A stretch of DNA of 64,000 nucleotides. It comes from Escherichia coli (GTDB lineage: Bacteria; Pseudomonadota; Gammaproteobacteria; Enterobacterales; Enterobacteriaceae). The position numbers were made by a program, and so were the translations under genes. The stretch lies in assembly GCF_024223415.1 (NCBI RefSeq), contig NZ_CP100500.1. The stretch is one strand, 5' to 3'. The notes under the pieces were generated by a model, which did not search any database, had not been told where the DNA came from, and saw only the letters and a program-made list of their open reading frames with translations. How positions within the stretch are numbered: the first letter of the stretch is position 1; every line of letters starts with the position of its first letter. Of this stretch, positions 1-64,000 are shown one piece after another.

Positions 1-680
1 TCGCCAAACGGCACGTTTTTAAAGACACCCGGTTTGGTGTCTTTCACATGCACCGCGACGATATGCCCCATTCCGGCCTGCAACTCCATCTGCACGTCGT
101 TGTCCCACGCCGACAGGTTGCCGATATCCGGGTAGAGCTGGAACCACGGATTGTTGAGATAGTGCGCGTAGCCCAGCGCCTTGCTGATGGAGTTCATCAG
201 AGGATAATCCATGATCTCCATCGCCAGCGTCACCTGCGCGCGGCTTGCCATCTCAACGCTCTCTTTCAGGCCGTCACGGAAACGACGACGCGTTTCGTTA
301 TTGGCTTCCTGATAATAAACGTCATAGCCCGCCAGCTGGATCACGCGAATACCGACATCCTGGGCGAACTGGATAGCTTTGCGCATAATCTCCAGCCCCT
401 GCGCCCGCACCGCGTCATCTTCGCTACCCAGCGGGAAACGACGATGAGCAGAAAGGCACATTGACGGTACGCGTACGCCGGTTTCAACAATCGCGTTCAC
501 CAGCGCCAGACGCTGCTCGCGGCTCCAGTCGAGGCGCGACAGGCGCTCGTCCGTTTCATCTACCGACATCTCGACAAAATCGAAGCCCAACGTTTTTGCC
601 AGTTGCAGGCGTTCCAGCCAGCACTCCCCGGCGGGGAGCGCTTTTTCATAGATGCCAAGCGGGATTTGTTTGGACAACAT
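1..680 (-). CDS. ulaE: L-ribulose-5-phosphate 3-epimerase UlaE (N-terminal part; C-terminus is beyond window start)
   Basis: Minus-strand reading frame starting at ATG ~680 translates [25 protein letters not shown]..., recognised as UlaE/SgbU; runs off the left edge so absent from ORF track; lies directly downstream of ulaD. Confidence 0.88.
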
Positions 681-689
681 ATCCGCTCC

Positions 690-1340
690 TTAGCCCCATA
701 GTTCAGCGATGGAACGTTTGAACTGACGTGCGGCTTCCACCGGAGAAGCGGCATCACGGATACTGCGGCCAGCGATAAACACGTGAATCGGAATGCCTTT
801 GAACAGCGGCAGATCTTCCAGCGCCAGGCCACCGGTGACGGTTACTTTAAAGCCCATATCGGAAAGACGTTTGATCGCGGTGATGTCCGCTTCGCCCCAC
901 GCCACGCCTGCGGCCTGTGCGTCACGGCTGCGGTGATAAACCACCTGCTGAATGCCTGCATCGCGCCACTGCTGCGCCTGTTCCCAGGTCCAGTAACCGG
1001 TCAGTTCGATCTGCACGTCGCCGTTAAACTCTTTTGCCACATCCAGCGCGCCTTTGGCGGTGTTGATATCCGCACAGCAAATTACGGTCACCCAGTCAGC
1101 GTTGGCTTCGAAGCACATACGCGAAAGGATTTTGCCTGCATCGGCAATTTTGGCGTCAGCCAGTACGATTTTGTGCGGGTACAGCGCTTTCAGGTCACGA
1201 ACCGCACGCACGCCTTCGCCCACGCACAGAATGGTACCCACTTCGATAATGTCGACTTCTTCGGCAATCAGGCGAGTGGTTTCGTAGGCGCTATCCATAG
1301 TCTGGTTGTCCAGCGCGACTTGCAACATGGGTAATGACAT
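690..1340 (-). CDS. ulaD: 3-keto-L-gulonate-6-phosphate decarboxylase UlaD
   Basis: ORF 690..1493(-) trimmed to internal ATG giving [30 protein letters not shown]..., 216 aa, OMP-decarboxylase-fold KGPDC family. Confidence 0.93.
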
Positions 1341-1353
1341 CTTCAATTCCTTC

Positions 1354-1818
1354 TTAAGCTGCCGCGTTGGTGCGGTCAATGAGATCCAGTACTTCCTGCT
1401 CGGTACGGCAGGCGCGTAAACGGTCGAAATTCTCTTCATCTTCAAACAGGTTGACGATCTGCATGATGCCCACTTCCTGGTGAGTATTGGCATCGACCGC
1501 CGCCATGGTGATGAGGATATCCACCGGATCGTTGTCGTCGTGGTTAAATTCCAGCGGCTTTTTCAGCGTTACCAGAGAGAAACCTGTTTTCTTAACACCC
1601 TCTTCCGGCCGCCCGTGCGGCATCGCCAGCCCCGGAGCGATAACGAAATAAGGGCCAAACTGTTCCACGCCATCCAGAATCGCCTGGTAATAGCGCGGCT
1701 CGACAACATCCGCCGCCACCAGCAGGTCAACGCCGATTTTCACTGCGTCCTGCCATGTCTCTGCTTCAGCCTGCAGGCGGATGGATTTATTTTCCGCCAG
1801 CGAATCACGTAATTTCAT
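1354..1818 (-). CDS. ulaC: PTS ascorbate-specific EIIA component UlaC
   Basis: ORF 154 aa [27 protein letters not shown]..., EIIA domain with conserved H; ula operon context. Confidence 0.93.
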
Positions 1819-1827
1819 GGCGCGTCC

Positions 1828-2133
1828 TTACTTCACATCCTGCGGGAAATGCTCTTTGATCACTTCCAGCAGTTTCGGGCCAAAGTCGGCAGGAGAGAGC
1901 ATGTTGCGCACGCCAACCACGTATTTGTTGCCGGTCACGGTGATTTCGCCCGCAATGTGCGTAGAAGCGATGATGATATCCGCGCCACTCAACTCGCTTT
2001 TGTACTCGCCAACCGCGCAGCTGTTTACCGTATGGTCAATGTTTGATTGGGTTAAAAACTGGTCCACTTTCATCTTCATGATCATGGAACTGCCTTGTCC
2101 GTTGCCACACACAGCCAGAATACGTACGGTCAT
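1828..2133 (-). CDS. ulaB: PTS ascorbate-specific EIIB component UlaB
   Basis: ORF 1828..2139(-) trimmed to [16 protein letters not shown] (101 aa); EIIB phospho-cysteine motif CGNG. Confidence 0.9.
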
Positions 2134-2148
2134 AATCAAAACTCCTTA

Positions 2149-3900
<1,752 letters not shown>

Positions 3901-4965
3901 ATGAGTAAAGTGAAAAGTATCACCCGTGAATCCTGGATCCTGAGCACTTTCCCGGAGTGGGGTAGCTGGTTGAATGAAGAAATTGAACAAGAACAGGTCG
4001 CTCCTGGCACATTTGCGATGTGGTGGCTTGGCTGCACCGGGATCTGGCTGAAATCGGAAGGTGGCACCAACGTTTGCGTTGATTTCTGGTGCGGCACTGG
4101 CAAACAAAGTCACGGTAACCCGTTAATGAAACAGGGTCACCAGATGCAGCGTATGGCTGGCGTGAAAAAACTGCAGCCGAACCTGCGCACTACGCCGTTT
4201 GTTCTTGATCCATTTGCTATTCGCCAGATCGACGCCGTCCTGGCGACTCACGATCACAACGATCATATCGACGTTAACGTCGCTGCTGCCGTGATGCAGA
4301 ACTGTGCTGATGACGTACCGTTTATCGGACCGAAAACCTGTGTGGATTTATGGATCGGCTGGGGCGTACCGAAAGAGCGTTGCATCGTGGTTAAACCGGG
4401 CGACGTGGTGAAAGTCAAAGACATTGAAATTCATGCGCTTGATGCTTTCGACCGTACTGCACTGATCACCCTGCCTGCCGATCAAAAAGCGGCTGGCGTA
4501 CTGCCAGATGGCATGGACGATCGCGCGGTGAACTACCTGTTCAAAACGCCTGGCGGCTCCCTGTATCACAGCGGCGACTCCCACTACTCTAACTATTATG
4601 CGAAGCACGGTAACGAACATCAGATCGACGTGGCGTTAGGATCGTACGGCGAAAACCCGCGCGGTATCACCGACAAAATGACCAGCGCCGATATGCTGCG
4701 TATGGGCGAAGCGCTGAATGCGAAAGTAGTGATCCCGTTCCACCACGATATCTGGTCAAACTTCCAGGCCGATCCGCAAGAGATCCGCGTGCTGTGGGAG
4801 ATGAAAAAAGATCGCCTGAAATATGGCTTTAAGCCGTTTATCTGGCAGGTGGGCGGCAAATTTACCTGGCCGCTGGATAAAGACAACTTCGAGTACCACT
4901 ATCCGCGCGGTTTCGATGATTGCTTCACTATTGAACCGGATCTGCCGTTCAAGTCATTCCTGTAA
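3901..4965 (+). CDS. ulaG: L-ascorbate-6-phosphate lactonase UlaG (metallo-beta-lactamase fold)
   Basis: ORF 3895..4965; product [23 protein letters not shown]... with HxHxDH motif ([10 protein letters not shown]); 354 aa from second ATG. Confidence 0.93.
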
Positions 4966-5072
4966 TCTGTCGTTTATACCGGATAGCGTGGAGAAGTTCG
5001 CGCTATCCGGCGTAGTATTTCCTGGCTATTTCAAATATCATCTAAAAAAATCAAATTTTATCGGAATAGCTC

Positions 5073-5828
5073 ATGACTGAAGCACAAAGACATCAAATCC
5101 TCCTGGAAATGCTCGCACAATTGGGCTTTGTGACCGTTGAGAAAGTCGTTGAGCGTCTGGGAATTTCGCCTGCCACTGCGCGACGCGATATCAATAAACT
5201 TGACGAAAGCGGCAAACTGAAAAAAGTGCGCAATGGCGCAGAAGCTATTACCCAACAGCGCCCGCGCTGGACGCCGATGAATCTGCATCAGGCGCAGAAT
5301 CACGATGAAAAAGTACGTATCGCTAAAGCGGCCTCGCAGCTGGTTAATCCGGGCGAAAGCGTAGTCATCAACTGCGGCTCCACCGCGTTTCTGCTTGGGC
5401 GGGAAATGTGTGGCAAGCCAGTGCAAATCATCACTAATTATCTACCGCTGGCAAATTACCTGATCGATCAAGAACATGACAGCGTGATCATTATGGGCGG
5501 ACAGTACAACAAAAGTCAGTCCATCACTTTAAGCCCGCAGGGCAGCGAAAATAGTCTTTATGCCGGGCACTGGATGTTTACCAGCGGCAAAGGACTGACC
5601 GCAGAAGGGTTGTATAAAACCGATATGCTGACGGCAATGGCAGAGCAGAAGATGCTGAGCGTGGTAGGGAAACTGGTGGTACTGGTTGATAGCAGTAAGA
5701 TTGGCGAACGCGCGGGAATGCTTTTTAGCCGTGCCGATCAAATCGATATGCTTATCACCGGCAAAAATGCTAACCCGGAAATCCTGCAACAACTGGAAGC
5801 GCAAGGGGTCAGCATTCTGCGTGTTTAA
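5073..5828 (+). CDS. ulaR: DeoR-family repressor of the ula regulon UlaR
   Basis: ORF 251 aa [43 protein letters not shown] (HTH) plus sugar-phosphate-binding C-domain. Confidence 0.93.
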
Positions 5829-6574
5829 AGATGCTGGCGGAAAAATGTCACGGCAGCATCTAACGCCTCAGGCGTAATGCGGTGACGCACGCCTGGCTGC
5901 CATGAACAGGTTAGCAGTTTATCCCGTCCCGTCTCGCTTAAGGCCTGCTGCAAACGTAGTGATTCATCGGCAGGCACAACGTCATCGTCGAGGCCATGCC
6001 ACAGCAGTAGAGGTCTGTCCCCAAGTTGTTCCAGGTGGTTTGTCGCTTCCCACTCTGCCAGCGGCGCGACAATGTTATTGAATTCATTCTGCTGTGCTGC
6101 CGTTTCAGGTATCAGCGGTGGAAACAGTGAACGGGCGAGTGATGTAAAATAGCCCGATCCCATCATGCTGGCGGTACATCTCACCGTGGGGTGCCGAGCG
6201 GTAATCCCCAGTGCCGTCATCGCGCCCATCGACGCGCCACCGACTGCAAGACGGTCATCAAGCAGCCAGTTTTCTTCGGCTATTGCCGCACGTAAAGTAG
6301 TGAATTCCTGCATACTTTGTAGCAAGATTTGCCAGAATTGATTTAACCGCCGCGCTGCGTCGCCACTAAAACGACTACCGTGATCGGGCGCATCCGGCAT
6401 GATCACCCGCAAACCAGCCTGCGCCAGCGCAACGGCAAAATAGCTATACACCAGACTGGACGAAGTAAAGCCGTGATAAAAAATCACGCACGGTAACGGG
6501 GTATCTTTTTGTCCGACAGGATAAGCATGAAGAACGGGAATATCTGCCAGCTCGCGTGATTCTATTTCAATCAT
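5825..6574 (-). CDS. yjfP: alpha/beta-hydrolase esterase YjfP
   Basis: ORF 249 aa [36 protein letters not shown]..., GxSxG-type motif GGASMGA. Confidence 0.9.
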
Positions 6575-6755
6575 CTGTCTCTCCTTTTTGTCTGGTATGA
6601 CATGAAGAAATCCTTAGCACAAGTTTCTGCTGGCGGTATTAGTTCATAATGTTGAGATGTGGGTTACGCTTTCGTCACGTTTTCATTCGAAAATCGCGTA
6701 CCAGGTAACAATTCGGGAACATTCCCCCAAAGTTAAATTAATAAGGCACTACACT

Positions 6756-7085
6756 ATGGTTAGCAGGAAACGTAATAGCGTTATTTACCGGTTTGCCAGT
6801 TTATTATTGGTGTTGATGTTAAGTGCCTGTAGCGCACTGCAAGGTACGCCACAGCCAGCACCGCCAGTAACGGACCATCCGCAAGAGATTCGCCGCGACC
6901 AGACGCAAGGGTTACAGCGAATAGGTAGCGTAAGCACGATGGTTCGGGGTTCTCCGGATGACGCATTAGCAGAAATCAGAGCGAAAGCTGTCGCTGCAAA
7001 AGCTGATTATTACGTTGTCGTCATGGTGGACGAAACCATCGTGACAGGACAGTGGTATTCACAAGCCATTTTGTACCGTAAATAA
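6756..7085 (+). CDS. bsmA: biofilm stress/motility lipoprotein BsmA (DUF1471)
   Basis: ORF 6657..7085 trimmed to MVSRKRNSVIYRFASLLLVLMLSACS (lipobox LSAC), 109 aa. Confidence 0.85.
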   Translation: MVSRKRNSVIYRFASLLLVLMLSACSALQGTPQPAPPVTDHPQEIRRDQTQGLQRIGSVSTMVRGSPDDALAEIRAKAVAAKADYYVVVMVDETIVTGQWYSQAILYRK

Positions 7086-7233
7086 ATCAGACAACTTACA
7101 TAGTCAGCTTTACATTGCTTTGCGTCCCTATGCGTTTACCTGTGCACAATAAATTACCGGCTGGAAGCCTGGGCGTTTATTACCGCGATGGAATGCCCTG
7201 CAACATGTGGGGAAATGAAAAATGGAGCTGACG

Positions 7234-7509
7234 ATGAAACAATTACTTGCCTCACCCTCGCTGCAATTAGTGACTTATCCTGCGAGCGCCACGGCACAGT
7301 CTGCAGAATTCGCCAGTGCTGACTGCGTGACGGGCCTTAATGAAATAGGTCAGATCTCAGTTAGCAATATTTCAGGGGATCCGCAGGACGTGGAACGTAT
7401 CGTGGCGTTAAAGGCCGATGAACAAGGTGCGTCATGGTACCGCATTATTACCATGTACGAAGACCAGCAGCCTGATAACTGGCGCGTACAGGCGATACTG
7501 TATGCATGA
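7234..7509 (+). CDS. yjfN: DUF1471-family small secreted protein YjfN
   Basis: ORF 7222..7509 trimmed to MKQLLASPSLQLVTYPASA..., 91 aa, C-terminal YdgH/BhsA-like domain. Confidence 0.8.
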   Translation: MKQLLASPSLQLVTYPASATAQSAEFASADCVTGLNEIGQISVSNISGDPQDVERIVALKADEQGASWYRIITMYEDQQPDNWRVQAILYA

Positions 7510-7533
7510 GTGTCATCTACAGCAAATGAACAA

Positions 7534-7568
7534 TGCCGGATGCGGCGCGAGCGCCTTGTCCGGCCTAC
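7534..7568. repeat. REP (repetitive extragenic palindrome) unit between convergent yjfN and aidB
   Basis: tgccggatgcggcgcgagcgccttgtccggcctaca has the GCCGGATG...CCGGC REP signature. Confidence 0.5.
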
Positions 7569-7625
7569 AATTTTCACATATTTCATTGAGTTAATCGAAA
7601 CCAGCGTCGCATCAGTCGTATACGC

Positions 7626-9251
7626 TTACACACACACTCCCCCCGTCGCCCGCAGCAATAAATCATTCTGGATCTGCTCTGACAACCGTACGCCGCCGCG
7701 CGTATCTAACATCACCTGACACCACGCCTGCGCCATTGGCGGAGAGGCATATTTCAACATTTGCGCACCGCAGCCCAGCAGGAATAGCTGATGAGTAATC
7801 TCTCGCCCCAGTTCTTCAGCTGGCTTACGCAGCTGCTGCTGTAAACGACGAACCGCGCGATCAAAATAGCGATCCTGCCCTTTCACTTCCACAAATGCTT
7901 CCGACAATAAGTCGTATACGCCCGCTTGCTTATTGAGAACGCGCAACACATCCAGGCACATAATATTGCCGGAACCTTCCCAAATACTGTTTACCGGCAT
8001 CTCCCGGTAAAGCCGCGGCAGCTCGCTCTCCTCGCAATAACCAATGCCGCCCAGCACCTCCATCGCTTCGGCCACAAACGGCATACCTCGTTTGCAGATC
8101 ACAAATTTTGCCGCAGGCGTAAATAAACGCGCCCACAGGGCTTCTTTGGCATCGGCACGCCGGTCCCACGCTCGCGCAAGACGAAACAGCAACGCCGTTT
8201 GCCCTTCAAGCTGAAGTGCCATGCGACTTAAGACATGACGCATAAGGGGCTGTTGGATCAATGGATTACCAAAAACATGGCGTTGATGTGCATGATAAAT
8301 CGCCAGCGAAAATGCACGGCGCATCATGGCATGGCTACCCAGGGCGCAATCAAAACGCGTCATCCCCCCCATTTTCAGGATCAGACGAATTCCTTCCCCT
8401 TCCTGCCCCAATAACCAGCCAATGGCATCCTGAAACTCCACTTCGCAACTGGCGTTAGAGCGATTACCCAGCTTATCTTTCAGCCGCTCGAGGCGAATCG
8501 CGTTGCGTTGCCCGTCAGGCAAAAAGCGCGGCACAAAAAAGCAGGACAGACCGCCCGCGGTCTGCGCCAGCACCAGATGCGCATCGCTTTGCGGCACCGA
8601 GAAAAACCATTTATGCCCCACCAGCCGATAAGCGCCATCTTCCAAACGCTCTGCACGGGTGGTGTTGCTCATGACATCGGAACCGCCCTGCTTTTCCGTC
8701 ATTCCCATGCCAATCAACAAACCGCGTTTTTGCCCACCTGGCAATAAGTGAGAATCGTAGCGATCGCTCAGCAGCGGCGTGGTCCAGTCCTGAAACGGCG
8801 TGGGTAACATCTGTAACAACAATGGCGTAGCGGCAAAGGTCATGGTTATCGGACATAACGACCCAGCCTCAACCTGTGCGTGCAACATAAAACGCGCCGC
8901 GCGCGCCACAAATGCGCCGGAGCGAGCGTCTTCTTCCCAGGCAAGATTGTGCACCCGATTGGTACATAGCGCCTGCATCAGCAGGTGCCAGGCGGGGTGA
9001 AAACGCACATCGTCCAGACGGCGTCCTTGTGCATCGTAGCGCAATAATTCAGGCGGATTCACATTCGCCAGCCGCCCCAGTTCAAGGGATTCAGCCGTTC
9101 CTAACTGCTGACCAATACTGGCTAGAAAATCGCTATCCCAGCCAGCACCTTCACGCGTTACCGCTTCGCAAAGCGCGCCATCAGACAGGTATAAGTTGCT
9201 GTTATTTAATGGTATAGGTTGATTAAAAACGGTGTGAGTTTGCCAGTGCAC
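7626..9251 (-). CDS. aidB: acyl-CoA dehydrogenase-like adaptive-response protein AidB
   Basis: ORF 7626..9269(-) trimmed to GTG start (VHWQTHTVFNQPIPL), 541 aa; ACAD fold. Confidence 0.92.
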   Translation of the reverse strand: MHWQTHTVFNQPIPLNNSNLYLSDGALCEAVTREGAGWDSDFLASIGQQLGTAESLELGRLANVNPPELLRYDAQGRRLDDVRFHPAWHLLMQALCTNRVHNLAWEEDARSGAFVARAARFMLHAQVEAGSLCPITMTFAATPLLLQMLPTPFQDWTTPLLSDRYDSHLLPGGQKRGLLIGMGMTEKQGGSDVMSNTTRAERLEDGAYRLVGHKWFFSVPQSDAHLVLAQTAGGLSCFFVPRFLPDGQRNAIRLERLKDKLGNRSNASCEVEFQDAIGWLLGQEGEGIRLILKMGGMTRFDCALGSHAMMRRAFSLAIYHAHQRHVFGNPLIQQPLMRHVLSRMALQLEGQTALLFRLARAWDRRADAKEALWARLFTPAAKFVICKRGMPFVAEAMEVLGGIGYCEESELPRLYREMPVNSIWEGSGNIMCLDVLRVLNKQAGVYDLLSEAFVEVKGQDRYFDRAVRRLQQQLRKPAEELGREITHQLFLLGCGAQMLKYASPPMAQAWCQVMLDTRGGVRLSEQIQNDLLLRATGGVCV

Positions 9252-9334
9252 TGTGTCTCCCTCCATCAATGGCAGTCACCATTAGTATGGTCACTGCCAT
9301 GGATTCATGACAGAAAGAGATTGCTAAAACATTC

Positions 9335-10498
9335 TTATCCAGCAATGTAATGCGGAACGAAACGTGAGGTGTCTTTGGTGATCAGCGTGTTATCTTCACG
9401 GATCCCCATTCCGCACGCTTCATCATCGACAATCCAGCTACCGATGAGTGTGTAGCTATCGCCAAATCGCGGCAGAGGTTGAAACGCCTGGTAGATCATC
9501 GGTTCATCGGCGTAATCACCATCAGCGTGGTCAACGACGTTATTCTGACCGTCGAAAATGGTGACGTTTCCGCCTTCGCGCGAGTAGATCGGTTTACGCA
9601 CATAGCTTTCGCCAGCGGCAATCTGCGGTTTTTCACCCTCAAACCAGGATGCAAGAAGGTTAGGATGACCAGGGAAGAAGCGCCAAAGCAGCGGCATTAG
9701 CCCTTTATTACTCAAGATACTTTTCCATAACGGCTCCACCCATTGCTCGCGACGCTTGCGCAGCAGCGGACCGTTATCGTCACGCATCATCCACTCCAGC
9801 GGATACAGCTTAAATGCACGCTGGATGACATTATCATCAAGATCGGTCAGTACGCCGCCGACGCCCAAACCGAGATCTTCAATGTAGATAAACCGCGACT
9901 CCTGCCCTGCCTGCTGGGCGCAGTCCTGCAAGTACAGCACGGTACTCCTGTCTTCATCGGTGTCCTGACAGCAGCAAAAATAAAACGGCTCCCGACTGTA
10001 AAGCTCACTAAAGCGCGAAATCAGGCGTTCCTGAATGGCATTGTACTGATCGGCATCACGCGGAATAATGCCGCTGCGCCGGGCATCCTCTAGCCACAAC
10101 CACTGGAAATAAGCCGACTCATACAACGAGGTCGGCGTATCGGCGTTGTACTCCAGCAGCTTCACCGGCGCATTGCCACACCAGGCAAAATCCATCCGGC
10201 CATACAGCGAAGGATCGCGTGCGCGCCAGCTTTCAACGATCACCTCCCAGTACAACGGCGGGATCGCCAGTTGCGTCAGGATCTCTTCGTCTTTAACCGC
10301 GCGATCCACCACCTCAAGGCACATCTGATGCAGTTCCGCAGTCGGTTTTTCGATCTGCTCTTCAATCTGGCGCAGAGTAAAACGGTAAGCCCGACTCTCA
10401 TCCCAATAGATTTCATTGTCGATGATATGAAAGTCGAAACCGTTGTCAGCGGCGATCTGGTCCAGATCCCGTCGCACAGGAACGTTGTGTCTCAGCAT
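9335..10498 (-). CDS. yjfC: glutathionylspermidine-synthase-like ATP-grasp protein YjfC
   Basis: ORF 9335..10513(-) trimmed to MLRHNVPVRRDLDQIAADNG, 387 aa; last gene of yjfI-yjfC cluster. Confidence 0.88.
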   Translation of the reverse strand: MLRHNVPVRRDLDQIAADNGFDFHIIDNEIYWDESRAYRFTLRQIEEQIEKPTAELHQMCLEVVDRAVKDEEILTQLAIPPLYWEVIVESWRARDPSLYGRMDFAWCGNAPVKLLEYNADTPTSLYESAYFQWLWLEDARRSGIIPRDADQYNAIQERLISRFSELYSREPFYFCCCQDTDEDRSTVLYLQDCAQQAGQESRFIYIEDLGLGVGGVLTDLDDNVIQRAFKLYPLEWMMRDDNGPLLRKRREQWVEPLWKSILSNKGLMPLLWRFFPGHPNLLASWFEGEKPQIAAGESYVRKPIYSREGGNVTIFDGQNNVVDHADGDYADEPMIYQAFQPLPRFGDSYTLIGSWIVDDEACGMGIREDNTLITKDTSRFVPHYIAG

Positions 10499-10500
10499 GG

Positions 10501-11139
10501 TTAGCCTCCCCAATGCCCACGGGCGCTGGAAGAACGACCATAGCCGCCGCGCGAAACGGTCGACGCTTTTCTGGTGGTAAAGCCGCCTGAAGAGTAAGAC
10601 TCTTTTTTGCCAGAACCGGAGCGCCAGGAGTAATCACCAGAAGTGTTGCGCCAGACGGGGCGCGAAGCAAAAGAGGAACCGCCGCTGTTATAAACAAACT
10701 GCTCATCGCGATCTTTACGAATAACCCGGCTTAACAAAAATCCAGAAACGACCGGGATCCAACTCTGTTCAACGTTGTCGTAGTAGCAATTTTCGTACTT
10801 AGACTGACAATTCTGCTGAGTCATATTCTTCGGAACATCGGCATAAAATGCTGCTTTGGCGTTGTTCCAGCCACGCGCGCAAATGTCGGCATTATTACCG
10901 TCATCAATACAATCCTGCACAGTCGAGTAAAACGTTCCGTCGCCGTCGTTATCGACATCGCTACTTTCACTCCATCCTTTGACTATTAAAAAAGCGGCAC
11001 CGCCCATTAGCGCCAACGTTAAGTATTTTTGTGCGTAGCGATTGCGACGCGGTTCAAAAGGATTATTCGGTCTACCAATGCGACTGATCGCTCCGTGACC
11101 AATTTTACTGTTATTTCTTGATTTGCGTTTTCTGGCCAT
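10501..11139 (-). CDS. yjfM: DUF1190 protein YjfM (Gly/Ser/Arg-rich C-terminus)
   Basis: ORF 212 aa MARKRKSRNNSKIGHGAISRIG... with one TM segment and low-complexity tail. Confidence 0.85.
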   Translation of the reverse strand: MARKRKSRNNSKIGHGAISRIGRPNNPFEPRRNRYAQKYLTLALMGGAAFLIVKGWSESSDVDNDGDGTFYSTVQDCIDDGNNADICARGWNNAKAAFYADVPKNMTQQNCQSKYENCYYDNVEQSWIPVVSGFLLSRVIRKDRDEQFVYNSGGSSFASRPVWRNTSGDYSWRSGSGKKESYSSGGFTTRKASTVSRGGYGRSSSARGHWGG

Positions 11140-11148
11140 GATCGTCCA

Positions 11149-11547
11149 TTACCATGTCATACAAGCTGCGTTAAAAATACCGCCAGCCAGCGCGGCGGTT
11201 CCCATAAACATTCCTGCTGCGGTATTGTGATTAATAATTTTTTCGCTTAATGCGGGCATATAAAGTCTGACACCAGCAAAAACGAGTAACTGAATCACCA
11301 GTGCAATCCCGCCCCAGGCGAAATAGTCTGGAATACTCACCGCATTGATTGCCGCACTGGATAAGGGGATCACGTAACCCAACAATGTACCGCTGAACGC
11401 CAGTGACGCTGCGGTATTATTGTTTTTGATTAATTGCCATTCATTGTGCGGTGTAATTTTGGAGTAGATAAACAGAAAAATAATCACCATCGCCACGCCA
11501 ATAAAAAAATAGGCACTAAAGGCAAGAAGTGAATCCAGTATATGCAT
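11149..11547 (-). CDS. yjfL: DUF350 inner-membrane protein YjfL
   Basis: ORF 11149..11628(-) trimmed to MHILDSLLAFSAYFFIGVAMVIIF, 132 aa, 4 predicted TM helices. Confidence 0.8.
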   Translation of the reverse strand: MHILDSLLAFSAYFFIGVAMVIIFLFIYSKITPHNEWQLIKNNNTAASLAFSGTLLGYVIPLSSAAINAVSIPDYFAWGGIALVIQLLVFAGVRLYMPALSEKIINHNTAAGMFMGTAALAGGIFNAACMTW

Positions 11548-11564
11548 TGTATACGTCCTTGTAA

Positions 11565-12224
11565 TTAACCAATAATATGAAGTGATGTCAGCGGGATATC
11601 GACACCCAACGCGCGCGAAAATAACCACTCTGGCTCACCGAGATCGTTAAAAGATTCCTCACCATTTAGCAGCAAATATTCGTAAGTATCTTCGGTCACT
11701 TGCCGCTGGTAGCCCATGGTAAAATTATGGACTTCCCATTTAGCATGATTTTGATTTTCTACTTTTTCCAGCATGTAGACGGGTTCGATATTTCCCGGTT
11801 CTTCGCTGTTAAAAAATCGCTGCCAGCGTTTTTCCTGCCAGTTTAAGGTCATTGCCCCCATCGTTTTGGCGTTGATCGCCTCGCGCCAGTGACTCTCTTT
11901 ACTGATACCGTAGCTCTCTTCATAGACAAAGAGCTTGATATCATCAATGTCATCAATATCTTCGCCGCCGGTGGTATTGATTTGCAGAAACTCATCGCCT
12001 GAAGTGTAGTAGCGGAAAATCTGGCTACCGCCGCCCAGATCGATGTGACTGACAGCGGCTACCGTAAATTCCTCACCCGGCAGCGCAATCAGCAATTCAT
12101 CTTCCAGCAAACGAAACGCTAACGTGTCGAGCGTAAAGCCACTATTGAGATGAAGTCCCAGCGGACCGCGAGCGATAGCAGGCTTATTATCCTTGCCAAA
12201 CAGACGCTGGAAAAAACCAGACAT
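11565..12224 (-). CDS. yjfK: DUF2491 protein YjfK
   Basis: ORF 219 aa MSGFFQRLFGKDNKPAIARGPLGLHLNSGF... Confidence 0.85.
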   Translation of the reverse strand: MSGFFQRLFGKDNKPAIARGPLGLHLNSGFTLDTLAFRLLEDELLIALPGEEFTVAAVSHIDLGGGSQIFRYYTSGDEFLQINTTGGEDIDDIDDIKLFVYEESYGISKESHWREAINAKTMGAMTLNWQEKRWQRFFNSEEPGNIEPVYMLEKVENQNHAKWEVHNFTMGYQRQVTEDTYEYLLLNGEESFNDLGEPEWLFSRALGVDIPLTSLHIIG

Positions 12225-12274
12225 ATTTTATCCTTAAAATAGTTGCCAGCCTTGCAGTGAGGCTGGCAAAAAAA

Positions 12275-12973
12275 TTACTCGCCCTGTTGGCGTTGCAGTC
12301 TTGCTAATACATCCTGGGCGCTACTTTTATTGCTACCGCCAATTCCGGCTTCCGCCAGCTTTTCGTCAAGGTCGCGACCGTCTGCGACTTTCTCCAACTG
12401 TGCGGCAGCATCCAGGCGAGCCTGACGTTCGGCCTGACGCGTTTGCAGGCGTTTTAAGGATTCTGCCGCTGTCGAAACGCTGGAAGATGCGCCAACGGTA
12501 GAGGTTGTTACAGCCTGTTGTGCACGCTGCATGGCTTCAGTGGCTTTAACGACTTCCATTTGCTGCTCAAACTGAGCGATACGCTGCGCTGTCGCTGTAA
12601 CTGCTTTTTCCACGCCATCACGGGAGACTTCCAGATTCGACAACACTTGCTCTTCAGCGGTAATGAGATTCTCAAGGCGCGCGATTTCTTCAGCAACTTC
12701 GTTAATCAACGACGGATTAACGTTCTTGCTTAACGCTTCCAGCGCACGGGCTTCCAGACTGGCTTTGCGCTCACGTAAATCTTTCAGCTTATCGTGACTT
12801 AATTTCACCCGCGCCAGCAGATCAACGCGAGATTTTCCGGCTTTATCGAGTTCAGCTTTAGCGTCACGAATATGCTGTTCCAGCATGCGCACACCCTGGG
12901 TTTCTTCAATGGACTCTTCCGCCTGGGAGATAAACGATTTCCCCAGCGTAAATAAACTTTTTAAAATTCCCAT
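12275..12973 (-). CDS. yjfJ: PspA/IM30-family coiled-coil protein YjfJ
   Basis: ORF 232 aa MGILKSLFTLGKSFISQAEESIEETQGVRMLEQHIRDAKAELDKAGKSR..., heptad-rich like PspA/Vipp1. Confidence 0.88.
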   Translation of the reverse strand: MGILKSLFTLGKSFISQAEESIEETQGVRMLEQHIRDAKAELDKAGKSRVDLLARVKLSHDKLKDLRERKASLEARALEALSKNVNPSLINEVAEEIARLENLITAEEQVLSNLEVSRDGVEKAVTATAQRIAQFEQQMEVVKATEAMQRAQQAVTTSTVGASSSVSTAAESLKRLQTRQAERQARLDAAAQLEKVADGRDLDEKLAEAGIGGSNKSSAQDVLARLQRQQGE

Positions 12974-12991
12974 AAATACCCGTCCTTGTAA

Positions 12992-13393
12992 TTAGTGTGA
13001 ATATTCTTCTGTAATTTCAGCCAGATCCAATGCGTTATCTACCAGCGAGGTTATCTCAAGCAGGATATCTTCAAGAGAAGATTTAAGCGATAACGCCCCG
13101 AAAACAATGTAATACTCTTCCTGTTGCACGCTGGAGATTCCTACCGATGACAACGGCATCATCTTCTGATTTCTTAATAAGAAGGTATTAAATTTATCTG
13201 GATTGCTGATACTACTTACCGGACAAATAAAGGTTTCGATAATCATTTGGCGGGAAGTAAAAAGAATATTGATTTGCAAATCGCCATAATCATTCATTTT
13301 AATAATTAATGCGTTCTCGCTATTTGTTACATCAATATTTTGTTCAGGTACAGTTTGCAGCGCCGTCGCCAGCGCCAACGGATTCCATGTCAT
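12992..13393 (-). CDS. yjfI: DUF2170 protein YjfI
   Basis: ORF 133 aa MTWNPLALATALQTVPEQNIDVTNSENALIIKMNDYGDLQ...; first gene of the yjfI-yjfC cluster. Confidence 0.85.
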   Translation of the reverse strand: MTWNPLALATALQTVPEQNIDVTNSENALIIKMNDYGDLQINILFTSRQMIIETFICPVSSISNPDKFNTFLLRNQKMMPLSSVGISSVQQEEYYIVFGALSLKSSLEDILLEITSLVDNALDLAEITEEYSH

Positions 13394-13519
13394 ATATTAT
13401 TCCATATAGATTAAGTTTAAATATTAATAAAATGAATATTTGCAATACGTAATTATCTTACCAGCTATAGACAAAAAAAAACCATCCAAATCTGGATGGC
13501 TTTTCATATTTCAGAGGAA

Positions 13520-14251
13520 CTAGCTGCGCTGACGAACCGCTTCAAATAAGCAAATTCCGGTTGCAACCGAAACGTTCAGAGAAGAAACACTTCCTGCCAT
13601 TGGGATGCTGATCAACTCATCGCAATGTTCACGGGTCAGGCGACGCATACCTTCACCTTCCGCGCCCATCACCAGCGCCAGGCGTCCGGTCATTTTGCTC
13701 TGATAGAGTGTATGATCCGCCTCACCTGCCGTACCGACGATCCAGATATTCTCTTCCTGCAACATACGCATGGTGCGCGCAAGGTTAGTCACCCGAATCA
13801 GTGGAACGCTTTCTGCCGCGCCGCAGGCTACTTTTTTCGCCGTGGCGTTGAGCTGTGCGGAGCGATCTTTCGGCACAATCACCGCGTGAACGCCAGCAGC
13901 GTCCGCGCTACGCAGGCACGCGCCGAGGTTGTGCGGATCGGTTACACCGTCAAGGATCAGCAGGAACGGTTGATCGAGCGAAGCGATCAGATCCGGCAGA
14001 TCGTTTTCCTGATACTGACGTCCTGGCTTCACGCGGGCGATAATGCCCTGATGCACGGCACCGTCGCTTTTCTCGTCGAGATATTGGCGGTTTGCCAACT
14101 GGATAACCACGCCCTGAGACTCAAGGGCGTGAATCAGCGGTAACAGACGTTTATCTTCACGGCCTTTTAAAATAAAGACTTCCTGAAAACGTTCAGGGGC
14201 GCGCTCCAGCAGGGCCTGCACTGCATGGATGCCGTAAATCATTTCGCTCAT
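13520..14251 (-). CDS. rlmB: 23S rRNA (Gm2251) 2'-O-methyltransferase RlmB
   Basis: ORF 243 aa [30 protein letters not shown]..., SpoU/TrmH fold. Confidence 0.92.
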
Positions 14252-14271
14252 TAATGTACTCGTTGTTTACG

Positions 14272-14373
14272 TTTTGCCTGATGCACTACGTTTATCCGGT
14301 CTACATGATCCCTGCAATATATTGAATTTGCGTGATTATGTAGGCCGGATAAGGCGTTCACGCCGCATCCGGC
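14272..14373. repeat. REP/BIME cluster between rlmB and rnr
   Basis: gcctgatgcactacgtttatccggtctac ... gccggataaggcgttcacgccgcatccggc; canonical E. coli REP palindromes in inverted orientation. Confidence 0.6.
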
Positions 14374-14404
14374 ATGAACAAAGCGCATTTTGTCAGCAAT
14401 CTAA

Positions 14405-14426
14405 CCCTCTTCTGTTTGAAGAGGGT
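14405..14426 (-). terminator. hairpin immediately downstream of rnr stop
   Basis: ccctcttc-tgtt-tgaagaggg inverted repeat 6 nt past rnr stop; the U-tract is weak so it may be a processing/stability hairpin. Confidence 0.4.
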
Positions 14427-14431
14427 AATGA

Positions 14432-16873
14432 TCACTCTGCCACTTTTTTCTTCGCCGCACGCTTCGCTTTGGTCGCTGCAGCTATTTTCTGCGTTTTCGC
14501 CGATGGCTTTTTCGCTTTTCTCGCGTCTTTCTTCGCTGCTTTCGGCTTCGTTTTTTTCTCACCGCGGAAGGCGCTGTCTGGCTCAAAGTTTACCTTTTTA
14601 CCGACCTGACGACGCTTGCCGCCTTTTTTACCTGCATCGCCTTTTTTCGCTTTCTCGCGCGCCGTTTTACCGACGTTGCGCGGTGCGCGTTCGCTGGAGA
14701 TCAGGCTAAAGTCGATTTTGCGCTCGTCCATATTAACCGCTTCGACGCGAACTTCCACGCGATCGCCCAGGCGATAAGTCTGGCCGCTGGATTCACCCAT
14801 CAGGCGTTGCCCTACCTGGTCAAAGCGATAGTAGTCATTGTCCAGCGAAGAGACATGGACCAGCCCATCAATGAACAAGTCGTCCAGACGGACGAAGAAG
14901 CCAAAGCCAGTGACGCTGGAAATTACGCCTTTAAAGACGTTACCTACCTGGTCGAGCATGAAGTCACACTTCAGCCAGTCAGCCACATCGCGCGTTGCTT
15001 CGTCGGCACGACGTTCCGCCATCGAACAGTGCTGACCCAGTTGCAGCATCTCTTCCATCGAATAATGGTAGCCACCGGTTTCAGTGGTGTTGCCCTGATG
15101 CCCCTGCTCTTTCGCCAGCAGATACTTAATGGCGCGGTGCAGCGTCAGGTCTGGATAACGACGAATCGGCGAAGTAAAGTGCGCATAGGACTGCAATGCC
15201 AGGCCAAAGTGACCACGGTTTTCCGGATCGTAAATCGCCTGTTTCATCGAGCGCAGCAGCATGGTTTGCAGCATTTCTGCATCAGGACGATCGGCAACCG
15301 ACTCCAGCAGCTCCGCGTAGTCACGCGGTTCCGGCTTGTTACCGCCCGGCAGTTCCAGCCCCAGCTCCGCCAGTACTGAACGGAAAGAGGTAATCGCTTC
15401 GGTGCTCGGCTTGTCGTGAATACGGAACAGTGCCGGTTCTTTCGCTTTCTCAACGAAACGCGCCGCCGAGATATTCGCCAGAATCATGCACTCTTCAATT
15501 AACTTGTGCGCGTCGTTACGCTGGGTCTGTTCGATACGCTCAATACGGCGTTCAGCGTTGAAAATGAACTTCGCTTCTTCACTCTCAAATGAGATCCCGC
15601 CGCGTTCTTCACGGGCTTTATCCAGCACTTTATAGAGGTTATGCAACTCTTCGAGATGCTTAACCAGCGGGGCGTACTGCTCGCGCAGATCCTGATCGCC
15701 CTGCAGAATATGCCAGACTTTGGTGTAGGTCAGACGCGCGTGAGAGCTCATCACCGCTTCGTAGAATTTGTAGCCAGTCAGGCGGCCTTTCGACGAAACC
15801 GTCATCTCGCACACCATACACAGGCGGTCTACCTGCGGGTTGAGCGAACACAGGCCGTTAGAGAGCACTTCCGGCAGCATCGGGATAACCTGCGAAGGGA
15901 AGTACACCGACGTACCACGGTTACGCGCTTCTCTGTCCAGCGGCGTTGGCGGACGCACATAGTAGCTGACGTCGGCAATCGCGACCCATAAACGCCAGCC
16001 GCCGCCGCGTTTTTTCTCGCAGTAAACTGCATCGTCAAAGTCACGGGCGTCTTCGCCATCAATGGTAACCAGCGGTAAATCGCGCAAATCGACACGGCCC
16101 GCTTTTGCTTCTTCCGGCACTTCTTCTTTCAGCCCGGCAACCTGTTGCTCAACAGCCTGCGGCCAGATGTACGGAATTTCATGGGTACGCAGAGCGATAT
16201 CAACCGCCATGCCGGTGCCCATATTGTCGCCCAGCACTTCGACGATTTTACCCACCGCTTTGGTACGGCGAGTCGGGCGTTGGGTCAGTTCAACAACCAC
16301 CACAAAGCCCATCCGCGCGCCCATGATCTGATCGGGCGGGATTAAGATATCGAAGCTCAGACGGCTATCGTCAGGAACCACAAAGCCGACGCCCGCTTCG
16401 GTAAAGTAGCGACCAACAATCTGGCTGGTTTTTGGCACCAGTACGCGGACAATACGCGCTTCACGACGACCTTTACGGTCAGCGCCCAGCGGCTGCGCCA
16501 GCACCTGATCGCCATGAATGCAGGTTTTCATCTGCTCGCTGGAGAGATACAAATCATCTTTACGCCCTTCAACCCGCAGAAAGCCGTAGCCATCACGGTG
16601 GCCAATAACGGTACCTTTCACCAGGTCGAGGCGTTCCGGCAGCGCATAGCACTGACGACGAGTAAAGACCAGTTGACCATCGCGCTCCATCGCGCGCAGG
16701 CGGCGACGCAGGCCTTCAAGCTGCTCTTCGCCTTCAATATGCAGTTCTACCGCCAGCTCATCACGGCTGGCCGGTTTTTCACGTTTGGTTAAATGTTCGA
16801 GGATAAATTCCCGACTAGGGATGGGATTCGCGTATTTTTCAGCTTCGCGTTCCTGGAAAGGATCTTGTGACAT
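14432..16873 (-). CDS. rnr: ribonuclease R (3'-5' exoribonuclease, RNB family)
   Basis: ORF 14432..16915(-) trimmed to [23 protein letters not shown], 813 aa; cold-shock, RNB and S1 domains and Lys-rich C-terminal tail. Confidence 0.93.
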
Positions 16874-16911
16874 CTCGGTTCCTCCGTTGTCATCTCTGAT
16901 GAAGATTTTCG

Positions 16912-17337
16912 TCACTCCACCAGCAATAATTTATAAAGCGGTTGATTCTCTTCAACCAAATCGGCAAGCGTGTAGTTATCCAGTTCCGTAAGAAAACTTT
17001 GCACGGCCTTAGAAAGCGCCTGTTTCAACCGACAGGCAGGTGTAATGTGGCAAAACTCACTGCTGCAATTCACCAGCGATAAGGGCTCCAGCTCGCGCAC
17101 CACATCACCAATACGTATCGCACTCGCCGGTTTACCCAGGCGAATGCCGCCATTTTTTCCACGAACAGCAGTCACGTAGCCGGCACGACTAAGTTGATTG
17201 ATTATTTTGACCATATGATTACGGGAGACGCCGTAGACGTCAGTCACTTCAGAAATACTGGTCATCCGCCCTTCTGGCAATGACGCCATGTAGATCAGCG
17301 CACGTAATCCGTAATCAGTGAAACTCGTTAACTGCAC
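16912..17337 (-). CDS. nsrR: nitric-oxide-sensing Rrf2-family repressor NsrR
   Basis: ORF 141 aa [32 protein letters not shown]..., three-Cys [Fe-S] ligand pattern. Confidence 0.92.
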
Positions 17338-17541
17338 ATCAACCTCAAAAGGGAAATCGGGAAAAAATACATTTATATTGATGATAAACCAGCCACAAGC
17401 TGTGTCGCTAATTTATTTCAGTTCGGGGAAGGAAAAAAGCGAGGATTTAACACTGTGTCGGATAGCGTAATGGCTTAACCGACACAGCAATGTATCACAC
17501 TGTTAGCCCGGCAGGCAAAATATCTGCCAGGCGTACCAGAA

Positions 17542-18843
<1,302 letters not shown>

Positions 18844-18943
18844 TCAAAATCACCGTTTGCTTAAAAATGGATTCTACCATCGCTTTTTCAGAGTTACAGC
18901 ACTTTTTGCACTCAAAAATGACCTCGATCAGTCTGTTTTTTGT

Positions 18944-19141
18944 TCAGCCAATCGTTTTCCTCAACATGTAGTAGACCACAACGCCCGCAACCACAAGTCC
19001 ACCGCCAAAACGACGTAAAATATTATCGGGCAAATTGGTCATCGCAGAGATCATCTTCTTCCATGCCTTCGGGTAAAGCATCGGCCCTAAACCTTCCAGT
19101 ACCAAAACCAGGGCAAGCGCCAGCCAGATTGTCGAATTCAT
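18944..19141 (-). CDS. yjeT: DUF2065 small membrane protein YjeT
   Basis: ORF 65 aa MNSTIWLALALVLVLEGLGPMLYPKAWKKMISAM...; conserved position between hflC and purA. Confidence 0.8.
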   Translation of the reverse strand: MNSTIWLALALVLVLEGLGPMLYPKAWKKMISAMTNLPDNILRRFGGGLVVAGVVVYYMLRKTIG

Positions 19142-19152
19142 TCATTATCCTT

Positions 19153-19193
19153 ATAGAAAAAGAAAACCACCGACATCCCTGAGGATGCGGTGG
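19153..19193 (-). terminator. putative intrinsic terminator after hflC
   Basis: imperfect GC-rich hairpin ccaccg..cggtgg followed on the transcribed strand by UUUUCUUUUUCU. Confidence 0.45.
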
Positions 19194-19222
19194 CTTTATT
19201 GACCTGTACCGCAGTCGTTATA

Positions 19223-20227
19223 TTAACGCGTTGCGGAAGTCGGCGTCTTCATGTAGCGGAAGAAATCGCTATCCGGGCTCATGACCATCACGTCCTGATT
19301 GCCAGAGAAGCTGTTCTCATAAGCACGCAGGCTACGGATGAATGCGTAGAAGTCCGGATCTTTACTGAATGCATCAGCAAACAGTTTGGCTGCTTCGGCA
19401 TCGCCTTCACCACGCATGATACGGCCCTGACGCTCAGCTTCTGCCAGCGTTCTGGTCACTTCATAGTCGGCAGTCGCGCGCAGTTTTTCCGCTTCTTCCT
19501 GACCTTGTGAACGGTGACGACGCGCTACCGCTTCACGCTCGGCGCGCATACGGTTGTAGATCGCTTCAGACACTTCGGTCGGCAGGTTGATCTGCTTAAT
19601 TCGCACATCGACAACTTCAATACCCAGCGCCGCCATACTGTTCGGGTTGATGACCGGAACTTTGCCCTTCGTCTCAGCCGTTACGCGCTCTGCCGCTTCG
19701 GCAATGGCGTTATCTGCCGCCGGGGTAGTAACTTCATCTTCTGTACCCGCAGAACCGGAGTTCAGCGCGTCACGTACTTCGAGGGTCAGACGACCACGGG
19801 AATCGGTGACGATGTCTTTCACGTCCAGGCGACCAATTTCAGAACGCAGACGGTCAGAGAACTTACGTTTCAACAGCACTTCCGCTTGCGAAATGTCGCC
19901 ACCCCCCGTTGCCAGGTAGTAACGGCTGAAATCGCTGATGCGCCATTTGATGTAAGAGTCGACGATCAGGTCTTTCTTCTCTTTGGTCACAAAGCGGTCG
20001 GCCTGGTTGTCCATGGTCTGAATACGTGCGTCGAGCATTTTCACCGTTTCAATGAACGGTATCTTGAAATGCAGACCCGGCTCATAAACCAGAGGTTTGT
20101 TGTCATCGTCACGCAGTACCTTACCAAAACGCAGCGTAATACCGCGCTCACCTTCTTTGACGACAAAGACAGACATGTAAAGCACTACCAGCACGATGAT
20201 GATAATCGCGATAACTGACTTACGCAT
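19223..20227 (-). CDS. hflC: FtsH modulator HflC (SPFH/band-7)
   Basis: ORF 334 aa MRKSVIAIIIIVLVVLYMSVFVVKEGERGITLRFGKV... Confidence 0.93.
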   Translation of the reverse strand: MRKSVIAIIIIVLVVLYMSVFVVKEGERGITLRFGKVLRDDDNKPLVYEPGLHFKIPFIETVKMLDARIQTMDNQADRFVTKEKKDLIVDSYIKWRISDFSRYYLATGGGDISQAEVLLKRKFSDRLRSEIGRLDVKDIVTDSRGRLTLEVRDALNSGSAGTEDEVTTPAADNAIAEAAERVTAETKGKVPVINPNSMAALGIEVVDVRIKQINLPTEVSEAIYNRMRAEREAVARRHRSQGQEEAEKLRATADYEVTRTLAEAERQGRIMRGEGDAEAAKLFADAFSKDPDFYAFIRSLRAYENSFSGNQDVMVMSPDSDFFRYMKTPTSATR

Positions 20228-20229
20228 CG

Positions 20230-21489
20230 TTATTCCCCCTGACGCTGGTAGTCGTTACGCTGCGCATTGGCGCGGCGTTGGTCCATAATATCGCCCTGAC
20301 TGGTGGACGACGTGTTGCTTGCTCCACTGGTTGTGGAGGAAGAGGCTGGCGGCAGACGCAGCAGATTGCTGGCACCGTTATCGCTCTTCGCCGCAGGGGC
20401 GTTACCACCTTTCAGCATCTGGTCTAACGGCAGAACCATCAGGTTGCCACCTTTATCGTTAACCAGCACTTTGCGGGTGTTACCCAACACTTTTTCCATC
20501 GTCTCGATATACAGACGCTCGCGAGTAATTTCCGGCGCGGCTTTATATTCCGGCAGAAGTTTAGCAAAACGCGCCACTTCACCCTGAGCTTCCAGGATGG
20601 TCTGGGCCTTGTACGCACGCGCCTCTTCGAGGATACGTTGCGCCTGACCGTTCGCACGCGGCTGAACTTCGTTGGTATACGCTTCTGCTTCACGAATGTA
20701 TTGCTGTTCGTTTTCACGCGCGGCAATCGCATCGTCAAACGCCGCTTTTACTTCTTCCGGCGGACGAGCAGCCTGGAAGTTGACGTCCAGCAGCGTGATA
20801 CCCATGTCATACGGACGAATCGTCTCTTCCAGTTCGCGCTGAGTATCGCTACGAATCACGGTACGACCTTCCGTCAGAATGCGGTCCATGGTGTATTTAC
20901 CGATAACTCCACGCAGGGCGCTGTCGGTAGCCTGACGCAGGCTGTCATCCGGGCTGGTCACGCTATACAGATATTTTTCCGGATTGGTGACGCGGTACTG
21001 CACGTTCATCTCAACGCGCACTACGTTCTCGTCCGACGTCAGCATCACACCAGAAGCTGCCAGTTCACGCACGGCTTCCACGTTCACCGGTTTGACTTCG
21101 TCGATAAACGTCGGTTTCCAGTTCAGACCTGGCTCAACCAGATGGCTGAATTTACCAAAGCGTGTTACCACGCCGCGTTCGGCTTCTTTAATGGTATAGA
21201 AACCACTGGCCGCCCAGATAATGACAATCGCTGCCGCTGCGATGGTAACGACACGACCGCCAAGCTGCGGGCGCGGGCCTTGCGATGAACTGCCACCGCC
21301 AGATCCGGTGCCTTTACCGCCGCCCAGACCACCGAGCTTTTTGCTCAGTTTGCGGAAGATATCATCTAAATCAGGTGGCCCTTGATCGCGACCGCCTTTG
21401 TTTCCATTTCCCTCAGAGTTGCCGCCAGGTTTGCTGCTTCCCCACGGGTCGCGGTCTTGTCCGTTATTACCGGGCTGATTCCACGCCAT
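20230..21489 (-). CDS. hflK: FtsH modulator HflK (SPFH/band-7)
   Basis: ORF 419 aa MAWNQPGNNGQDRDPWGSSKPGG..., Gly-rich N-terminus then band-7 domain. Confidence 0.93.
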   Translation of the reverse strand: MAWNQPGNNGQDRDPWGSSKPGGNSEGNGNKGGRDQGPPDLDDIFRKLSKKLGGLGGGKGTGSGGGSSSQGPRPQLGGRVVTIAAAAIVIIWAASGFYTIKEAERGVVTRFGKFSHLVEPGLNWKPTFIDEVKPVNVEAVRELAASGVMLTSDENVVRVEMNVQYRVTNPEKYLYSVTSPDDSLRQATDSALRGVIGKYTMDRILTEGRTVIRSDTQRELEETIRPYDMGITLLDVNFQAARPPEEVKAAFDDAIAARENEQQYIREAEAYTNEVQPRANGQAQRILEEARAYKAQTILEAQGEVARFAKLLPEYKAAPEITRERLYIETMEKVLGNTRKVLVNDKGGNLMVLPLDQMLKGGNAPAAKSDNGASNLLRLPPASSSTTSGASNTSSTSQGDIMDQRRANAQRNDYQRQGE

Positions 21490-21574
21490 GTTTGTGCTCC
21501 ATATTTGTTATGCGGTGATCCCTGTTGTCTTTCGACGCCAGAGGATATGACTCCACGCTTCAGACGCTACGCCG

Positions 21575-22855
21575 TTAGATCAGGTAATCGATCAACGCCG
21601 GTTCTTGTTTACAGAGGCGACGCCAGTCAACGATCGGCATACGAACTTGCAGACTTACGCTGCCGTCCTCCTCCATCCACTCTTTTTCTATTGCCTGAAG
21701 CTGATAAAAACGACTTCTCAGACGCCCTTCCTGCGGTGGCAGACGCAATGTATGCTGCGCCACCTCGCCGGAAAGCCGCTCCGTCAAAGCCTGAAAAAGC
21801 TGTGGTATCCCCGCTCCGGTCTGTGCGGAAAGCCAGACACGGATCGGTTTGTTCTCTTCGTCCCGATCAATACGCGGTTCGAAATCTTCCAGCATATCGA
21901 TCTTGTTCATCACCAGCAGGGTTGGGATCTCGTGAGCGTCGATCTCTTCAAGAACCGTATTCACCGCTTCGATGTTTTCTTGTACACGCACATCCGCCGC
22001 ATCAATCACATGCAGCAGCAATGTGGCTTGCCGCGTCTCTTGTAACGTGGCTTTAAATGCTGCCACCAGATCGTGCGGCAGGTGGCGAATAAACCCTACG
22101 GTATCTGCAAGTACGGTTTCACCGACATCTGCAACGTCAATACGCCGCAACGTCGGGTCGAGGGTGGCAAACAACTGGTCTGCCGCGTAGACCCGCGCTT
22201 CGGTGATGCGATTGAAAAGGGTAGATTTACCGGCGTTGGTATATCCCACCAGCGAAACAGTAGGAACGTCGGCTTTGATACGCGATTGCCGCCCCTGCTC
22301 ACGCTGCTTTTCAACTCTTTCCAGGCGCGACTGTATCTGCACGATGCGATTACGCAACAAACGACGGTCGGTTTCGAGCTGGGTTTCACCCGGACCACGC
22401 AAACCAATCCCGCCTTTCTGTCTTTCAAGGTGGGTCCAGCCACGCACCAGGCGTGTAGCCAGATGGCGCAGCTGCGCCAGCTCAACCTGCAACTTACCCT
22501 CATGGGTACGCGCACGTTGGGCGAAAATATCTAAAATAAGGCCGGTGCGGTCGATAACACGACACTCGCACAAACGCTCCAGGTTACGCTCTTGCGCCGG
22601 GCTCAGGGCATGGTCAAAAAGAACGACCGAAGCACCCGTCGCTTTGACAGCTTCCGCAATTTCAACTGCTTTACCTTCACCTACAAAATACTTTGGGTGC
22701 GGCGCTTTACGGCTACCGGTAATCACCTGCAATGCTTCGACACCGGCGGAAGAGACCAGAGATTCAAACTCCTGGAGGTCTTCCATATCTTTGTCTTGCG
22801 TAAAATAGATGTGTACCAGTACCGCCTGCTCACCAGCATCATAACGGTCAAACAA
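21575..22855 (-). CDS. hflX: ribosome-associated GTPase HflX
   Basis: ORF 426 aa [30 protein letters not shown]..., G1 motif GYTNAGKST. Confidence 0.93.
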
Positions 22856-22931
22856 GCGTATAACCCTCTAAATAGATCAGCGGGGAACGCAGGATCGCTG
22901 GCTCCCCGTGTAAAAAAAACAGCCCGAAACC

Positions 22932-23252
<321 letters not shown>

Positions 23253-23325
23253 TTATATGCTTATTTGTACTTTGAACCTTTCGATTCTGAAAAAATTGCG
23301 CACGATACGTCTCAATTGTACACAT

Positions 23326-24276
23326 TCAGCCTGCGATAGCACCAACAACCTGTAATACTTCGTCACGCGCCTGTTCTGGTTTTTCACTGTCAAGCCAGTG
23401 AACCCCTTCCCAACCACGCAGCCAGGTTATCTGCCGCTTCGCCAACTGTCTCGTGGCGCAAACACCTCGATAAACCATTTCATCGTATGAGATTTCGCCT
23501 TCAAGGTAAGACCACATCTGGCGATAACCCACGCAACGAATGGAAGGCAAGTCCGTATGCAAATCTCCTCGGGCAAAAAGCGCCCGGACTTCTGCTTCAA
23601 AACCTGAAGCCAACATCTGATGAAAACGCTGCTCAATTCGTTGATGGAGCAGTTCACGGCTCGCCGGGGCGATGGCGAACTGATGCACCTGATACGGTAG
23701 AGCGTCTCCTGACGTTTGCGTCAGTTCCGTTAAAGTTTTACCCGAAATGAAAAAAACTTCCAGTGCCCGGGAAAGCCTTTGTGGATCATTTGGATGAATC
23801 CTTGCTGCCGCAACCGGATCGATCTCCTGAAGTTGACGATGCAATGACTCCCAACCTTGCTCTGCCGCCTGTTGCTCAATTCTGGCCCGTACTTCCGGGT
23901 CTGCCGACGGTAGCGGCGACAACCCTTCCAGCAATGCCTTGAAATACAACATCGTACCGCCCACTAACAGTGGGATCCGCCCCGCCGCGGTGATATCGGC
24001 CATTTCCGCCAGCGCATCGCGGCGAAAATCAGCAGCCGAGTAAGCCTGCGACGGATCGCGAATATCCAGCAATCGGTGCGGCGCGGCGAGTAACTCTTCA
24101 GCGTTCGGCTTCGCCGTCCCGATATCCATCCCTTTGTAAATAAGGGCAGAATCAACGCTTATCAACTCTACTGGTAAAATTTTACGCAGTTCAATGGCTA
24201 ACGCCGTTTTACCGGAGGCCGTCGGCCCCATCAAAAAAATCGCCTTAGGCAGGCTCGCCTTACTGATATCACTCAT
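23326..24276 (-). CDS. miaA: tRNA dimethylallyltransferase MiaA
   Basis: ORF 316 aa [30 protein letters not shown] (P-loop). Confidence 0.93.
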
Positions 24277-26116
24277 CTTTCAGGGCTTTTATCGCCGGAT
24301 GTAAATCAACAGATTGTAACAGACCACCCGGCGGCGTTTTCACAAGTTGCGGACATAACCGTTCCACGTCCGCCAGCAGGGTTATGGCCTGTGCCATTGA
24401 CCACTGCGCATGTTCGCTCATCAGATTTCGTGCAATCCACTGCGCAATATTGCCAGGTTCGAATACGGACTGCTTCGCCAGGTAGCCTATCAGTTCAGGA
24501 ATCAAGATTTGTAAATTTTGTTGGCGTAAGGGTAAAGGCACGGCCCTGATGGTCACATGCTGTGCATCTGACTGGAAATCAATACCCAATTCCGCCAGGG
24601 CAGACTGCGCTTTTTCTAATGCCGATTTTTCTTCGCCAGAAACTTTTAGCCGCAACGGAATAAGCAGCGGCTGGGCGCAAACGGGCGCTTCACCCGGCGT
24701 CAGTTGCGCCTGACGCAGCCAACGTTCTGCCACTGGCAAGGCTAAAAGTGAAATGTTGCCGTCGCGCTCCAGCAACGCACAGTCGGAATGGACGATAGTC
24801 AGTACCCGACCAAAACTCTGACTGTTCGCCGCAAGTGCAGGTTCCTGCGGTTCTGGCGCTTTTGGTTTTTGCATCGGCGCGGGCGTTTGCAAAAGCTGGC
24901 GATACACTTCACCTTGCTGTTTCTGGTAACCTGGCTGCGCATTCGGCCAGGGGGCAGCCGGACGACTGCCTGAGGCGGGCGCAGGAGTGTAACGCGGAGC
25001 TACCGGCTCACGAGCTGCCGGTTCAGCAAAATGATTGCGCCCCGCCGCCACGCGGTTTTCCGGAATAGCACGCGGTGCAGGTTGGGGTTCATCGTCCAGC
25101 GGTAGCGGCGTTTCCAGCTGCTGTTGTAGCACGCTCAGCACGCCCTGATAGATAAAGTCATGCACCAGACGCGACTGATGAAAACGCACTTCGTGTTTGG
25201 CGGGGTGCACGTTAACGTCCACCTGATGCGGGTCGATCTCCAGATACAACACAAATGCCGGTTGCTGATCGGCCCCCAGTTTGTCTTCGCAGGCCTGGCG
25301 GATCGCGTGATTGATCAGGCGATCGCGCATCATGCGACCGTTCACGTAGCAATACTGAATTTCTGCCAGGGCGGGCGTGGTGTGATTCGGATCGGCCACC
25401 CAGCCGCGCAGGGTGAGATCGCCGTGTTGCCATTCAATCGCCAGCGCTTGTTCGAGAAAAGCGGTGCCGCAAATCGCGCCTAAGCGCCGTTCTTTTTGCC
25501 CGCCTTCCGGCACTGCACGGTACTGACGCACAATTTTACCGTTATGCGACAGGTTGATCGTGACGTCGAAACGCGCCAGCGCAATGCGGCGGATGATTTC
25601 ATCGATATGGTTAAATTCAGTTTTCTCGGTGCGCAGGAATTTGCGCCGCGCCGGGGTGTTGTAGAACAGATCCAGCACCTCCAGCGTCGTTCCCACCGGA
25701 TGCGCCGCCGGTTTAACCGTCACGTCCATATCGCGCCCTTCGGCATAGGCCTGCCAGGCTTCCTGCTGTTCTGCGGTGCGTGAAGTGAGCGTCAGGCGGG
25801 AAACCGAACTGATACTCGCCAGCGCCTCACCGCGAAAGCCCAGGCTGATAATGGCTTCGAGATCGTCCAGAGAGGCGATTTTACTGGTGGCATGACGAGC
25901 CAGCGCCAGCGCCAGCTCATCTTTTTTGATACCGCAGCCGTTATCACGAATGCGGATAAGTTTCGCCCCACCGCGTTCGATATCAATATCGATACGCGTC
26001 GCACCTGCATCGAGGCTGTTTTCCACCAGTTCTTTGACTACCGACGCAGGTCGCTCGACCACCTCACCTGCGGCAATCTGGTTCGCCAGTTGTGGCGGTA
26101 AGACCTGAATTGGCAT
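24269..26116 (-). CDS. mutL: DNA mismatch repair protein MutL
   Basis: ORF 24269..26119(-) trimmed to [40 protein letters not shown] (GHKL ATPase), 615 aa; overlaps miaA start by 8 nt. Confidence 0.93.
25899..25916 (-). repeat. three tandem GCTGGC hexamers inside mutL (coding LALALA)
   Basis: plus strand gccagc gccagc gccagc; encodes ELALALARH in the MutL ATPase domain. Confidence 0.8.
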
Positions 26117-26125
26117 CAATCGTCC

Positions 26126-27463
26126 TTAGTTTGGCAGCGTGCGATCTGGCGTCGTCACCGTACTGGCAGTTTGTGCCGTTGCACCCTGCGGCGCAGATTG
26201 CATCGGATGCGCAAGGAAATAATTGCGCAGGCCTTTGTAAATGGCTTCTGCCAGCTGTTGTTGGTAATCGTCGCTCGCCAGCAAACGTTCTTCGCTGTTG
26301 TTGCTGATAAAACCGGTTTCGACCAGTACTGATGGGATATCCGGCGAACGCAGAACGCCAAGGCTGGCGTGTTCTGGTCGACGTTTATGAATTTCGCCAA
26401 TGCGTTGCAACTGACTGATCATACTGGTCGCTACATCATACCCTACCCGCTGGGAATGACCGAACTGTAAATCCAGCACCGCCTGGCTTAAATAGGGGTC
26501 AGACTGACTGTTCGCCAGTACATCGCCCGCTCCGCCCAGTAGCTCTGACTGTTTCTCGTGCTGCTCCAGCCAGCTGGCCATTTCGCTGTTGGCGCGACGG
26601 TTAGAGAGCACCCATACGGAAGCGCCAGTCGCACTGCGGTTCGGTGCGGCATCAGCGTGAATCGACACGAGGAAATTGGCGTTTTGCTTACGTGCCACAT
26701 CGCTGCGCCCCATCACCGAGATAAAGTAATCCCCGTCACGGGTTAAAACGCCTTTAAACATCGGATCGTCATTGAGCAAAGTACGCAATTTACGCGCGAT
26801 GGCGATGGTGACATTTTTCTCCCGCGTACCACCGGGGCCGATAGCGCCAGGGTCCTGACCGCCGTGTCCGGCATCAATAGCGATGATAATTTTATCGCCA
26901 GTGTTAGCCGTCGCGCGCGCTGCCGGACGCGTTACCGTATTACTGCTGATAACACCCGTAGTGCGGTTACTTTCCGTTTTAAACGGATTGCGCGCCGGTT
27001 CGCTGACGCGCGGTGCGACAACCGTAGGCGTTTCAACGCGTTTCGCAACCACAGGCGGCGGAGGAGGCGGTGGCGGCGCATCGGCGTTAATCGTAAAGAC
27101 AACAGTGTAATTGCTGCCATTCTGCCGCTTCACCGCTTCGGTTTTACCATTTTCGGTAAGATCAACCACCAGCCGTAGCGTTTGTGCATCTTTAGGCGTT
27201 CCGGAGCGAATCGCCTTCACCAGATTATTACCGCTGAACAACAACGGCAGTCCCTGAATCACGCCCGTTTGTTTGATATCGAGCGCCACGGTGCGTTTGC
27301 TTTGATGGCTAAACGCATAATCAGGATCGCCAATAAAACTCAACGTTATCCGCGCCTGTTGGTTGCCGTTAGAAACCTGAATATCAGAGAGCGTCGCGGC
27401 ACCCACCTGCGCGCACAGCAGCAGCAACGTCGCTACCAACCAATTTCTGATGCGATACATCAT
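26126..27463 (-). CDS. amiB: N-acetylmuramoyl-L-alanine amidase AmiB
   Basis: ORF 26126..27478(-) trimmed to [23 protein letters not shown] (signal peptide), 445 aa; poly-Pro linker and Amidase_3 domain. Confidence 0.92.
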
Positions 27464-27481
27464 CCCGCCACCTTTCAAAGG

Positions 27482-29460
<1,979 letters not shown>

Positions 29461-29462
<2 letters not shown>

Positions 29463-30600
29463 GTCAGAGCCCCTCGATCTCAATCAGTTAGCGCAAAAAA
29501 TTAAACAGTGGGGGCTGGAACTGGGCTTTCAGCAGGTAGGTATTACCGATACCGATCTCAGCGAGTCCGAGCCCAAACTGCAAGCATGGCTGGACAAACA
29601 ATACCACGGCGAAATGGACTGGATGGCACGTCACGGTATGCTGCGCGCTCGCCCCCATGAGTTATTGCCCGGTACGCTGCGCGTGATCAGCATGCGGATG
29701 AATTACCTTCCTGCTAACGCCGCATTTGCCAGCACGCTGAAAAACCCCAAACTCGGCTATGTTAGCCGTTATGCGCTGGGCCGTGACTATCACAAACTTC
29801 TGCGCAACCGACTCAAAAAGCTGGGCGAGATGATTCAGCAACATTGTGTTTCGCTGAATTTTAGACCGTTTGTCGATTCTGCGCCTATTCTCGAGCGCCC
29901 GTTAGCTGAAAAAGCTGGGCTCGGCTGGACAGGTAAGCACTCACTTATCCTCAATCGCGAGGCCGGTTCGTTCTTCTTTTTAGGCGAATTGCTGGTCGAT
30001 ATTCCGCTGCCCGTGGATCAACCAGTCGAGGAAGGATGCGGCAAATGCGTGGCCTGTATGACGATTTGCCCGACCGGTGCCATCGTCGAGCCATATACCG
30101 TCGATGCTCGCCGCTGTATCTCTTATCTCACCATCGAACTGGAAGGGGCGATCCCGGAAGAGTTGCGACCGTTAATGGGAAACCGTATTTACGGTTGCGA
30201 TGACTGCCAGCTTATCTGCCCGTGGAATCGCTATTCACAACTCACTACAGAAGACGATTTCAGCCCGCGTAAGCCGCTACACGCACCGGAACTCATTGAG
30301 TTATTCGCCTGGAGCGAAGAGAAGTTTTTAAAAGTCACGGAAGGTTCGGCGATTCGCCGTATAGGTCACCTGCGCTGGCTGCGTAATATCGCCGTGGCAT
30401 TAGGCAATGCGCCCTGGGATGAAACGATTCTGGCGGCGCTGGAGAGTCGCAAAGGTGAGCACCCACTTCTTGATGAGCACATAGCGTGGGCGATGGCGCA
30501 GCAAATCGAGAGGCGAAATGCGTGCATAGTCGAAGTGCAATTGCCGAAAAAACAGCGTCTGGTTCGGGTGATTGAAAAAGGGTTACCGCGTGACGCCTGA
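29461..30600 (+). CDS. queG: epoxyqueuosine reductase QueG
   Basis: ORF 29353..30600 trimmed to MSEPLDLNQLAQKIKQWGLELGF, 379 aa; two 4Fe-4S Cys clusters (CGKCVACMTICP ... CDDCQLICP). Confidence 0.9.
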
Positions 30601-30869
30601 TTCATCCACAGCTTGTGAATAAAAATAAAAACGCATTGCAATTCAAGACGAATAAAATCGTCAAGTGATCGACTCGACAAAACGGAATCTTAATTTTTAA
30701 CTTATCTATCAATAGGTTAAAAAAATACTATTCACCGTGCGAAATTTCTTTGAAATTAAGATTACAGCCTGAGGCTGTGGATAACTCTGTTTACAAGAGT
30801 TTGTCAGAGACAACAAAAACCAGCAATAACGCATCGCGTCGCTGTGGATATTTTATTGAGAGAAGAATT

Positions 30870-30945
<76 letters not shown>

Positions 30946-30980
30946 TTGGGTGGTCTGTGCCTTACAGCACTTTCAAATTT

Positions 30981-31056
<76 letters not shown>

Positions 31057-31092
31057 TTGGGTGGTCTGTGCTTTGCAGCACTTTTCAAATTT

Positions 31093-31168
<76 letters not shown>

Positions 31169-31378
31169 GTACTACTTAATTTTGCTTTCGTAATTTTCGC
31201 ATTTCTGCGTCGTTACGGGAGGCGCATTATACGAGAAATCTTTCCCTCTGCAACCCCCCTAAAAAATTTTTTTTGAGTTTTTATCTCAAGTGCTGAAATT
31301 ATCAGCAAGGCGTTCAATTTAGCGTCAAAATCACGCCGCCGCAAGTGGATTCCGACGCTTACGTGACCAGGAAAAATT

Positions 31379-31924
31379 TTACAGCTTGATAAAATGCTCG
31401 CGGTAGTAAGCCAGCTCCGCCACCGATTCACGGATATCATCCATCGCCTGATGCGTCCCCTGCTTGGTAAAACCATCCAAAATTTCCGGCTTCCAGCGGC
31501 GCGCCAGCTCTTTCAGTGTGCTGACATCGAGATAACGGTAGTGGAAGTAGGCTTCCAGCTCCGGCATGTATTTAAACAGGAAGCGACGATCCTGGCCGAT
31601 GCTGTTACCGCAAATCGGCGATTTACCCGCAGGCACCCACTGTTTTAAAAATTCGAGCGTTGCCAGTTCAGCTTCACGATCGCCCATCGTGCTCGCTTTC
31701 ACGCGCTCTACCAGCCCGCTGGCGGTATGGGTGCGCACGTTCCAGTCATCCATCAGCGCCAGCTGTTCATCGGACTGATGTACTGCAATGGTCGGCCCTT
31801 CTGCCAGAATATTCAGGTTGGCATCGGTCACCAGCGTGGCAATCTCAATAATGCGATCGCGCTCGGGATCCAGACCGGTCATCTCAAGATCGATCCAAAT
31901 CAGGTTGTTTTCATTGGCACTCAT
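31379..31924 (-). CDS. orn: oligoribonuclease Orn (DEDDh exonuclease)
   Basis: ORF 31379..32068(-) trimmed to [29 protein letters not shown], 181 aa. Confidence 0.92.
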
Positions 31925-32018
31925 GCTATTTTCCACCCATTCACAGTGACTATATTGATCCACAATTGCGTGTATCATAGATGTTTTGCCCATCAGGGGC
32001 GACCAGGAGTCTGTACGA

Positions 32019-33071
32019 TTGAGTAAAAATAAACTCTCCAAAGGCCAGCAGCGCCGCGTGAACGCCAATCACCAGCGTCGTCTTAAAACGTCTAAGGAGA
32101 AGTCCGACTACGACGACAATCTGTTTGGCGAGCCTGATGAAGGTATCGTCATCAGCCGCTTTGGTATGCACGCTGATGTGGAATCCGCCGATGGCGACGT
32201 TCACCGCTGCAATATTCGCCGCACCATCCGTTCACTGGTAACCGGCGACCGCGTAGTCTGGCGTCCGGGTAAACCGGCGGCGGAAGGCGTAAATGTCAAA
32301 GGCATCGTGGAAGCGGTGCATGAGCGCACCTCGGTGTTAACACGCCCGGATTTCTATGACGGCGTGAAACCCATCGCCGCCAACATCGACCAGATTGTCA
32401 TTGTCTCCGCCATTTTGCCGGAGCTGTCACTCAATATTATCGACCGTTACCTGGTGGCCTGCGAAACCTTGCAGATTGAGCCGATTATTGTGCTCAACAA
32501 GATAGACCTGCTGGACGACGAAGGTATGGAGTTCGTCAACGAGCAGATGGATATCTACCGCAATATCGGTTATCGCGTATTGATGGTTTCCAGCCATACT
32601 CAGGATGGGCTAAAACCGCTGGAAGAGGCGTTGACCGGGCGCATCAGCATTTTTGCCGGGCAGTCTGGCGTTGGTAAATCCAGCCTGCTGAACGCGTTGC
32701 TGGGGCTGCAAAAAGAGATCCTGACCAACGATGTCTCTGACAACTCGGGGCTCGGTCAGCACACCACGACCGCCGCTCGGCTGTATCACTTCCCGCACGG
32801 CGGTGATGTGATTGATTCCCCTGGTGTGCGTGAGTTCGGCCTCTGGCACCTGGAGCCGGAACAAATCACTCAGGGCTTTGTCGAATTCCATGACTATTTA
32901 GGTCTGTGTAAATATCGCGATTGCAAACACGATACCGATCCGGGCTGCGCTATCCGGGAAGCGGTTGAGGAAGGGAAAATCGCGGAAACCCGTTTCGAAA
33001 ACTATCACCGTATTCTGGAAAGCATGGCGCAGGTAAAAACGCGTAAAAACTTTTCTGATACGGATGACTGA
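32019..33071 (+). CDS. rsgA: ribosome small-subunit biogenesis GTPase RsgA
   Basis: ORF 31986..33071 trimmed to TTG start giving [22 protein letters not shown], 350 aa; circularly permuted GTPase and C-terminal Zn-finger Cys cluster. Confidence 0.9.
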
Positions 33072-33167
33072 CAATTAAGCTAACCGTCGTTAGAATCGTC
33101 CCCTTTTTTTCAGGATCCGGCATGTAGGCCGGATCAGGAACGACAAAACAATGGCCTGGAGGCTACC

Positions 33168-34136
33168 TTGTTAAATTCATTTAAACTTTCGCTACAGTAC
33201 ATTCTGCCGAAACTATGGCTTACTCGCCTGGCGGGTTGGGGCGCAAGCAAGCGGGCAGGATGGCTGACAAAACTGGTTATCGATCTGTTCGTTAAATACT
33301 ACAAGGTCGACATGAAAGAGGCGCAAAAGCCGGACACCGCCAGCTACCGCACCTTTAACGAATTCTTTGTCCGTCCGCTGCGTGACGAAGTACGCCCAAT
33401 CGATACCGATCCGAATGTCCTGGTTATGCCTGCCGATGGCGTTATCAGCCAGTTGGGTAAAATCGAAGAAGATAAAATCCTGCAAGCCAAAGGCCACAAC
33501 TACAGCCTCGAAGCCCTGCTGGCAGGCAACTATCTGATGGCGGACCTGTTCCGCAACGGTACGTTTGTGACCACTTACCTCTCCCCGCGTGACTACCACC
33601 GCGTACACATGCCGTGCAACGGTATTCTGCGTGAGATGATCTACGTGCCGGGCGATCTCTTCTCCGTTAACCATCTCACGGCTCAGAACGTGCCGAATCT
33701 GTTTGCCCGTAACGAACGCGTGATCTGCCTGTTCGATACCGAATTTGGCCCAATGGCGCAGATTCTGGTCGGTGCGACGATTGTAGGCAGCATTGAGACT
33801 GTCTGGGCGGGCACCATTACGCCGCCGCGCGAAGGCATCATCAAGCGCTGGACCTGGCCTGCCGGGGAAAACGACGGTTCTGTGGCACTGCTGAAAGGCC
33901 AGGAAATGGGTCGTTTTAAACTCGGTTCCACCGTTATCAACCTGTTTGCACCGGGTAAAGTGAATCTGGTTGAGCAACTGGAAAGCCTGTCTGTCACGAA
34001 AATTGGCCAGCCGCTGGCAGTATCTACCGAAACCTTTGTTACGCCAGACGCTGAACCAGCTCCACTTCCTGCTGAAGAGATCGAAGCAGAACACGACGCC
34101 AGCCCATTGGTTGACGATAAAAAAGACCAGGTCTAA
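33168..34136 (+). CDS. psd: phosphatidylserine decarboxylase proenzyme Psd
   Basis: ORF 322 aa, TTG start, [27 protein letters not shown]...; LGST self-cleavage motif (KLGSTV) present. Confidence 0.93.
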
Positions 34137-34157
34137 TCCATCAAAGGAAACGCTGAC

Positions 34158-37100
34158 GTGCGCCTGATTATCACTTTTCTGATGGCCTGGTGCCTCAGTT
34201 GGGGGGCGTACGCCGCGACGGCCCCCGATAGCAAACAAATCTCACAAGAACTGGAGCAGGCAAAAGCGGCGAAACCCGCACAGCCGGAAGTCGTAGAGGC
34301 GCTCCAGTCTGCCTTAAATGCGCTTGAGGAACGAAAAGGTTCCCTTGAGCGCATCAAGCAATATCAAGAAGTCATTGATAATTATCCGAAACTCTCCGCT
34401 ACTCTGCGCGCACAATTAAACAACATGCGTGACGAGCCGCGCAGCGTGTCGCCGGGGATGTCTACCGACGCGCTGAATCAGGAAATTCTCCAGGTCAGCA
34501 GTCAGTTGCTGGATAAAAGCCGTCAGGCCCAGCAAGAGCAGGAGCGCGCCCGCGAGATTGCCGATTCGCTGAATCAACTGCCGCAACAGCAAACCGACGC
34601 CCGCCGTCAGTTAAACGAGATCGAGCGCCGCCTGGGAACGCTTACCGGCAATACTCCGCTCAATCAGGCACAAAATTTCGCGTTGCAGTCTGACTCCGCA
34701 CGTCTTAAGGCGCTCGTTGATGAACTGGAGCTGGCGCAGCTGTCTGCCAATAACCGCCAGGAATTAGCGCGCTTGCGCTCAGAGCTGGCGGAAAAAGAGA
34801 GCCAGCAACTGGATGCGTATTTGCAGGCCTTGCGTAATCAATTGAACAGCCAACGCCAGCTTGAGGCAGAGCGGGCGCTGGAAAGTACCGAATTACTAGC
34901 AGAAAACAGTGCCGATTTGCCGAAAGATATCGTCGCGCAATTCAAAATTAACCGCGAACTATCGGCGGCTTTGAATCAACAGGCGCAGCGGATGGATCTC
35001 GTTGCCTCGCAACAGCGTCAGGCTGCCAGCCAGACGTTACAGGTCCGGCAGGCGTTGAATACGCTGCGTGAACAGTCGCAATGGCTGGGATCGTCCAATC
35101 TGCTCGGCGAAGCGTTGCGGGCGCAGGTGGCACGGCTGCCGGAAATGCCGAAACCACAACAGCTTGATACCGAAATGGCGCAGTTGCGTGTGCAACGGTT
35201 ACGTTATGAGGATCTGCTTAATAAACAGCCGCTGCTACGGCAAATTCATCAGGCCGACGGTCAGCCGCTGACTGCCGAGCAAAACCGTATTCTGGAAGCA
35301 CAGCTACGCACTCAGCGTGAGTTGCTGAACTCATTGTTGCAGGGTGGCGACACGCTACTGCTGGAACTGACCAAGCTGAAAGTCTCCAACGGGCAACTGG
35401 AAGATGCGCTGAAAGAAGTGAACGAAGCGACGCACCGCTATCTGTTCTGGACCTCTGACGTGCGCCCGATGACCATCGCCTGGCCGCTGGAAATCGCCCA
35501 GGATCTGCGTCGTCTCATTTCGCTGGACACCTTCAGTCAGTTGGGCAAAGCCAGTGTGATGATGCTGACCAGCAAAGAGACGATTTTGCCGCTGTTTGGC
35601 GCGTTGATTCTGGTCGGTTGCAGTATTTACTCGCGCCGCTATTTTACCCGTTTTCTTGAACGTTCGGCGGCGAAAGTCGGTAAAGTGACTCAGGATCACT
35701 TCTGGCTGACGTTACGCACTCTTTTCTGGTCGATTCTCGTCGCGTCACCGCTGCCGGTGCTGTGGATGACGCTGGGTTACGGCTTGCGCGAGGCGTGGCC
35801 TTATCCGCTGGCGGTCGCGATTGGCGATGGTGTAACGGCCACCGTGCCGCTGCTGTGGGTAGTGATGATTTGCGCCACCTTTGCCCGCCCGAACGGCTTG
35901 TTTATCGCTCATTTTGGCTGGCCGCGCGAACGTGTTTCTCGTGGGATGCGCTACTACCTGATGAGCATCGGGCTTATTGTGCCACTGATTATGGCGCTGA
36001 TGATGTTCGATAACCTCGACGACCGCGAATTTTCCGGTTCGCTGGGACGGCTTTGCTTTATCCTCATTTGCGGTGCGCTGGCGGTGGTCACCCTCAGCCT
36101 GAAAAAGGCCGGGATCCCGCTGTATCTCAACAAAGAGGGCAGCGGCGACAACATTACCAACCATATGCTGTGGAACATGATGATTGGCGCGCCACTGGTT
36201 GCCATTCTGGCGTCGGCGGTGGGTTATCTGGCAACGGCGCAGGCACTGTTAGCGAGGCTTGAAACCTCGGTTGCCATCTGGTTCCTGCTACTGGTGGTTT
36301 ATCACGTTATCCGCCGCTGGATGCTGATCCAACGACGCAGGCTGGCGTTTGACCGGGCGAAGCATCGCCGGGCAGAGATGTTAGCGCAACGTGCGCGTGG
36401 CGAAGAGGAAGCACATCATCACAGTAGCCCGGAAGGGGCAATTGAAGTCGATGAAAGCGAAGTCGATCTCGATGCCATCAGTGCGCAGTCCTTGCGGCTG
36501 GTGCGCTCAATTTTGATGTTGATCGCCCTGCTTTCGGTCATTGTGCTGTGGTCAGAAATCCATTCCGCTTTCGGCTTCCTCGAAAATATTTCGCTGTGGG
36601 ATGTCACCTCCACGGTACAGGGCGTAGAAAGTCTGGAGCCGATTACCCTCGGTGCGGTGCTGATTGCCATTCTGGTGTTTATCATCACCACGCAGCTGGT
36701 GCGCAATCTGCCCGCGCTGCTGGAACTGGCGATTTTGCAGCACCTGGATTTAACGCCGGGTACCGGCTACGCCATCACCACCATCACCAAATATCTGCTG
36801 ATGCTGATTGGCGGGCTGGTCGGCTTCTCGATGATTGGTATTGAGTGGTCGAAATTGCAGTGGCTGGTCGCCGCGCTCGGTGTTGGTCTCGGTTTTGGTT
36901 TGCAGGAAATTTTCGCCAACTTTATCTCTGGCCTGATCATCCTGTTCGAAAAACCGATTCGCATTGGCGATACGGTAACGATCCGCGATCTTACTGGTAG
37001 CGTGACAAAAATTAACACCCGCGCCACCACCATCAGCGACTGGGACCGTAAAGAGATAATCGTGCCGAACAAGGCGTTTATTACCGAGCAGTTTATCAAC

Positions 37101-37481
37101 TGGTCGCTCTCTGACTCGGTCACGCGCGTGGTGTTGACGATTCCGGCCCCTGCCGATGCCAACAGTGAAGAAGTGACGGAAATCCTGCTCACCGCAGCGC
37201 GTCGCTGCTCGCTGGTGATCGACAACCCGGCACCGGAAGTCTTCCTGGTGGATCTGCAACAGGGGATTCAGATTTTCGAGCTGCGTATTTACGCCGCTGA
37301 GATGGGTCACCGTATGCCGCTACGCCATGAGATCCACCAGCTGATTCTGGCTGGCTTCCATGCCCACGGTATCGATATGCCATTCCCGCCCTTCCAGATG
37401 CGTCTGGAAAGCCTCAACGGTAAACAAACGGGGAGAACGCTGACGTCTGCGGGCAAAGGTCGTCAGGCGGGAAGTTTGTAA
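34158..37481 (+). CDS. mscM: miniconductance mechanosensitive channel MscM (MscS family)
   Basis: ORF 1107 aa, GTG start, signal peptide plus long coiled-coil periplasmic domain, multi-TM region and MscS core. Confidence 0.92.
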   Translation: MRLIITFLMAWCLSWGAYAATAPDSKQISQELEQAKAAKPAQPEVVEALQSALNALEERKGSLERIKQYQEVIDNYPKLSATLRAQLNNMRDEPRSVSPGMSTDALNQEILQVSSQLLDKSRQAQQEQERAREIADSLNQLPQQQTDARRQLNEIERRLGTLTGNTPLNQAQNFALQSDSARLKALVDELELAQLSANNRQELARLRSELAEKESQQLDAYLQALRNQLNSQRQLEAERALESTELLAENSADLPKDIVAQFKINRELSAALNQQAQRMDLVASQQRQAASQTLQVRQALNTLREQSQWLGSSNLLGEALRAQVARLPEMPKPQQLDTEMAQLRVQRLRYEDLLNKQPLLRQIHQADGQPLTAEQNRILEAQLRTQRELLNSLLQGGDTLLLELTKLKVSNGQLEDALKEVNEATHRYLFWTSDVRPMTIAWPLEIAQDLRRLISLDTFSQLGKASVMMLTSKETILPLFGALILVGCSIYSRRYFTRFLERSAAKVGKVTQDHFWLTLRTLFWSILVASPLPVLWMTLGYGLREAWPYPLAVAIGDGVTATVPLLWVVMICATFARPNGLFIAHFGWPRERVSRGMRYYLMSIGLIVPLIMALMMFDNLDDREFSGSLGRLCFILICGALAVVTLSLKKAGIPLYLNKEGSGDNITNHMLWNMMIGAPLVAILASAVGYLATAQALLARLETSVAIWFLLLVVYHVIRRWMLIQRRRLAFDRAKHRRAEMLAQRARGEEEAHHHSSPEGAIEVDESEVDLDAISAQSLRLVRSILMLIALLSVIVLWSEIHSAFGFLENISLWDVTSTVQGVESLEPITLGAVLIAILVFIITTQLVRNLPALLELAILQHLDLTPGTGYAITTITKYLLMLIGGLVGFSMIGIEWSKLQWLVAALGVGLGFGLQEIFANFISGLIILFEKPIRIGDTVTIRDLTGSVTKINTRATTISDWDRKEIIVPNKAFITEQFINWSLSDSVTRVVLTIPAPADANSEEVTEILLTAARRCSLVIDNPAPEVFLVDLQQGIQIFELRIYAAEMGHRMPLRHEIHQLILAGFHAHGIDMPFPPFQMRLESLNGKQTGRTLTSAGKGRQAGSL

Positions 37482-37631
37482 TGCATGAAGCTGCCAAATG
37501 ATGTCAACGTGGCTCATTTAGCAGCTTAACATCATCTTCAGTTATCACCGGCCCTGGAGAGTATCATCCATACGCATTACTTCCTGACAACTCATCGCCG
37601 GAGAGACGATGAGTTGCAGGATTTCATATGA

Positions 37632-39134
37632 TCAGTCGAGAGCTAACTCAGGTTTATTCGCCATGCGACTGCAATAGTTCTGGTAAATCGCCATCGCTAA
37701 CAGCGAGAAGAAGACAGGGCCGCCAATCATCCACAATGTGCTGTCCCAGTCTCCGGCTTCAACCACAGGCTGAATGATGGTGAAGACGTTCGCAAATGTC
37801 ACCACCAGTACGACAACCACTGTCGCAATCATTGCCGACAAATGCGTTTTGAAAATCACAAATGGTCTGTCGAGATCCTGACGTGCTTTAAAGAATGGGA
37901 AAGCCAGCGCGAGGAACAGGTAAGGAAGCGTCATAGACACGTTCGCCATCAGCGTCAGCTTGTTAAAGAACGCCGATGCGGTACCGCCACCAAACGAAAC
38001 CAGCAGGATGAAGACAGTAACCAACCCGCACTGCATCCACATGGCGATAGACGGCATCCCCATCGCATTCAGGCGCGTCATCGGTTCCGGCCACAACGCT
38101 TTCGGCGTCCCCTGGATGATGGCTTTCAGCGGTGAATAGCAAAGCGTAAAGAACGCACCGGTATAAGCGAGGAACATCGAAAGTCCGGTAATACGCGCAA
38201 ACCATACGCCCAGCGACAATGACGCTTCAGGTGACAAATGCAGTGCGTTACCCAGCGTCACCCCGAGGCTCTTCATCAGCACATAGGTAATATTGCCAAG
38301 GTTAACGGAACCATTACTTAATACCTGCTGCCAGTTTGTGCTGACGCCCCATAAAAATATTGCCAGCGAATAACCGATTGAAATAACAATAGCGGCAAAA
38401 ACAATACCTTTGGCAAAGTTCTTTTCTGGATTTTCCGTTTTATCGACCAGACCACCAACCGCTTCAATTCCGCCATAGGCAAAAATAGCAAATACCACAA
38501 ACGATAGCATTGCCAGACCGGACTGATAACCCGGGTTCGGCGATGCAAGGAAATTAATATCCTGCGCGAAATGCCCACCATTTAATAACAAAATAGTAAT
38601 GCTTACTAACAGCAATACTAAATTCAGACACATTACTGCAATACCGCCCACCGCAGTAATGCGGGCAATTTTATTAATCCCCTTAGAAGCAACGACGGTG
38701 ACCAGAATCATCCATGCCACTGCCAGCAGACCAACCACCTGCGTAGGCTCCAGTCCGGCAATACGCCAGTGCTGGGTCATGTCGCTACCATAGAGGAATG
38801 TTGAGAACGGTACCCAAACTTTCGCGGAGGTACTCACCATCCAGATGATATAAGAGGAAAACCACATAAACGTACCAATGAAGGCAAAACGTGGTCCGAC
38901 ACTATTATTCATCCAGGAATAGATACCACCTTCTTCTTTGCGATAAGCAGCTCCCATTTCAGCCATCATTAAGGCGAATGGAATAAAGAATAACAATGCA
39001 GAAAATATATAAAAGGGAATCGCACTATAACCCATTAAGTAATAAGCCGATGGGCTATTGGCAAATCCAAATACGGAAGTAAAGATCATCAATATGAGTC
39101 CTATCAGACTCATCTTTTTTATCGTGTGAGGCAT
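37632..39134 (-). CDS. yjeM: APC-superfamily amino-acid/polyamine transporter YjeM
   Basis: ORF 37632..39176(-) trimmed to MPHTIKKMSLIGLILMIFTSVFG, 500 aa, polytopic. Confidence 0.88.
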   Translation of the reverse strand: MPHTIKKMSLIGLILMIFTSVFGFANSPSAYYLMGYSAIPFYIFSALLFFIPFALMMAEMGAAYRKEEGGIYSWMNNSVGPRFAFIGTFMWFSSYIIWMVSTSAKVWVPFSTFLYGSDMTQHWRIAGLEPTQVVGLLAVAWMILVTVVASKGINKIARITAVGGIAVMCLNLVLLLVSITILLLNGGHFAQDINFLASPNPGYQSGLAMLSFVVFAIFAYGGIEAVGGLVDKTENPEKNFAKGIVFAAIVISIGYSLAIFLWGVSTNWQQVLSNGSVNLGNITYVLMKSLGVTLGNALHLSPEASLSLGVWFARITGLSMFLAYTGAFFTLCYSPLKAIIQGTPKALWPEPMTRLNAMGMPSIAMWMQCGLVTVFILLVSFGGGTASAFFNKLTLMANVSMTLPYLFLALAFPFFKARQDLDRPFVIFKTHLSAMIATVVVVLVVTFANVFTIIQPVVEAGDWDSTLWMIGGPVFFSLLAMAIYQNYCSRMANKPELALD

Positions 39135-39352
39135 GAAACCATCCTTCATTTCAGCGCGTGTATAAAACGCGCCCACTGAACTGCACTGCCCAACATTGAG
39201 CGGGCAGCGTAAAAACCAATACAGAATTGATACCTGGATGATATCAAATATCCAGTCTTAAATTGTGGCCTTTAGCGGAAAAATGAAAACATATGCTACA
39301 GAATGGCGCTTATCACGCCATTCTTCGCTGTTAATTCAGTAATTTTTCAGAA

Positions 39353-40330
39353 TTATGCCCGGTCAACGCTAAAGGCGATGACTTCAGCCAGTGTCTCCGC
39401 ACCCAGCGCCAACATCACCAGACGATCAACACCTAATGCCACGCCGGAACAGTCAGGCATACCGACTTTCAAGGCTTCAATCAGATTCTGGTCAATGGGG
39501 TGCTGCGGCAAACCGCGCGCCGCGCGCTTACGGTTATCTTGTTCAAAGCGTTGTTGCTGCTCACGGGCATCCGTCAATTCATGGAAACCATTCGCCAGCT
39601 CAATACCTTTATAATAAACCTCAAAGCGTTCAGCGACCCGATGATCTTCGGTACTGATTTGCGCCAGTGATGCCTGGCTGGCTGGAAAGTGGTACACAAA
39701 GGTCGGTTTTTCTTTACCAATATTTGGCTCTACGCCAAAGGTAAACAGCAATTGTAGCAACGTGTCGCGGTCTTCTTCGGTATCAGCAACATTGCTCAAA
39801 TCCAGTTTCGCTGCCACTTCCCGCAGTTGCGTTTTGTCGGCAGAGAGTGGGTCAATTTCCAGATAACGCAAGAAAGCTTGTTGATAAGAAAGGCTTTCTG
39901 CTGCCGGGCAGTCCAGCACCTGTTGTAAGAGATCGTCCACCTCGTTCATCAACCGGTACATATCATAGTGCGGTCGATACCACTCCAGCATAGTGAACTC
40001 AGGGTTGTGATAACGCCCCATCTCTTCATTACGGAAACTGCGGCACAGCTGGAATACCGGCCCGCAACCGGCAACCAGCAGGCGTTTCATATGGTATTCC
40101 GGGCTGGTCATTAACCAGAGATTCATCCCCTGCGAATGCCCGGGGCCAACGAAACGTGTCTCAAACGGGACCAAATGAATATCGGTTACCGTCGCCTGGC
40201 TCATACAAGGCGTCTCCACCTCCAGCACTCCACGATCGGCAAAGAAACGACGGATCTCCGCCATAATCGCCGCGCGTTTTAATAAGTTAGGAATGGATGC
40301 GCTCGGCTGCCAGGATGCCGTTTCGCTCAT
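39353..40330 (-). CDS. epmA: EF-P lysine-34 beta-lysyltransferase EpmA (class II LysRS paralogue)
   Basis: ORF 39353..40375(-) trimmed to [30 protein letters not shown], 325 aa. Confidence 0.92.
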
Positions 40331-40507
40331 AGTTAAATCTCCAGTTTTTGACAAGGGCACGAAGTCTACTCGCAACGCGACGGCGAGACAAATTTTACGC
40401 AGGAATAAAACAACGGTGGGCAGTGACTAAAAAAAGCACGATCTGATGGTTTAGTAATTAAATTAATCATCTTCAGTGATAATTTAGCCCTCTTGCGCAC
40501 TAAAAAA

Positions 40508-40523
40508 ATCGATCTCGTCAAAT
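40508..40523 (+). promoter_or_regulatory. candidate FNR half-site pair upstream of frdA
   Basis: atcgatctcgtcaaat resembles TTGAT-N4-ATCAA about 130 bp upstream of the frdA GTG start. Confidence 0.4.
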
Positions 40524-40654
40524 TTCAGACTTATCCATCAGACTATACTGTTGTACCTATAAAGGAGCAGTGGAATAGCGTTCGCAGACCGTAACTTTCA
40601 GGCACTTACCCTGAAGTACGGGGCTGTGGGATAAAAACAATCTGGAGGAATGTC

Positions 40655-42455
40655 GTGCAAACCTTTCAAGCCGATCTTGCCATTGTAGGCGCCGGTGGCG
40701 CGGGATTACGTGCTGCAATTGCTGCCGCGCAGGCAAATCCAAATGCAAAAATCGCACTAATCTCAAAAGTATACCCGATGCGTAGCCATACCGTTGCTGC
40801 AGAAGGGGGCTCCGCCGCTGTCGCGCAGGATCATGACAGCTTCGAATATCACTTTCACGATACAGTAGCGGGTGGCGACTGGTTGTGTGAGCAGGATGTC
40901 GTGGATTATTTCGTCCACCACTGCCCAACCGAAATGACCCAACTGGAACTGTGGGGATGCCCATGGAGCCGTCGCCCGGATGGTAGCGTCAACGTACGTC
41001 GCTTCGGCGGCATGAAAATCGAGCGTACCTGGTTCGCCGCCGATAAGACCGGCTTCCATATGCTGCACACGCTGTTCCAGACCTCTCTGCAATTCCCGCA
41101 GATCCAGCGTTTTGACGAACATTTCGTGCTGGATATTCTGGTTGATGATGGTCATGTTCGCGGCCTGGTAGCAATGAACATGATGGAAGGCACGCTGGTG
41201 CAGATCCGTGCTAACGCGGTCGTTATGGCTACTGGCGGTGCGGGTCGCGTTTATCGTTACAACACCAACGGCGGCATCGTTACCGGTGACGGTATGGGTA
41301 TGGCGCTAAGCCACGGCGTTCCGCTGCGTGACATGGAGTTCGTTCAGTATCACCCAACCGGTCTGCCAGGTTCCGGTATCCTGATGACCGAAGGTTGCCG
41401 TGGCGAAGGCGGTATTCTGGTCAATAAAAATGGCTACCGTTATCTGCAAGATTACGGCATGGGCCCGGAAACTCCGCTGGGCGAGCCGAAAAACAAATAT
41501 ATGGAACTGGGTCCACGCGACAAAGTCTCTCAGGCCTTCTGGCACGAATGGCGTAAAGGCAACACCATCTCCACGCCGCGTGGCGATGTGGTTTATCTCG
41601 ACCTGCGTCACCTCGGCGAGAAAAAACTGCATGAACGTCTGCCGTTCATCTGCGAACTGGCGAAAGCGTACGTTGGCGTCGATCCGGTTAAAGAACCGAT
41701 TCCGGTACGTCCGACCGCACACTACACCATGGGCGGTATCGAAACCGATCAGAACTGTGAAACCCGCATTAAAGGTCTGTTCGCCGTGGGTGAATGTTCC
41801 TCTGTTGGTCTGCACGGTGCAAACCGTCTGGGTTCTAACTCCCTGGCGGAACTGGTGGTCTTCGGCCGTCTGGCCGGTGAACAAGCGACAGAGCGTGCAG
41901 CAACTGCCGGTAATGGCAACGAAGCGGCAATTGAAGCGCAGGCAGCTGGCGTTGAACAACGTCTGAAAGATCTGGTTAACCAGGATGGCGGCGAAAACTG
42001 GGCGAAGATCCGCGACGAAATGGGCCTGGCTATGGAAGAAGGCTGCGGTATCTACCGTACGCCGGAACTGATGCAGAAAACCATCGACAAGCTGGCAGAG
42101 CTGCAGGAACGCTTCAAGCGCGTGCGCATCACCGACACTTCCAGCGTGTTCAACACCGACCTGCTCTACACCATTGAACTGGGCCACGGTCTGAACGTTG
42201 CTGAATGTATGGCGCACTCCGCAATGGCACGTAAAGAGTCCCGCGGCGCACACCAGCGTCTGGACGAAGGTTGCACCGAGCGTGACGACGTCAACTTCCT
42301 CAAACACACCCTCGCCTTCCGCGATGCTGATGGCACGACTCGCCTGGAGTACAGCGACGTGAAGATTACTACGCTGCCGCCAGCTAAACGCGTTTACGGT
42401 GGCGAAGCGGATGCAGCCGATAAGGCGGAAGCAGCCAATAAGAAGGAGAAGGCGA

Positions 42456-42463
<8 letters not shown>
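40655..42463 (+). CDS. frdA: fumarate reductase flavoprotein subunit FrdA
   Basis: ORF 602 aa, GTG start, [26 protein letters not shown] (FAD Rossmann motif). Confidence 0.95.
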
Positions 42464-43596
<1,133 letters not shown>

Positions 43597-43606
43597 GGAG
43601 CCTGAG

Positions 43607-45162
<1,556 letters not shown>

Positions 45163-45250
45163 AATTTCATCGGGTCCGAATTTTCGGACCTTTTCTCCGC
45201 TTTTCCTTGCTGTCATCTACACTTAGAAAAAAACCAGTAAGGAAACATTT

Positions 45251-45784
45251 ATGCGCCTGCTCCCTCTCGTTGCCGCAGCGACAGCTGCATTTCTGGTCGT
45301 TGCCTGCAGTTCTCCTACGCCGCCGCGTGGCGTGACCGTAGTGAATAATTTCGACGCTAAACGCTATCTCGGTACCTGGTATGAGATTGCCCGTTTTGAT
45401 CACCGCTTTGAACGTGGACTGGAAAAAGTCACCGCAACATACAGCCTGAGGGATGATGGCGGCCTGAATGTCATTAATAAAGGCTATAACCCTGACAGAG
45501 AAATGTGGCAGCAGAGTGAAGGGAAAGCGTACTTTACCGGCGCACCAACTCGCGCTGCGCTGAAAGTGTCATTCTTTGGTCCTTTCTATGGCGGTTATAA
45601 CGTTATTGCACTCGATCGGGAATACCGCCATGCGCTGGTTTGCGGCCCGGACCGCGACTACCTGTGGATACTCTCCCGCACGCCAACCATTTCTGACGAA
45701 GTGAAACAGGAGATGCTGGCAGTCGCGACCCGGGAAGGGTTTGATGTCAGTAAGTTTATTTGGGTACAGCAGCCCGGTAGTTAG
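45251..45784 (+). CDS. blc: outer-membrane lipocalin Blc
   Basis: ORF 177 aa [25 protein letters not shown] (lipobox) then lipocalin GTWYEIA motif. Confidence 0.92.
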
Positions 45785-46098
45785 TGAGTGCTGAGTTTCA
45801 GACCAATAATCCCCAATACGATTAACGCCAGACTCGCCAGACGCATCGGGTTAGCGGACTCACCGAGCAGCACAATGCCGGTGATGGCCGCGCCGACTGC
45901 GCCAATACCCGTCCACACGGCATAAGCCGTCCCTACTGGTAACGATTTCATCGCCCAGGCAAGTAGCGCCATACTGACAATCATCGCCGTCACGGTAATA
46001 ACACTCGGCGTCAAACGACTAAAGCCGTGGGTATATTTCAGGCCAACGGCCCATACCACTTCCAGCAGACCAGCAATAACTAAGATAATCCAGGACAT
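45781..46098 (-). CDS. gdx: SMR-family guanidinium exporter Gdx (SugE)
   Basis: ORF 45781..46161(-) trimmed to [26 protein letters not shown], 105 aa, conserved membrane-embedded Glu. Confidence 0.9.
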
Positions 46099-46114
46099 AT
46101 CAGGCTCCGGAGAA

Positions 46115-46162
46115 TTGGGGCCGTCCCCGGTGAAAAGAGGCGTTTGCAGGTCGTCCTGCAAA
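46115..46162 (-). ncRNA. guanidine-II (mini-ykkC) riboswitch in the gdx 5' leader
   Basis: transcribed strand reads UUGCAGG-ACGA-CCUGCAA ... GGGG-ACGG-CCCC: two short GC-rich hairpins with ACGR tetraloops, directly upstream of the gdx RBS. Confidence 0.6.
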
Positions 46163-46278
46163 GCTGATGGTTGAACGGATATTTTGCCAGGTGGCAGAGG
46201 AATTTCAACTATTACCTTTGTGACTATCGCAAAAAAACAAACGGCACGACACAGCTGTCGTACCGTTATTGCTTATTG

Positions 46279-46425
46279 CTATTGCTGCGCTTTCGTTGCT
46301 GCGCCAGAAATCGCGTTACCGCCATCAGAAATGTCTTCACCAACGCCACGCGTAGTGTTGCAGGCAGTTAATACTGTTGAAAGCACCAGAACAGAAAAGA
46401 TCGCTGCAATTGTCTTCTTCACCAT
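46279..46425 (-). CDS. ecnB: entericidin B lipoprotein (bacteriolytic)
   Basis: minus-strand 48-codon [51 protein letters not shown], lipobox LTAC, RBS GGAAG; too short for the ORF track. Confidence 0.85.
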
Positions 46426-46535
46426 AACGTCTTCCTTTTAGGTAATGTTATTTATGTTTGCCTATAGCAAATTAATAATAGACAACATCGCCAAAAATGA
46501 TGGAAATCTGATGATTTTTCGGAAGAGAAGAAAAA

Positions 46536-46661
46536 TTAGCTGGCAGCGCGGGAGATGGAGTTGCCGAGATGTTTGATATCTTCGCCGAAACCGCGAGCGG
46601 TGTTACAGCCCGTGAGCAGCGTGCTGGCAAGCAAAACAAGAACGATAAGGCGTTTCATCAT
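46536..46661 (-). CDS. ecnA: entericidin A lipoprotein (antidote to EcnB)
   Basis: minus-strand 41-codon [44 protein letters not shown], paralogous to EcnB. Confidence 0.85.
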
Positions 46662-46712
46662 CTCTGACCTGAATAAGTGATGGTGCAGCCTGCAGGCCGC
46701 ACCACAACCGCA

Positions 46713-47279
46713 TTACTTCACGCGAGAGACGTATTCACCAGAGCGGGTATCCACTTTGATGACTTCGCCGATTTGTACGAACAGCGGAACTTTAACCACA
46801 GCGCCAGTAGACAGGGTAGCCGGTTTGCCGCCAGTACCTGCGGTATCACCTTTCAGGCCCGGATCGGTATCAACGATTTCCAGTTCAACGAAGTTCGGCG
46901 GAGTAACGGAGATCGGCTGACCATTCCACAGAGTTACGATACACTCTGCCTGATCCAGCAGCCATTTCGCGTTGTCGCCAATTGCTTTTGCATCAGCAGA
47001 CAGCTGCTCGAAAGTTTCGTTGTTCATGAAGTGCCAGAACTCACCGTCGTTGTACAGGTAAGTCAGGTTCATATCGACAACATCAGCGCCTTCAGCGGAG
47101 TCAGTAGATTTGAAGGTTTTTTCTACGCGAGTACCGGTCAGCAGACGACGCAGTTTAACGCGAGCAAATGCCTGGCCTTTACCCGGTTTTACGAATTCAC
47201 TCGCTTCAACCGCGTAAGGTTCGCCGTCTAACATGATTTTAAGACCAGCACGAAAATCGTTGCTATAGTACGTTGCCAT
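46713..47279 (-). CDS. efp: translation elongation factor P
   Basis: ORF 188 aa [45 protein letters not shown] (modified Lys34 in the KPGKG loop). Confidence 0.95.
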
Positions 47280-47320
47280 AAGGCCCTCTGAAATTTGTTA
47301 ATTGGTAGCTAAGCCACAAA

Positions 47321-48349
47321 ATGGCGCATATTGTAACCCTAAATACCCCATCCAGAGAAGATTGGTTAACGCAACTTGCCGATGTTGTGACCGATCCTGA
47401 TGAACTTCTGCGTCTTTTGAATATAGACGCGGACGAAAAACTGTTGGCCGGACGCAACGCCAAAAAGCTGTTTGCCCTGCGTGTGCCCCGCTCATTTATC
47501 GAGCGCATGGAGAAAGGCAATCCGGACGATCCGCTTTTGCGTCAGGTACTTACCTCGCAAGATGAGTTTGTCGTCGCGCCCGGATTCTCCACCGACCCGC
47601 TGGAAGAACAGCACAGCGTAGTGCCTGGTTTGTTGCATAAATACCACAACCGGGCGCTTTTGCTGGTCAAAGGCGGCTGCGCGGTAAATTGCCGTTATTG
47701 CTTCCGTCGCCACTTCCCTTATGCCGAAAATCAGGGCAACAAGCGTAACTGGCAAACTGCACTTGAGTATGTTGCTGCGCATCCGGAACTGGACGAGATG
47801 ATTTTCTCCGGCGGCGATCCGCTGATGGCGAAAGATCACGAGCTGGACTGGTTGCTCACACAACTGGAAGCCATCCCGCATATCAAACGTCTGCGGATTC
47901 ACAGTCGTCTGCCGATTGTGATCCCGGCACGCATCACAGATGCGCTGGTTGAACGCTTTTCACATTCTACGCTGCAAATCTTGCTGGTGAATCACATCAA
48001 CCATGCCAATGAGATAGATGAAACATTCCGTCAGGCGATGGCTAAGTTGCGCCGGGCGGGCGTTACTTTGCTGAACCAGAGCGTTCTGTTACGTGGTGTG
48101 AACGATAACGCACAAACGCTGGCAAACCTGAGTAATGCGTTGTTCGATGCAGGCGTGATGCCGTATTACCTGCATGTGCTCGATAAAGTACAGGGCGCGG
48201 CGCATTTTATGGTGAGTGATGACGAAGCACGGCAGATTATGCGTGAGTTGCTGACACTGGTGTCGGGATATCTGGTGCCGAAACTGGCGCGAGAAATTGG
48301 CGGCGAACCCAGCAAAACGCCGCTGGATCTCCAGCTACGCCAGCAGTAA
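47321..48349 (+). CDS. epmB: EF-P beta-lysylation lysine 2,3-aminomutase EpmB (radical SAM)
   Basis: ORF 342 aa with CAVNCRYC radical-SAM Cys motif; divergent from efp. Confidence 0.93.
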   Translation: MAHIVTLNTPSREDWLTQLADVVTDPDELLRLLNIDADEKLLAGRNAKKLFALRVPRSFIERMEKGNPDDPLLRQVLTSQDEFVVAPGFSTDPLEEQHSVVPGLLHKYHNRALLLVKGGCAVNCRYCFRRHFPYAENQGNKRNWQTALEYVAAHPELDEMIFSGGDPLMAKDHELDWLLTQLEAIPHIKRLRIHSRLPIVIPARITDALVERFSHSTLQILLVNHINHANEIDETFRQAMAKLRRAGVTLLNQSVLLRGVNDNAQTLANLSNALFDAGVMPYYLHVLDKVQGAAHFMVSDDEARQIMRELLTLVSGYLVPKLAREIGGEPSKTPLDLQLRQQ

Positions 48350-48398
48350 CTGATTAAACAGGGAAGTTAAACATTAAAATTGAATGGATTTTCAATGA

Positions 48399-48436
<38 letters not shown>

Positions 48437-48698
48437 AGAGCAACCAACGCAAGTACAGCAACCTGCCATTAAACAGGGAAGTTTAATCTTTGCCCGTTGC
48501 ATAACCTTTAATTATTCATATACATTGCTGTTGTTACTCTTTATATAGCTAACACCAATAATTAACCTTTCTTTTCTGTTTATATAGAGTGAGCACGGCT
48601 ACTTATGTTATTTTAACAACTATTATTACCAAGCCCATTCATCTGGCTTATAAATTAAAATTAATTATTTAATTGAGAAATGGTTAGGGAGAACCTAC

Positions 48699-49568
48699 AT
48701 GGCCATAAGCATCAAGGGTGTTAATACCGGTGTTATTCGCAAGAGTAATAATTTCATTGCACTGGCGCTGAAAATTAAGGAACCTCGCAATAAAGAATCG
48801 TTGTTCTTTATGTCTGTCATGGAACTGCGCGACCTGCTGATTGCGCTGGAAAGTCGTCTGCATCAAAAGCATAAACTGGATGCTGCTACACGCCTTCAGT
48901 ATGAGCAAGCTCGCGATAAAGTCATTAAGAAAATGGCAGAAAATATCCCAGAAATTCTGGTTGATGAGCTTAAAAATGCCGATATTAATCGTCGGGTTAA
49001 CACGCTGGAACTTACCGATAATCAAGGCGAAAATCTTACCTTCGTATTAACGCTACATGACGGTAGCAAATGTGAGTTAGTCGTCAATGAGTTGCAGATT
49101 GAAATGCTGGCGCGAGCAATCATTCATGCAATTAATAATGCAGAAATGCGCGAACTGGCATTACGTATTACCTCACTGTTAGATTTCCTGCCGTTATACG
49201 ACGTTGACTGCCAGGAAAATGGCAATCTGGAATATGACACCTATTCCCAACCGGAATGGAAACATAACTTGTTCGACCATTATCTGGCGGTGCTTTACCG
49301 CTTTAAAGATGAAAGTGGCAAAGAACAATTTAGCGGCGCAGTGGTGAAAACGCGTGAAGCAACGCCGGGTAAAGAAATAGAGGCGATCACTCGCCGAATG
49401 CTTGATTTCAGCCCACGACTGAAAAAACTCGCGGGTGTGCCATGTCAGGTCTATGTTCGCACCGTAGCGGCGAATAACGCCCAACCGCTAACCCAGGATC
49501 AATGCTTACGCGCGCTGCATCACTTACGTGTTCAATCCACCAGCAAAACTGCACCACAGGCGAAATAA
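48699..49568 (+). CDS. yjeJ: uncharacterised protein YjeJ
   Basis: ORF 289 aa MAISIKGVNTGVIRKSNNFIALALKIKEPRNKESLFF...; AT-rich gene with a very AT-rich ~220-bp leader. Confidence 0.85.
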   Translation: MAISIKGVNTGVIRKSNNFIALALKIKEPRNKESLFFMSVMELRDLLIALESRLHQKHKLDAATRLQYEQARDKVIKKMAENIPEILVDELKNADINRRVNTLELTDNQGENLTFVLTLHDGSKCELVVNELQIEMLARAIIHAINNAEMRELALRITSLLDFLPLYDVDCQENGNLEYDTYSQPEWKHNLFDHYLAVLYRFKDESGKEQFSGAVVKTREATPGKEIEAITRRMLDFSPRLKKLAGVPCQVYVRTVAANNAQPLTQDQCLRALHHLRVQSTSKTAPQAK

Positions 49569-49636
49569 TCTCATCTTTGCTAATGCGAGGCTGGAGCCAT
49601 CCAGCCTGAAATGACTGATAACGTGATCGTTGGTCA

Positions 49637-49732
<96 letters not shown>

Positions 49733-49760
49733 TGGCAATTATACGTTTGTCACCATCACA

Positions 49761-50114
49761 TCAGTTCGGGCACTTATATACCTGGCCGATAATCTGGCTA
49801 TCCGTCGGGACAAAACTGGACAACATTCCCTGCGACGGGCTACTGATGCCATAAATCACGTTACCGCCCATTGCAGCCGCCTGGTTGCGCAGATCGTTTG
49901 CTGCGCCGCGCATAGAACCGCCCTCTTCTCCGTGTTGCCCGGAAAGCCAGTTGCTTTGCTTACCTGTCGCAGTACCAATCAGCTGGCACTCTGCGCCTGG
50001 CTGCTCGTCCACAATGCGTACACTCTGACCGGCAGCACTCAATTCGTTGCTGGAGCTACAACCCGCCATCAGTAGCGCGGCACCGACAATCCCTGCTAAG
50101 TATTTTACGTGCAT
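49761..50114 (-). CDS. yjeI: DUF4156 lipoprotein YjeI
   Basis: ORF 49761..50147(-) trimmed to MHVKYLAGIVGAALLMAGCSSS (lipobox), 117 aa. Confidence 0.85.
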   Translation of the reverse strand: MHVKYLAGIVGAALLMAGCSSSNELSAAGQSVRIVDEQPGAECQLIGTATGKQSNWLSGQHGEEGGSMRGAANDLRNQAAAMGGNVIYGISSPSQGMLSSFVPTDSQIIGQVYKCPN

Positions 50115-50251
50115 GTTATTCCCCATAATCAATGAGCTGGACGCCACTCGCGTCGTCCGTGTCTGAATCTTATACTAGAAAGATGACCAAAAGAAAAACC
50201 CCCAGACATTTCTGCCCGGGGGTTTGTTTATTTCTGCGAGGTGCAGGGCAA

Positions 50252-51910
<1,659 letters not shown>

Positions 51911-51941
51911 TTAAATTCGTATGTTCAGTGTCGTGCGAGGA

Positions 51942-52286
<345 letters not shown>

Positions 52287-52299
52287 TTACGTGGTTTCC

Positions 52300-52340
52300 C
52301 GGCTGGTGACCAGAGAAATGGGGATGAGGCTTCGCCCCTT
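52300..52340 (-). promoter_or_regulatory. sigma-32 heat-shock promoter of groSL
   Basis: transcribed strand reads CCCTTGAA-N15-CCCCATTT, matching the sigma-32 -35/-10 consensus, ~70-100 bp upstream of groS. Confidence 0.6.
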
Positions 52341-52510
52341 CAAGGGGGAAAAAGAAAAAAAATTCTGATCAGCACAAAATCGGGTGAAAACCCTGATTCA
52401 CCTCACATTTCATCGCAATTTCTTCATCGCCGTCATAAGCGAATCTGATTGTGCTACCATCGAAAATCTACGCAGTTGCCCAAAATTTGGGCGCAATCGG
52501 ACATCAACCC

Positions 52511-53767
52511 ATGAGTGGACTCAAACAAGAACTGGGGCTGGCCCAGGGCATTGGCCTGCTATCGACGTCATTATTAGGCACTGGTGTGTTTGCCGTTCCT
52601 GCGTTAGCTGCACTGGTAGCAGGCAATAACAGCCTATGGGCGTGGCCCGTTTTGATTATCTTAGTGTTCCCGATTGCGATTGTGTTTGCGATTCTGGGTC
52701 GCCACTATCCCAGCGCAGGCGGCGTCGCGCACTTCGTCGGTATGGCGTTTGGTTCGCGGCTTGAGCGAGTCACCGGCTGGCTGTTTTTATCAGTCATTCC
52801 CGTGGGTTTGCCTGCCGCGCTACAAATTGCAGCCGGATTCGGCCAGGCGATGTTTGGCTGGCATAGCTGGCAACTGTTGTTGGCAGAACTCGGTACGCTG
52901 GCGTTGGTATGGTATATCGGTACTCGCGGTGCCAGTTCCAGTGCAAATCTACAAACCGTTATTGCCGGACTTATCGTCGCACTGATTGTCGCTATCTGGC
53001 GGGCGGGCGATATCAAACCTGCGAGTATCCCCTTCCCCGCGCCAGGAAATATCGAACTTACCGGGTTATTTGCTGCGTTATCAGTGATGTTCTGGTGTTT
53101 TGTCGGTCTTGAAGCATTTGCCCATCTTGCCTCGGAATTTAAAAATCCAGAACGTGATTTTCCTCGTGCTTTGATGATTGGTCTGCTGCTGGCAGGATTA
53201 GTCTACTGGGGCTGTACGGTAGTCGTCTTACACTTCGACGCCTATGGTGAACAAATGGCCGCGGCAGCATCGCTTCCAAAAATTGTAGTGCAACTGTTCG
53301 GTGTAGGAGCGTTATGGATTGCCTGCGTAATTGGCTATCTGGCCTGCTTTGCCAGTCTCAACATTTATATACAGAGCTTCGCCCGCCTGGTCTGGTCGCA
53401 GGCGCAACATAATCCTGACCACTACCTGGCACGCCTCTCTTCTCGCCATATCCCGAATAATGCCCTCAATGCGGTGCTCGGCTGCTGCGTGGTGAGCACG
53501 TTGGTGATTCATGCTTTAGAGATCAATCTGGACGCTCTTATTATTTATGCCAATGGCATCTTTATTATGATTTATCTGTTATGCATGCTGGCAGGCTGTA
53601 AATTATTGCAAGGTCGTTATCGACTACTGGCGGTGGTTGGCGGGCTGTTATGCGTTCTGTTACTGGCAATGGTCGGCTGGAAAAGTCTCTATGCGCTGAT
53701 CATGCTGGCGGGGTTATGGCTGTTTCTGCCAAAACGAAAAACGCCGGAAAATGGCATAACCACATAA
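52511..53767 (+). CDS. yjeH: APC-family amino-acid (Met/branched-chain) exporter YjeH
   Basis: ORF 52451..53767 trimmed to MSGLKQELGLAQGIGLLSTSLLGTGVF, 418 aa, polytopic. Confidence 0.9.
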   Translation: MSGLKQELGLAQGIGLLSTSLLGTGVFAVPALAALVAGNNSLWAWPVLIILVFPIAIVFAILGRHYPSAGGVAHFVGMAFGSRLERVTGWLFLSVIPVGLPAALQIAAGFGQAMFGWHSWQLLLAELGTLALVWYIGTRGASSSANLQTVIAGLIVALIVAIWRAGDIKPASIPFPAPGNIELTGLFAALSVMFWCFVGLEAFAHLASEFKNPERDFPRALMIGLLLAGLVYWGCTVVVLHFDAYGEQMAAAASLPKIVVQLFGVGALWIACVIGYLACFASLNIYIQSFARLVWSQAQHNPDHYLARLSSRHIPNNALNAVLGCCVVSTLVIHALEINLDALIIYANGIFIMIYLLCMLAGCKLLQGRYRLLAVVGGLLCVLLLAMVGWKSLYALIMLAGLWLFLPKRKTPENGITT

Positions 53768-53782
53768 TCCGGCGTTTCGACA

Positions 53783-54259
53783 TTAATCCTGGCGATCGTC
53801 TTTATGATCAAGGCGGTCGCGCTCATCATCCTTTCGCTGGTACTCACCATCAAAAGTATTACCGCCACCGGTCCCGGCGCTAAAACCGCCGCCTGGCATG
53901 CGAGAAAAGCGCAAATGTGGCATCAACTTCACTGTCAGATGCTTTTGCACCGGCGGCAATAAAAGCAGAAGACCGAGGAAGTCGGTGAAAAAGCCCGGTA
54001 ATAAAAGCAGCAAACCGGCAATGATCAGCGAAACACTTTTAATCATCTCCGCCGCAGGGTTTTCACCCGCCGCCATTTTTTGCTGCATCAGCACGAAATT
54101 CTTAAAGCCCTGGTTACGTACCAGTGACATACCGATAACTGACGTGAATATAACCAGCACGAGGGTCAACAATACCCCCAATACATGGGCAACCTGAATA
54201 AAGATTGAAATCTCAATATAGACATAAAGGAAAATGACAATAAAAGGTAACCAGCGCAA
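53783..54259 (-). CDS. fxsA: inner-membrane protein FxsA (suppressor of F-plasmid exclusion of phage T7)
   Basis: ORF 158 aa MRWLPFIVIFLYVYIEISIFIQVAHVLGVLLTLVLVIF... Confidence 0.9.
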   Translation of the reverse strand: MRWLPFIVIFLYVYIEISIFIQVAHVLGVLLTLVLVIFTSVIGMSLVRNQGFKNFVLMQQKMAAGENPAAEMIKSVSLIIAGLLLLLPGFFTDFLGLLLLLPPVQKHLTVKLMPHLRFSRMPGGGFSAGTGGGNTFDGEYQRKDDERDRLDHKDDRQD

Positions 54260-54595
54260 AGGTTTCTCCTGTAATAGCAGCCGGTTAACCCCGGCTACCT
54301 GAATGGGTTGCGAATCGCGTTCAGCTTATATTGTGGTCATTAGCAAAATTTCAAGATGTTTGCGCAACTATTTTTGGTAGTAATCCCAAAGCGGTGATCT
54401 ATTTCACAAATTAATAATTAAGGGGTAAAAACCGACACTTAAAGTGATCCAGATTACGGTAGAAATCCTCAAGCAGCATATGATCTCGGGTATTCGGTCG
54501 ATGCAGGGGATAATCGTCGGTCGAAAAACATTCGAAACCACATATATTCTGTGTGTTTAAAGCAAATCATTGGCAGCTTGAAAAAGAAGGTTCAC

Positions 54596-56032
54596 ATGTC
54601 AAACAACATTCGTATCGAAGAAGATCTGTTGGGTACCAGGGAAGTTCCAGCTGATGCCTACTATGGTGTTCACACTCTGAGAGCGATTGAAAACTTCTAT
54701 ATCAGCAACAACAAAATCAGTGATATTCCTGAATTTGTTCGCGGTATGGTAATGGTTAAAAAAGCCGCAGCTATGGCAAACAAAGAGCTGCAAACCATTC
54801 CTAAAAGTGTAGCGAATGCCATCATTGCCGCATGTGATGAAGTCCTGAACAACGGAAAATGCATGGATCAGTTCCCGGTAGACGTCTACCAGGGCGGCGC
54901 AGGTACTTCCGTAAACATGAACACCAACGAAGTGCTGGCCAATATCGGTCTGGAACTGATGGGTCACCAGAAAGGTGAATATCAGTACCTGAACCCGAAC
55001 GACCATGTTAACAAATGTCAGTCCACTAACGACGCCTACCCGACCGGTTTCCGTATCGCAGTTTACTCTTCCCTGATTAAGCTGGTAGATGCGATTAACC
55101 AACTGCGTGAAGGCTTTGAACGTAAAGCTGTCGAATTCCAGGACATCCTGAAAATGGGTCGTACCCAGCTGCAGGACGCAGTACCGATGACCCTCGGTCA
55201 GGAATTCCGCGCTTTCAGCATCCTGCTGAAAGAAGAAGTGAAAAACATCCAACGTACCGCTGAACTGCTGCTGGAAGTTAACCTTGGCGCAACAGCAATC
55301 GGTACTGGTCTGAACACGCCGAAAGAGTACTCTCCGCTGGCAGTGAAAAAACTGGCTGAAGTTACTGGCTTCCCATGCGTACCGGCTGAAGACCTGATCG
55401 AAGCGACCTCTGACTGCGGCGCTTATGTTATGGTTCACGGCGCGCTGAAACGCCTGGCTGTGAAGATGTCCAAAATCTGTAACGACCTGCGCTTGCTCTC
55501 TTCTGGTCCACGTGCCGGCCTGAACGAGATCAACCTGCCGGAACTGCAGGCGGGCTCTTCCATCATGCCAGCTAAAGTAAACCCGGTTGTTCCGGAAGTG
55601 GTTAACCAGGTATGCTTCAAAGTCATCGGTAACGACACCACTGTTACCATGGCAGCAGAAGCAGGTCAGCTGCAGTTGAACGTTATGGAGCCGGTCATTG
55701 GCCAGGCCATGTTCGAATCCGTTCACATTCTGACCAACGCTTGCTACAACCTGCTGGAAAAATGCATTAACGGCATCACAGCTAACAAAGAAGTGTGCGA
55801 AGGTTACGTTTACAACTCTATCGGTATCGTTACTTACCTGAACCCGTTCATCGGTCACCACAACGGTGACATCGTGGGTAAAATCTGTGCCGAAACCGGT
55901 AAGAGTGTACGTGAAGTCGTTCTGGAACGCGGTCTGTTGACTGAAGCGGAACTTGACGATATTTTCTCCGTACAGAATCTGATGCACCCGGCTTACAAAG
56001 CAAAACGCTATACTGATGAAAGCGAACAGTAA
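54596..56032 (+). CDS. aspA: aspartate ammonia-lyase AspA
   Basis: ORF 54551..56032 trimmed to [30 protein letters not shown], 478 aa; fumarase/aspartase signature [10 protein letters not shown]. Confidence 0.95.
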
Positions 56033-56149
56033 TCGTACAGGGTAGTACAAATAAAGAAGGCACGTCAGATGACGTGCCTTTTTTCTTGTGAGCAGTAACT
56101 TAAAAATAACAATCTAATATCAACTTGTTAAAAAACAAGGAAGGCTAAT

Positions 56150-57451
56150 ATGCTAGTTGTAGAACTCATCATAGTTTTGCTGGCGATCTTCTTGGGCGCC
56201 AGATTGGGGGGAATAGGTATTGGTTTTGCAGGCGGATTGGGGGTGCTGGTTCTTGCCGCTATTGGCGTTAAACCCGGTAACATCCCGTTCGATGTCATTT
56301 CCATTATCATGGCGGTTATCGCCGCTATTTCTGCCATGCAGGTTGCTGGCGGTCTGGACTATCTGGTTCATCAGACAGAAAAGCTGCTGCGCCGTAACCC
56401 GAAATACATCACGATCCTCGCACCGATCGTGACCTATTTCCTGACTATCTTTGCTGGTACTGGCAACATCTCTCTGGCGACACTGCCAGTTATCGCTGAA
56501 GTTGCGAAGGAACAAGGCGTTAAACCTTGCCGTCCGCTGTCTACTGCAGTGGTATCCGCTCAGATTGCGATCACCGCATCGCCAATCTCAGCGGCAGTGG
56601 TTTACATGTCTTCCGTGATGGAAGGTCATGGCATCAGCTACCTCCATCTGCTCTCCGTGGTCATCCCGTCCACCCTGCTGGCGGTTCTGGTGATGTCCTT
56701 CCTGGTCACTATGCTGTTCAACTCCAAACTCTCTGACGATCCGATTTATCGCAAGCGTCTGGAAGAGGGCCTGGTTGAACTGCGCGGTGAAAAGCAGATT
56801 GAAATCAAATCCGGTGCAAAAACGTCCGTCTGGCTGTTCCTGCTGGGCGTAGTTGGCGTGGTTATCTATGCAATCATCAACAGCCCAAGCATGGGTCTGG
56901 TTGAAAAACCGCTGATGAACACCACCAACGCAATCCTGATCATCATGCTCAGCGTTGCAACTCTGACCACCGTTATCTGTAAAGTCGATACCGACAACAT
57001 CCTCAACTCCAGCACCTTCAAAGCAGGTATGAGCGCCTGTATTTGTATCCTGGGTGTTGCGTGGCTGGGCGATACTTTCGTTTCCAACAACATCGACTGG
57101 ATCAAAGATACCGCTGGTGAAGTGATTCAGGGTCATCCGTGGCTGCTGGCCGTCATCTTCTTCTTTGCTTCTGCTCTGCTGTACTCTCAGGCTGCAACCG
57201 CAAAAGCACTGATGCCGATGGCTCTGGCACTGAACGTTTCTCCGCTGACCGCTGTTGCTTCTTTCGCTGCGGTGTCTGGTCTGTTCATTCTGCCGACCTA
57301 CCCGACGCTGGTTGCTGCGGTACAGATGGATGACACGGGTACTACCCGTATCGGTAAATTCGTCTTCAACCATCCGTTCTTCATCCCGGGTACTCTGGGT
57401 GTTGCCCTGGCCGTTTGCTTCGGCTTCGTGCTGGGTAGCTTCATGCTGTAA
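56150..57451 (+). CDS. dcuA: anaerobic C4-dicarboxylate transporter DcuA
   Basis: ORF 433 aa MLVVELIIVLLAIFLGARLGGIGIGFAGGLGVLVLAAIG... Confidence 0.93.
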   Translation: MLVVELIIVLLAIFLGARLGGIGIGFAGGLGVLVLAAIGVKPGNIPFDVISIIMAVIAAISAMQVAGGLDYLVHQTEKLLRRNPKYITILAPIVTYFLTIFAGTGNISLATLPVIAEVAKEQGVKPCRPLSTAVVSAQIAITASPISAAVVYMSSVMEGHGISYLHLLSVVIPSTLLAVLVMSFLVTMLFNSKLSDDPIYRKRLEEGLVELRGEKQIEIKSGAKTSVWLFLLGVVGVVIYAIINSPSMGLVEKPLMNTTNAILIIMLSVATLTTVICKVDTDNILNSSTFKAGMSACICILGVAWLGDTFVSNNIDWIKDTAGEVIQGHPWLLAVIFFFASALLYSQAATAKALMPMALALNVSPLTAVASFAAVSGLFILPTYPTLVAAVQMDDTGTTRIGKFVFNHPFFIPGTLGVALAVCFGFVLGSFML

Positions 57452-57566
57452 TGACCAATCGCGGGGCGTTCACGCCCCGCTTTCTTTCCCGCCGACTAAC
57501 ATCCTTCCCCCGTCCGTTGTATAGTGACCTCTCTCTTGCGGTTCCATCTGTTCTTGCGAGGTGTTT

Positions 57567-57905
57567 ATGCTTGATGAAAAAAGTTCGAATACCGCGTCTG
57601 TCGTGGTGCTATGTACCGCACCGGATGAAGCGACAGCCCAGGATTTAGCCGCCAAAGTGCTGGCGGAAAAACTGGCGGCCTGCGCGACCTTGATCCCCGG
57701 CGCTACCTCTCTCTATTACTGGGAAGGTAAGCTGGAGCAAGAATACGAAGTGCAGATGATTTTAAAAACTACCGTATCTCACCAGCAGGCACTGCTGGAA
57801 TGCCTGAAGTCTCATCATCCATATCAAACCCCGGAACTTCTGGTTTTACCTGTTACACACGGAGACACAGATTACCTCTCATGGCTCAACGCATCTTTAC
57901 GCTGA
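57567..57905 (+). CDS. cutA: divalent-cation tolerance protein CutA
   Basis: ORF 57561..57905 trimmed to [32 protein letters not shown], 112 aa. Confidence 0.92.
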
Positions 57906-59578
57906 TCCTGCTACTTTGCAGCACTTCCGTTTTTGCCGGATTATTCGACGCGCCGGGACGTTCACAATTTGTCCCCGCGGATCAAGCCTTTGCTTTTGAT
58001 TTTCAGCAAAACCAACATGACCTTAATCTGACCTGGCAGATCAAAGACGGTTACTACCTCTACCGTAAACAGATCCGCATTACGCCGGAACACGCGAAAA
58101 TTGCCGACGTGCAGCTGCCGCAAGGCGTCTGGCATGAAGATGAGTTTTACGGCAAAAGTGAGATTTACCGCGATCGGCTGACGCTTCCCGTAACCATCAA
58201 CCAGGCGAGTGCGGGAGCGACGTTAACTGTCACCTACCAGGGCTGTGCTGATGCCGGTTTCTGTTATCCGCCAGAAACCAAAACCGTTCCGTTAAGCGAA
58301 GTGGTCGCCAACAACGCAGCGTCACAGCCTGTGTCTGTTCCGCAGCAAGAGCAGCACACCGCGCAATTGCCCTTTTCCGCGCTCTGGGCGTTGTTGATCG
58401 GTATTGGTATCGCCTTTACGCCATGCGTGCTGCCAATGTACCCACTGATTTCTGGCATCGTGCTGGGTGGTAAACAGCGGCTCTCCACTGCCAGAGCATT
58501 GTTGCTGACCTTTATTTATGTGCAGGGGATGGCTCTGACTTACACGGCGCTGGGTCTGGTAGTTGCCGCCGCAGGGTTACAGTTCCAGGCGGCGCTACAG
58601 CACCCATACGTGCTCATTGGCCTCGCCATCGTCTTTACCTTGCTGGCGATGTCAATGTTTGGCTTGTTTACTCTACAACTCCCCTCCTCGCTGCAAACGC
58701 GCCTCACGCTGATGAGCAATCGCCAACAGGGCGGCTCACCCGGCGGAGTGTTTATTATGGGGGCGATTGCCGGACTGATCTGTTCACCATGCACCACCGC
58801 ACCGCTTAGCGCGATTCTGCTGTATATCGCCCAAAGCGGGAACATGTGGCTGGGCGGCGGCACGCTTTATCTCTATGCGTTGGGCATGGGCCTGCCGCTG
58901 ATGCTAATTACCGTCTTTGGTAACCGCTTGCTGCCGAAAAGCGGCCCGTGGATGGAACAAGTCAAAACCGCGTTTGGTTTTGTGATCCTCGCACTGCCGG
59001 TCTTCCTGCTGGAGCGAGTGATTGGTGATATATGGGGATTACGCTTGTGGTCGGCGCTTGGTGTCGCATTCTTTGGCTGGGCCTTTATCACCAGCCTACA
59101 GGCCAAACGCGGCTGGATGCGCGTGGTGCAAATAATCCTGCTTGCAGCGGCATTGGTTAGCGTGCGCCCACTTCAGGATTGGGCATTTGGTGCGACGCAT
59201 ACCGCGCAAACTCAGACGCATCTCAACTTTACACAAATCAAAACGGTAGATGAGTTAAATCAGGCGCTCGTTGAAGCCAAAGGCAAACCGGTGATGTTAG
59301 ATCTTTATGCCGACTGGTGCGTCGCCTGTAAAGAGTTTGAGAAATACACCTTCAGCGACCCGCAGGTGCAAAAAGCGTTAGCTGACACGGTCTTACTTCA
59401 GGCCAACGTCACGGCCAACGACGCACAAGATGTGGCGCTGTTAAAGCATCTTAATGTCCTTGGCCTACCGACAATTCTCTTTTTTGACGGACAAGGCCAG
59501 GAGCATCCACAAGCACGCGTCACGGGCTTTATGGATGCTGAAACCTTCAGCGCACATTTGCGCGATCGCCAACCGTGA
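57881..59578 (+). CDS. dsbD: thiol:disulfide interchange protein DsbD
   Basis: ORF 57800..59578 trimmed to [23 protein letters not shown], 565 aa; N-terminal domain, TM core with Cys pair, C-terminal thioredoxin-like CVAC; overlaps cutA 3' end. Confidence 0.93.
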
Positions 59579-59614
59579 ACGACACTTGCAGTGGGAAAGA
59601 CGGAGGAAAATAGC

Positions 59615-60190
59615 GTGCAACGTGAAGATGTACTGGGAGAAGCCCTGAAATTATTAGAATTACAAGGGATTGCCTACACCACGCTGGAGATGGTTGCTGA
59701 ACGTGTGGATTATCCACTGGACGAGCTGCGCCGCTTCTGGCCAGACAAAGAGGCAATCCTCTACGATGCGCTGCGTTATCTTAGCCAACAGATAGATGTC
59801 TGGCGTCGTCAGCTGATGCTGGACGAAACGCAAACCGCCGAACAAAAGCTGCTGGCACGTTATCAGGCGTTATCGGAGTGCGTTAAAAACAACCGCTATC
59901 CGGGCTGTCTATTTATCGCTGCCTGTACGTTTTATCCCGATCCTGGCCACCCTATTCATCAACTGGCCGATCAGCAAAAAAGCGCGGCCTACGATTTCAC
60001 CCACGAACTGTTAACCACGTTGGAAGTTGACGATCCGGCGATGGTAGCAAAGCAGATGGAACTGGTGCTGGAAGGCTGTTTAAGCCGAATGCTGGTAAAT
60101 CGTAGCCAGGCGGATGTCGACACTGCACATCGGCTGGCGGAAGATATCCTGCGCTTCGCCCGCTGCCGCCAGGGTGGCGCATTGACCTGA
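59615..60190 (+). CDS. yjdC: TetR-family transcriptional regulator YjdC
   Basis: ORF 59591..60190 trimmed to GTG start ([31 protein letters not shown]), 191 aa. Confidence 0.88.
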
Positions 60191-60296
60191 CAGAAACACA
60201 GAAAAGAAGCGATTTGCCGCAATCTTAAGCAGTTGAATCGCTTTTACTGAAATTAGGTTGACGAGATGTGCAGATTACGGTTTAATGCGCCCCGTT

Positions 60297-60372
60297 GCCC
60301 GGATAGCTCAGTCGGTAGAGCAGGGGATTGAAAATCCCCGTGTCCTTGGTTCGATTCCGAGTCCGGGCACCA
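60297..60372 (+). tRNA. pheU: tRNA-Phe (anticodon GAA)
   Basis: GCCCGGATAGCTCAGTCGGTAGAGCAGGGGATTGAAAATCCCCGTGTCCTTGGTTCGATTCCGAGTCCGGGCACCA; cloverleaf, GAA anticodon, encoded CCA. Confidence 0.95.
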
Positions 60373-60382
60373 AATTCATATA

Positions 60383-60409
60383 AACGGACCTCCACGGAGG
60401 TCCGTTTTT
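60383..60409 (+). terminator. intrinsic terminator of pheU
   Basis: cggacctcc-acgg-aggtccg hairpin followed by TTTTT, 10 nt after the tRNA CCA end. Confidence 0.6.
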
Positions 60410-60569
60410 CGTTTCAGGACGCCACGATTTAAGCGTCCTGCCGCCAAATCAATTCTACCGAACTCAACCAGACTCCCCCCACATCAACCCCATTGTGTGG
60501 GTATAATTGCGGGTATACCCCAGTTCGACAGAATTTGTACCCTCTTTAACGCATTCAGAAGGCTGAACT

Positions 60570-61832
60570 ATGGCACTGACTGACGCAAAAATCCGGGCTG
60601 CAAAGCACACTGACAAGGCTTATAAACTCACTGACGGGGCTGGCATGTTCCTGCTGGTACATCCTAATGGTTCCCGTTACTGGCGTCTCCGTTATCGCAT
60701 TCTGGGTAAGGAGAAAACTCTGGCACTTGGTGTATACCCGGAGGTTTCTCTCTCCGAAGCTCGTACAAAACGGGATGAGGCCCGAAAACTGATTTCGGAG
60801 GGGATTGACCCTTGCGAACAGAAAAGAGCTAAAAAAGTAGTCCCTGATTTACAACTCTCTTTTGAACATATTGCACGACGCTGGCATGCCAGTAATAAAC
60901 AATGGGCACAATCACACAGCGATAAGGTACTCAAAAGCCTCGAAACACACGTTTTCCCCTTTATCGGCAACCGGAACATCACAACACTCAATACCCCGGA
61001 CCTGCTTATCCCTGTTCGTGCTGCAGAAGCTAAACAAATTTATGAAATCGCCAGTCGTCTGCAGCAAAGAATATCTGCTGTAATGCGTTATGCCGTACAG
61101 TCTGGCATCATCAGATATAATCCTGCTCTGGATATGGCTGGCGCATTGACTACGGTAAAACGCCAGCATCGCCCCGCTCTTGATCTTTCTCGCCTGCCTG
61201 AACTTTTGTCGCGTATTGGCAGTTACAAGGGGCAACCTGTCACCCAGCTTGCCGTTATGCTGAATTTACTGGTTTTTATTCGTTCCAGTGAACTCAGATA
61301 CGCCCGCTGGTCTGAAATTGATATTGACAATGCCATGTGGACTATTCCAGCCGAACGCGAACCCCTGCCAGGCGTAAAATTCTCACACCGGGGCTCCAAG
61401 ATGCGAACACCACATCTTGTGCCACTCAGCAAACAGGCTGTAGCCATACTGACAGAACTACAGACATGGGCTGGTGAAAATGGTCTGATCTTTACGGGAG
61501 CACATGACCCGCGTAAACCAATCAGTGAAAATACTGTAAATAAAGCCCTGAGGGTGATGGGGTATGACACAACCCAGGATGTCTGTGGCCATGGATTCCG
61601 GGCGATGGCGTGCAGTGCATTGATTGAATCAGGTTTGTGGTCCCGCGATGCTGTGGAACGTCAGATGAGCCATCAGGAGCGTAATGGTGTACGTGCTGCG
61701 TATATCCATAAAGCAGAACATCTGGAAGAACGTCGACTGATGCTACAGTGGTGGGCAGATTTTCTGGATGCGAACAGAGATAAGGGTATCAGCCCGTTTG
61801 AATATGCAAAGATTAACAATCCATTAAAATAG
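60570..61832 (+). CDS. P4-type tyrosine recombinase (genomic-island integrase)
   Basis: ORF 420 aa MALTDAKIRAAKHTDKAYKLTDGAGMFLLVHPNGSRYWRLRYR..., Arm-binding N-terminus typical of P4-like Int; catalytic HGFR and downstream Tyr (RAAYIH) present; ~200 bp from tRNA-Phe 3' end. Confidence 0.9.
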   Translation: MALTDAKIRAAKHTDKAYKLTDGAGMFLLVHPNGSRYWRLRYRILGKEKTLALGVYPEVSLSEARTKRDEARKLISEGIDPCEQKRAKKVVPDLQLSFEHIARRWHASNKQWAQSHSDKVLKSLETHVFPFIGNRNITTLNTPDLLIPVRAAEAKQIYEIASRLQQRISAVMRYAVQSGIIRYNPALDMAGALTTVKRQHRPALDLSRLPELLSRIGSYKGQPVTQLAVMLNLLVFIRSSELRYARWSEIDIDNAMWTIPAEREPLPGVKFSHRGSKMRTPHLVPLSKQAVAILTELQTWAGENGLIFTGAHDPRKPISENTVNKALRVMGYDTTQDVCGHGFRAMACSALIESGLWSRDAVERQMSHQERNGVRAAYIHKAEHLEERRLMLQWWADFLDANRDKGISPFEYAKINNPLK

Positions 61833-61835
61833 TAA

Positions 61836-61880
61836 GCAGTCCGGGCTGATTGCCCGGACTGCTTTAACTGATTATTTTTC
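61836..61880 (+). terminator. putative intrinsic terminator after integrase gene
   Basis: gcagtccgggc-tgat-tgcccggactgc hairpin followed by a T-rich tract. Confidence 0.45.
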
Positions 61881-62097
61881 TTTGTAAATGATGACGAAGA
61901 TTGATGTTCTGGCAAGTTACTCCGGCTTCCATTAAAGTCCCTTCGTCATGTTCTTCAGGCTATTTATGACTGTGATTAGCACCAGGAATATCTGGTTTCC
62001 ATGAGAGCAGGTAATAACCCCCGGTGTTTTCGGCTGTTCTGGTATCCTTGTCCAACACAGGCAGTCATTATAAACGGTAAAAAATGTGGATTTGCCC

Positions 62098-63003
62098 CTA
62101 TATTTCCAGACATCTGTTATCACTTAACCCATTACAGGCCCGCTGCCGCAGATATTCCCGTGGCGAGCGATAACCCAACGCACTATGCGGATGCCATTCG
62201 TTATAATGCTCGAACGCCTCTGCAAGGTTCTTTGCTGCCGTTAACCCGTCTGGTTTGGGCATGACACTGATGTAGTCACGCTTTATCGTTTTCACGAAGC
62301 TCTCTGCTATGCCGTTACTCTCCGGACTCCGCACCGCCGTGTTCTTCGGTTCAAGCCCCAACATCCGGGCAAACTGCCGTGTTTCATTAGCCCGGTAGCA
62401 TGAACCATTATCCGTCAGCCACTCTACTGGAGACGCCGGAAGCTCGTTGCCGAAGCGGCGTTCCACCGCTCCTGGCATGACGTCCTGTACTGTTTCACTG
62501 TTGAAGCCGCCCGTAGTGACCGCCCAGTGCAGTGCCTCACGGTCACAGCAGTCCAGCGCGAACGTGACTCGCAGTTTTTCTCCGTTATCACAGCGGAACT
62601 CGAACCCGTCAGAGCACCATCGCTGATTACTTTCTTTCACAGCCACTCTGCCGGTATGTGCCCGTTTCGATGGCGGTACAGCGGTTTTTCGCTCAAGCAA
62701 CAGCGCATTCTGGCGCATGATCCGGTAAATACGTTTGGCATTGATCGCAGGCATACCATCAAGTTCTGTTTGTCTGCGAAGCAGCGCCCATACCCGACAA
62801 TAACCATATGTGGGTAGCTCTCCGATAACATGGTGTATACGGCGAAGCACATCCGTATCATCCGTGTGACGGCTGCGGCGGCCGTCCTTCCAGTCATCGG
62901 CTCGTCTGAGAATGACGTGCAACTGCGCACGCGACACCCGGAGACAACGGCTGACGAAGCTTACTCCCCATCCCCGGGCAATAAGGGCGCGTGCGCTATC
63001 CAC
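62098..63003 (-). CDS. insD: IS2 transposase OrfB (DDE integrase domain)
   Basis: ORF 301 aa [34 protein letters not shown]..., recognised as IS2 InsD. Confidence 0.92.
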
Positions 63004-63326
63004 TTTTTTGCTCGCCCATATTCAACGGCTTCTTTAAGGAGTTCATTTTCCATCGTTTTTTTGCCGAGCAGACGCTGGAGTTCTTTAATCTGCTTCATGG
63101 CGGCAGCAAGTTCAGAGGCAGGAACGACCTGTTCTCCGGCAGCCACAGCAGTAAGACTTCCCTCCTGGTATTGCTTACGCCAGAGAAATAGCTGGCTGGC
63201 TGCCACACCATGTTGCCGGGCAACAAGGGAGACCGTCATTCCCGGTTCAAAGCTCTGCTGAACGATAGCGATCTTTTCCTGTGTAGTACGCCGTCTGCGT
63301 TTCTCCGGCCCTAAGACATCAATCAT
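62961..63326 (-). CDS. insC: IS2 transposase OrfA (HTH)
   Basis: ORF 62961..63371(-) trimmed to [41 protein letters not shown], 121 aa; overlaps insD in the -1 frame. Confidence 0.9.
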
Positions 63327-63543
63327 CTGTTCTCCAATGACTAGTCTAAAAACTAGTATTAAGACTATCACTTATTTAAGTGATATTGGTTGTCTGGAGA
63401 TTCAGGGGGCCAGTCTAAAATGTATTCACTGTTATGAAATCAATAGTTCTGACGTACTGTTGAATGTGCTTGCGTTCTGAACCTTGTACAACCAGTACAT
63501 TTGATACCGAATTATAAACAAAACATTGCATCCAACTTTTTCA

Positions 63544-63566
63544 ATATGGACAATAGTTGTCCATAT
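63544..63566. promoter_or_regulatory. perfect 10-3-10 palindrome (ATATGGACAA-TAG-TTGTCCATAT), candidate operator upstream of the cargo ORF
   Basis: read directly from sequence ~55 bp upstream of the ATG at 63620, inside an AT-rich leader. Confidence 0.4.
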
Positions 63567-63619
63567 GGTGGTTTTATATTCGATAAATCAATGGATTTCA
63601 TTGAGTCATAGGACTGGTA

Positions 63620-64000
63620 ATGGATGAAAATGCTTTAGGGTTTGCCTCATACTGGCGCAACTCGCTTGCGGATGCTGAGTCAGGAAAGGGCAGTTTTGAA
63701 CGGAAAGACGCCAAAAATTTCACTCATTGGCATGGGATAGCGGCGGGACGTCTTGACGAAGCGATTGTCAGTAAATTTTTTAAGGGAGAAAAAGACGATG
63801 TCGAAACGGTCGATGTCATCTTGCGCCCAAAAGTTTATTTCCGGTTACTGCAGCATGGTAAGGACCGTTCTGCAGGTGCGCCTGATATTGTTACCCCGAT
63901 AGTGACGCCAGCCTTGCTAAGCCGTGAGGGTTTTTTATATCCGACGCCAGCGACCTCCATTCCCAGAGACCTGCTTGAACCTTTGCCAAAAGGAGCATTT
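63620..64000 (+). CDS. island cargo gene of unknown function (first 127 codons only; continues beyond window)
   Basis: open frame from ATG 63620 to the window end with no stop: MDENALGFASYWRNSLADAESGKGSFERKDAKNFTHWHGIAAGRLDEAIVSKFFKGEKDDVETVDVILRPKVYFRLLQHG...; not in ORF track because it is unterminated; I do not recognise the family. Confidence 0.5.
   Translation, partial: MDENALGFASYWRNSLADAESGKGSFERKDAKNFTHWHGIAAGRLDEAIVSKFFKGEKDDVETVDVILRPKVYFRLLQHGKDRSAGAPDIVTPIVTPALLSREGFLYPTPATSIPRDLLEPLPKGAF

Follow-up and report, generated by a model that had tools for sequence, protein, structure and literature searches.

The left end of a known intP4 island family at the pheU tRNA-Phe gene of Escherichia coli, with a predicted type II Mokosh gene as first cargo

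Results

An intP4 island at pheU

The final 3.7 kb of the 64,000-nucleotide stretch of E. coli DNA analysed here (contig NZ_CP100500.1; hereafter the window) is, with high confidence, the left (attL) end of a member of the well-known E. coli family of intP4 islands integrated at tRNA-Phe genes (GI-pheU/GI-pheV), of which the APEC O1 pheV island and the O104:H4 pheU island are examples. It shares with the GI-pheV and GI-pheU islands its position directly 3' of tRNA-Phe, the intP4 integrase and the head module, and differs from them by lying at pheU, in comparison with the better-studied pheV of the known intP4 islands, and by an IS2 element that has inserted between int and the gene that follows it. 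Judged from its sequence, this following gene, the first of the cargo, is mkoC, a single-gene type II Mokosh defence system. The features of this end of the window are collected in Table 1.

Table 1. Features of the tRNA-Phe gene and the island head in the window
Feature	Position	Strand	Evidence or remark
tRNA-Phe(GAA), pheU copy, integration target	60297..60372	+	ARAGORN; Rfam RF00005, 68.3 bits
attL core, last 23 nt of tRNA-Phe, TTCGATTCCGAGTCCGGGCACCA	60350..60372	+	single copy in window
Hairpin with T-run, likely pheU terminator	60382..60407	+	terminator-like site, 11 pairs
intP4-type tyrosine integrase, 420 aa, apparently intact	60570..61832	+	Pfam; alignment with P4 Int
Hairpin with 13-bp stem, directly 3' of integrase stop	61834..61864	.	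terminator-like site
IS2 target-site duplication AAATG, left copy	62082..62086	.	sequence read directly
IS2 (IS3 family), complete, 1331 bp	62087..63417	-	termini TGGATTTGCCCC... and ...GGGGGCCAGTCTA
IS2 target-site duplication AAATG, right copy	63418..63422	.	sequence read directly
Perfect palindrome ATATGGACAATAGTTGTCCATAT, 54-76 bp upstream of mkoC	63544..63566	+	10-pair stem
mkoC, 5' end, 127 codons, runs off the window	63620..64000	+	PADLOC MkoC

The dsbD-yjdC/dicD context of the tRNA gene is collinear with that of K-12 pheU. An earlier sequence-only reading of the window had proposed conserved core up to tRNA-Phe followed by an island, and both parts of this proposal were borne out: between ulaE and pheU the core follows the K-12 gene order, apart from the missing yjeN-yjeO, and the pheU site is followed by accessory DNA, int starting directly downstream of the end of the tRNA gene. 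The hairpin of the likely pheU terminator falls within 60373-60505, a stretch common to the window and to the K-12 pheU-yjdQ remnant. Rfam searches returned tRNA-Phe alone between 59000 and 64000 and nothing unexpected over the whole window. The GC content drops modestly, from 50-58% in the preceding core to 44-49% over int and the mkoC start.

The integrase and the IS2 insertion

The integrase had been read as an apparently intact member of the P4 family, and the detailed analysis agrees. All three domains of the P4 type are found (Arm-DNA-bind_3, PF13356, 3e-29; Phage_int_M, PF22022, 2.3e-27; Phage_integrase, PF00589, 1.9e-16), and none of the catalytic residues (R238, K277, H341, R344, H368 and Y378) varies in an alignment with P4 Int and the Int of APEC O1. 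Over 410 aa the protein shares 54% identity and 73% positives with phage P4 Int (E 8e-172); the two enzymes have in common the three domains, the catalytic residues and the use of a tRNA 3' end as target. They differ in that P4 integrates at leuX as a satellite of 11.6 kb, whereas the window integrase is found at tRNA-Phe and belongs to islands that, in the two relatives measured, span 56-90 kb and are devoid of P4 genes. At the nucleotide level int is identical in E41 and AR_0085, and alleles from APEC O1, C227-11, A2, 26561, Br_112_kylling, E41 and AR_0085 range from 95.5 to 100% identity. The integrase of the window is presumably still active; that an identical IS2-marked head is found at pheV in E41 but at pheU in the window and in AR_0085 speaks for this indirectly. 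The hairpin directly behind its stop codon suggests that int and mkoC may form separate transcription units; no excisionase or regulator gene was seen in the int-mkoC spacer, which holds only unannotated, unsupported ORFs of 25-87 aa.

The element in this spacer is indeed a complete IS2, as had been proposed from the sequence: it is bounded by both copies of the AAATG duplication, and its ORFs of 301 aa and 136 aa (121 aa from ATG) are intact and overlap, with an A6G slippery site for a -1 frameshift. Length, termini, the two overlapping ORFs, the A6G site and the 5-bp duplication are all those of the K-12 element. The identity to K-12 IS2A is 95.9% over the 1239 bp compared, which would fit a sequence variant of IS2; the identical copy in E41 carries the RefSeq label of an IS3 family transposase with programmed frameshift. 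Br_112_kylling retains the uninterrupted target with one AAATG. Only a handful of genomes carry IS2 in the int-mkoC spacer, E41 (at pheV) and AR_0085 (at pheU) among them.

The first cargo gene is predicted to be mkoC

The sequence-only reading had noted the start of a cargo gene that continues beyond the window and had called the cargo unknown. The first statement holds, the open reading frame of 127 codons running to the last base of the window, and the second does not, the predicted product being 97.6% identical, over the 127 residues visible, to a validated defence protein. The window fragment matches the PADLOC MkoC profile with an E value of 3.7e-40, its residues 1-127 falling on profile positions 1-131. 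The E41 protein begins with the same 127 residues; its full-length score against this profile is 1691.7 bits, residues 1-1169 aligning with positions 1-1135/1136. MkoC is 1171 aa long in the relatives; in E41 it bears the Pfam domains AAA_11, AAA_12 and PLDc_2, i.e., a SF1/Upf1-like helicase with a C-terminal PLD nuclease, with a Walker A motif GPPGTGKT at 295 and an HKD motif HSKIVIGD at 1114, the counterpart region lying beyond base 64000 in the window genome. No solved structure was found for MkoC, and the structural matches are only to the helicase cores of Upf1, DNA2 and SMUBP-2.

The validated protein is SG150, the type II Mokosh system of E. coli 5-366-08_S1_C1 (1171 aa; Millman et al. 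2022, 10.1101/2022.05.11.491447), from which the window fragment differs at 3 out of 127 residues and the E41 protein at 16 out of 399 (96% identity). Defence by Mokosh II is lost in mutants of the helicase ATP site and of the PLD active site (Millman et al., 10.1101/2022.05.11.491447), and EcMokosh II has been described as a 132-kDa monomer that protects against SECphi17 only, among the phages tested (10.1101/2025.07.10.664194). The start codon and the proximal upstream region are the same in SG150 and, judged from the full-length relative, so are the length and the helicase plus PLD architecture. The likeness extends into DNA, where the insert of the validated Mokosh II clone aligns with positions 63475-63692 of the window at 89% identity; the palindrome upstream of mkoC, which may be an operator, falls in this alignable stretch. 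Farther than about 145 bp from the start codon, the upstream DNA of the window is unrelated to that of the SG150 clone, and IS2 lies 202 bp upstream of this codon. Because only the proximal 145 bp are common with the functional SG150 construct, the IS2 insertion may affect the expression of mkoC. A consensus scan for promoters returned 3 sites versus 4.8 expected by chance, and no promoter is therefore claimed. In the window strain mkoC is presumably both complete and expressed.

Among 5426 complete E. coli genomes, mkoC was found in 888 (about 16%), and 839 of these retain 80% or more of its length; in some relatives it is frameshifted or interrupted by an IS. RefSeq names it either 'AAA domain-containing protein' or 'DNA helicase'.

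Relatives, island bodies and the far attachment repeat

An intact int-mkoC junction was detected in 716 of the 5426 complete genomes, at pheU or at pheV, and in most of the genomes that carry mkoC it leads the cargo of a pheU/pheV island. Relatives with the int-mkoC head at pheU include AR_0085, Br_112_kylling, 26561, A2 and O104:H4 C227-11, while E41 and APEC O1 have it at pheV. The head module, made of int, mkoC, a phosphoethanolamine transferase gene and a gene for a tia-like outer membrane protein, is shared over about 7.5-8 kb; known modules encountered in the islands with this head comprise the phosphoethanolamine transferase, the tia-like outer membrane protein, PhoX, iha, aerobactin, sit, pap and the yee module. 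In A2, a truncated second integrase lies directly behind the head.

In the relatives the island body is a patchwork of virulence and fitness modules that are already known, and none of the seven proteins tested as further defence genes in these bodies gave a PADLOC match. The earlier reading expected the body of the island to be the place for a novel system, and islands that begin with this head give little encouragement to that view. The island body of the window strain beyond base 64000 might carry an undescribed system.

The sequence-only reading had also placed the far attachment repeat outside the window, and a search of the whole 64 kb with up to 4 errors allowed returned the 3' end of tRNA-Phe only once. 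With the same tolerance the repeat was absent from the first 20-50 kb of the islands of six relatives. In the window strain the far repeat would be expected to read TTCGATTCCGAGTCCGG(G)CACCA, ahead of cadC. Two islands at pheV were followed to their end: that of E41 measures 90.4 kb and closes with a perfect 23-nt attR equal to the last 23 nt of tRNA-Phe, and that of APEC O1 measures 55.9 kb with a 22-nt attR. Repeats of 23 bp and 19 bp have been reported for such islands (PMC11537424).

Probable recent acquisition and alternative readings of the locus

Seven genomes are 100% identical to the window over 24.3 kb of adjacent core, and none of the seven is among the records with this island head at pheU. 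The E41 head, IS2 included, is 100% identical to the window from the tRNA onward, but it sits at pheV. Together these two observations point to a recent horizontal acquisition. Br_112_kylling differs from the window by 1 mismatch in about 2.3 kb of island head and by 13 in 800 bp of flanking core. The fall in GC, from about 52-57% for the core to 44-49% for int and mkoC, likewise speaks for acquisition. The whole arrangement of core plus island has no exact match in the 5426 complete genomes, the best being AR_0085 with 99.3% identity.

The same observations could be explained by an assembly chimera, in which short reads would have joined the upstream core of pheU to an island truly located at pheV, the 76-nt tRNA gene being identical at the two loci; the perfect match to the E41 pheV island and the lack of the head at pheU in the core-identical genomes, of which the one inspected has a nearly empty pheU, are what such a join would leave. 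We consider this improbable. The closed genome AR_0085 has the same IS2 insertion at pheU, and Br_112_kylling, 26561, A2 and C227-11 have the same head there, so that closed genomes establish the arrangement as biologically normal; moreover, modern assemblies would seldom be misled by an identical repeat as short as about 76 nt.

It is still less probable that the window holds an integrase remnant and an IS without a real island, core genes resuming just past its end, an outcome (cadC side within a few hundred bp) that the sequence-only reading had itself named as fatal to the island. This scenario fits K-12, where the remnant yjdQ is followed by cadC, and it fits the closest core relatives; NCTC10444 (the core-identical genome inspected) has only an integrase remnant before cadC. 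Large IS-mediated deletions soon after the head also occur in some relatives, AR_0085 having lost everything after the phosphoethanolamine transferase gene and GPEC1031 losing homology to the window at the end of IS2. It does not fit the window. The window integrase, unlike yjdQ, has its full length and its complete set of catalytic residues, the non-core DNA already amounts to 3.6 kb before the window ends and takes in an intact mkoC 5' end, and the large majority of genomes carrying mkoC keep at least 80% of the gene, as given above.

An integrated P4-like satellite phage or prophage in place of a genomic island is very improbable: the integrase resembles P4 Int, and defence genes are known to travel on P4-like satellites, but in 7/7 relatives the genes after int are mkoC, the phosphoethanolamine transferase gene, the outer membrane protein gene, IS remnants and virulence or fitness modules, no homologue of P4 alpha primase, cI, epsilon, sid, delta or psu was found in the seven relatives inspected, and the 56-90 kb of the two islands measured are far from the 11.6 kb of P4.

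Discussion

The reading of the locus as the attL end of an intP4 tRNA-Phe island places it in a family that is already described and common, and the island is real but ordinary. Islands of GI-pheV classified by intP4 have been described (PMC11537424), and a 'putative DNA helicase' is reported there in the intP4.5 islands (PMC11537424); this 'putative DNA helicase' of the GI-pheV literature appears to be the same gene as mkoC.

The arrangement suggests a simple course of events. The P4-family integrase would recombine the attachment site of the island with the last 23 nt or so of tRNA-Phe, and integration would restore the tRNA gene and leave the integrase as the first gene of the island; the target being the same in pheU and pheV, the island can occupy either locus. 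After integration, IS2 would have landed in the 454 bp that separate int from mkoC, duplicating AAATG and leaving both genes uninterrupted. The first cargo gene behind it, mkoC, would encode an N-terminal domain of unknown function, a SF1/Upf1-like helicase and a C-terminal PLD nuclease.

It is tempting to go one step further and to regard the 7.5-8-kb head (int, mkoC, phosphoethanolamine transferase and tia-like outer membrane protein) as an autonomous and still mobile mini-island. Three hints lead to this view: not a single base separates the IS2-marked head of the window, at pheU, from that of E41, at pheV, the head is common to islands whose bodies are unrelated, and in A2 it is directly followed by the truncated second integrase. 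We hold this to be unlikely. If true, the head would move from one of the two identical tRNA-Phe targets to the other and insert ahead of islands already in place, and the big 'mosaic' islands of pheU and pheV would be tandem accretions with a defence cassette in front.

For the annotation of E. coli genomes, the 'helicase' labels of mkoC can be corrected to the name of a validated type II Mokosh gene; the identification matters little otherwise. An identical IS2-tagged head found at two tRNA-Phe loci in unrelated strains constitutes a small, clean marker of recent island movement, and as such it could be used to study the spread of pheU/pheV islands.

The tRNA-Phe site and its integrase

Local BLAST shows the window to be collinear with K-12 from ulaE to pheU at 97.9-98.9% identity, with missing yjeN-yjeO as the sole structural difference, which bears out the sequence-only reading that everything up to the tRNA-Phe is conserved core. 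Between mscM and yjeM, 187 bp of unrelated DNA (37482-37668) replace the 743 bp of K-12 yjeN-yjeO, and a Guanidine-II (mini-ykkC) riboswitch, a known element, lies 5' of sugE/gdx (46116-46162, minus strand, 50.4 bits). Because of this collinearity and of dsbD and yjdC/dicD preceding it, the tRNA-Phe, present as that reading had stated, is pheU. K-12 homology runs 114-133 bp beyond the tRNA and ends at about 60486-60505, where K-12 carries yjdQ, an integrase pseudogene of 163 bp, followed by cadC; GC is modestly lower across the core/island junction.

The integrase was rightly described as an intact member of the P4 family. It bears the three Pfam domains characteristic of P4-type integrases, aligns across 410 residues with phage P4 Int at 54% identity (E 8e-172) and retains R238, K277, H341, R344, H368 and Y378; we predict that it is active. 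At the nucleotide level, E41 and AR_0085 carry exactly this integrase gene, and those of five other pheU/pheV islands are 95.5-99.9% identical to it; it is the 'intP4' gene by which GI-pheV islands are classified (PMC11537424).

Features of the pheU island head in the window and of related islands
Feature	Coordinates	Remarks
tRNA-Phe(GAA)	60297-60372	ARAGORN and Rfam
Hairpin and T-run	60382-60407	3' of tRNA-Phe
Integrase ORF	60570-61832	420 aa
IS2	62087-63417	1331 bp, IS2 termini; minus strand
Cargo ORF (mkoC 5' end)	63620 to window end	127 codons
E41 far repeat	NZ_CP069707.1 803,708-803,730 (L017 28709-28731)	perfect 23-bp direct repeats flank pheV island
Island body, APEC O1 and 26561		pap fimbriae
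Island body, E41 and Br_112_kylling		PhoX, ICE remnants, iha
Island body, farther along in E41		ibrAB, sitABCD, aerobactin genes, CP4-44-like yee module
Island body, A2		type I restriction-modification, CDI, dGTPase
Island body, C227-11		sigA

A type II Mokosh gene as first cargo

The cargo gene does start after IS2 and run off the window, as had been noted, but it is not the unknown cargo it was taken for. Its 127 residues match the PADLOC MkoC model (E 3.7e-40) and differ at only three positions from the printed N-terminus of SG150, the verified type II Mokosh system of E. coli 5-366-08_S1_C1, a 1171-aa MkoC (supplement, Millman et al., 10.1101/2022.05.11.491447); from 63475 on, the window and the cloned SG150 insert align at 89% identity. 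Between the tRNA and position 64000, E41 and the window do not differ at a single base, and the full-length mkoC of E41 encodes 1171 aa with an end-to-end MkoC match (1691.7 bits), differing from the printed SG150 N-terminus at 16 of 399 residues. This protein combines an AAA_11/AAA_12 SF1 helicase (Walker A at residue 295) with a C-terminal PLD domain (HKD at residue 1114). The structure search found no solved MkoC structure, the closest being Upf1-family helicases. Mutation of the helicase ATP site or of the PLD active site abolishes defence (10.1101/2022.05.11.491447), and, of the phages tested against EcMokosh II, a 132-kDa monomer, it gave protection only from SECphi17, an ssDNA phage (2025 preprint). 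The window allele is presumably expressed.

A perfect palindrome with 10-bp arms, ATATGGACAATAGTTGTCCATAT (63544-63566), lies 54-76 bp 5' of the mkoC start codon, is partly conserved in the cloned, validated Mokosh II insert and may be an operator for a regulator. In C227-11 (O104:H4, 2011 outbreak strain; stretch L015, 12001-15517) the pheU mkoC is annotated as frameshifted in this assembly.

The island family

Among 5426 complete E. coli genomes, mkoC occurs in 888, chromosomally in every case, and the uninterrupted int-mkoC junction in 716. The same head sits at pheU in AR_0085, Br_112_kylling, 26561, A2 and C227-11, and at pheV in E41 and APEC O1. It is conserved over 7.5-8 kb and holds int, mkoC and a phosphoethanolamine transferase gene, to which most of these relatives add a gene for a tia-like outer membrane protein; beyond it the islands differ, and the content past base 64000 in our strain is inferred. 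PADLOC returned no match for seven further proteins from the island bodies of E41 and Br_112_kylling.

In A2, the C-terminal fragment of a second P4-like integrase (L014 8960-9144, about 78% nucleotide identity) directly follows the 8-kb head and precedes type I restriction-modification, AAA ATPase, CDI, reverse-transcriptase-domain and dGTPase-family genes, an arrangement that suggests tandem island accretion. Large IS-associated deletions remove the right side of the island plus core DNA in Br_112_kylling (L003/L004), where iha adjoins truncated yjdN and cadCBA through yjdM are missing (about 40 kb of core in K-12), and in AR_0085 (L002), where ISVsa5 links the phosphoethanolamine transferase gene to a truncated LacI-family regulator gene and idnT.

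The far attachment repeat was correctly said to lie outside the window, which holds no second copy of the tRNA 3' end even with four errors allowed; the far repeat that the sequence-only reading advised seeking is found in relatives. That of APEC O1 is an imperfect 22-nt copy 55.9 kb from pheV, consistent with Table 1 of PMC11537424. In E41 the copy lies beside core yghD and delimits a 90.4-kb island, which, being flanked by perfect direct repeats, may be excisable.

IS2 insertion and probable recent horizontal movement between tRNA-Phe loci

IS2 is complete, as had been read: its 301-aa and 136-aa (121 aa from ATG) ORFs overlap at an A6G slippery site, and AAATG stands on either side. Since the spacer is uninterrupted in Br_112_kylling, with AAATG once, we conclude that IS2 entered the 454-bp int-mkoC spacer by simple transposition, 254 bp 3' of the int stop codon and 202 bp 5' of the mkoC start codon. 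The window copy is 95.9% identical to K-12 IS2A; E41 and AR_0085 share this insertion, as may a few other genomes.

At this site, AR_0085 IS2 (L002; window 62342-63038) shows 21 clustered differences from the window copy within identical flanking island DNA, a pattern suggestive of gene conversion from a different IS2 copy. GPEC1031 (NZ_CM142797.1) is homologous to the window (99.3%) precisely as far as the end of IS2 (63417), and the matching part carries no annotated AAA-domain (mkoC) gene, which suggests that an IS2-mediated rearrangement deleted mkoC. The uninterrupted spacer also contains an unannotated 87-aa ORF (L003 23133-23396, minus strand), split by the window IS2 (61932-62086 plus 63418 onward); no support for its being a gene was found.

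Across the 24.3 kb of core preceding the tRNA, seven complete genomes show 100% identity to the window. None of the seven is among the records with this island head, where top rank would be expected, and the one inspected, NCTC10444, is K-12-like, its integrase fragment being frameshifted and followed by cadC; therefore the head is missing from pheU in the nearest core relatives, the comparison with an empty site that the sequence-only reading had proposed. Against Br_112_kylling, the window has one mismatch in about 2.3 kb of island head and 13 in the 800 bp of core preceding the tRNA; against E41, whose island is at pheV, the nine mismatches are confined to sequence upstream of the tRNA, and the 3.6 kb of island is free of them. 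This distribution, together with the shared IS2, indicates that one IS2 event tags a head now found at two tRNA-Phe loci in unrelated backgrounds. The simplest explanation is integrase-mediated integration into the identical target, the alternative being recombination between resident islands. A mis-join of pheU and pheV during assembly, though possible, need not be invoked, as this arrangement recurs at pheU in closed genomes. The intact integrase and the beginning of mkoC in the window contradict a mere integrase remnant before cadC, and the genes and sizes of the islands in relatives contradict a P4-like satellite.

The island would have arisen by site-specific integration into the tRNA-Phe 3' end, a step backed by island anatomy and by the established knowledge of P4-type integrases, IS2 would have transposed after integration, and the first cargo would act as a helicase-nuclease defence gene. 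What the sequence-only reading observed is confirmed and its interpretation is supported; the island nevertheless belongs to a known family and carries a known, validated defence gene. Only two points are mildly new: the 'putative helicase' of these islands can be re-annotated as MkoC, and the IS2 tag gives evidence for island movement between pheV and pheU.

Follow-up and report, generated by a model that had tools for sequence, protein, structure and literature searches.

IS2 is a member of the IS3 family and moves by a copy-out-paste-in pathway via a minicircle. Under the ISfinder isoform rule, a copy sharing at least 95% nucleotide identity with the reference element is an isoform of it. 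The IRR end contains an outward-facing -35 box that makes hybrid promoters (PMC9330008, PMC3299598), and a weak promoter, P_IRL, reads inward from the IRL end (PMC3299598, PMC9330008). IS2 fusion promoters have been documented at ampC, acrEF and neoR (PMC9330008); at ampC, as related in the same source, the IRR supplies a -35 box located 17 bp from the resident -10 (Jaurin & Normark 1983). IS positions 39-51 have been described as holding the OrfA operator and the beginning of the extended -10 of P_IRL (PMC3299598). Another close parallel to the locus studied here is IS2K of Escherichia coli K-12, an IS2 copy located in the KpLE2 island at leuX, 240 bp after the intB pseudogene. Finally, Mokosh type II has been defined as an anti-phage gene (Millman et al. 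2022 preprint, 10.1101/2022.05.11.491447).

The locus reported here belongs to a stretch of 64,000 nucleotides from an E. coli genome (GCF_024223415.1, NZ_CP100500.1), hereafter called the window. It contains a tRNA-Phe island in which a complete IS2 separates a P4-type integrase gene (int) from the first cargo gene (Table 1); the original prediction had likewise placed the IS2 between integrase and cargo. The genes found upstream of the tRNA, dsbD and then dicD/yjdC, correspond to the pheU locus. As in other tRNA islands with P4-type integrases, a tyrosine recombinase with an N-terminal Arm-DNA-bind_3 domain is encoded directly downstream of the tRNA gene. It is annotated as WP_077521113.1 in E41, AR_0085, GPEC1031 and Br_112, and the int DNA of the window is identical to that of the first three. 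The hairpin found directly after the int stop codon is predicted to fold at -28.6 and -27.5 kcal/mol (z about -7, both strands) and may be a bidirectional terminator that insulates int from the spacer. It is bordered by an A-rich tract (5') and a T-rich tract (3'). Beyond the IS2, the GC content of positions 63423-63622 is 33.5%.

Table 1. Features of the integrase-IS2-mkoC locus, in window coordinates
Feature	Position	Strand	Basis or remark
tRNA-Phe (GAA), pheU copy, island attachment site	60297..60372	+	ARAGORN; Rfam tRNA 68.3 bits; flanking genes in AR_0085 and Br_112
P4-type tyrosine integrase, 420 aa, intact	60570..61832	+	Pfam Arm-DNA-bind_3, Phage_int_M, Phage_integrase
GC-rich hairpin, 13-bp stem, terminator-like	61834..61864	. 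(flagged on -)	Repeat search; terminator scan; folding
AAATG, left copy of the target-site duplication	62082..62086	.	Sequence reading; single in the empty site
IS2, complete, 1331 bp	62087..63417	-	Script check of the sequence; NCBIfam IS2 models
IRR, 41 bp per PMC3299598, donor end with outward -35, toward the integrase	62087..62127	-	Sequence; inverted-repeat search; PMC3299598, PMC9330008
orfB (InsD, DDE catalytic part), 301 codons, open	62098..63003	-	Pfam rve, rve_3, HTH_21
orfA (InsC, repressor / DNA-binding part), 121 aa	62961..63326	-	Pfam HTH_Tnp_1
A6G (AAAAAAG) programmed -1 frameshift site, IS positions 409-415	63003..63009	-	Sequence; fused protein built
P_IRL start TGAT, IS positions 48-51, just inside IRL, reading away from mkoC	63367-63370		Sequence compared with PMC3299598
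IRL, 42 bp, recipient end, toward mkoC	63376..63417	-	Sequence, in agreement with the description in PMC3299598
AAATG, right copy of the target-site duplication	63418..63422	.	Sequence reading
AT-rich upstream block moving with mkoC across contexts	63475..63619	+	Homology break, query position 307; alignment
Palindrome ATATGGACAATAGTTGTCCATAT, perfect 10-bp arms	63544-63566		54 bp upstream of the mkoC start
TATATT hexamer	63575-63580		In the conserved mkoC upstream block
mkoC, 5' part, 127 codons, running off the window	63620..64000	+	Visible portion 100% identical to the E41 ortholog

The window had been predicted to carry a full 1331-bp IS2 flanked by identical AAATG pentamers, and the sequence agrees with this to the base: the interval 62082-63422 is made up of exactly the IS2 and both copies of the duplication. 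The left terminus, starting at 62087, is 5'-TGGATTTGCCCC (IRR) and the right one, ending at 63417, is GGGGGCCAGTCTA-3' (IRL). Both are canonical IS2 termini (IRL 5'-TAGACTGG..., IRR ...GGGGCAAATCCA-3') in reverse orientation on the + strand and identical to the ends of K-12 IS2K; an inverted-repeat search recovered the imperfect 41/42-bp repeats at these ends. The 40-mers spanning the junctions read ...GGTAAAAAATG|TGGATTTGCC on the left and CCAGTCTA|AAATGTATTCAC on the right. One additional A matches on each side of the duplication (62081 and the terminal A of the IS2 at 63417), which is a coincidence at the boundary and not a longer duplication. The frequency of AAATG in the window is 0.0014 per position (script count), and its match at both IS2 ends is not explained by chance. 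No second IS2 copy was found elsewhere within the 64-kb window.

The coding content also corresponds to that of IS2. OrfA is identical to K-12 InsC and OrfB differs from its K-12 counterpart at 14 amino acids. The phase of the frameshift joins ...GRAKK to VDSARAL... and yields a 409-aa OrfAB transposase when the fused protein is built; the transposase CDS is annotated with a 'programmed frameshift' in the RefSeq record of E41, and the label given by RefSeq to the IS2 transposase is 'IS3 family transposase' only. The proteins score above the cut-offs of the NCBIfam models for IS2 TnpB (NF006918, 693.9 bits, cut-off 597), IS2 TnpA (NF006928, 238.8 bits, cut-off 229) and the IS3 family (NF033516, 277 bits, cut-off 160). 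At the nucleotide level, the element is 96.0% identical to K-12 IS2K (53 substitutions, no indels), above the 95% isoform threshold. IS positions 39-51, near the IRL, read TTAAATAAGTGAT and contain the OrfA binding site TTAAATAAGT and the TGAT of P_IRL, as the operator and extended -10 start described for IS2 (PMC3299598). Every defining sequence feature of IS2 is present in this copy, which looks functional, all its known cis and trans components being intact.

The mode of insertion was studied through the search for an IS2-free version of the junction, as the original prediction had suggested. The empty site was rebuilt by removing the IS2 and one AAATG from the window sequence and compared with the complete RefSeq E. 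coli genomes. The junction is uninterrupted, with a single AAATG, in 716 genomes, and the sequence from Br_112_kylling aligns with the rebuilt site along all of its 1265 bp without a break, at 100% identity. The existence of this precise empty site, where AAATG is single, shows that the pentamers are a true target-site duplication and proves that the IS2 got there by simple transposition; the predicted absence of a later rearrangement at its origin is thereby confirmed. The possibility that all related islands carry the same IS2 had also been raised, and most of them turn out to be devoid of it. In Br_112, the insertion point falls within a 451-bp spacer that separates int from the next gene and contains zero annotated genes. 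An Rfam search of positions 60000-64000 for a disrupted non-coding RNA recovered the tRNA alone and nothing in the spacer. No gene is interrupted by the window IS2. A small ORF that spans the empty site (a 37-codon frame from 62001) was considered and set aside, as it is unannotated in the genomes looked at (e.g. Br_112) and has no support.

The occupied AAATG junction was also searched in the complete RefSeq E. coli genomes and was found in three of the ~720 genomes that have the junction: E41, with the full int-IS2-mkoC arrangement at pheV; AR_0085, with the full arrangement at pheU; and GPEC1031, at pheV, where the left junction and the IS2 are followed by another right flank. The exact pheU arrangement of the window was absent from the complete RefSeq genomes searched. 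The insertion had been presumed recent, yet it is not private to the window: pheU and pheV alike harbour the same event, which is found in E41, in AR_0085 and, in rearranged form, in GPEC1031. E41 has zero differences with the window over positions 60279-64000, including all 1331 bp of the IS2; its island is located at pheV, with a yqgA flank, and its homology to the window begins 48 bp before the tRNA. E41 is also the only record in the collection with the window IS2 allele at 100%. This is a minority allele, since 292 of 7777 IS2 records are at least 99% identical to it; IS2 as such is carried by 4924 of the 5426 complete E. coli genomes (91%).

The other two occupied junctions carry modified versions of the element. 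In AR_0085, the flanks of the IS2 are 100% identical to those of the window and the element itself differs at 21 positions, all of them within IS positions 380-1076; positions 517-789 have the alleles found in F829. This central block looks like a gene-conversion tract in an otherwise window-type IS2. The AR_0085 copy spans positions 20688-22018 of the extract of its pheU region. A copy of ISVsa5 links the same pheU island directly to the idnT-leuX region, a join that indicates an IS10-type rearrangement. In GPEC1031, the IS2 is chimeric (extract 8688-10018): its IRR half is of the window type and its IRL half is of the VTB97420v type. Its flanks are mismatched, with AAATG on the left and the right flank of VTB97420v (CTACCTGAAG..., CTACC) on the other side; the duplication is absent and mkoC has been lost. 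This structure arose when two IS2 copies in direct orientation recombined and deleted mkoC, and it is direct evidence that such recombination erodes the defence island.

The comparison of the chromosomal backbones informs on the arrival of the element. Over positions 36000-60299, the window shares 100% identity with SCU-316, NCTC10444 and five other genomes. In SCU-316 and NCTC10444, the two examined, there is no island: pheU is followed only by an integrase remnant of 160 bp, after which comes cadC. The AR_0085 and window backbones are ~98.9% identical. According to these comparisons, the integrase-IS2-mkoC island is a recent acquisition in the window lineage and, because pheU is free of islands in the genomes closest to the window in core sequence, we infer that the IS2 probably came in with it. 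Several scenarios may explain how the same junction came to be occupied in different genomes. On grounds of parsimony, the most economical one would be a single insertion of IS2 in an ancestral island, whose descendants are now found in at least four backgrounds. Alternatively, AAATG could be a target hot spot where the copies of the window and E41, of AR_0085 and of the ancestor of GPEC1031 inserted independently. References given in PMC3299598 describe IS2 insertion as non-random, and further IS2 insertions in the same orientation exist 139 bp upstream of the site (F829) and inside mkoC (VTB97420v). In addition, the AR_0085 island is identical to the IS2-free island of Br_112 except for its IS2, which has the 21 differences mentioned above, and the downstream haplotypes of the E41 and AR_0085 islands differ by 5 nt in mkoC and 69 nt over 4.8 kb. 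Nevertheless, the site, the orientation and the duplication are common to all the copies. Moreover, the AR_0085 copy agrees fully with the minority allele of the window over its outer 503 bp and ~540 bp, its differences are gathered in a single unbroken stretch in the middle that corresponds to a different IS2 allele, as gene conversion predicts, and the IRR half of the GPEC1031 copy is window-type. Independent insertions at a hot spot therefore seem distinctly improbable, and the single insertion is the scenario retained here.

Other IS2 insertions are found in comparable positions. The F829 copy, at pheV (extract 8552-9882), is flanked by a TCACG duplication (window-equivalent 61946-61950), and ISKpn26 and IS1 stand in place of mkoC in that genome. 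Two arrangements were considered as the same insertion and rejected. In the leuX islands of the ST131 type, the IS2 that follows the integrase is in the 3' end of a phosphoethanolamine-transferase gene. In K-12, IS2K is at another site, in the opposite orientation and with a CCTTG duplication. The insertions of F829, VTB97420v, the ST131-type leuX islands and K-12 are all independent of the window event. The original prediction had cited the K-12 case as an IS2 directly after a P4-like integrase at leuX, which is correct. Like the window element, IS2K follows a P4-type integrase gene at a distance of a few hundred bp, next to a tRNA gene, but its transposase runs in the same direction as intB, opposite to the arrangement of the window, its insertion point is just past the 3' end of yjgX, and the KpLE2 island does not contain mkoC. 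Moreover, intB is a pseudogene, 67-73% identical to the window integrase gene over the stretches that align. The KpLE2 yjgX, which codes for a phosphoethanolamine transferase, is 91% identical to its counterpart in E41, where this gene comes after mkoC. The pheU/pheV island (extract 25845-28266) and KpLE2 (extract 4094-5292) have in common this gene and an outer-membrane protein gene located downstream. Islands at tRNA-Phe and at leuX are thus related modules that occur with or without mkoC.

The cargo gene that follows the IS2 was characterized through its E41 ortholog, a protein of 1171 aa with an SF1 helicase and a PLD nuclease. Its Pfam domains are AAA_11 (residues 272-492), AAA_12 (777-969) and PLDc_2 (1028-1134), and it matches the PADLOC MkoC profile from end to end (1691.7 bits over residues 1-1169). 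Because of these helicase and PLD domains and of the full-length match to MkoC, the cargo gene is assigned to the Mokosh type II anti-phage genes. It resembles that system in that a single polypeptide combines an N-terminal COG1112/Upf1-like SF1 helicase with a C-terminal PLD nuclease in the E41 ortholog, and differs from it in that the window shows the first 127 codons only; the anti-phage role of this allele is a predicted one. In E41 and AR_0085, both of which bear the IS2, mkoC is intact and has not decayed; the AR_0085 gene is identical to that of the IS2-free Br_112.

Homologues of mkoC are also present in other genomic contexts. The leuX-context copies, found in ~200 genomes, are ~94% identical and annotated as intact; they are preceded by genes for an HNH endonuclease and a hypothetical protein. 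Their homology to the window starts at ~63475. This position precedes the ATG by ~145 bp and lies 53 bp beyond the insertion point. The homology of a selC-context copy (GPEC709) extends further back, to ~62006 in window coordinates. The palindrome ATATGGACAATAGTTGTCCATAT is almost invariant across the pheU, selC and leuX contexts of mkoC. At the leuX locus of FDAARGOS_1268 (extract 4593-12759), mkoC is part of an integrase-less defence island, which it shares with a type I R-M system and with genes for a TIR-domain protein, an HNH endonuclease and a restriction endonuclease. From the conservation of the 63475-63619 block, the promoter of mkoC is likely to be found within it. The palindrome located in this block, over the presumed promoter, resembles an operator or else a weak hairpin (-11.2 kcal/mol).

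The original prediction had suggested that the IS2 could provide outward transcription into the cargo gene or be polar on it. The orientation of the element bears directly on the first of these effects. With its transposase genes on the - strand, the element runs antisense to int and mkoC, so that the IRR is turned toward the int hairpin and the IRL toward mkoC. Because the IRR and its outward -35 box face the integrase, and P_IRL reads away from the cargo, IS2-driven transcription into mkoC is not supported; none of the known IS2 promoters can drive this gene. The situation is comparable to that of ampC in that the same element is likewise inserted upstream of a gene, but in the window the IRR points away from the gene and the IS2 end is 202 bp from the start codon. 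Transcription reading through the transposase genes would go antisense toward int and meet the hairpin, which was flagged on the - strand. A scan for consensus sigma-70 promoters in the 197-bp spacer, and for hybrid promoters at either end of the IS, found nothing above background.

Insertion sequences can also act on their neighbours in another way, as in the relief from H-NS produced by IS elements at bgl. The IS2 could thus have raised mkoC expression, be it through an outward or hybrid promoter or through the displacement of AT-rich silencer DNA upstream, and the resulting variant would have been selected and spread. This would be in line with the IS2 fusion promoters known at ampC, acrEF and neoR (PMC9330008), with the AT-rich spacer next to mkoC and with the four unrelated backgrounds that hold the IS2-bearing island. 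Yet the end that contains the outward -35 box points away from mkoC and P_IRL reads inward, the distance from the IS end to the ATG is too long for a hybrid -35/-10 with the presumed promoter, the insertion is found in only three of ~720 junction genomes, with no sign of a sweep, and the role of H-NS in this locus is pure speculation. An increase in mkoC expression by these routes is extremely improbable.

The second predicted effect, polarity, deserves more attention. Transcription that enters IS2 from the IRR and runs antisense to its genes corresponds to the classically polar 'orientation I', which would be the situation here for any transcript coming from upstream. In that case, mkoC would depend on a promoter located upstream of the insertion or on read-through from int, and the defence gene would now be silenced or reduced. 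A candidate exists in the form of a TTGTCC-15 nt-TATAAA motif (62048-62074), whose -10-like TATAAA stops 12 bp short of the insertion point and which could be a promoter that is now severed from mkoC. The selC-context copy of mkoC in GPEC709 retains this region, as its homology starts at ~62006, and the 197-bp spacer that remains next to mkoC has no strong consensus promoter. The loss or truncation of mkoC in the IS-ridden sister islands of GPEC1031, F829 and VTB97420v also speaks for polarity. Nevertheless, the 15-nt spacing of the motif is suboptimal for a promoter, the -28.6 kcal/mol hairpin stands between int and the spacer, and the mkoC genes of E41 and AR_0085, where the IS2 is present, have not decayed. 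The gene is also annotated as intact behind unrelated genes in the ~200 leuX genomes, where the ~145 bp before the ATG are the only upstream sequence shared with the window. Since the upstream DNA shared with these leuX copies all lies downstream of the insertion point, polarity is unlikely. We infer that the window IS2 is rather likely to be near-neutral for mkoC expression.

Taken as a whole, the explanation that we favor with good confidence is that of a single insertion that spread with its island, hit no gene and probably left mkoC with its promoter. An intact IS2 isoform would have inserted once in the 451-bp int-mkoC spacer of a tRNA-Phe island, duplicating AAATG. This would have taken place in an ancestral copy of the island and the IS2-bearing version would then have entered a number of E. 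coli backgrounds, at either pheU or pheV, with the window lineage among the recipients. The promoter of mkoC would have remained attached to its gene, in the conserved block of ~145 bp, and the main consequence of the IS2 would be to provide the island with portable homology and a transposition substrate. A different reading would make the IS2 a selected regulatory variant of a mobile Mokosh island, altering mkoC expression by substituting the DNA that precedes the AT-rich promoter block and acting through relief from silencing or by blocking read-through, or else make the post-integrase spacer a hot spot for IS2. This appears highly doubtful; were the selected-variant reading true, it would imply the horizontal spread of that variant to at least four E. 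coli backgrounds and two tRNA-Phe sites.

The window insertion is in itself ordinary and already known, as IS2 is a textbook element and the same insertion is present in RefSeq (E41, AR_0085). This IS2 copy alone is of little importance, and its modest value is that of a marker and a worked example. Islands at pheU and pheV in unrelated strains are connected by the identical IS2 allele and junction, a link that indicates a recent horizontal movement of the Mokosh-carrying island. The sister genomes show the later erosion of the island, by gene conversion and by the deletion of the defence gene between two IS2 copies.

Follow-up and report, generated by a model that had tools for sequence, protein, structure and literature searches.

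The window, that is, the whole stretch of 64,000 nucleotides of Escherichia coli DNA analysed here, ends inside an open reading frame carried by a genomic island at a tRNA gene. Upstream of the island, the chromosome order is dsbD (57800-59578) and a gene for a TetR-type regulator (59591-60190). The integration site is a tRNA-Phe (GAA) gene on the plus strand (60297-60372), which was found with ARAGORN and identified as pheU by its dsbD-yjdC neighbours. It is followed by the gene for a tyrosine-type integrase of 420 amino acids (60570-61832, plus strand), whose match to the NCBIfam integrase-domain model NF007246 has an E-value of 3.4e-73. Directly after the stop codon of the integrase gene lies a G+C-rich palindrome (61834-61864) with 13 pairs, nine of them G-C. 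It probably serves as the terminator of the integrase gene, and the next gene would then be shielded from read-through. The spacer between the integrase gene and the frame at the window end contains a 1,331-bp IS2 on the minus strand (62088-63418), with transposase frames of 136 and 301 amino acids. This copy is 96% identical to the IS2K of K-12, and the 5-bp sequence AAATG on either side of it (62083-62087 and 63419-63423) is its target duplication. Another pheU island (locus L007) has no IS2, and its sequence is contiguous across the insertion site. IS2 is a secondary insertion and is no part of the defence gene discussed below.

From the ATG at 63620-63622, 127 stop-free codons run on the plus strand to base 64000, the last base of the window. 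These 381 nucleotides (63620-64000) are the 5′ part of a gene, codons 1-127 of 1,171, which is cut by the window end before any stop codon, and they carry no disabling change. A preliminary description of this region had reported a clean frame of at least 127 codons from the same ATG, and the same frame, start, and translation were recovered here. Its statement that the frame comes first among the cargo genes of the island agrees with the gene order, in which the frame is the first gene after the tRNA-Phe and integrase genes, and the distance to IS2, given as 200 bp, was measured as 201 bp. An in-frame TGA lies upstream at 63602-63604, and a putative ribosome-binding site, AGGA, can be read on the plus strand at 63610-63613, 6 nt ahead of the ATG. 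The ATG at 63620 is therefore the earliest possible start, and the NCBI annotation pipeline places the start at the same ATG in related genomes. The AGGA, which reads GGGA in one allele, is a probable ribosome-binding site of the gene. Taken alone, the 127 visible residues match the PADLOC profile of MkoC with an E-value of 3.7e-40 over profile positions 1-131. Between full-length mkoC alleles, pN/pS is 0.12-0.14 over the whole gene, which fits a working protein. Because of this profile match and this ratio, the frame is judged from its sequence to be a real gene and not a chance ORF.

Full-length gene and its assignment to Mokosh type II

The segment from 63400 to 64000 was matched in 891 of 5,426 complete E. 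coli genomes (approximately 16%), and the match was chromosomal every time. The E. coli genomes that are identical over this segment carry an intact gene of 3,516 bp, encoding a protein of 1,171 amino acids with a computed mass of 131.5 kDa. Thus, the full-length ORF, which the preliminary description had proposed to obtain, was available from these genomes. The IS2 junction is common to only three of the 891 genomes, and there the product is annotated as an "AAA domain-containing protein". AR_0085 is identical to the window over 63400-64000 and approximately 99% identical across the preceding 15.6 kb. The identity and the architecture of the full-length protein are read from full-length relatives such as AR_0085, and statements about the gene beyond base 64000 are extrapolated from them. 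It is likely that mkoC is intact past base 64000 in the source genome, too.

Compared with the PADLOC MkoC profile (PDLC03924), the full protein gave an E-value of 0 and 1,693 bits, residues 1-1169 being aligned with positions 1-1135 of the 1136 profile positions. The preliminary description had left the frame as unrecognised and fitting no family, and had named a confident match of the full protein to a characterised family as the finding that would speak against this view. Such a match has now been found from end to end, and the protein moreover shares approximately 96% identity with a Mokosh type II protein that has been validated by experiment. In supplementary file 11 of Millman et al. 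(bioRxiv 10.1101/2022.05.11.491447), the system SG150 is entered as "Mokosh type II" with the status "v" (verified). Its source is E. coli 5-366-08_S1_C1, and its MkoC (IMG gene 2586378093) is given with 1,171 amino acids and the N-terminus MDENALGFASYW (10.1101/2022.05.11.491447). The protein here has the same length and the same start. The two differ at 15 of the 399 residues that are printed (96.2% identity), and three of the differences (K55E, I67V, and I94L) fall within the visible 127 amino acids. The proximal leader is common to both alleles, and so is the three-part layout, in which the N-terminal domain is followed by the SF1 helicase and then by the PLD. In contrast, their settings differ: an HNH gene precedes the SG150-type allele, which resides in a P4-like element or a comparable hotspot, while the present gene is preceded by an integrase gene at pheU and has IS2 upstream. 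I consider it very likely that the ORF at the window end represents the 5′ portion of mkoC, which as a single gene constitutes Mokosh type II and which resides here on the pheU island. Defence against phage by this allele is predicted from the verified SG150 allele, with which it shares 96% identity.

According to Millman et al. (10.1101/2022.05.11.491447), Mokosh is composed of a COG1112 RNA-helicase and a PLD-nuclease, which are fused in type II. In that study, the defence systems were assayed from native promoters, and mutations of the ATP site and the PLD site abolished Mokosh defence, although the mutated systems are not named where this is stated (10.1101/2022.05.11.491447). A later report (10.1101/2025.07.10.664194) gives Mokosh type II, according to mass photometry, as a monomer of 132 kDa and states that, within the panel of phages used there, it defends only against the ssDNA phage SECphi17. 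In the sources used in this study, no phage other than SECphi17 is reported as restricted by this system. Wu et al. found Mokosh II 975 times in E. coli, in co-localisation with type IV restriction, and Cury et al. proposed that the helicase and PLD modules of Mokosh are homologous to MOV10L1 and PLD6 of the piRNA pathway. Since a validated construct, published reports, and 975 counted instances exist, Mokosh type II is a known, catalogued, and common system, and the mkoC gene described here is not new in kind. A search of the literature collection used here and of the PDB found no mechanistic or structural study dedicated to Mokosh type II. As for the annotation of the gene, MkoC homologues are held in databases under the names "DNA helicase", "ATP-binding protein", and "AAA domain-containing protein". 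These names are uninformative because NCBIfam has no model for the MkoC family; just sub-threshold matches to helicase-nuclease defence, RecD, and IGHMBP2 models were obtained.

Membership in Mokosh type I was also considered. The helicase and PLD modules of type I (MkoA and MkoB) are homologous to those of the present MkoC; the PADLOC MkoA profile matched residues 692-974 (E = 2e-36), and the MkoB profile matched residues 1011-1138 (E = 9e-17). However, type I is encoded by two genes, and its helicase protein bears a serine/threonine kinase domain, whereas there is one fused gene here, and the N-terminal domain of type I is also different. Type I membership was rejected on the grounds that the gene is single, that Pfam detects no kinase, and that the MkoA and MkoB profiles match only the common helicase and PLD cores. 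No separate mkoB gene adjoins mkoC, and there were no PADLOC matches among the neighbours.

Architecture of MkoC and its N-terminal domain

MkoC consists, in this order, of an N-terminal domain of approximately 270 amino acids, an SF1 helicase resembling UPF1 and Senataxin, and a PLD nuclease of the Nuc/Zucchini type. The Pfam search on the full protein assigned AAA_11 to residues 272-492 and 679-729, AAA_12 to residues 777-969, and PLDc_2 to residues 1028-1138, together with the PLDc motif at residues 1110-1133, and it assigned no domain ahead of residue 270. The sequence motifs, as seen in the relatives, all lie past the window end. They are the Walker A motif GPPGTGKT at residue 295, DEAG at residue 697, and one HKD motif, HSKIVIGD, at residue 1114. 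The visible part of the frame had been described as lacking a nucleotide-binding motif, in agreement with the position of Walker A approximately 500 bp past the window end. GPPGTGKT and DEAG are invariant across 41 MkoC homologues, as are H1114, K1116, and D1121 of the HxK(x)4D motif in the same alignment.

The AlphaFold model of full-length MkoC, made with 41 homologues, has a mean pLDDT of 88.9 and a pTM of 0.80. The best Foldseek matches of this model in the PDB were Senataxin, UPF1, IGHMBP2, Aquarius, Sen1, DNA2, and coronavirus nsp13, with 12-19% identity, and the E-values for Senataxin, UPF1, and IGHMBP2 ranged from 1e-16 to 1e-13. A profile search of PDB sequences returned the same helicases and, in addition, matched residues 1043-1133 to the Nuc endonuclease (1byr). 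The PDB searches yielded no solved Mokosh protein structure. In the model, a long helical insertion (residues 394-656, approximately) lies between the Walker A part and the Walker B part of the first RecA domain. The fold of the helicase core is shared, at a sequence identity of only 12-14%, with the eukaryotic SF1B helicases UPF1, Senataxin/Sen1, IGHMBP2, and MOV10L1, whereas the N-terminal domain and the long helical insertion distinguish MkoC from the eukaryotic UPF1-like helicases. The nuclease domain is a single-HKD PLD of the Nuc type, as in Zucchini/PLD6 of the piRNA pathway. In the animal counterparts, the helicase and the nuclease are on separate proteins, while they are fused in MkoC.

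The 127 codons of the window make up the first half of the N-terminal domain. A search with residues 1-279 of MkoC gave 273 cluster representatives with E <= 0.001 among 1.84 billion. Among the 150 of these 273 matches that were listed, 49 are at least 1,000 amino acids in length. In nearly all of these long proteins, Walker A falls close to residue 285, and in 36 of them an HKD motif falls close to residue 1100; the other listed matches are shorter proteins and fragments. When the N-terminal domain was modelled alone, the pLDDT was 88.5 and the pTM was 0.79. Foldseek against AFDB50 returned only helicase or helicase-PLD proteins of the MkoC family, or their fragments. It was found that the N-terminal domain occurs only ahead of the helicase-PLD architecture of this family. 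The structure search found no relative of the domain among solved structures, and Pfam has no model for it. The AlphaFold and Foldseek analysis proposed in the preliminary description was thus fruitful for the helicase, for which relatives were found, but not for the N-terminal domain. The domain could not be placed from the window alone because it is family-specific and has neither a Pfam model nor a solved relative. The invariant positions of the domain are Y11, D18, G24, F54, G104, R116, L119, P121, W174, Y224, R261, L271, and Q275.

Leader and genomic contexts of mkoC

The leader between IS2 and the ATG is 201 bp in length with a G+C content of 33%. The preliminary description had noted an AT-rich leader with a perfect palindrome, and both features were confirmed. 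The palindrome, ATATGGACAA-TAG-TTGTCCATAT (63544-63566), consists of two arms of 10 nt, which are 100% complementary, and a spacer of 3 nt. A perfect 10-nt inverted repeat appeared in 60 of 20,000 shuffles of the 201-bp leader. The palindrome is perfect only in the window-type alleles (loci L001-L004); in those of BH100 and Res13, one or two pairs are mismatched. The alleles of SG150, the P4-like element, and Enterobacter have ACGTGGACAA-TAG-TTATCCATAC instead, in which 6 of 10 pairs are formed and the changes are non-compensatory. Perfect symmetry is not needed, because the validated SG150 allele functions with 6 of 10 pairs, and an operator requiring perfect symmetry was ruled out for the same reason. 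The palindrome does exist as described, but the weight implied for it is not borne out by the validated allele. Its core, TGGACAA-TAG-TT(G/A)TCCA, is conserved and is a possible binding site.

The proximal part of the leader (63517-63619, plus strand) accompanies mkoC in every genomic context. The alleles in a P4-like element align with the leader only from 63517 onward, and the segment from 63567 to 63619 is nearly invariant across five loci, Enterobacter included. The native mkoC promoter is probably contained in 63517-63619; it is inferred rather than located, because a consensus scan of the leader gave no sigma-70-like site. IS2, which ends at 63418, lies outside this block of approximately 100 bp, and could alter mkoC expression from its position 201 bp upstream. 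The leader RNA (63520-63640) has a folding energy of -33.3 kcal/mol and folds better than its shuffles (z = -4.06). It forms two hairpins, and in the second one the AGGA of the ribosome-binding site is base-paired to a stretch rich in U. No covariation was found in the second hairpin; its three natural variants are two broken pairs and one wobble, none of which is compensatory. Rfam contained no leader RNA family matching this region and gave only a sub-threshold match to NsiR1, which lies at 63871-63938 and is at the chance level (18 bits against a gathering score of 39, E = 0.6). Inside the coding sequence, there is also a terminator-like hairpin at 63912-63929, likewise at the chance level.

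A module of the integrase gene, mkoC, a phosphoethanolamine transferase gene, and an outer-membrane protein gene was found at pheU (the window, L001, and L007), at pheV (L002 and L003), and at leuX (L006). A more divergent allele of the SG150 type follows an HNH gene in a P4-like element of E. coli (L008), and the same kind of allele is present in an integrative element of Enterobacter hormaechei (L005). In summary, mkoC is an accessory, mobile gene. The IS2 junction itself is found at different chromosomal sites, pheU in AR_0085 and pheV in E41. The island has probably moved or recombined between the tRNA-Phe loci after the IS2 insertion. The two genes downstream of mkoC are encoded on the opposite strand (L001:23845-25344 and L003:12845-15266). 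One encodes a CptA/EptA-like phosphoethanolamine transferase of 499 amino acids, and the other encodes an outer-membrane protein of 246 amino acids resembling the adhesin Adr, both assignments resting on NCBIfam matches well under the curated cut-offs. Neither is a known defence gene. Enzymes of this transferase class modify LPS; sensitivity to polymyxin and phage receptors can both be affected by them.

In AR_0085, the transferase gene is followed by ISVsa5 (IS10-like) and then by a truncated LacI-family regulator gene by idnT (L001:25558-27216 and 33705-34913). Next come idnTOD-idnK-ahr-leuX, and a second ISVsa5 in the inverse orientation splits the leuX integrase gene. The pheU island and the idn-leuX locus, which are joined in AR_0085, are presumably more than 100 kb apart on the K-12 map. 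This arrangement looks like an IS-mediated inversion or deletion.

K-12 MG1655 (NC_000913.3, 4495500-4506000; locus L009) has the same leuX island as L006, with intB and then yjgX, a phosphoethanolamine transferase pseudogene. Approximately 4 kb with the leader and the entire mkoC gene is missing there, and its place is taken by IS2K. Since this segment is absent at leuX and IS2K is found instead, K-12 apparently lost the mkoC defence gene by an IS2-associated deletion. At another locus, the K-12 pseudogene yjhR (b4308, L010:8016-9032) is 67% identical, over its whole 338 amino acids, to residues 834-1171 of MkoC. It comprises only the end of the helicase and the PLD, without the N-terminal domain and Walker A. 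Judged by this similarity, yjhR is the C-terminal remnant of a second, paralogous MkoC.

Alternative readings and a working model

Is the mkoC copy of the window still a working defence gene? It might be a decaying remnant that has been truncated, frameshifted, or silenced by IS2 and no longer defends. Such decay is on record for this gene, as the mkoC of strain H3, which stands in the same arrangement with an integrase gene, lacks its C-terminus, and K-12, having lost mkoC at leuX with IS2K in its stead, keeps only the 338-residue paralogue remnant yjhR. Many database entries for MkoC homologues are partial, and the islands of mkoC are rich in IS elements. However, the 3,516-bp ORF is intact in all three complete genomes that have the IS2 junction and are identical over 63400-64000. 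IS2 moreover spares the leader of approximately 100 bp that is kept with mkoC in every context, and the visible 381 nt are free of disabling changes. I consider it unlikely that the present copy is such a remnant.

Far less probable still, and hardly credible, is the idea that mkoC encodes a repair or replication helicase-nuclease of the DNA2 or RecD kind, which would serve the upkeep of the host or the island and not defence. The source names "DNA helicase" and "ATP-binding protein" would suit such a role, and models of the DNA2 and RecD types do match weakly and partially. These matches are confined to the conserved helicase core and fall far under the cut-offs (for RecD2, 26.5 bits against 500). 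Just approximately 16% of E. coli genomes have the gene, and it resides exclusively on mobile elements; the SG150 allele, with 96% identity, is listed as verified for phage defence. These points argue against such a role.

How might the Mokosh type II protein act on a phage? UPF1, Sen1, and IGHMBP2 translocate in the 5′ to 3′ direction on single-stranded RNA or DNA. The ATP-driven helicase of MkoC probably loads on phage nucleic acid that is single-stranded, whether ssDNA or RNA replication intermediates, and such a substrate fits the reported specificity for SECphi17, an ssDNA phage. The PLD nuclease would thereby be carried to the phage nucleic acid and cut it. Nuc (1BYR) and Zucchini form homodimers whose joint active site is assembled from two HKD motifs, one per chain. 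In the likeliest working model, the nuclease of a lone MkoC molecule would be incomplete and hence off in uninfected cells, and it would probably become active when two MkoC molecules meet on the same single-stranded substrate. Two molecules would be needed for cleavage because an active site of the Nuc type takes two HKD motifs, MkoC has one, and the purified protein is reported to be monomeric. The N-terminal domain is the likeliest candidate for a sensor or a regulatory (autoinhibition) module of MkoC. The more specific proposal that it is a new fold and a phage-sensing or autoinhibitory module, which gates the dimerisation of the single-HKD nuclease, is possible but doubtful, and is put forward here only tentatively. 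The confident model of the domain, its restriction to this helicase-PLD architecture, and its invariant residues are compatible with that proposal.

For the annotation of this region, the unknown cargo ORF should be replaced by mkoC of Mokosh type II. The pheU island then reads as a small defence island, on which mkoC lies beside one gene for a CptA-like phosphoethanolamine transferase and another for an outer-membrane protein that resembles an adhesin. The remaining value of the finding lies at the level of the family, namely in the mechanism and the substrate of Mokosh II and in the role of its N-terminal domain.
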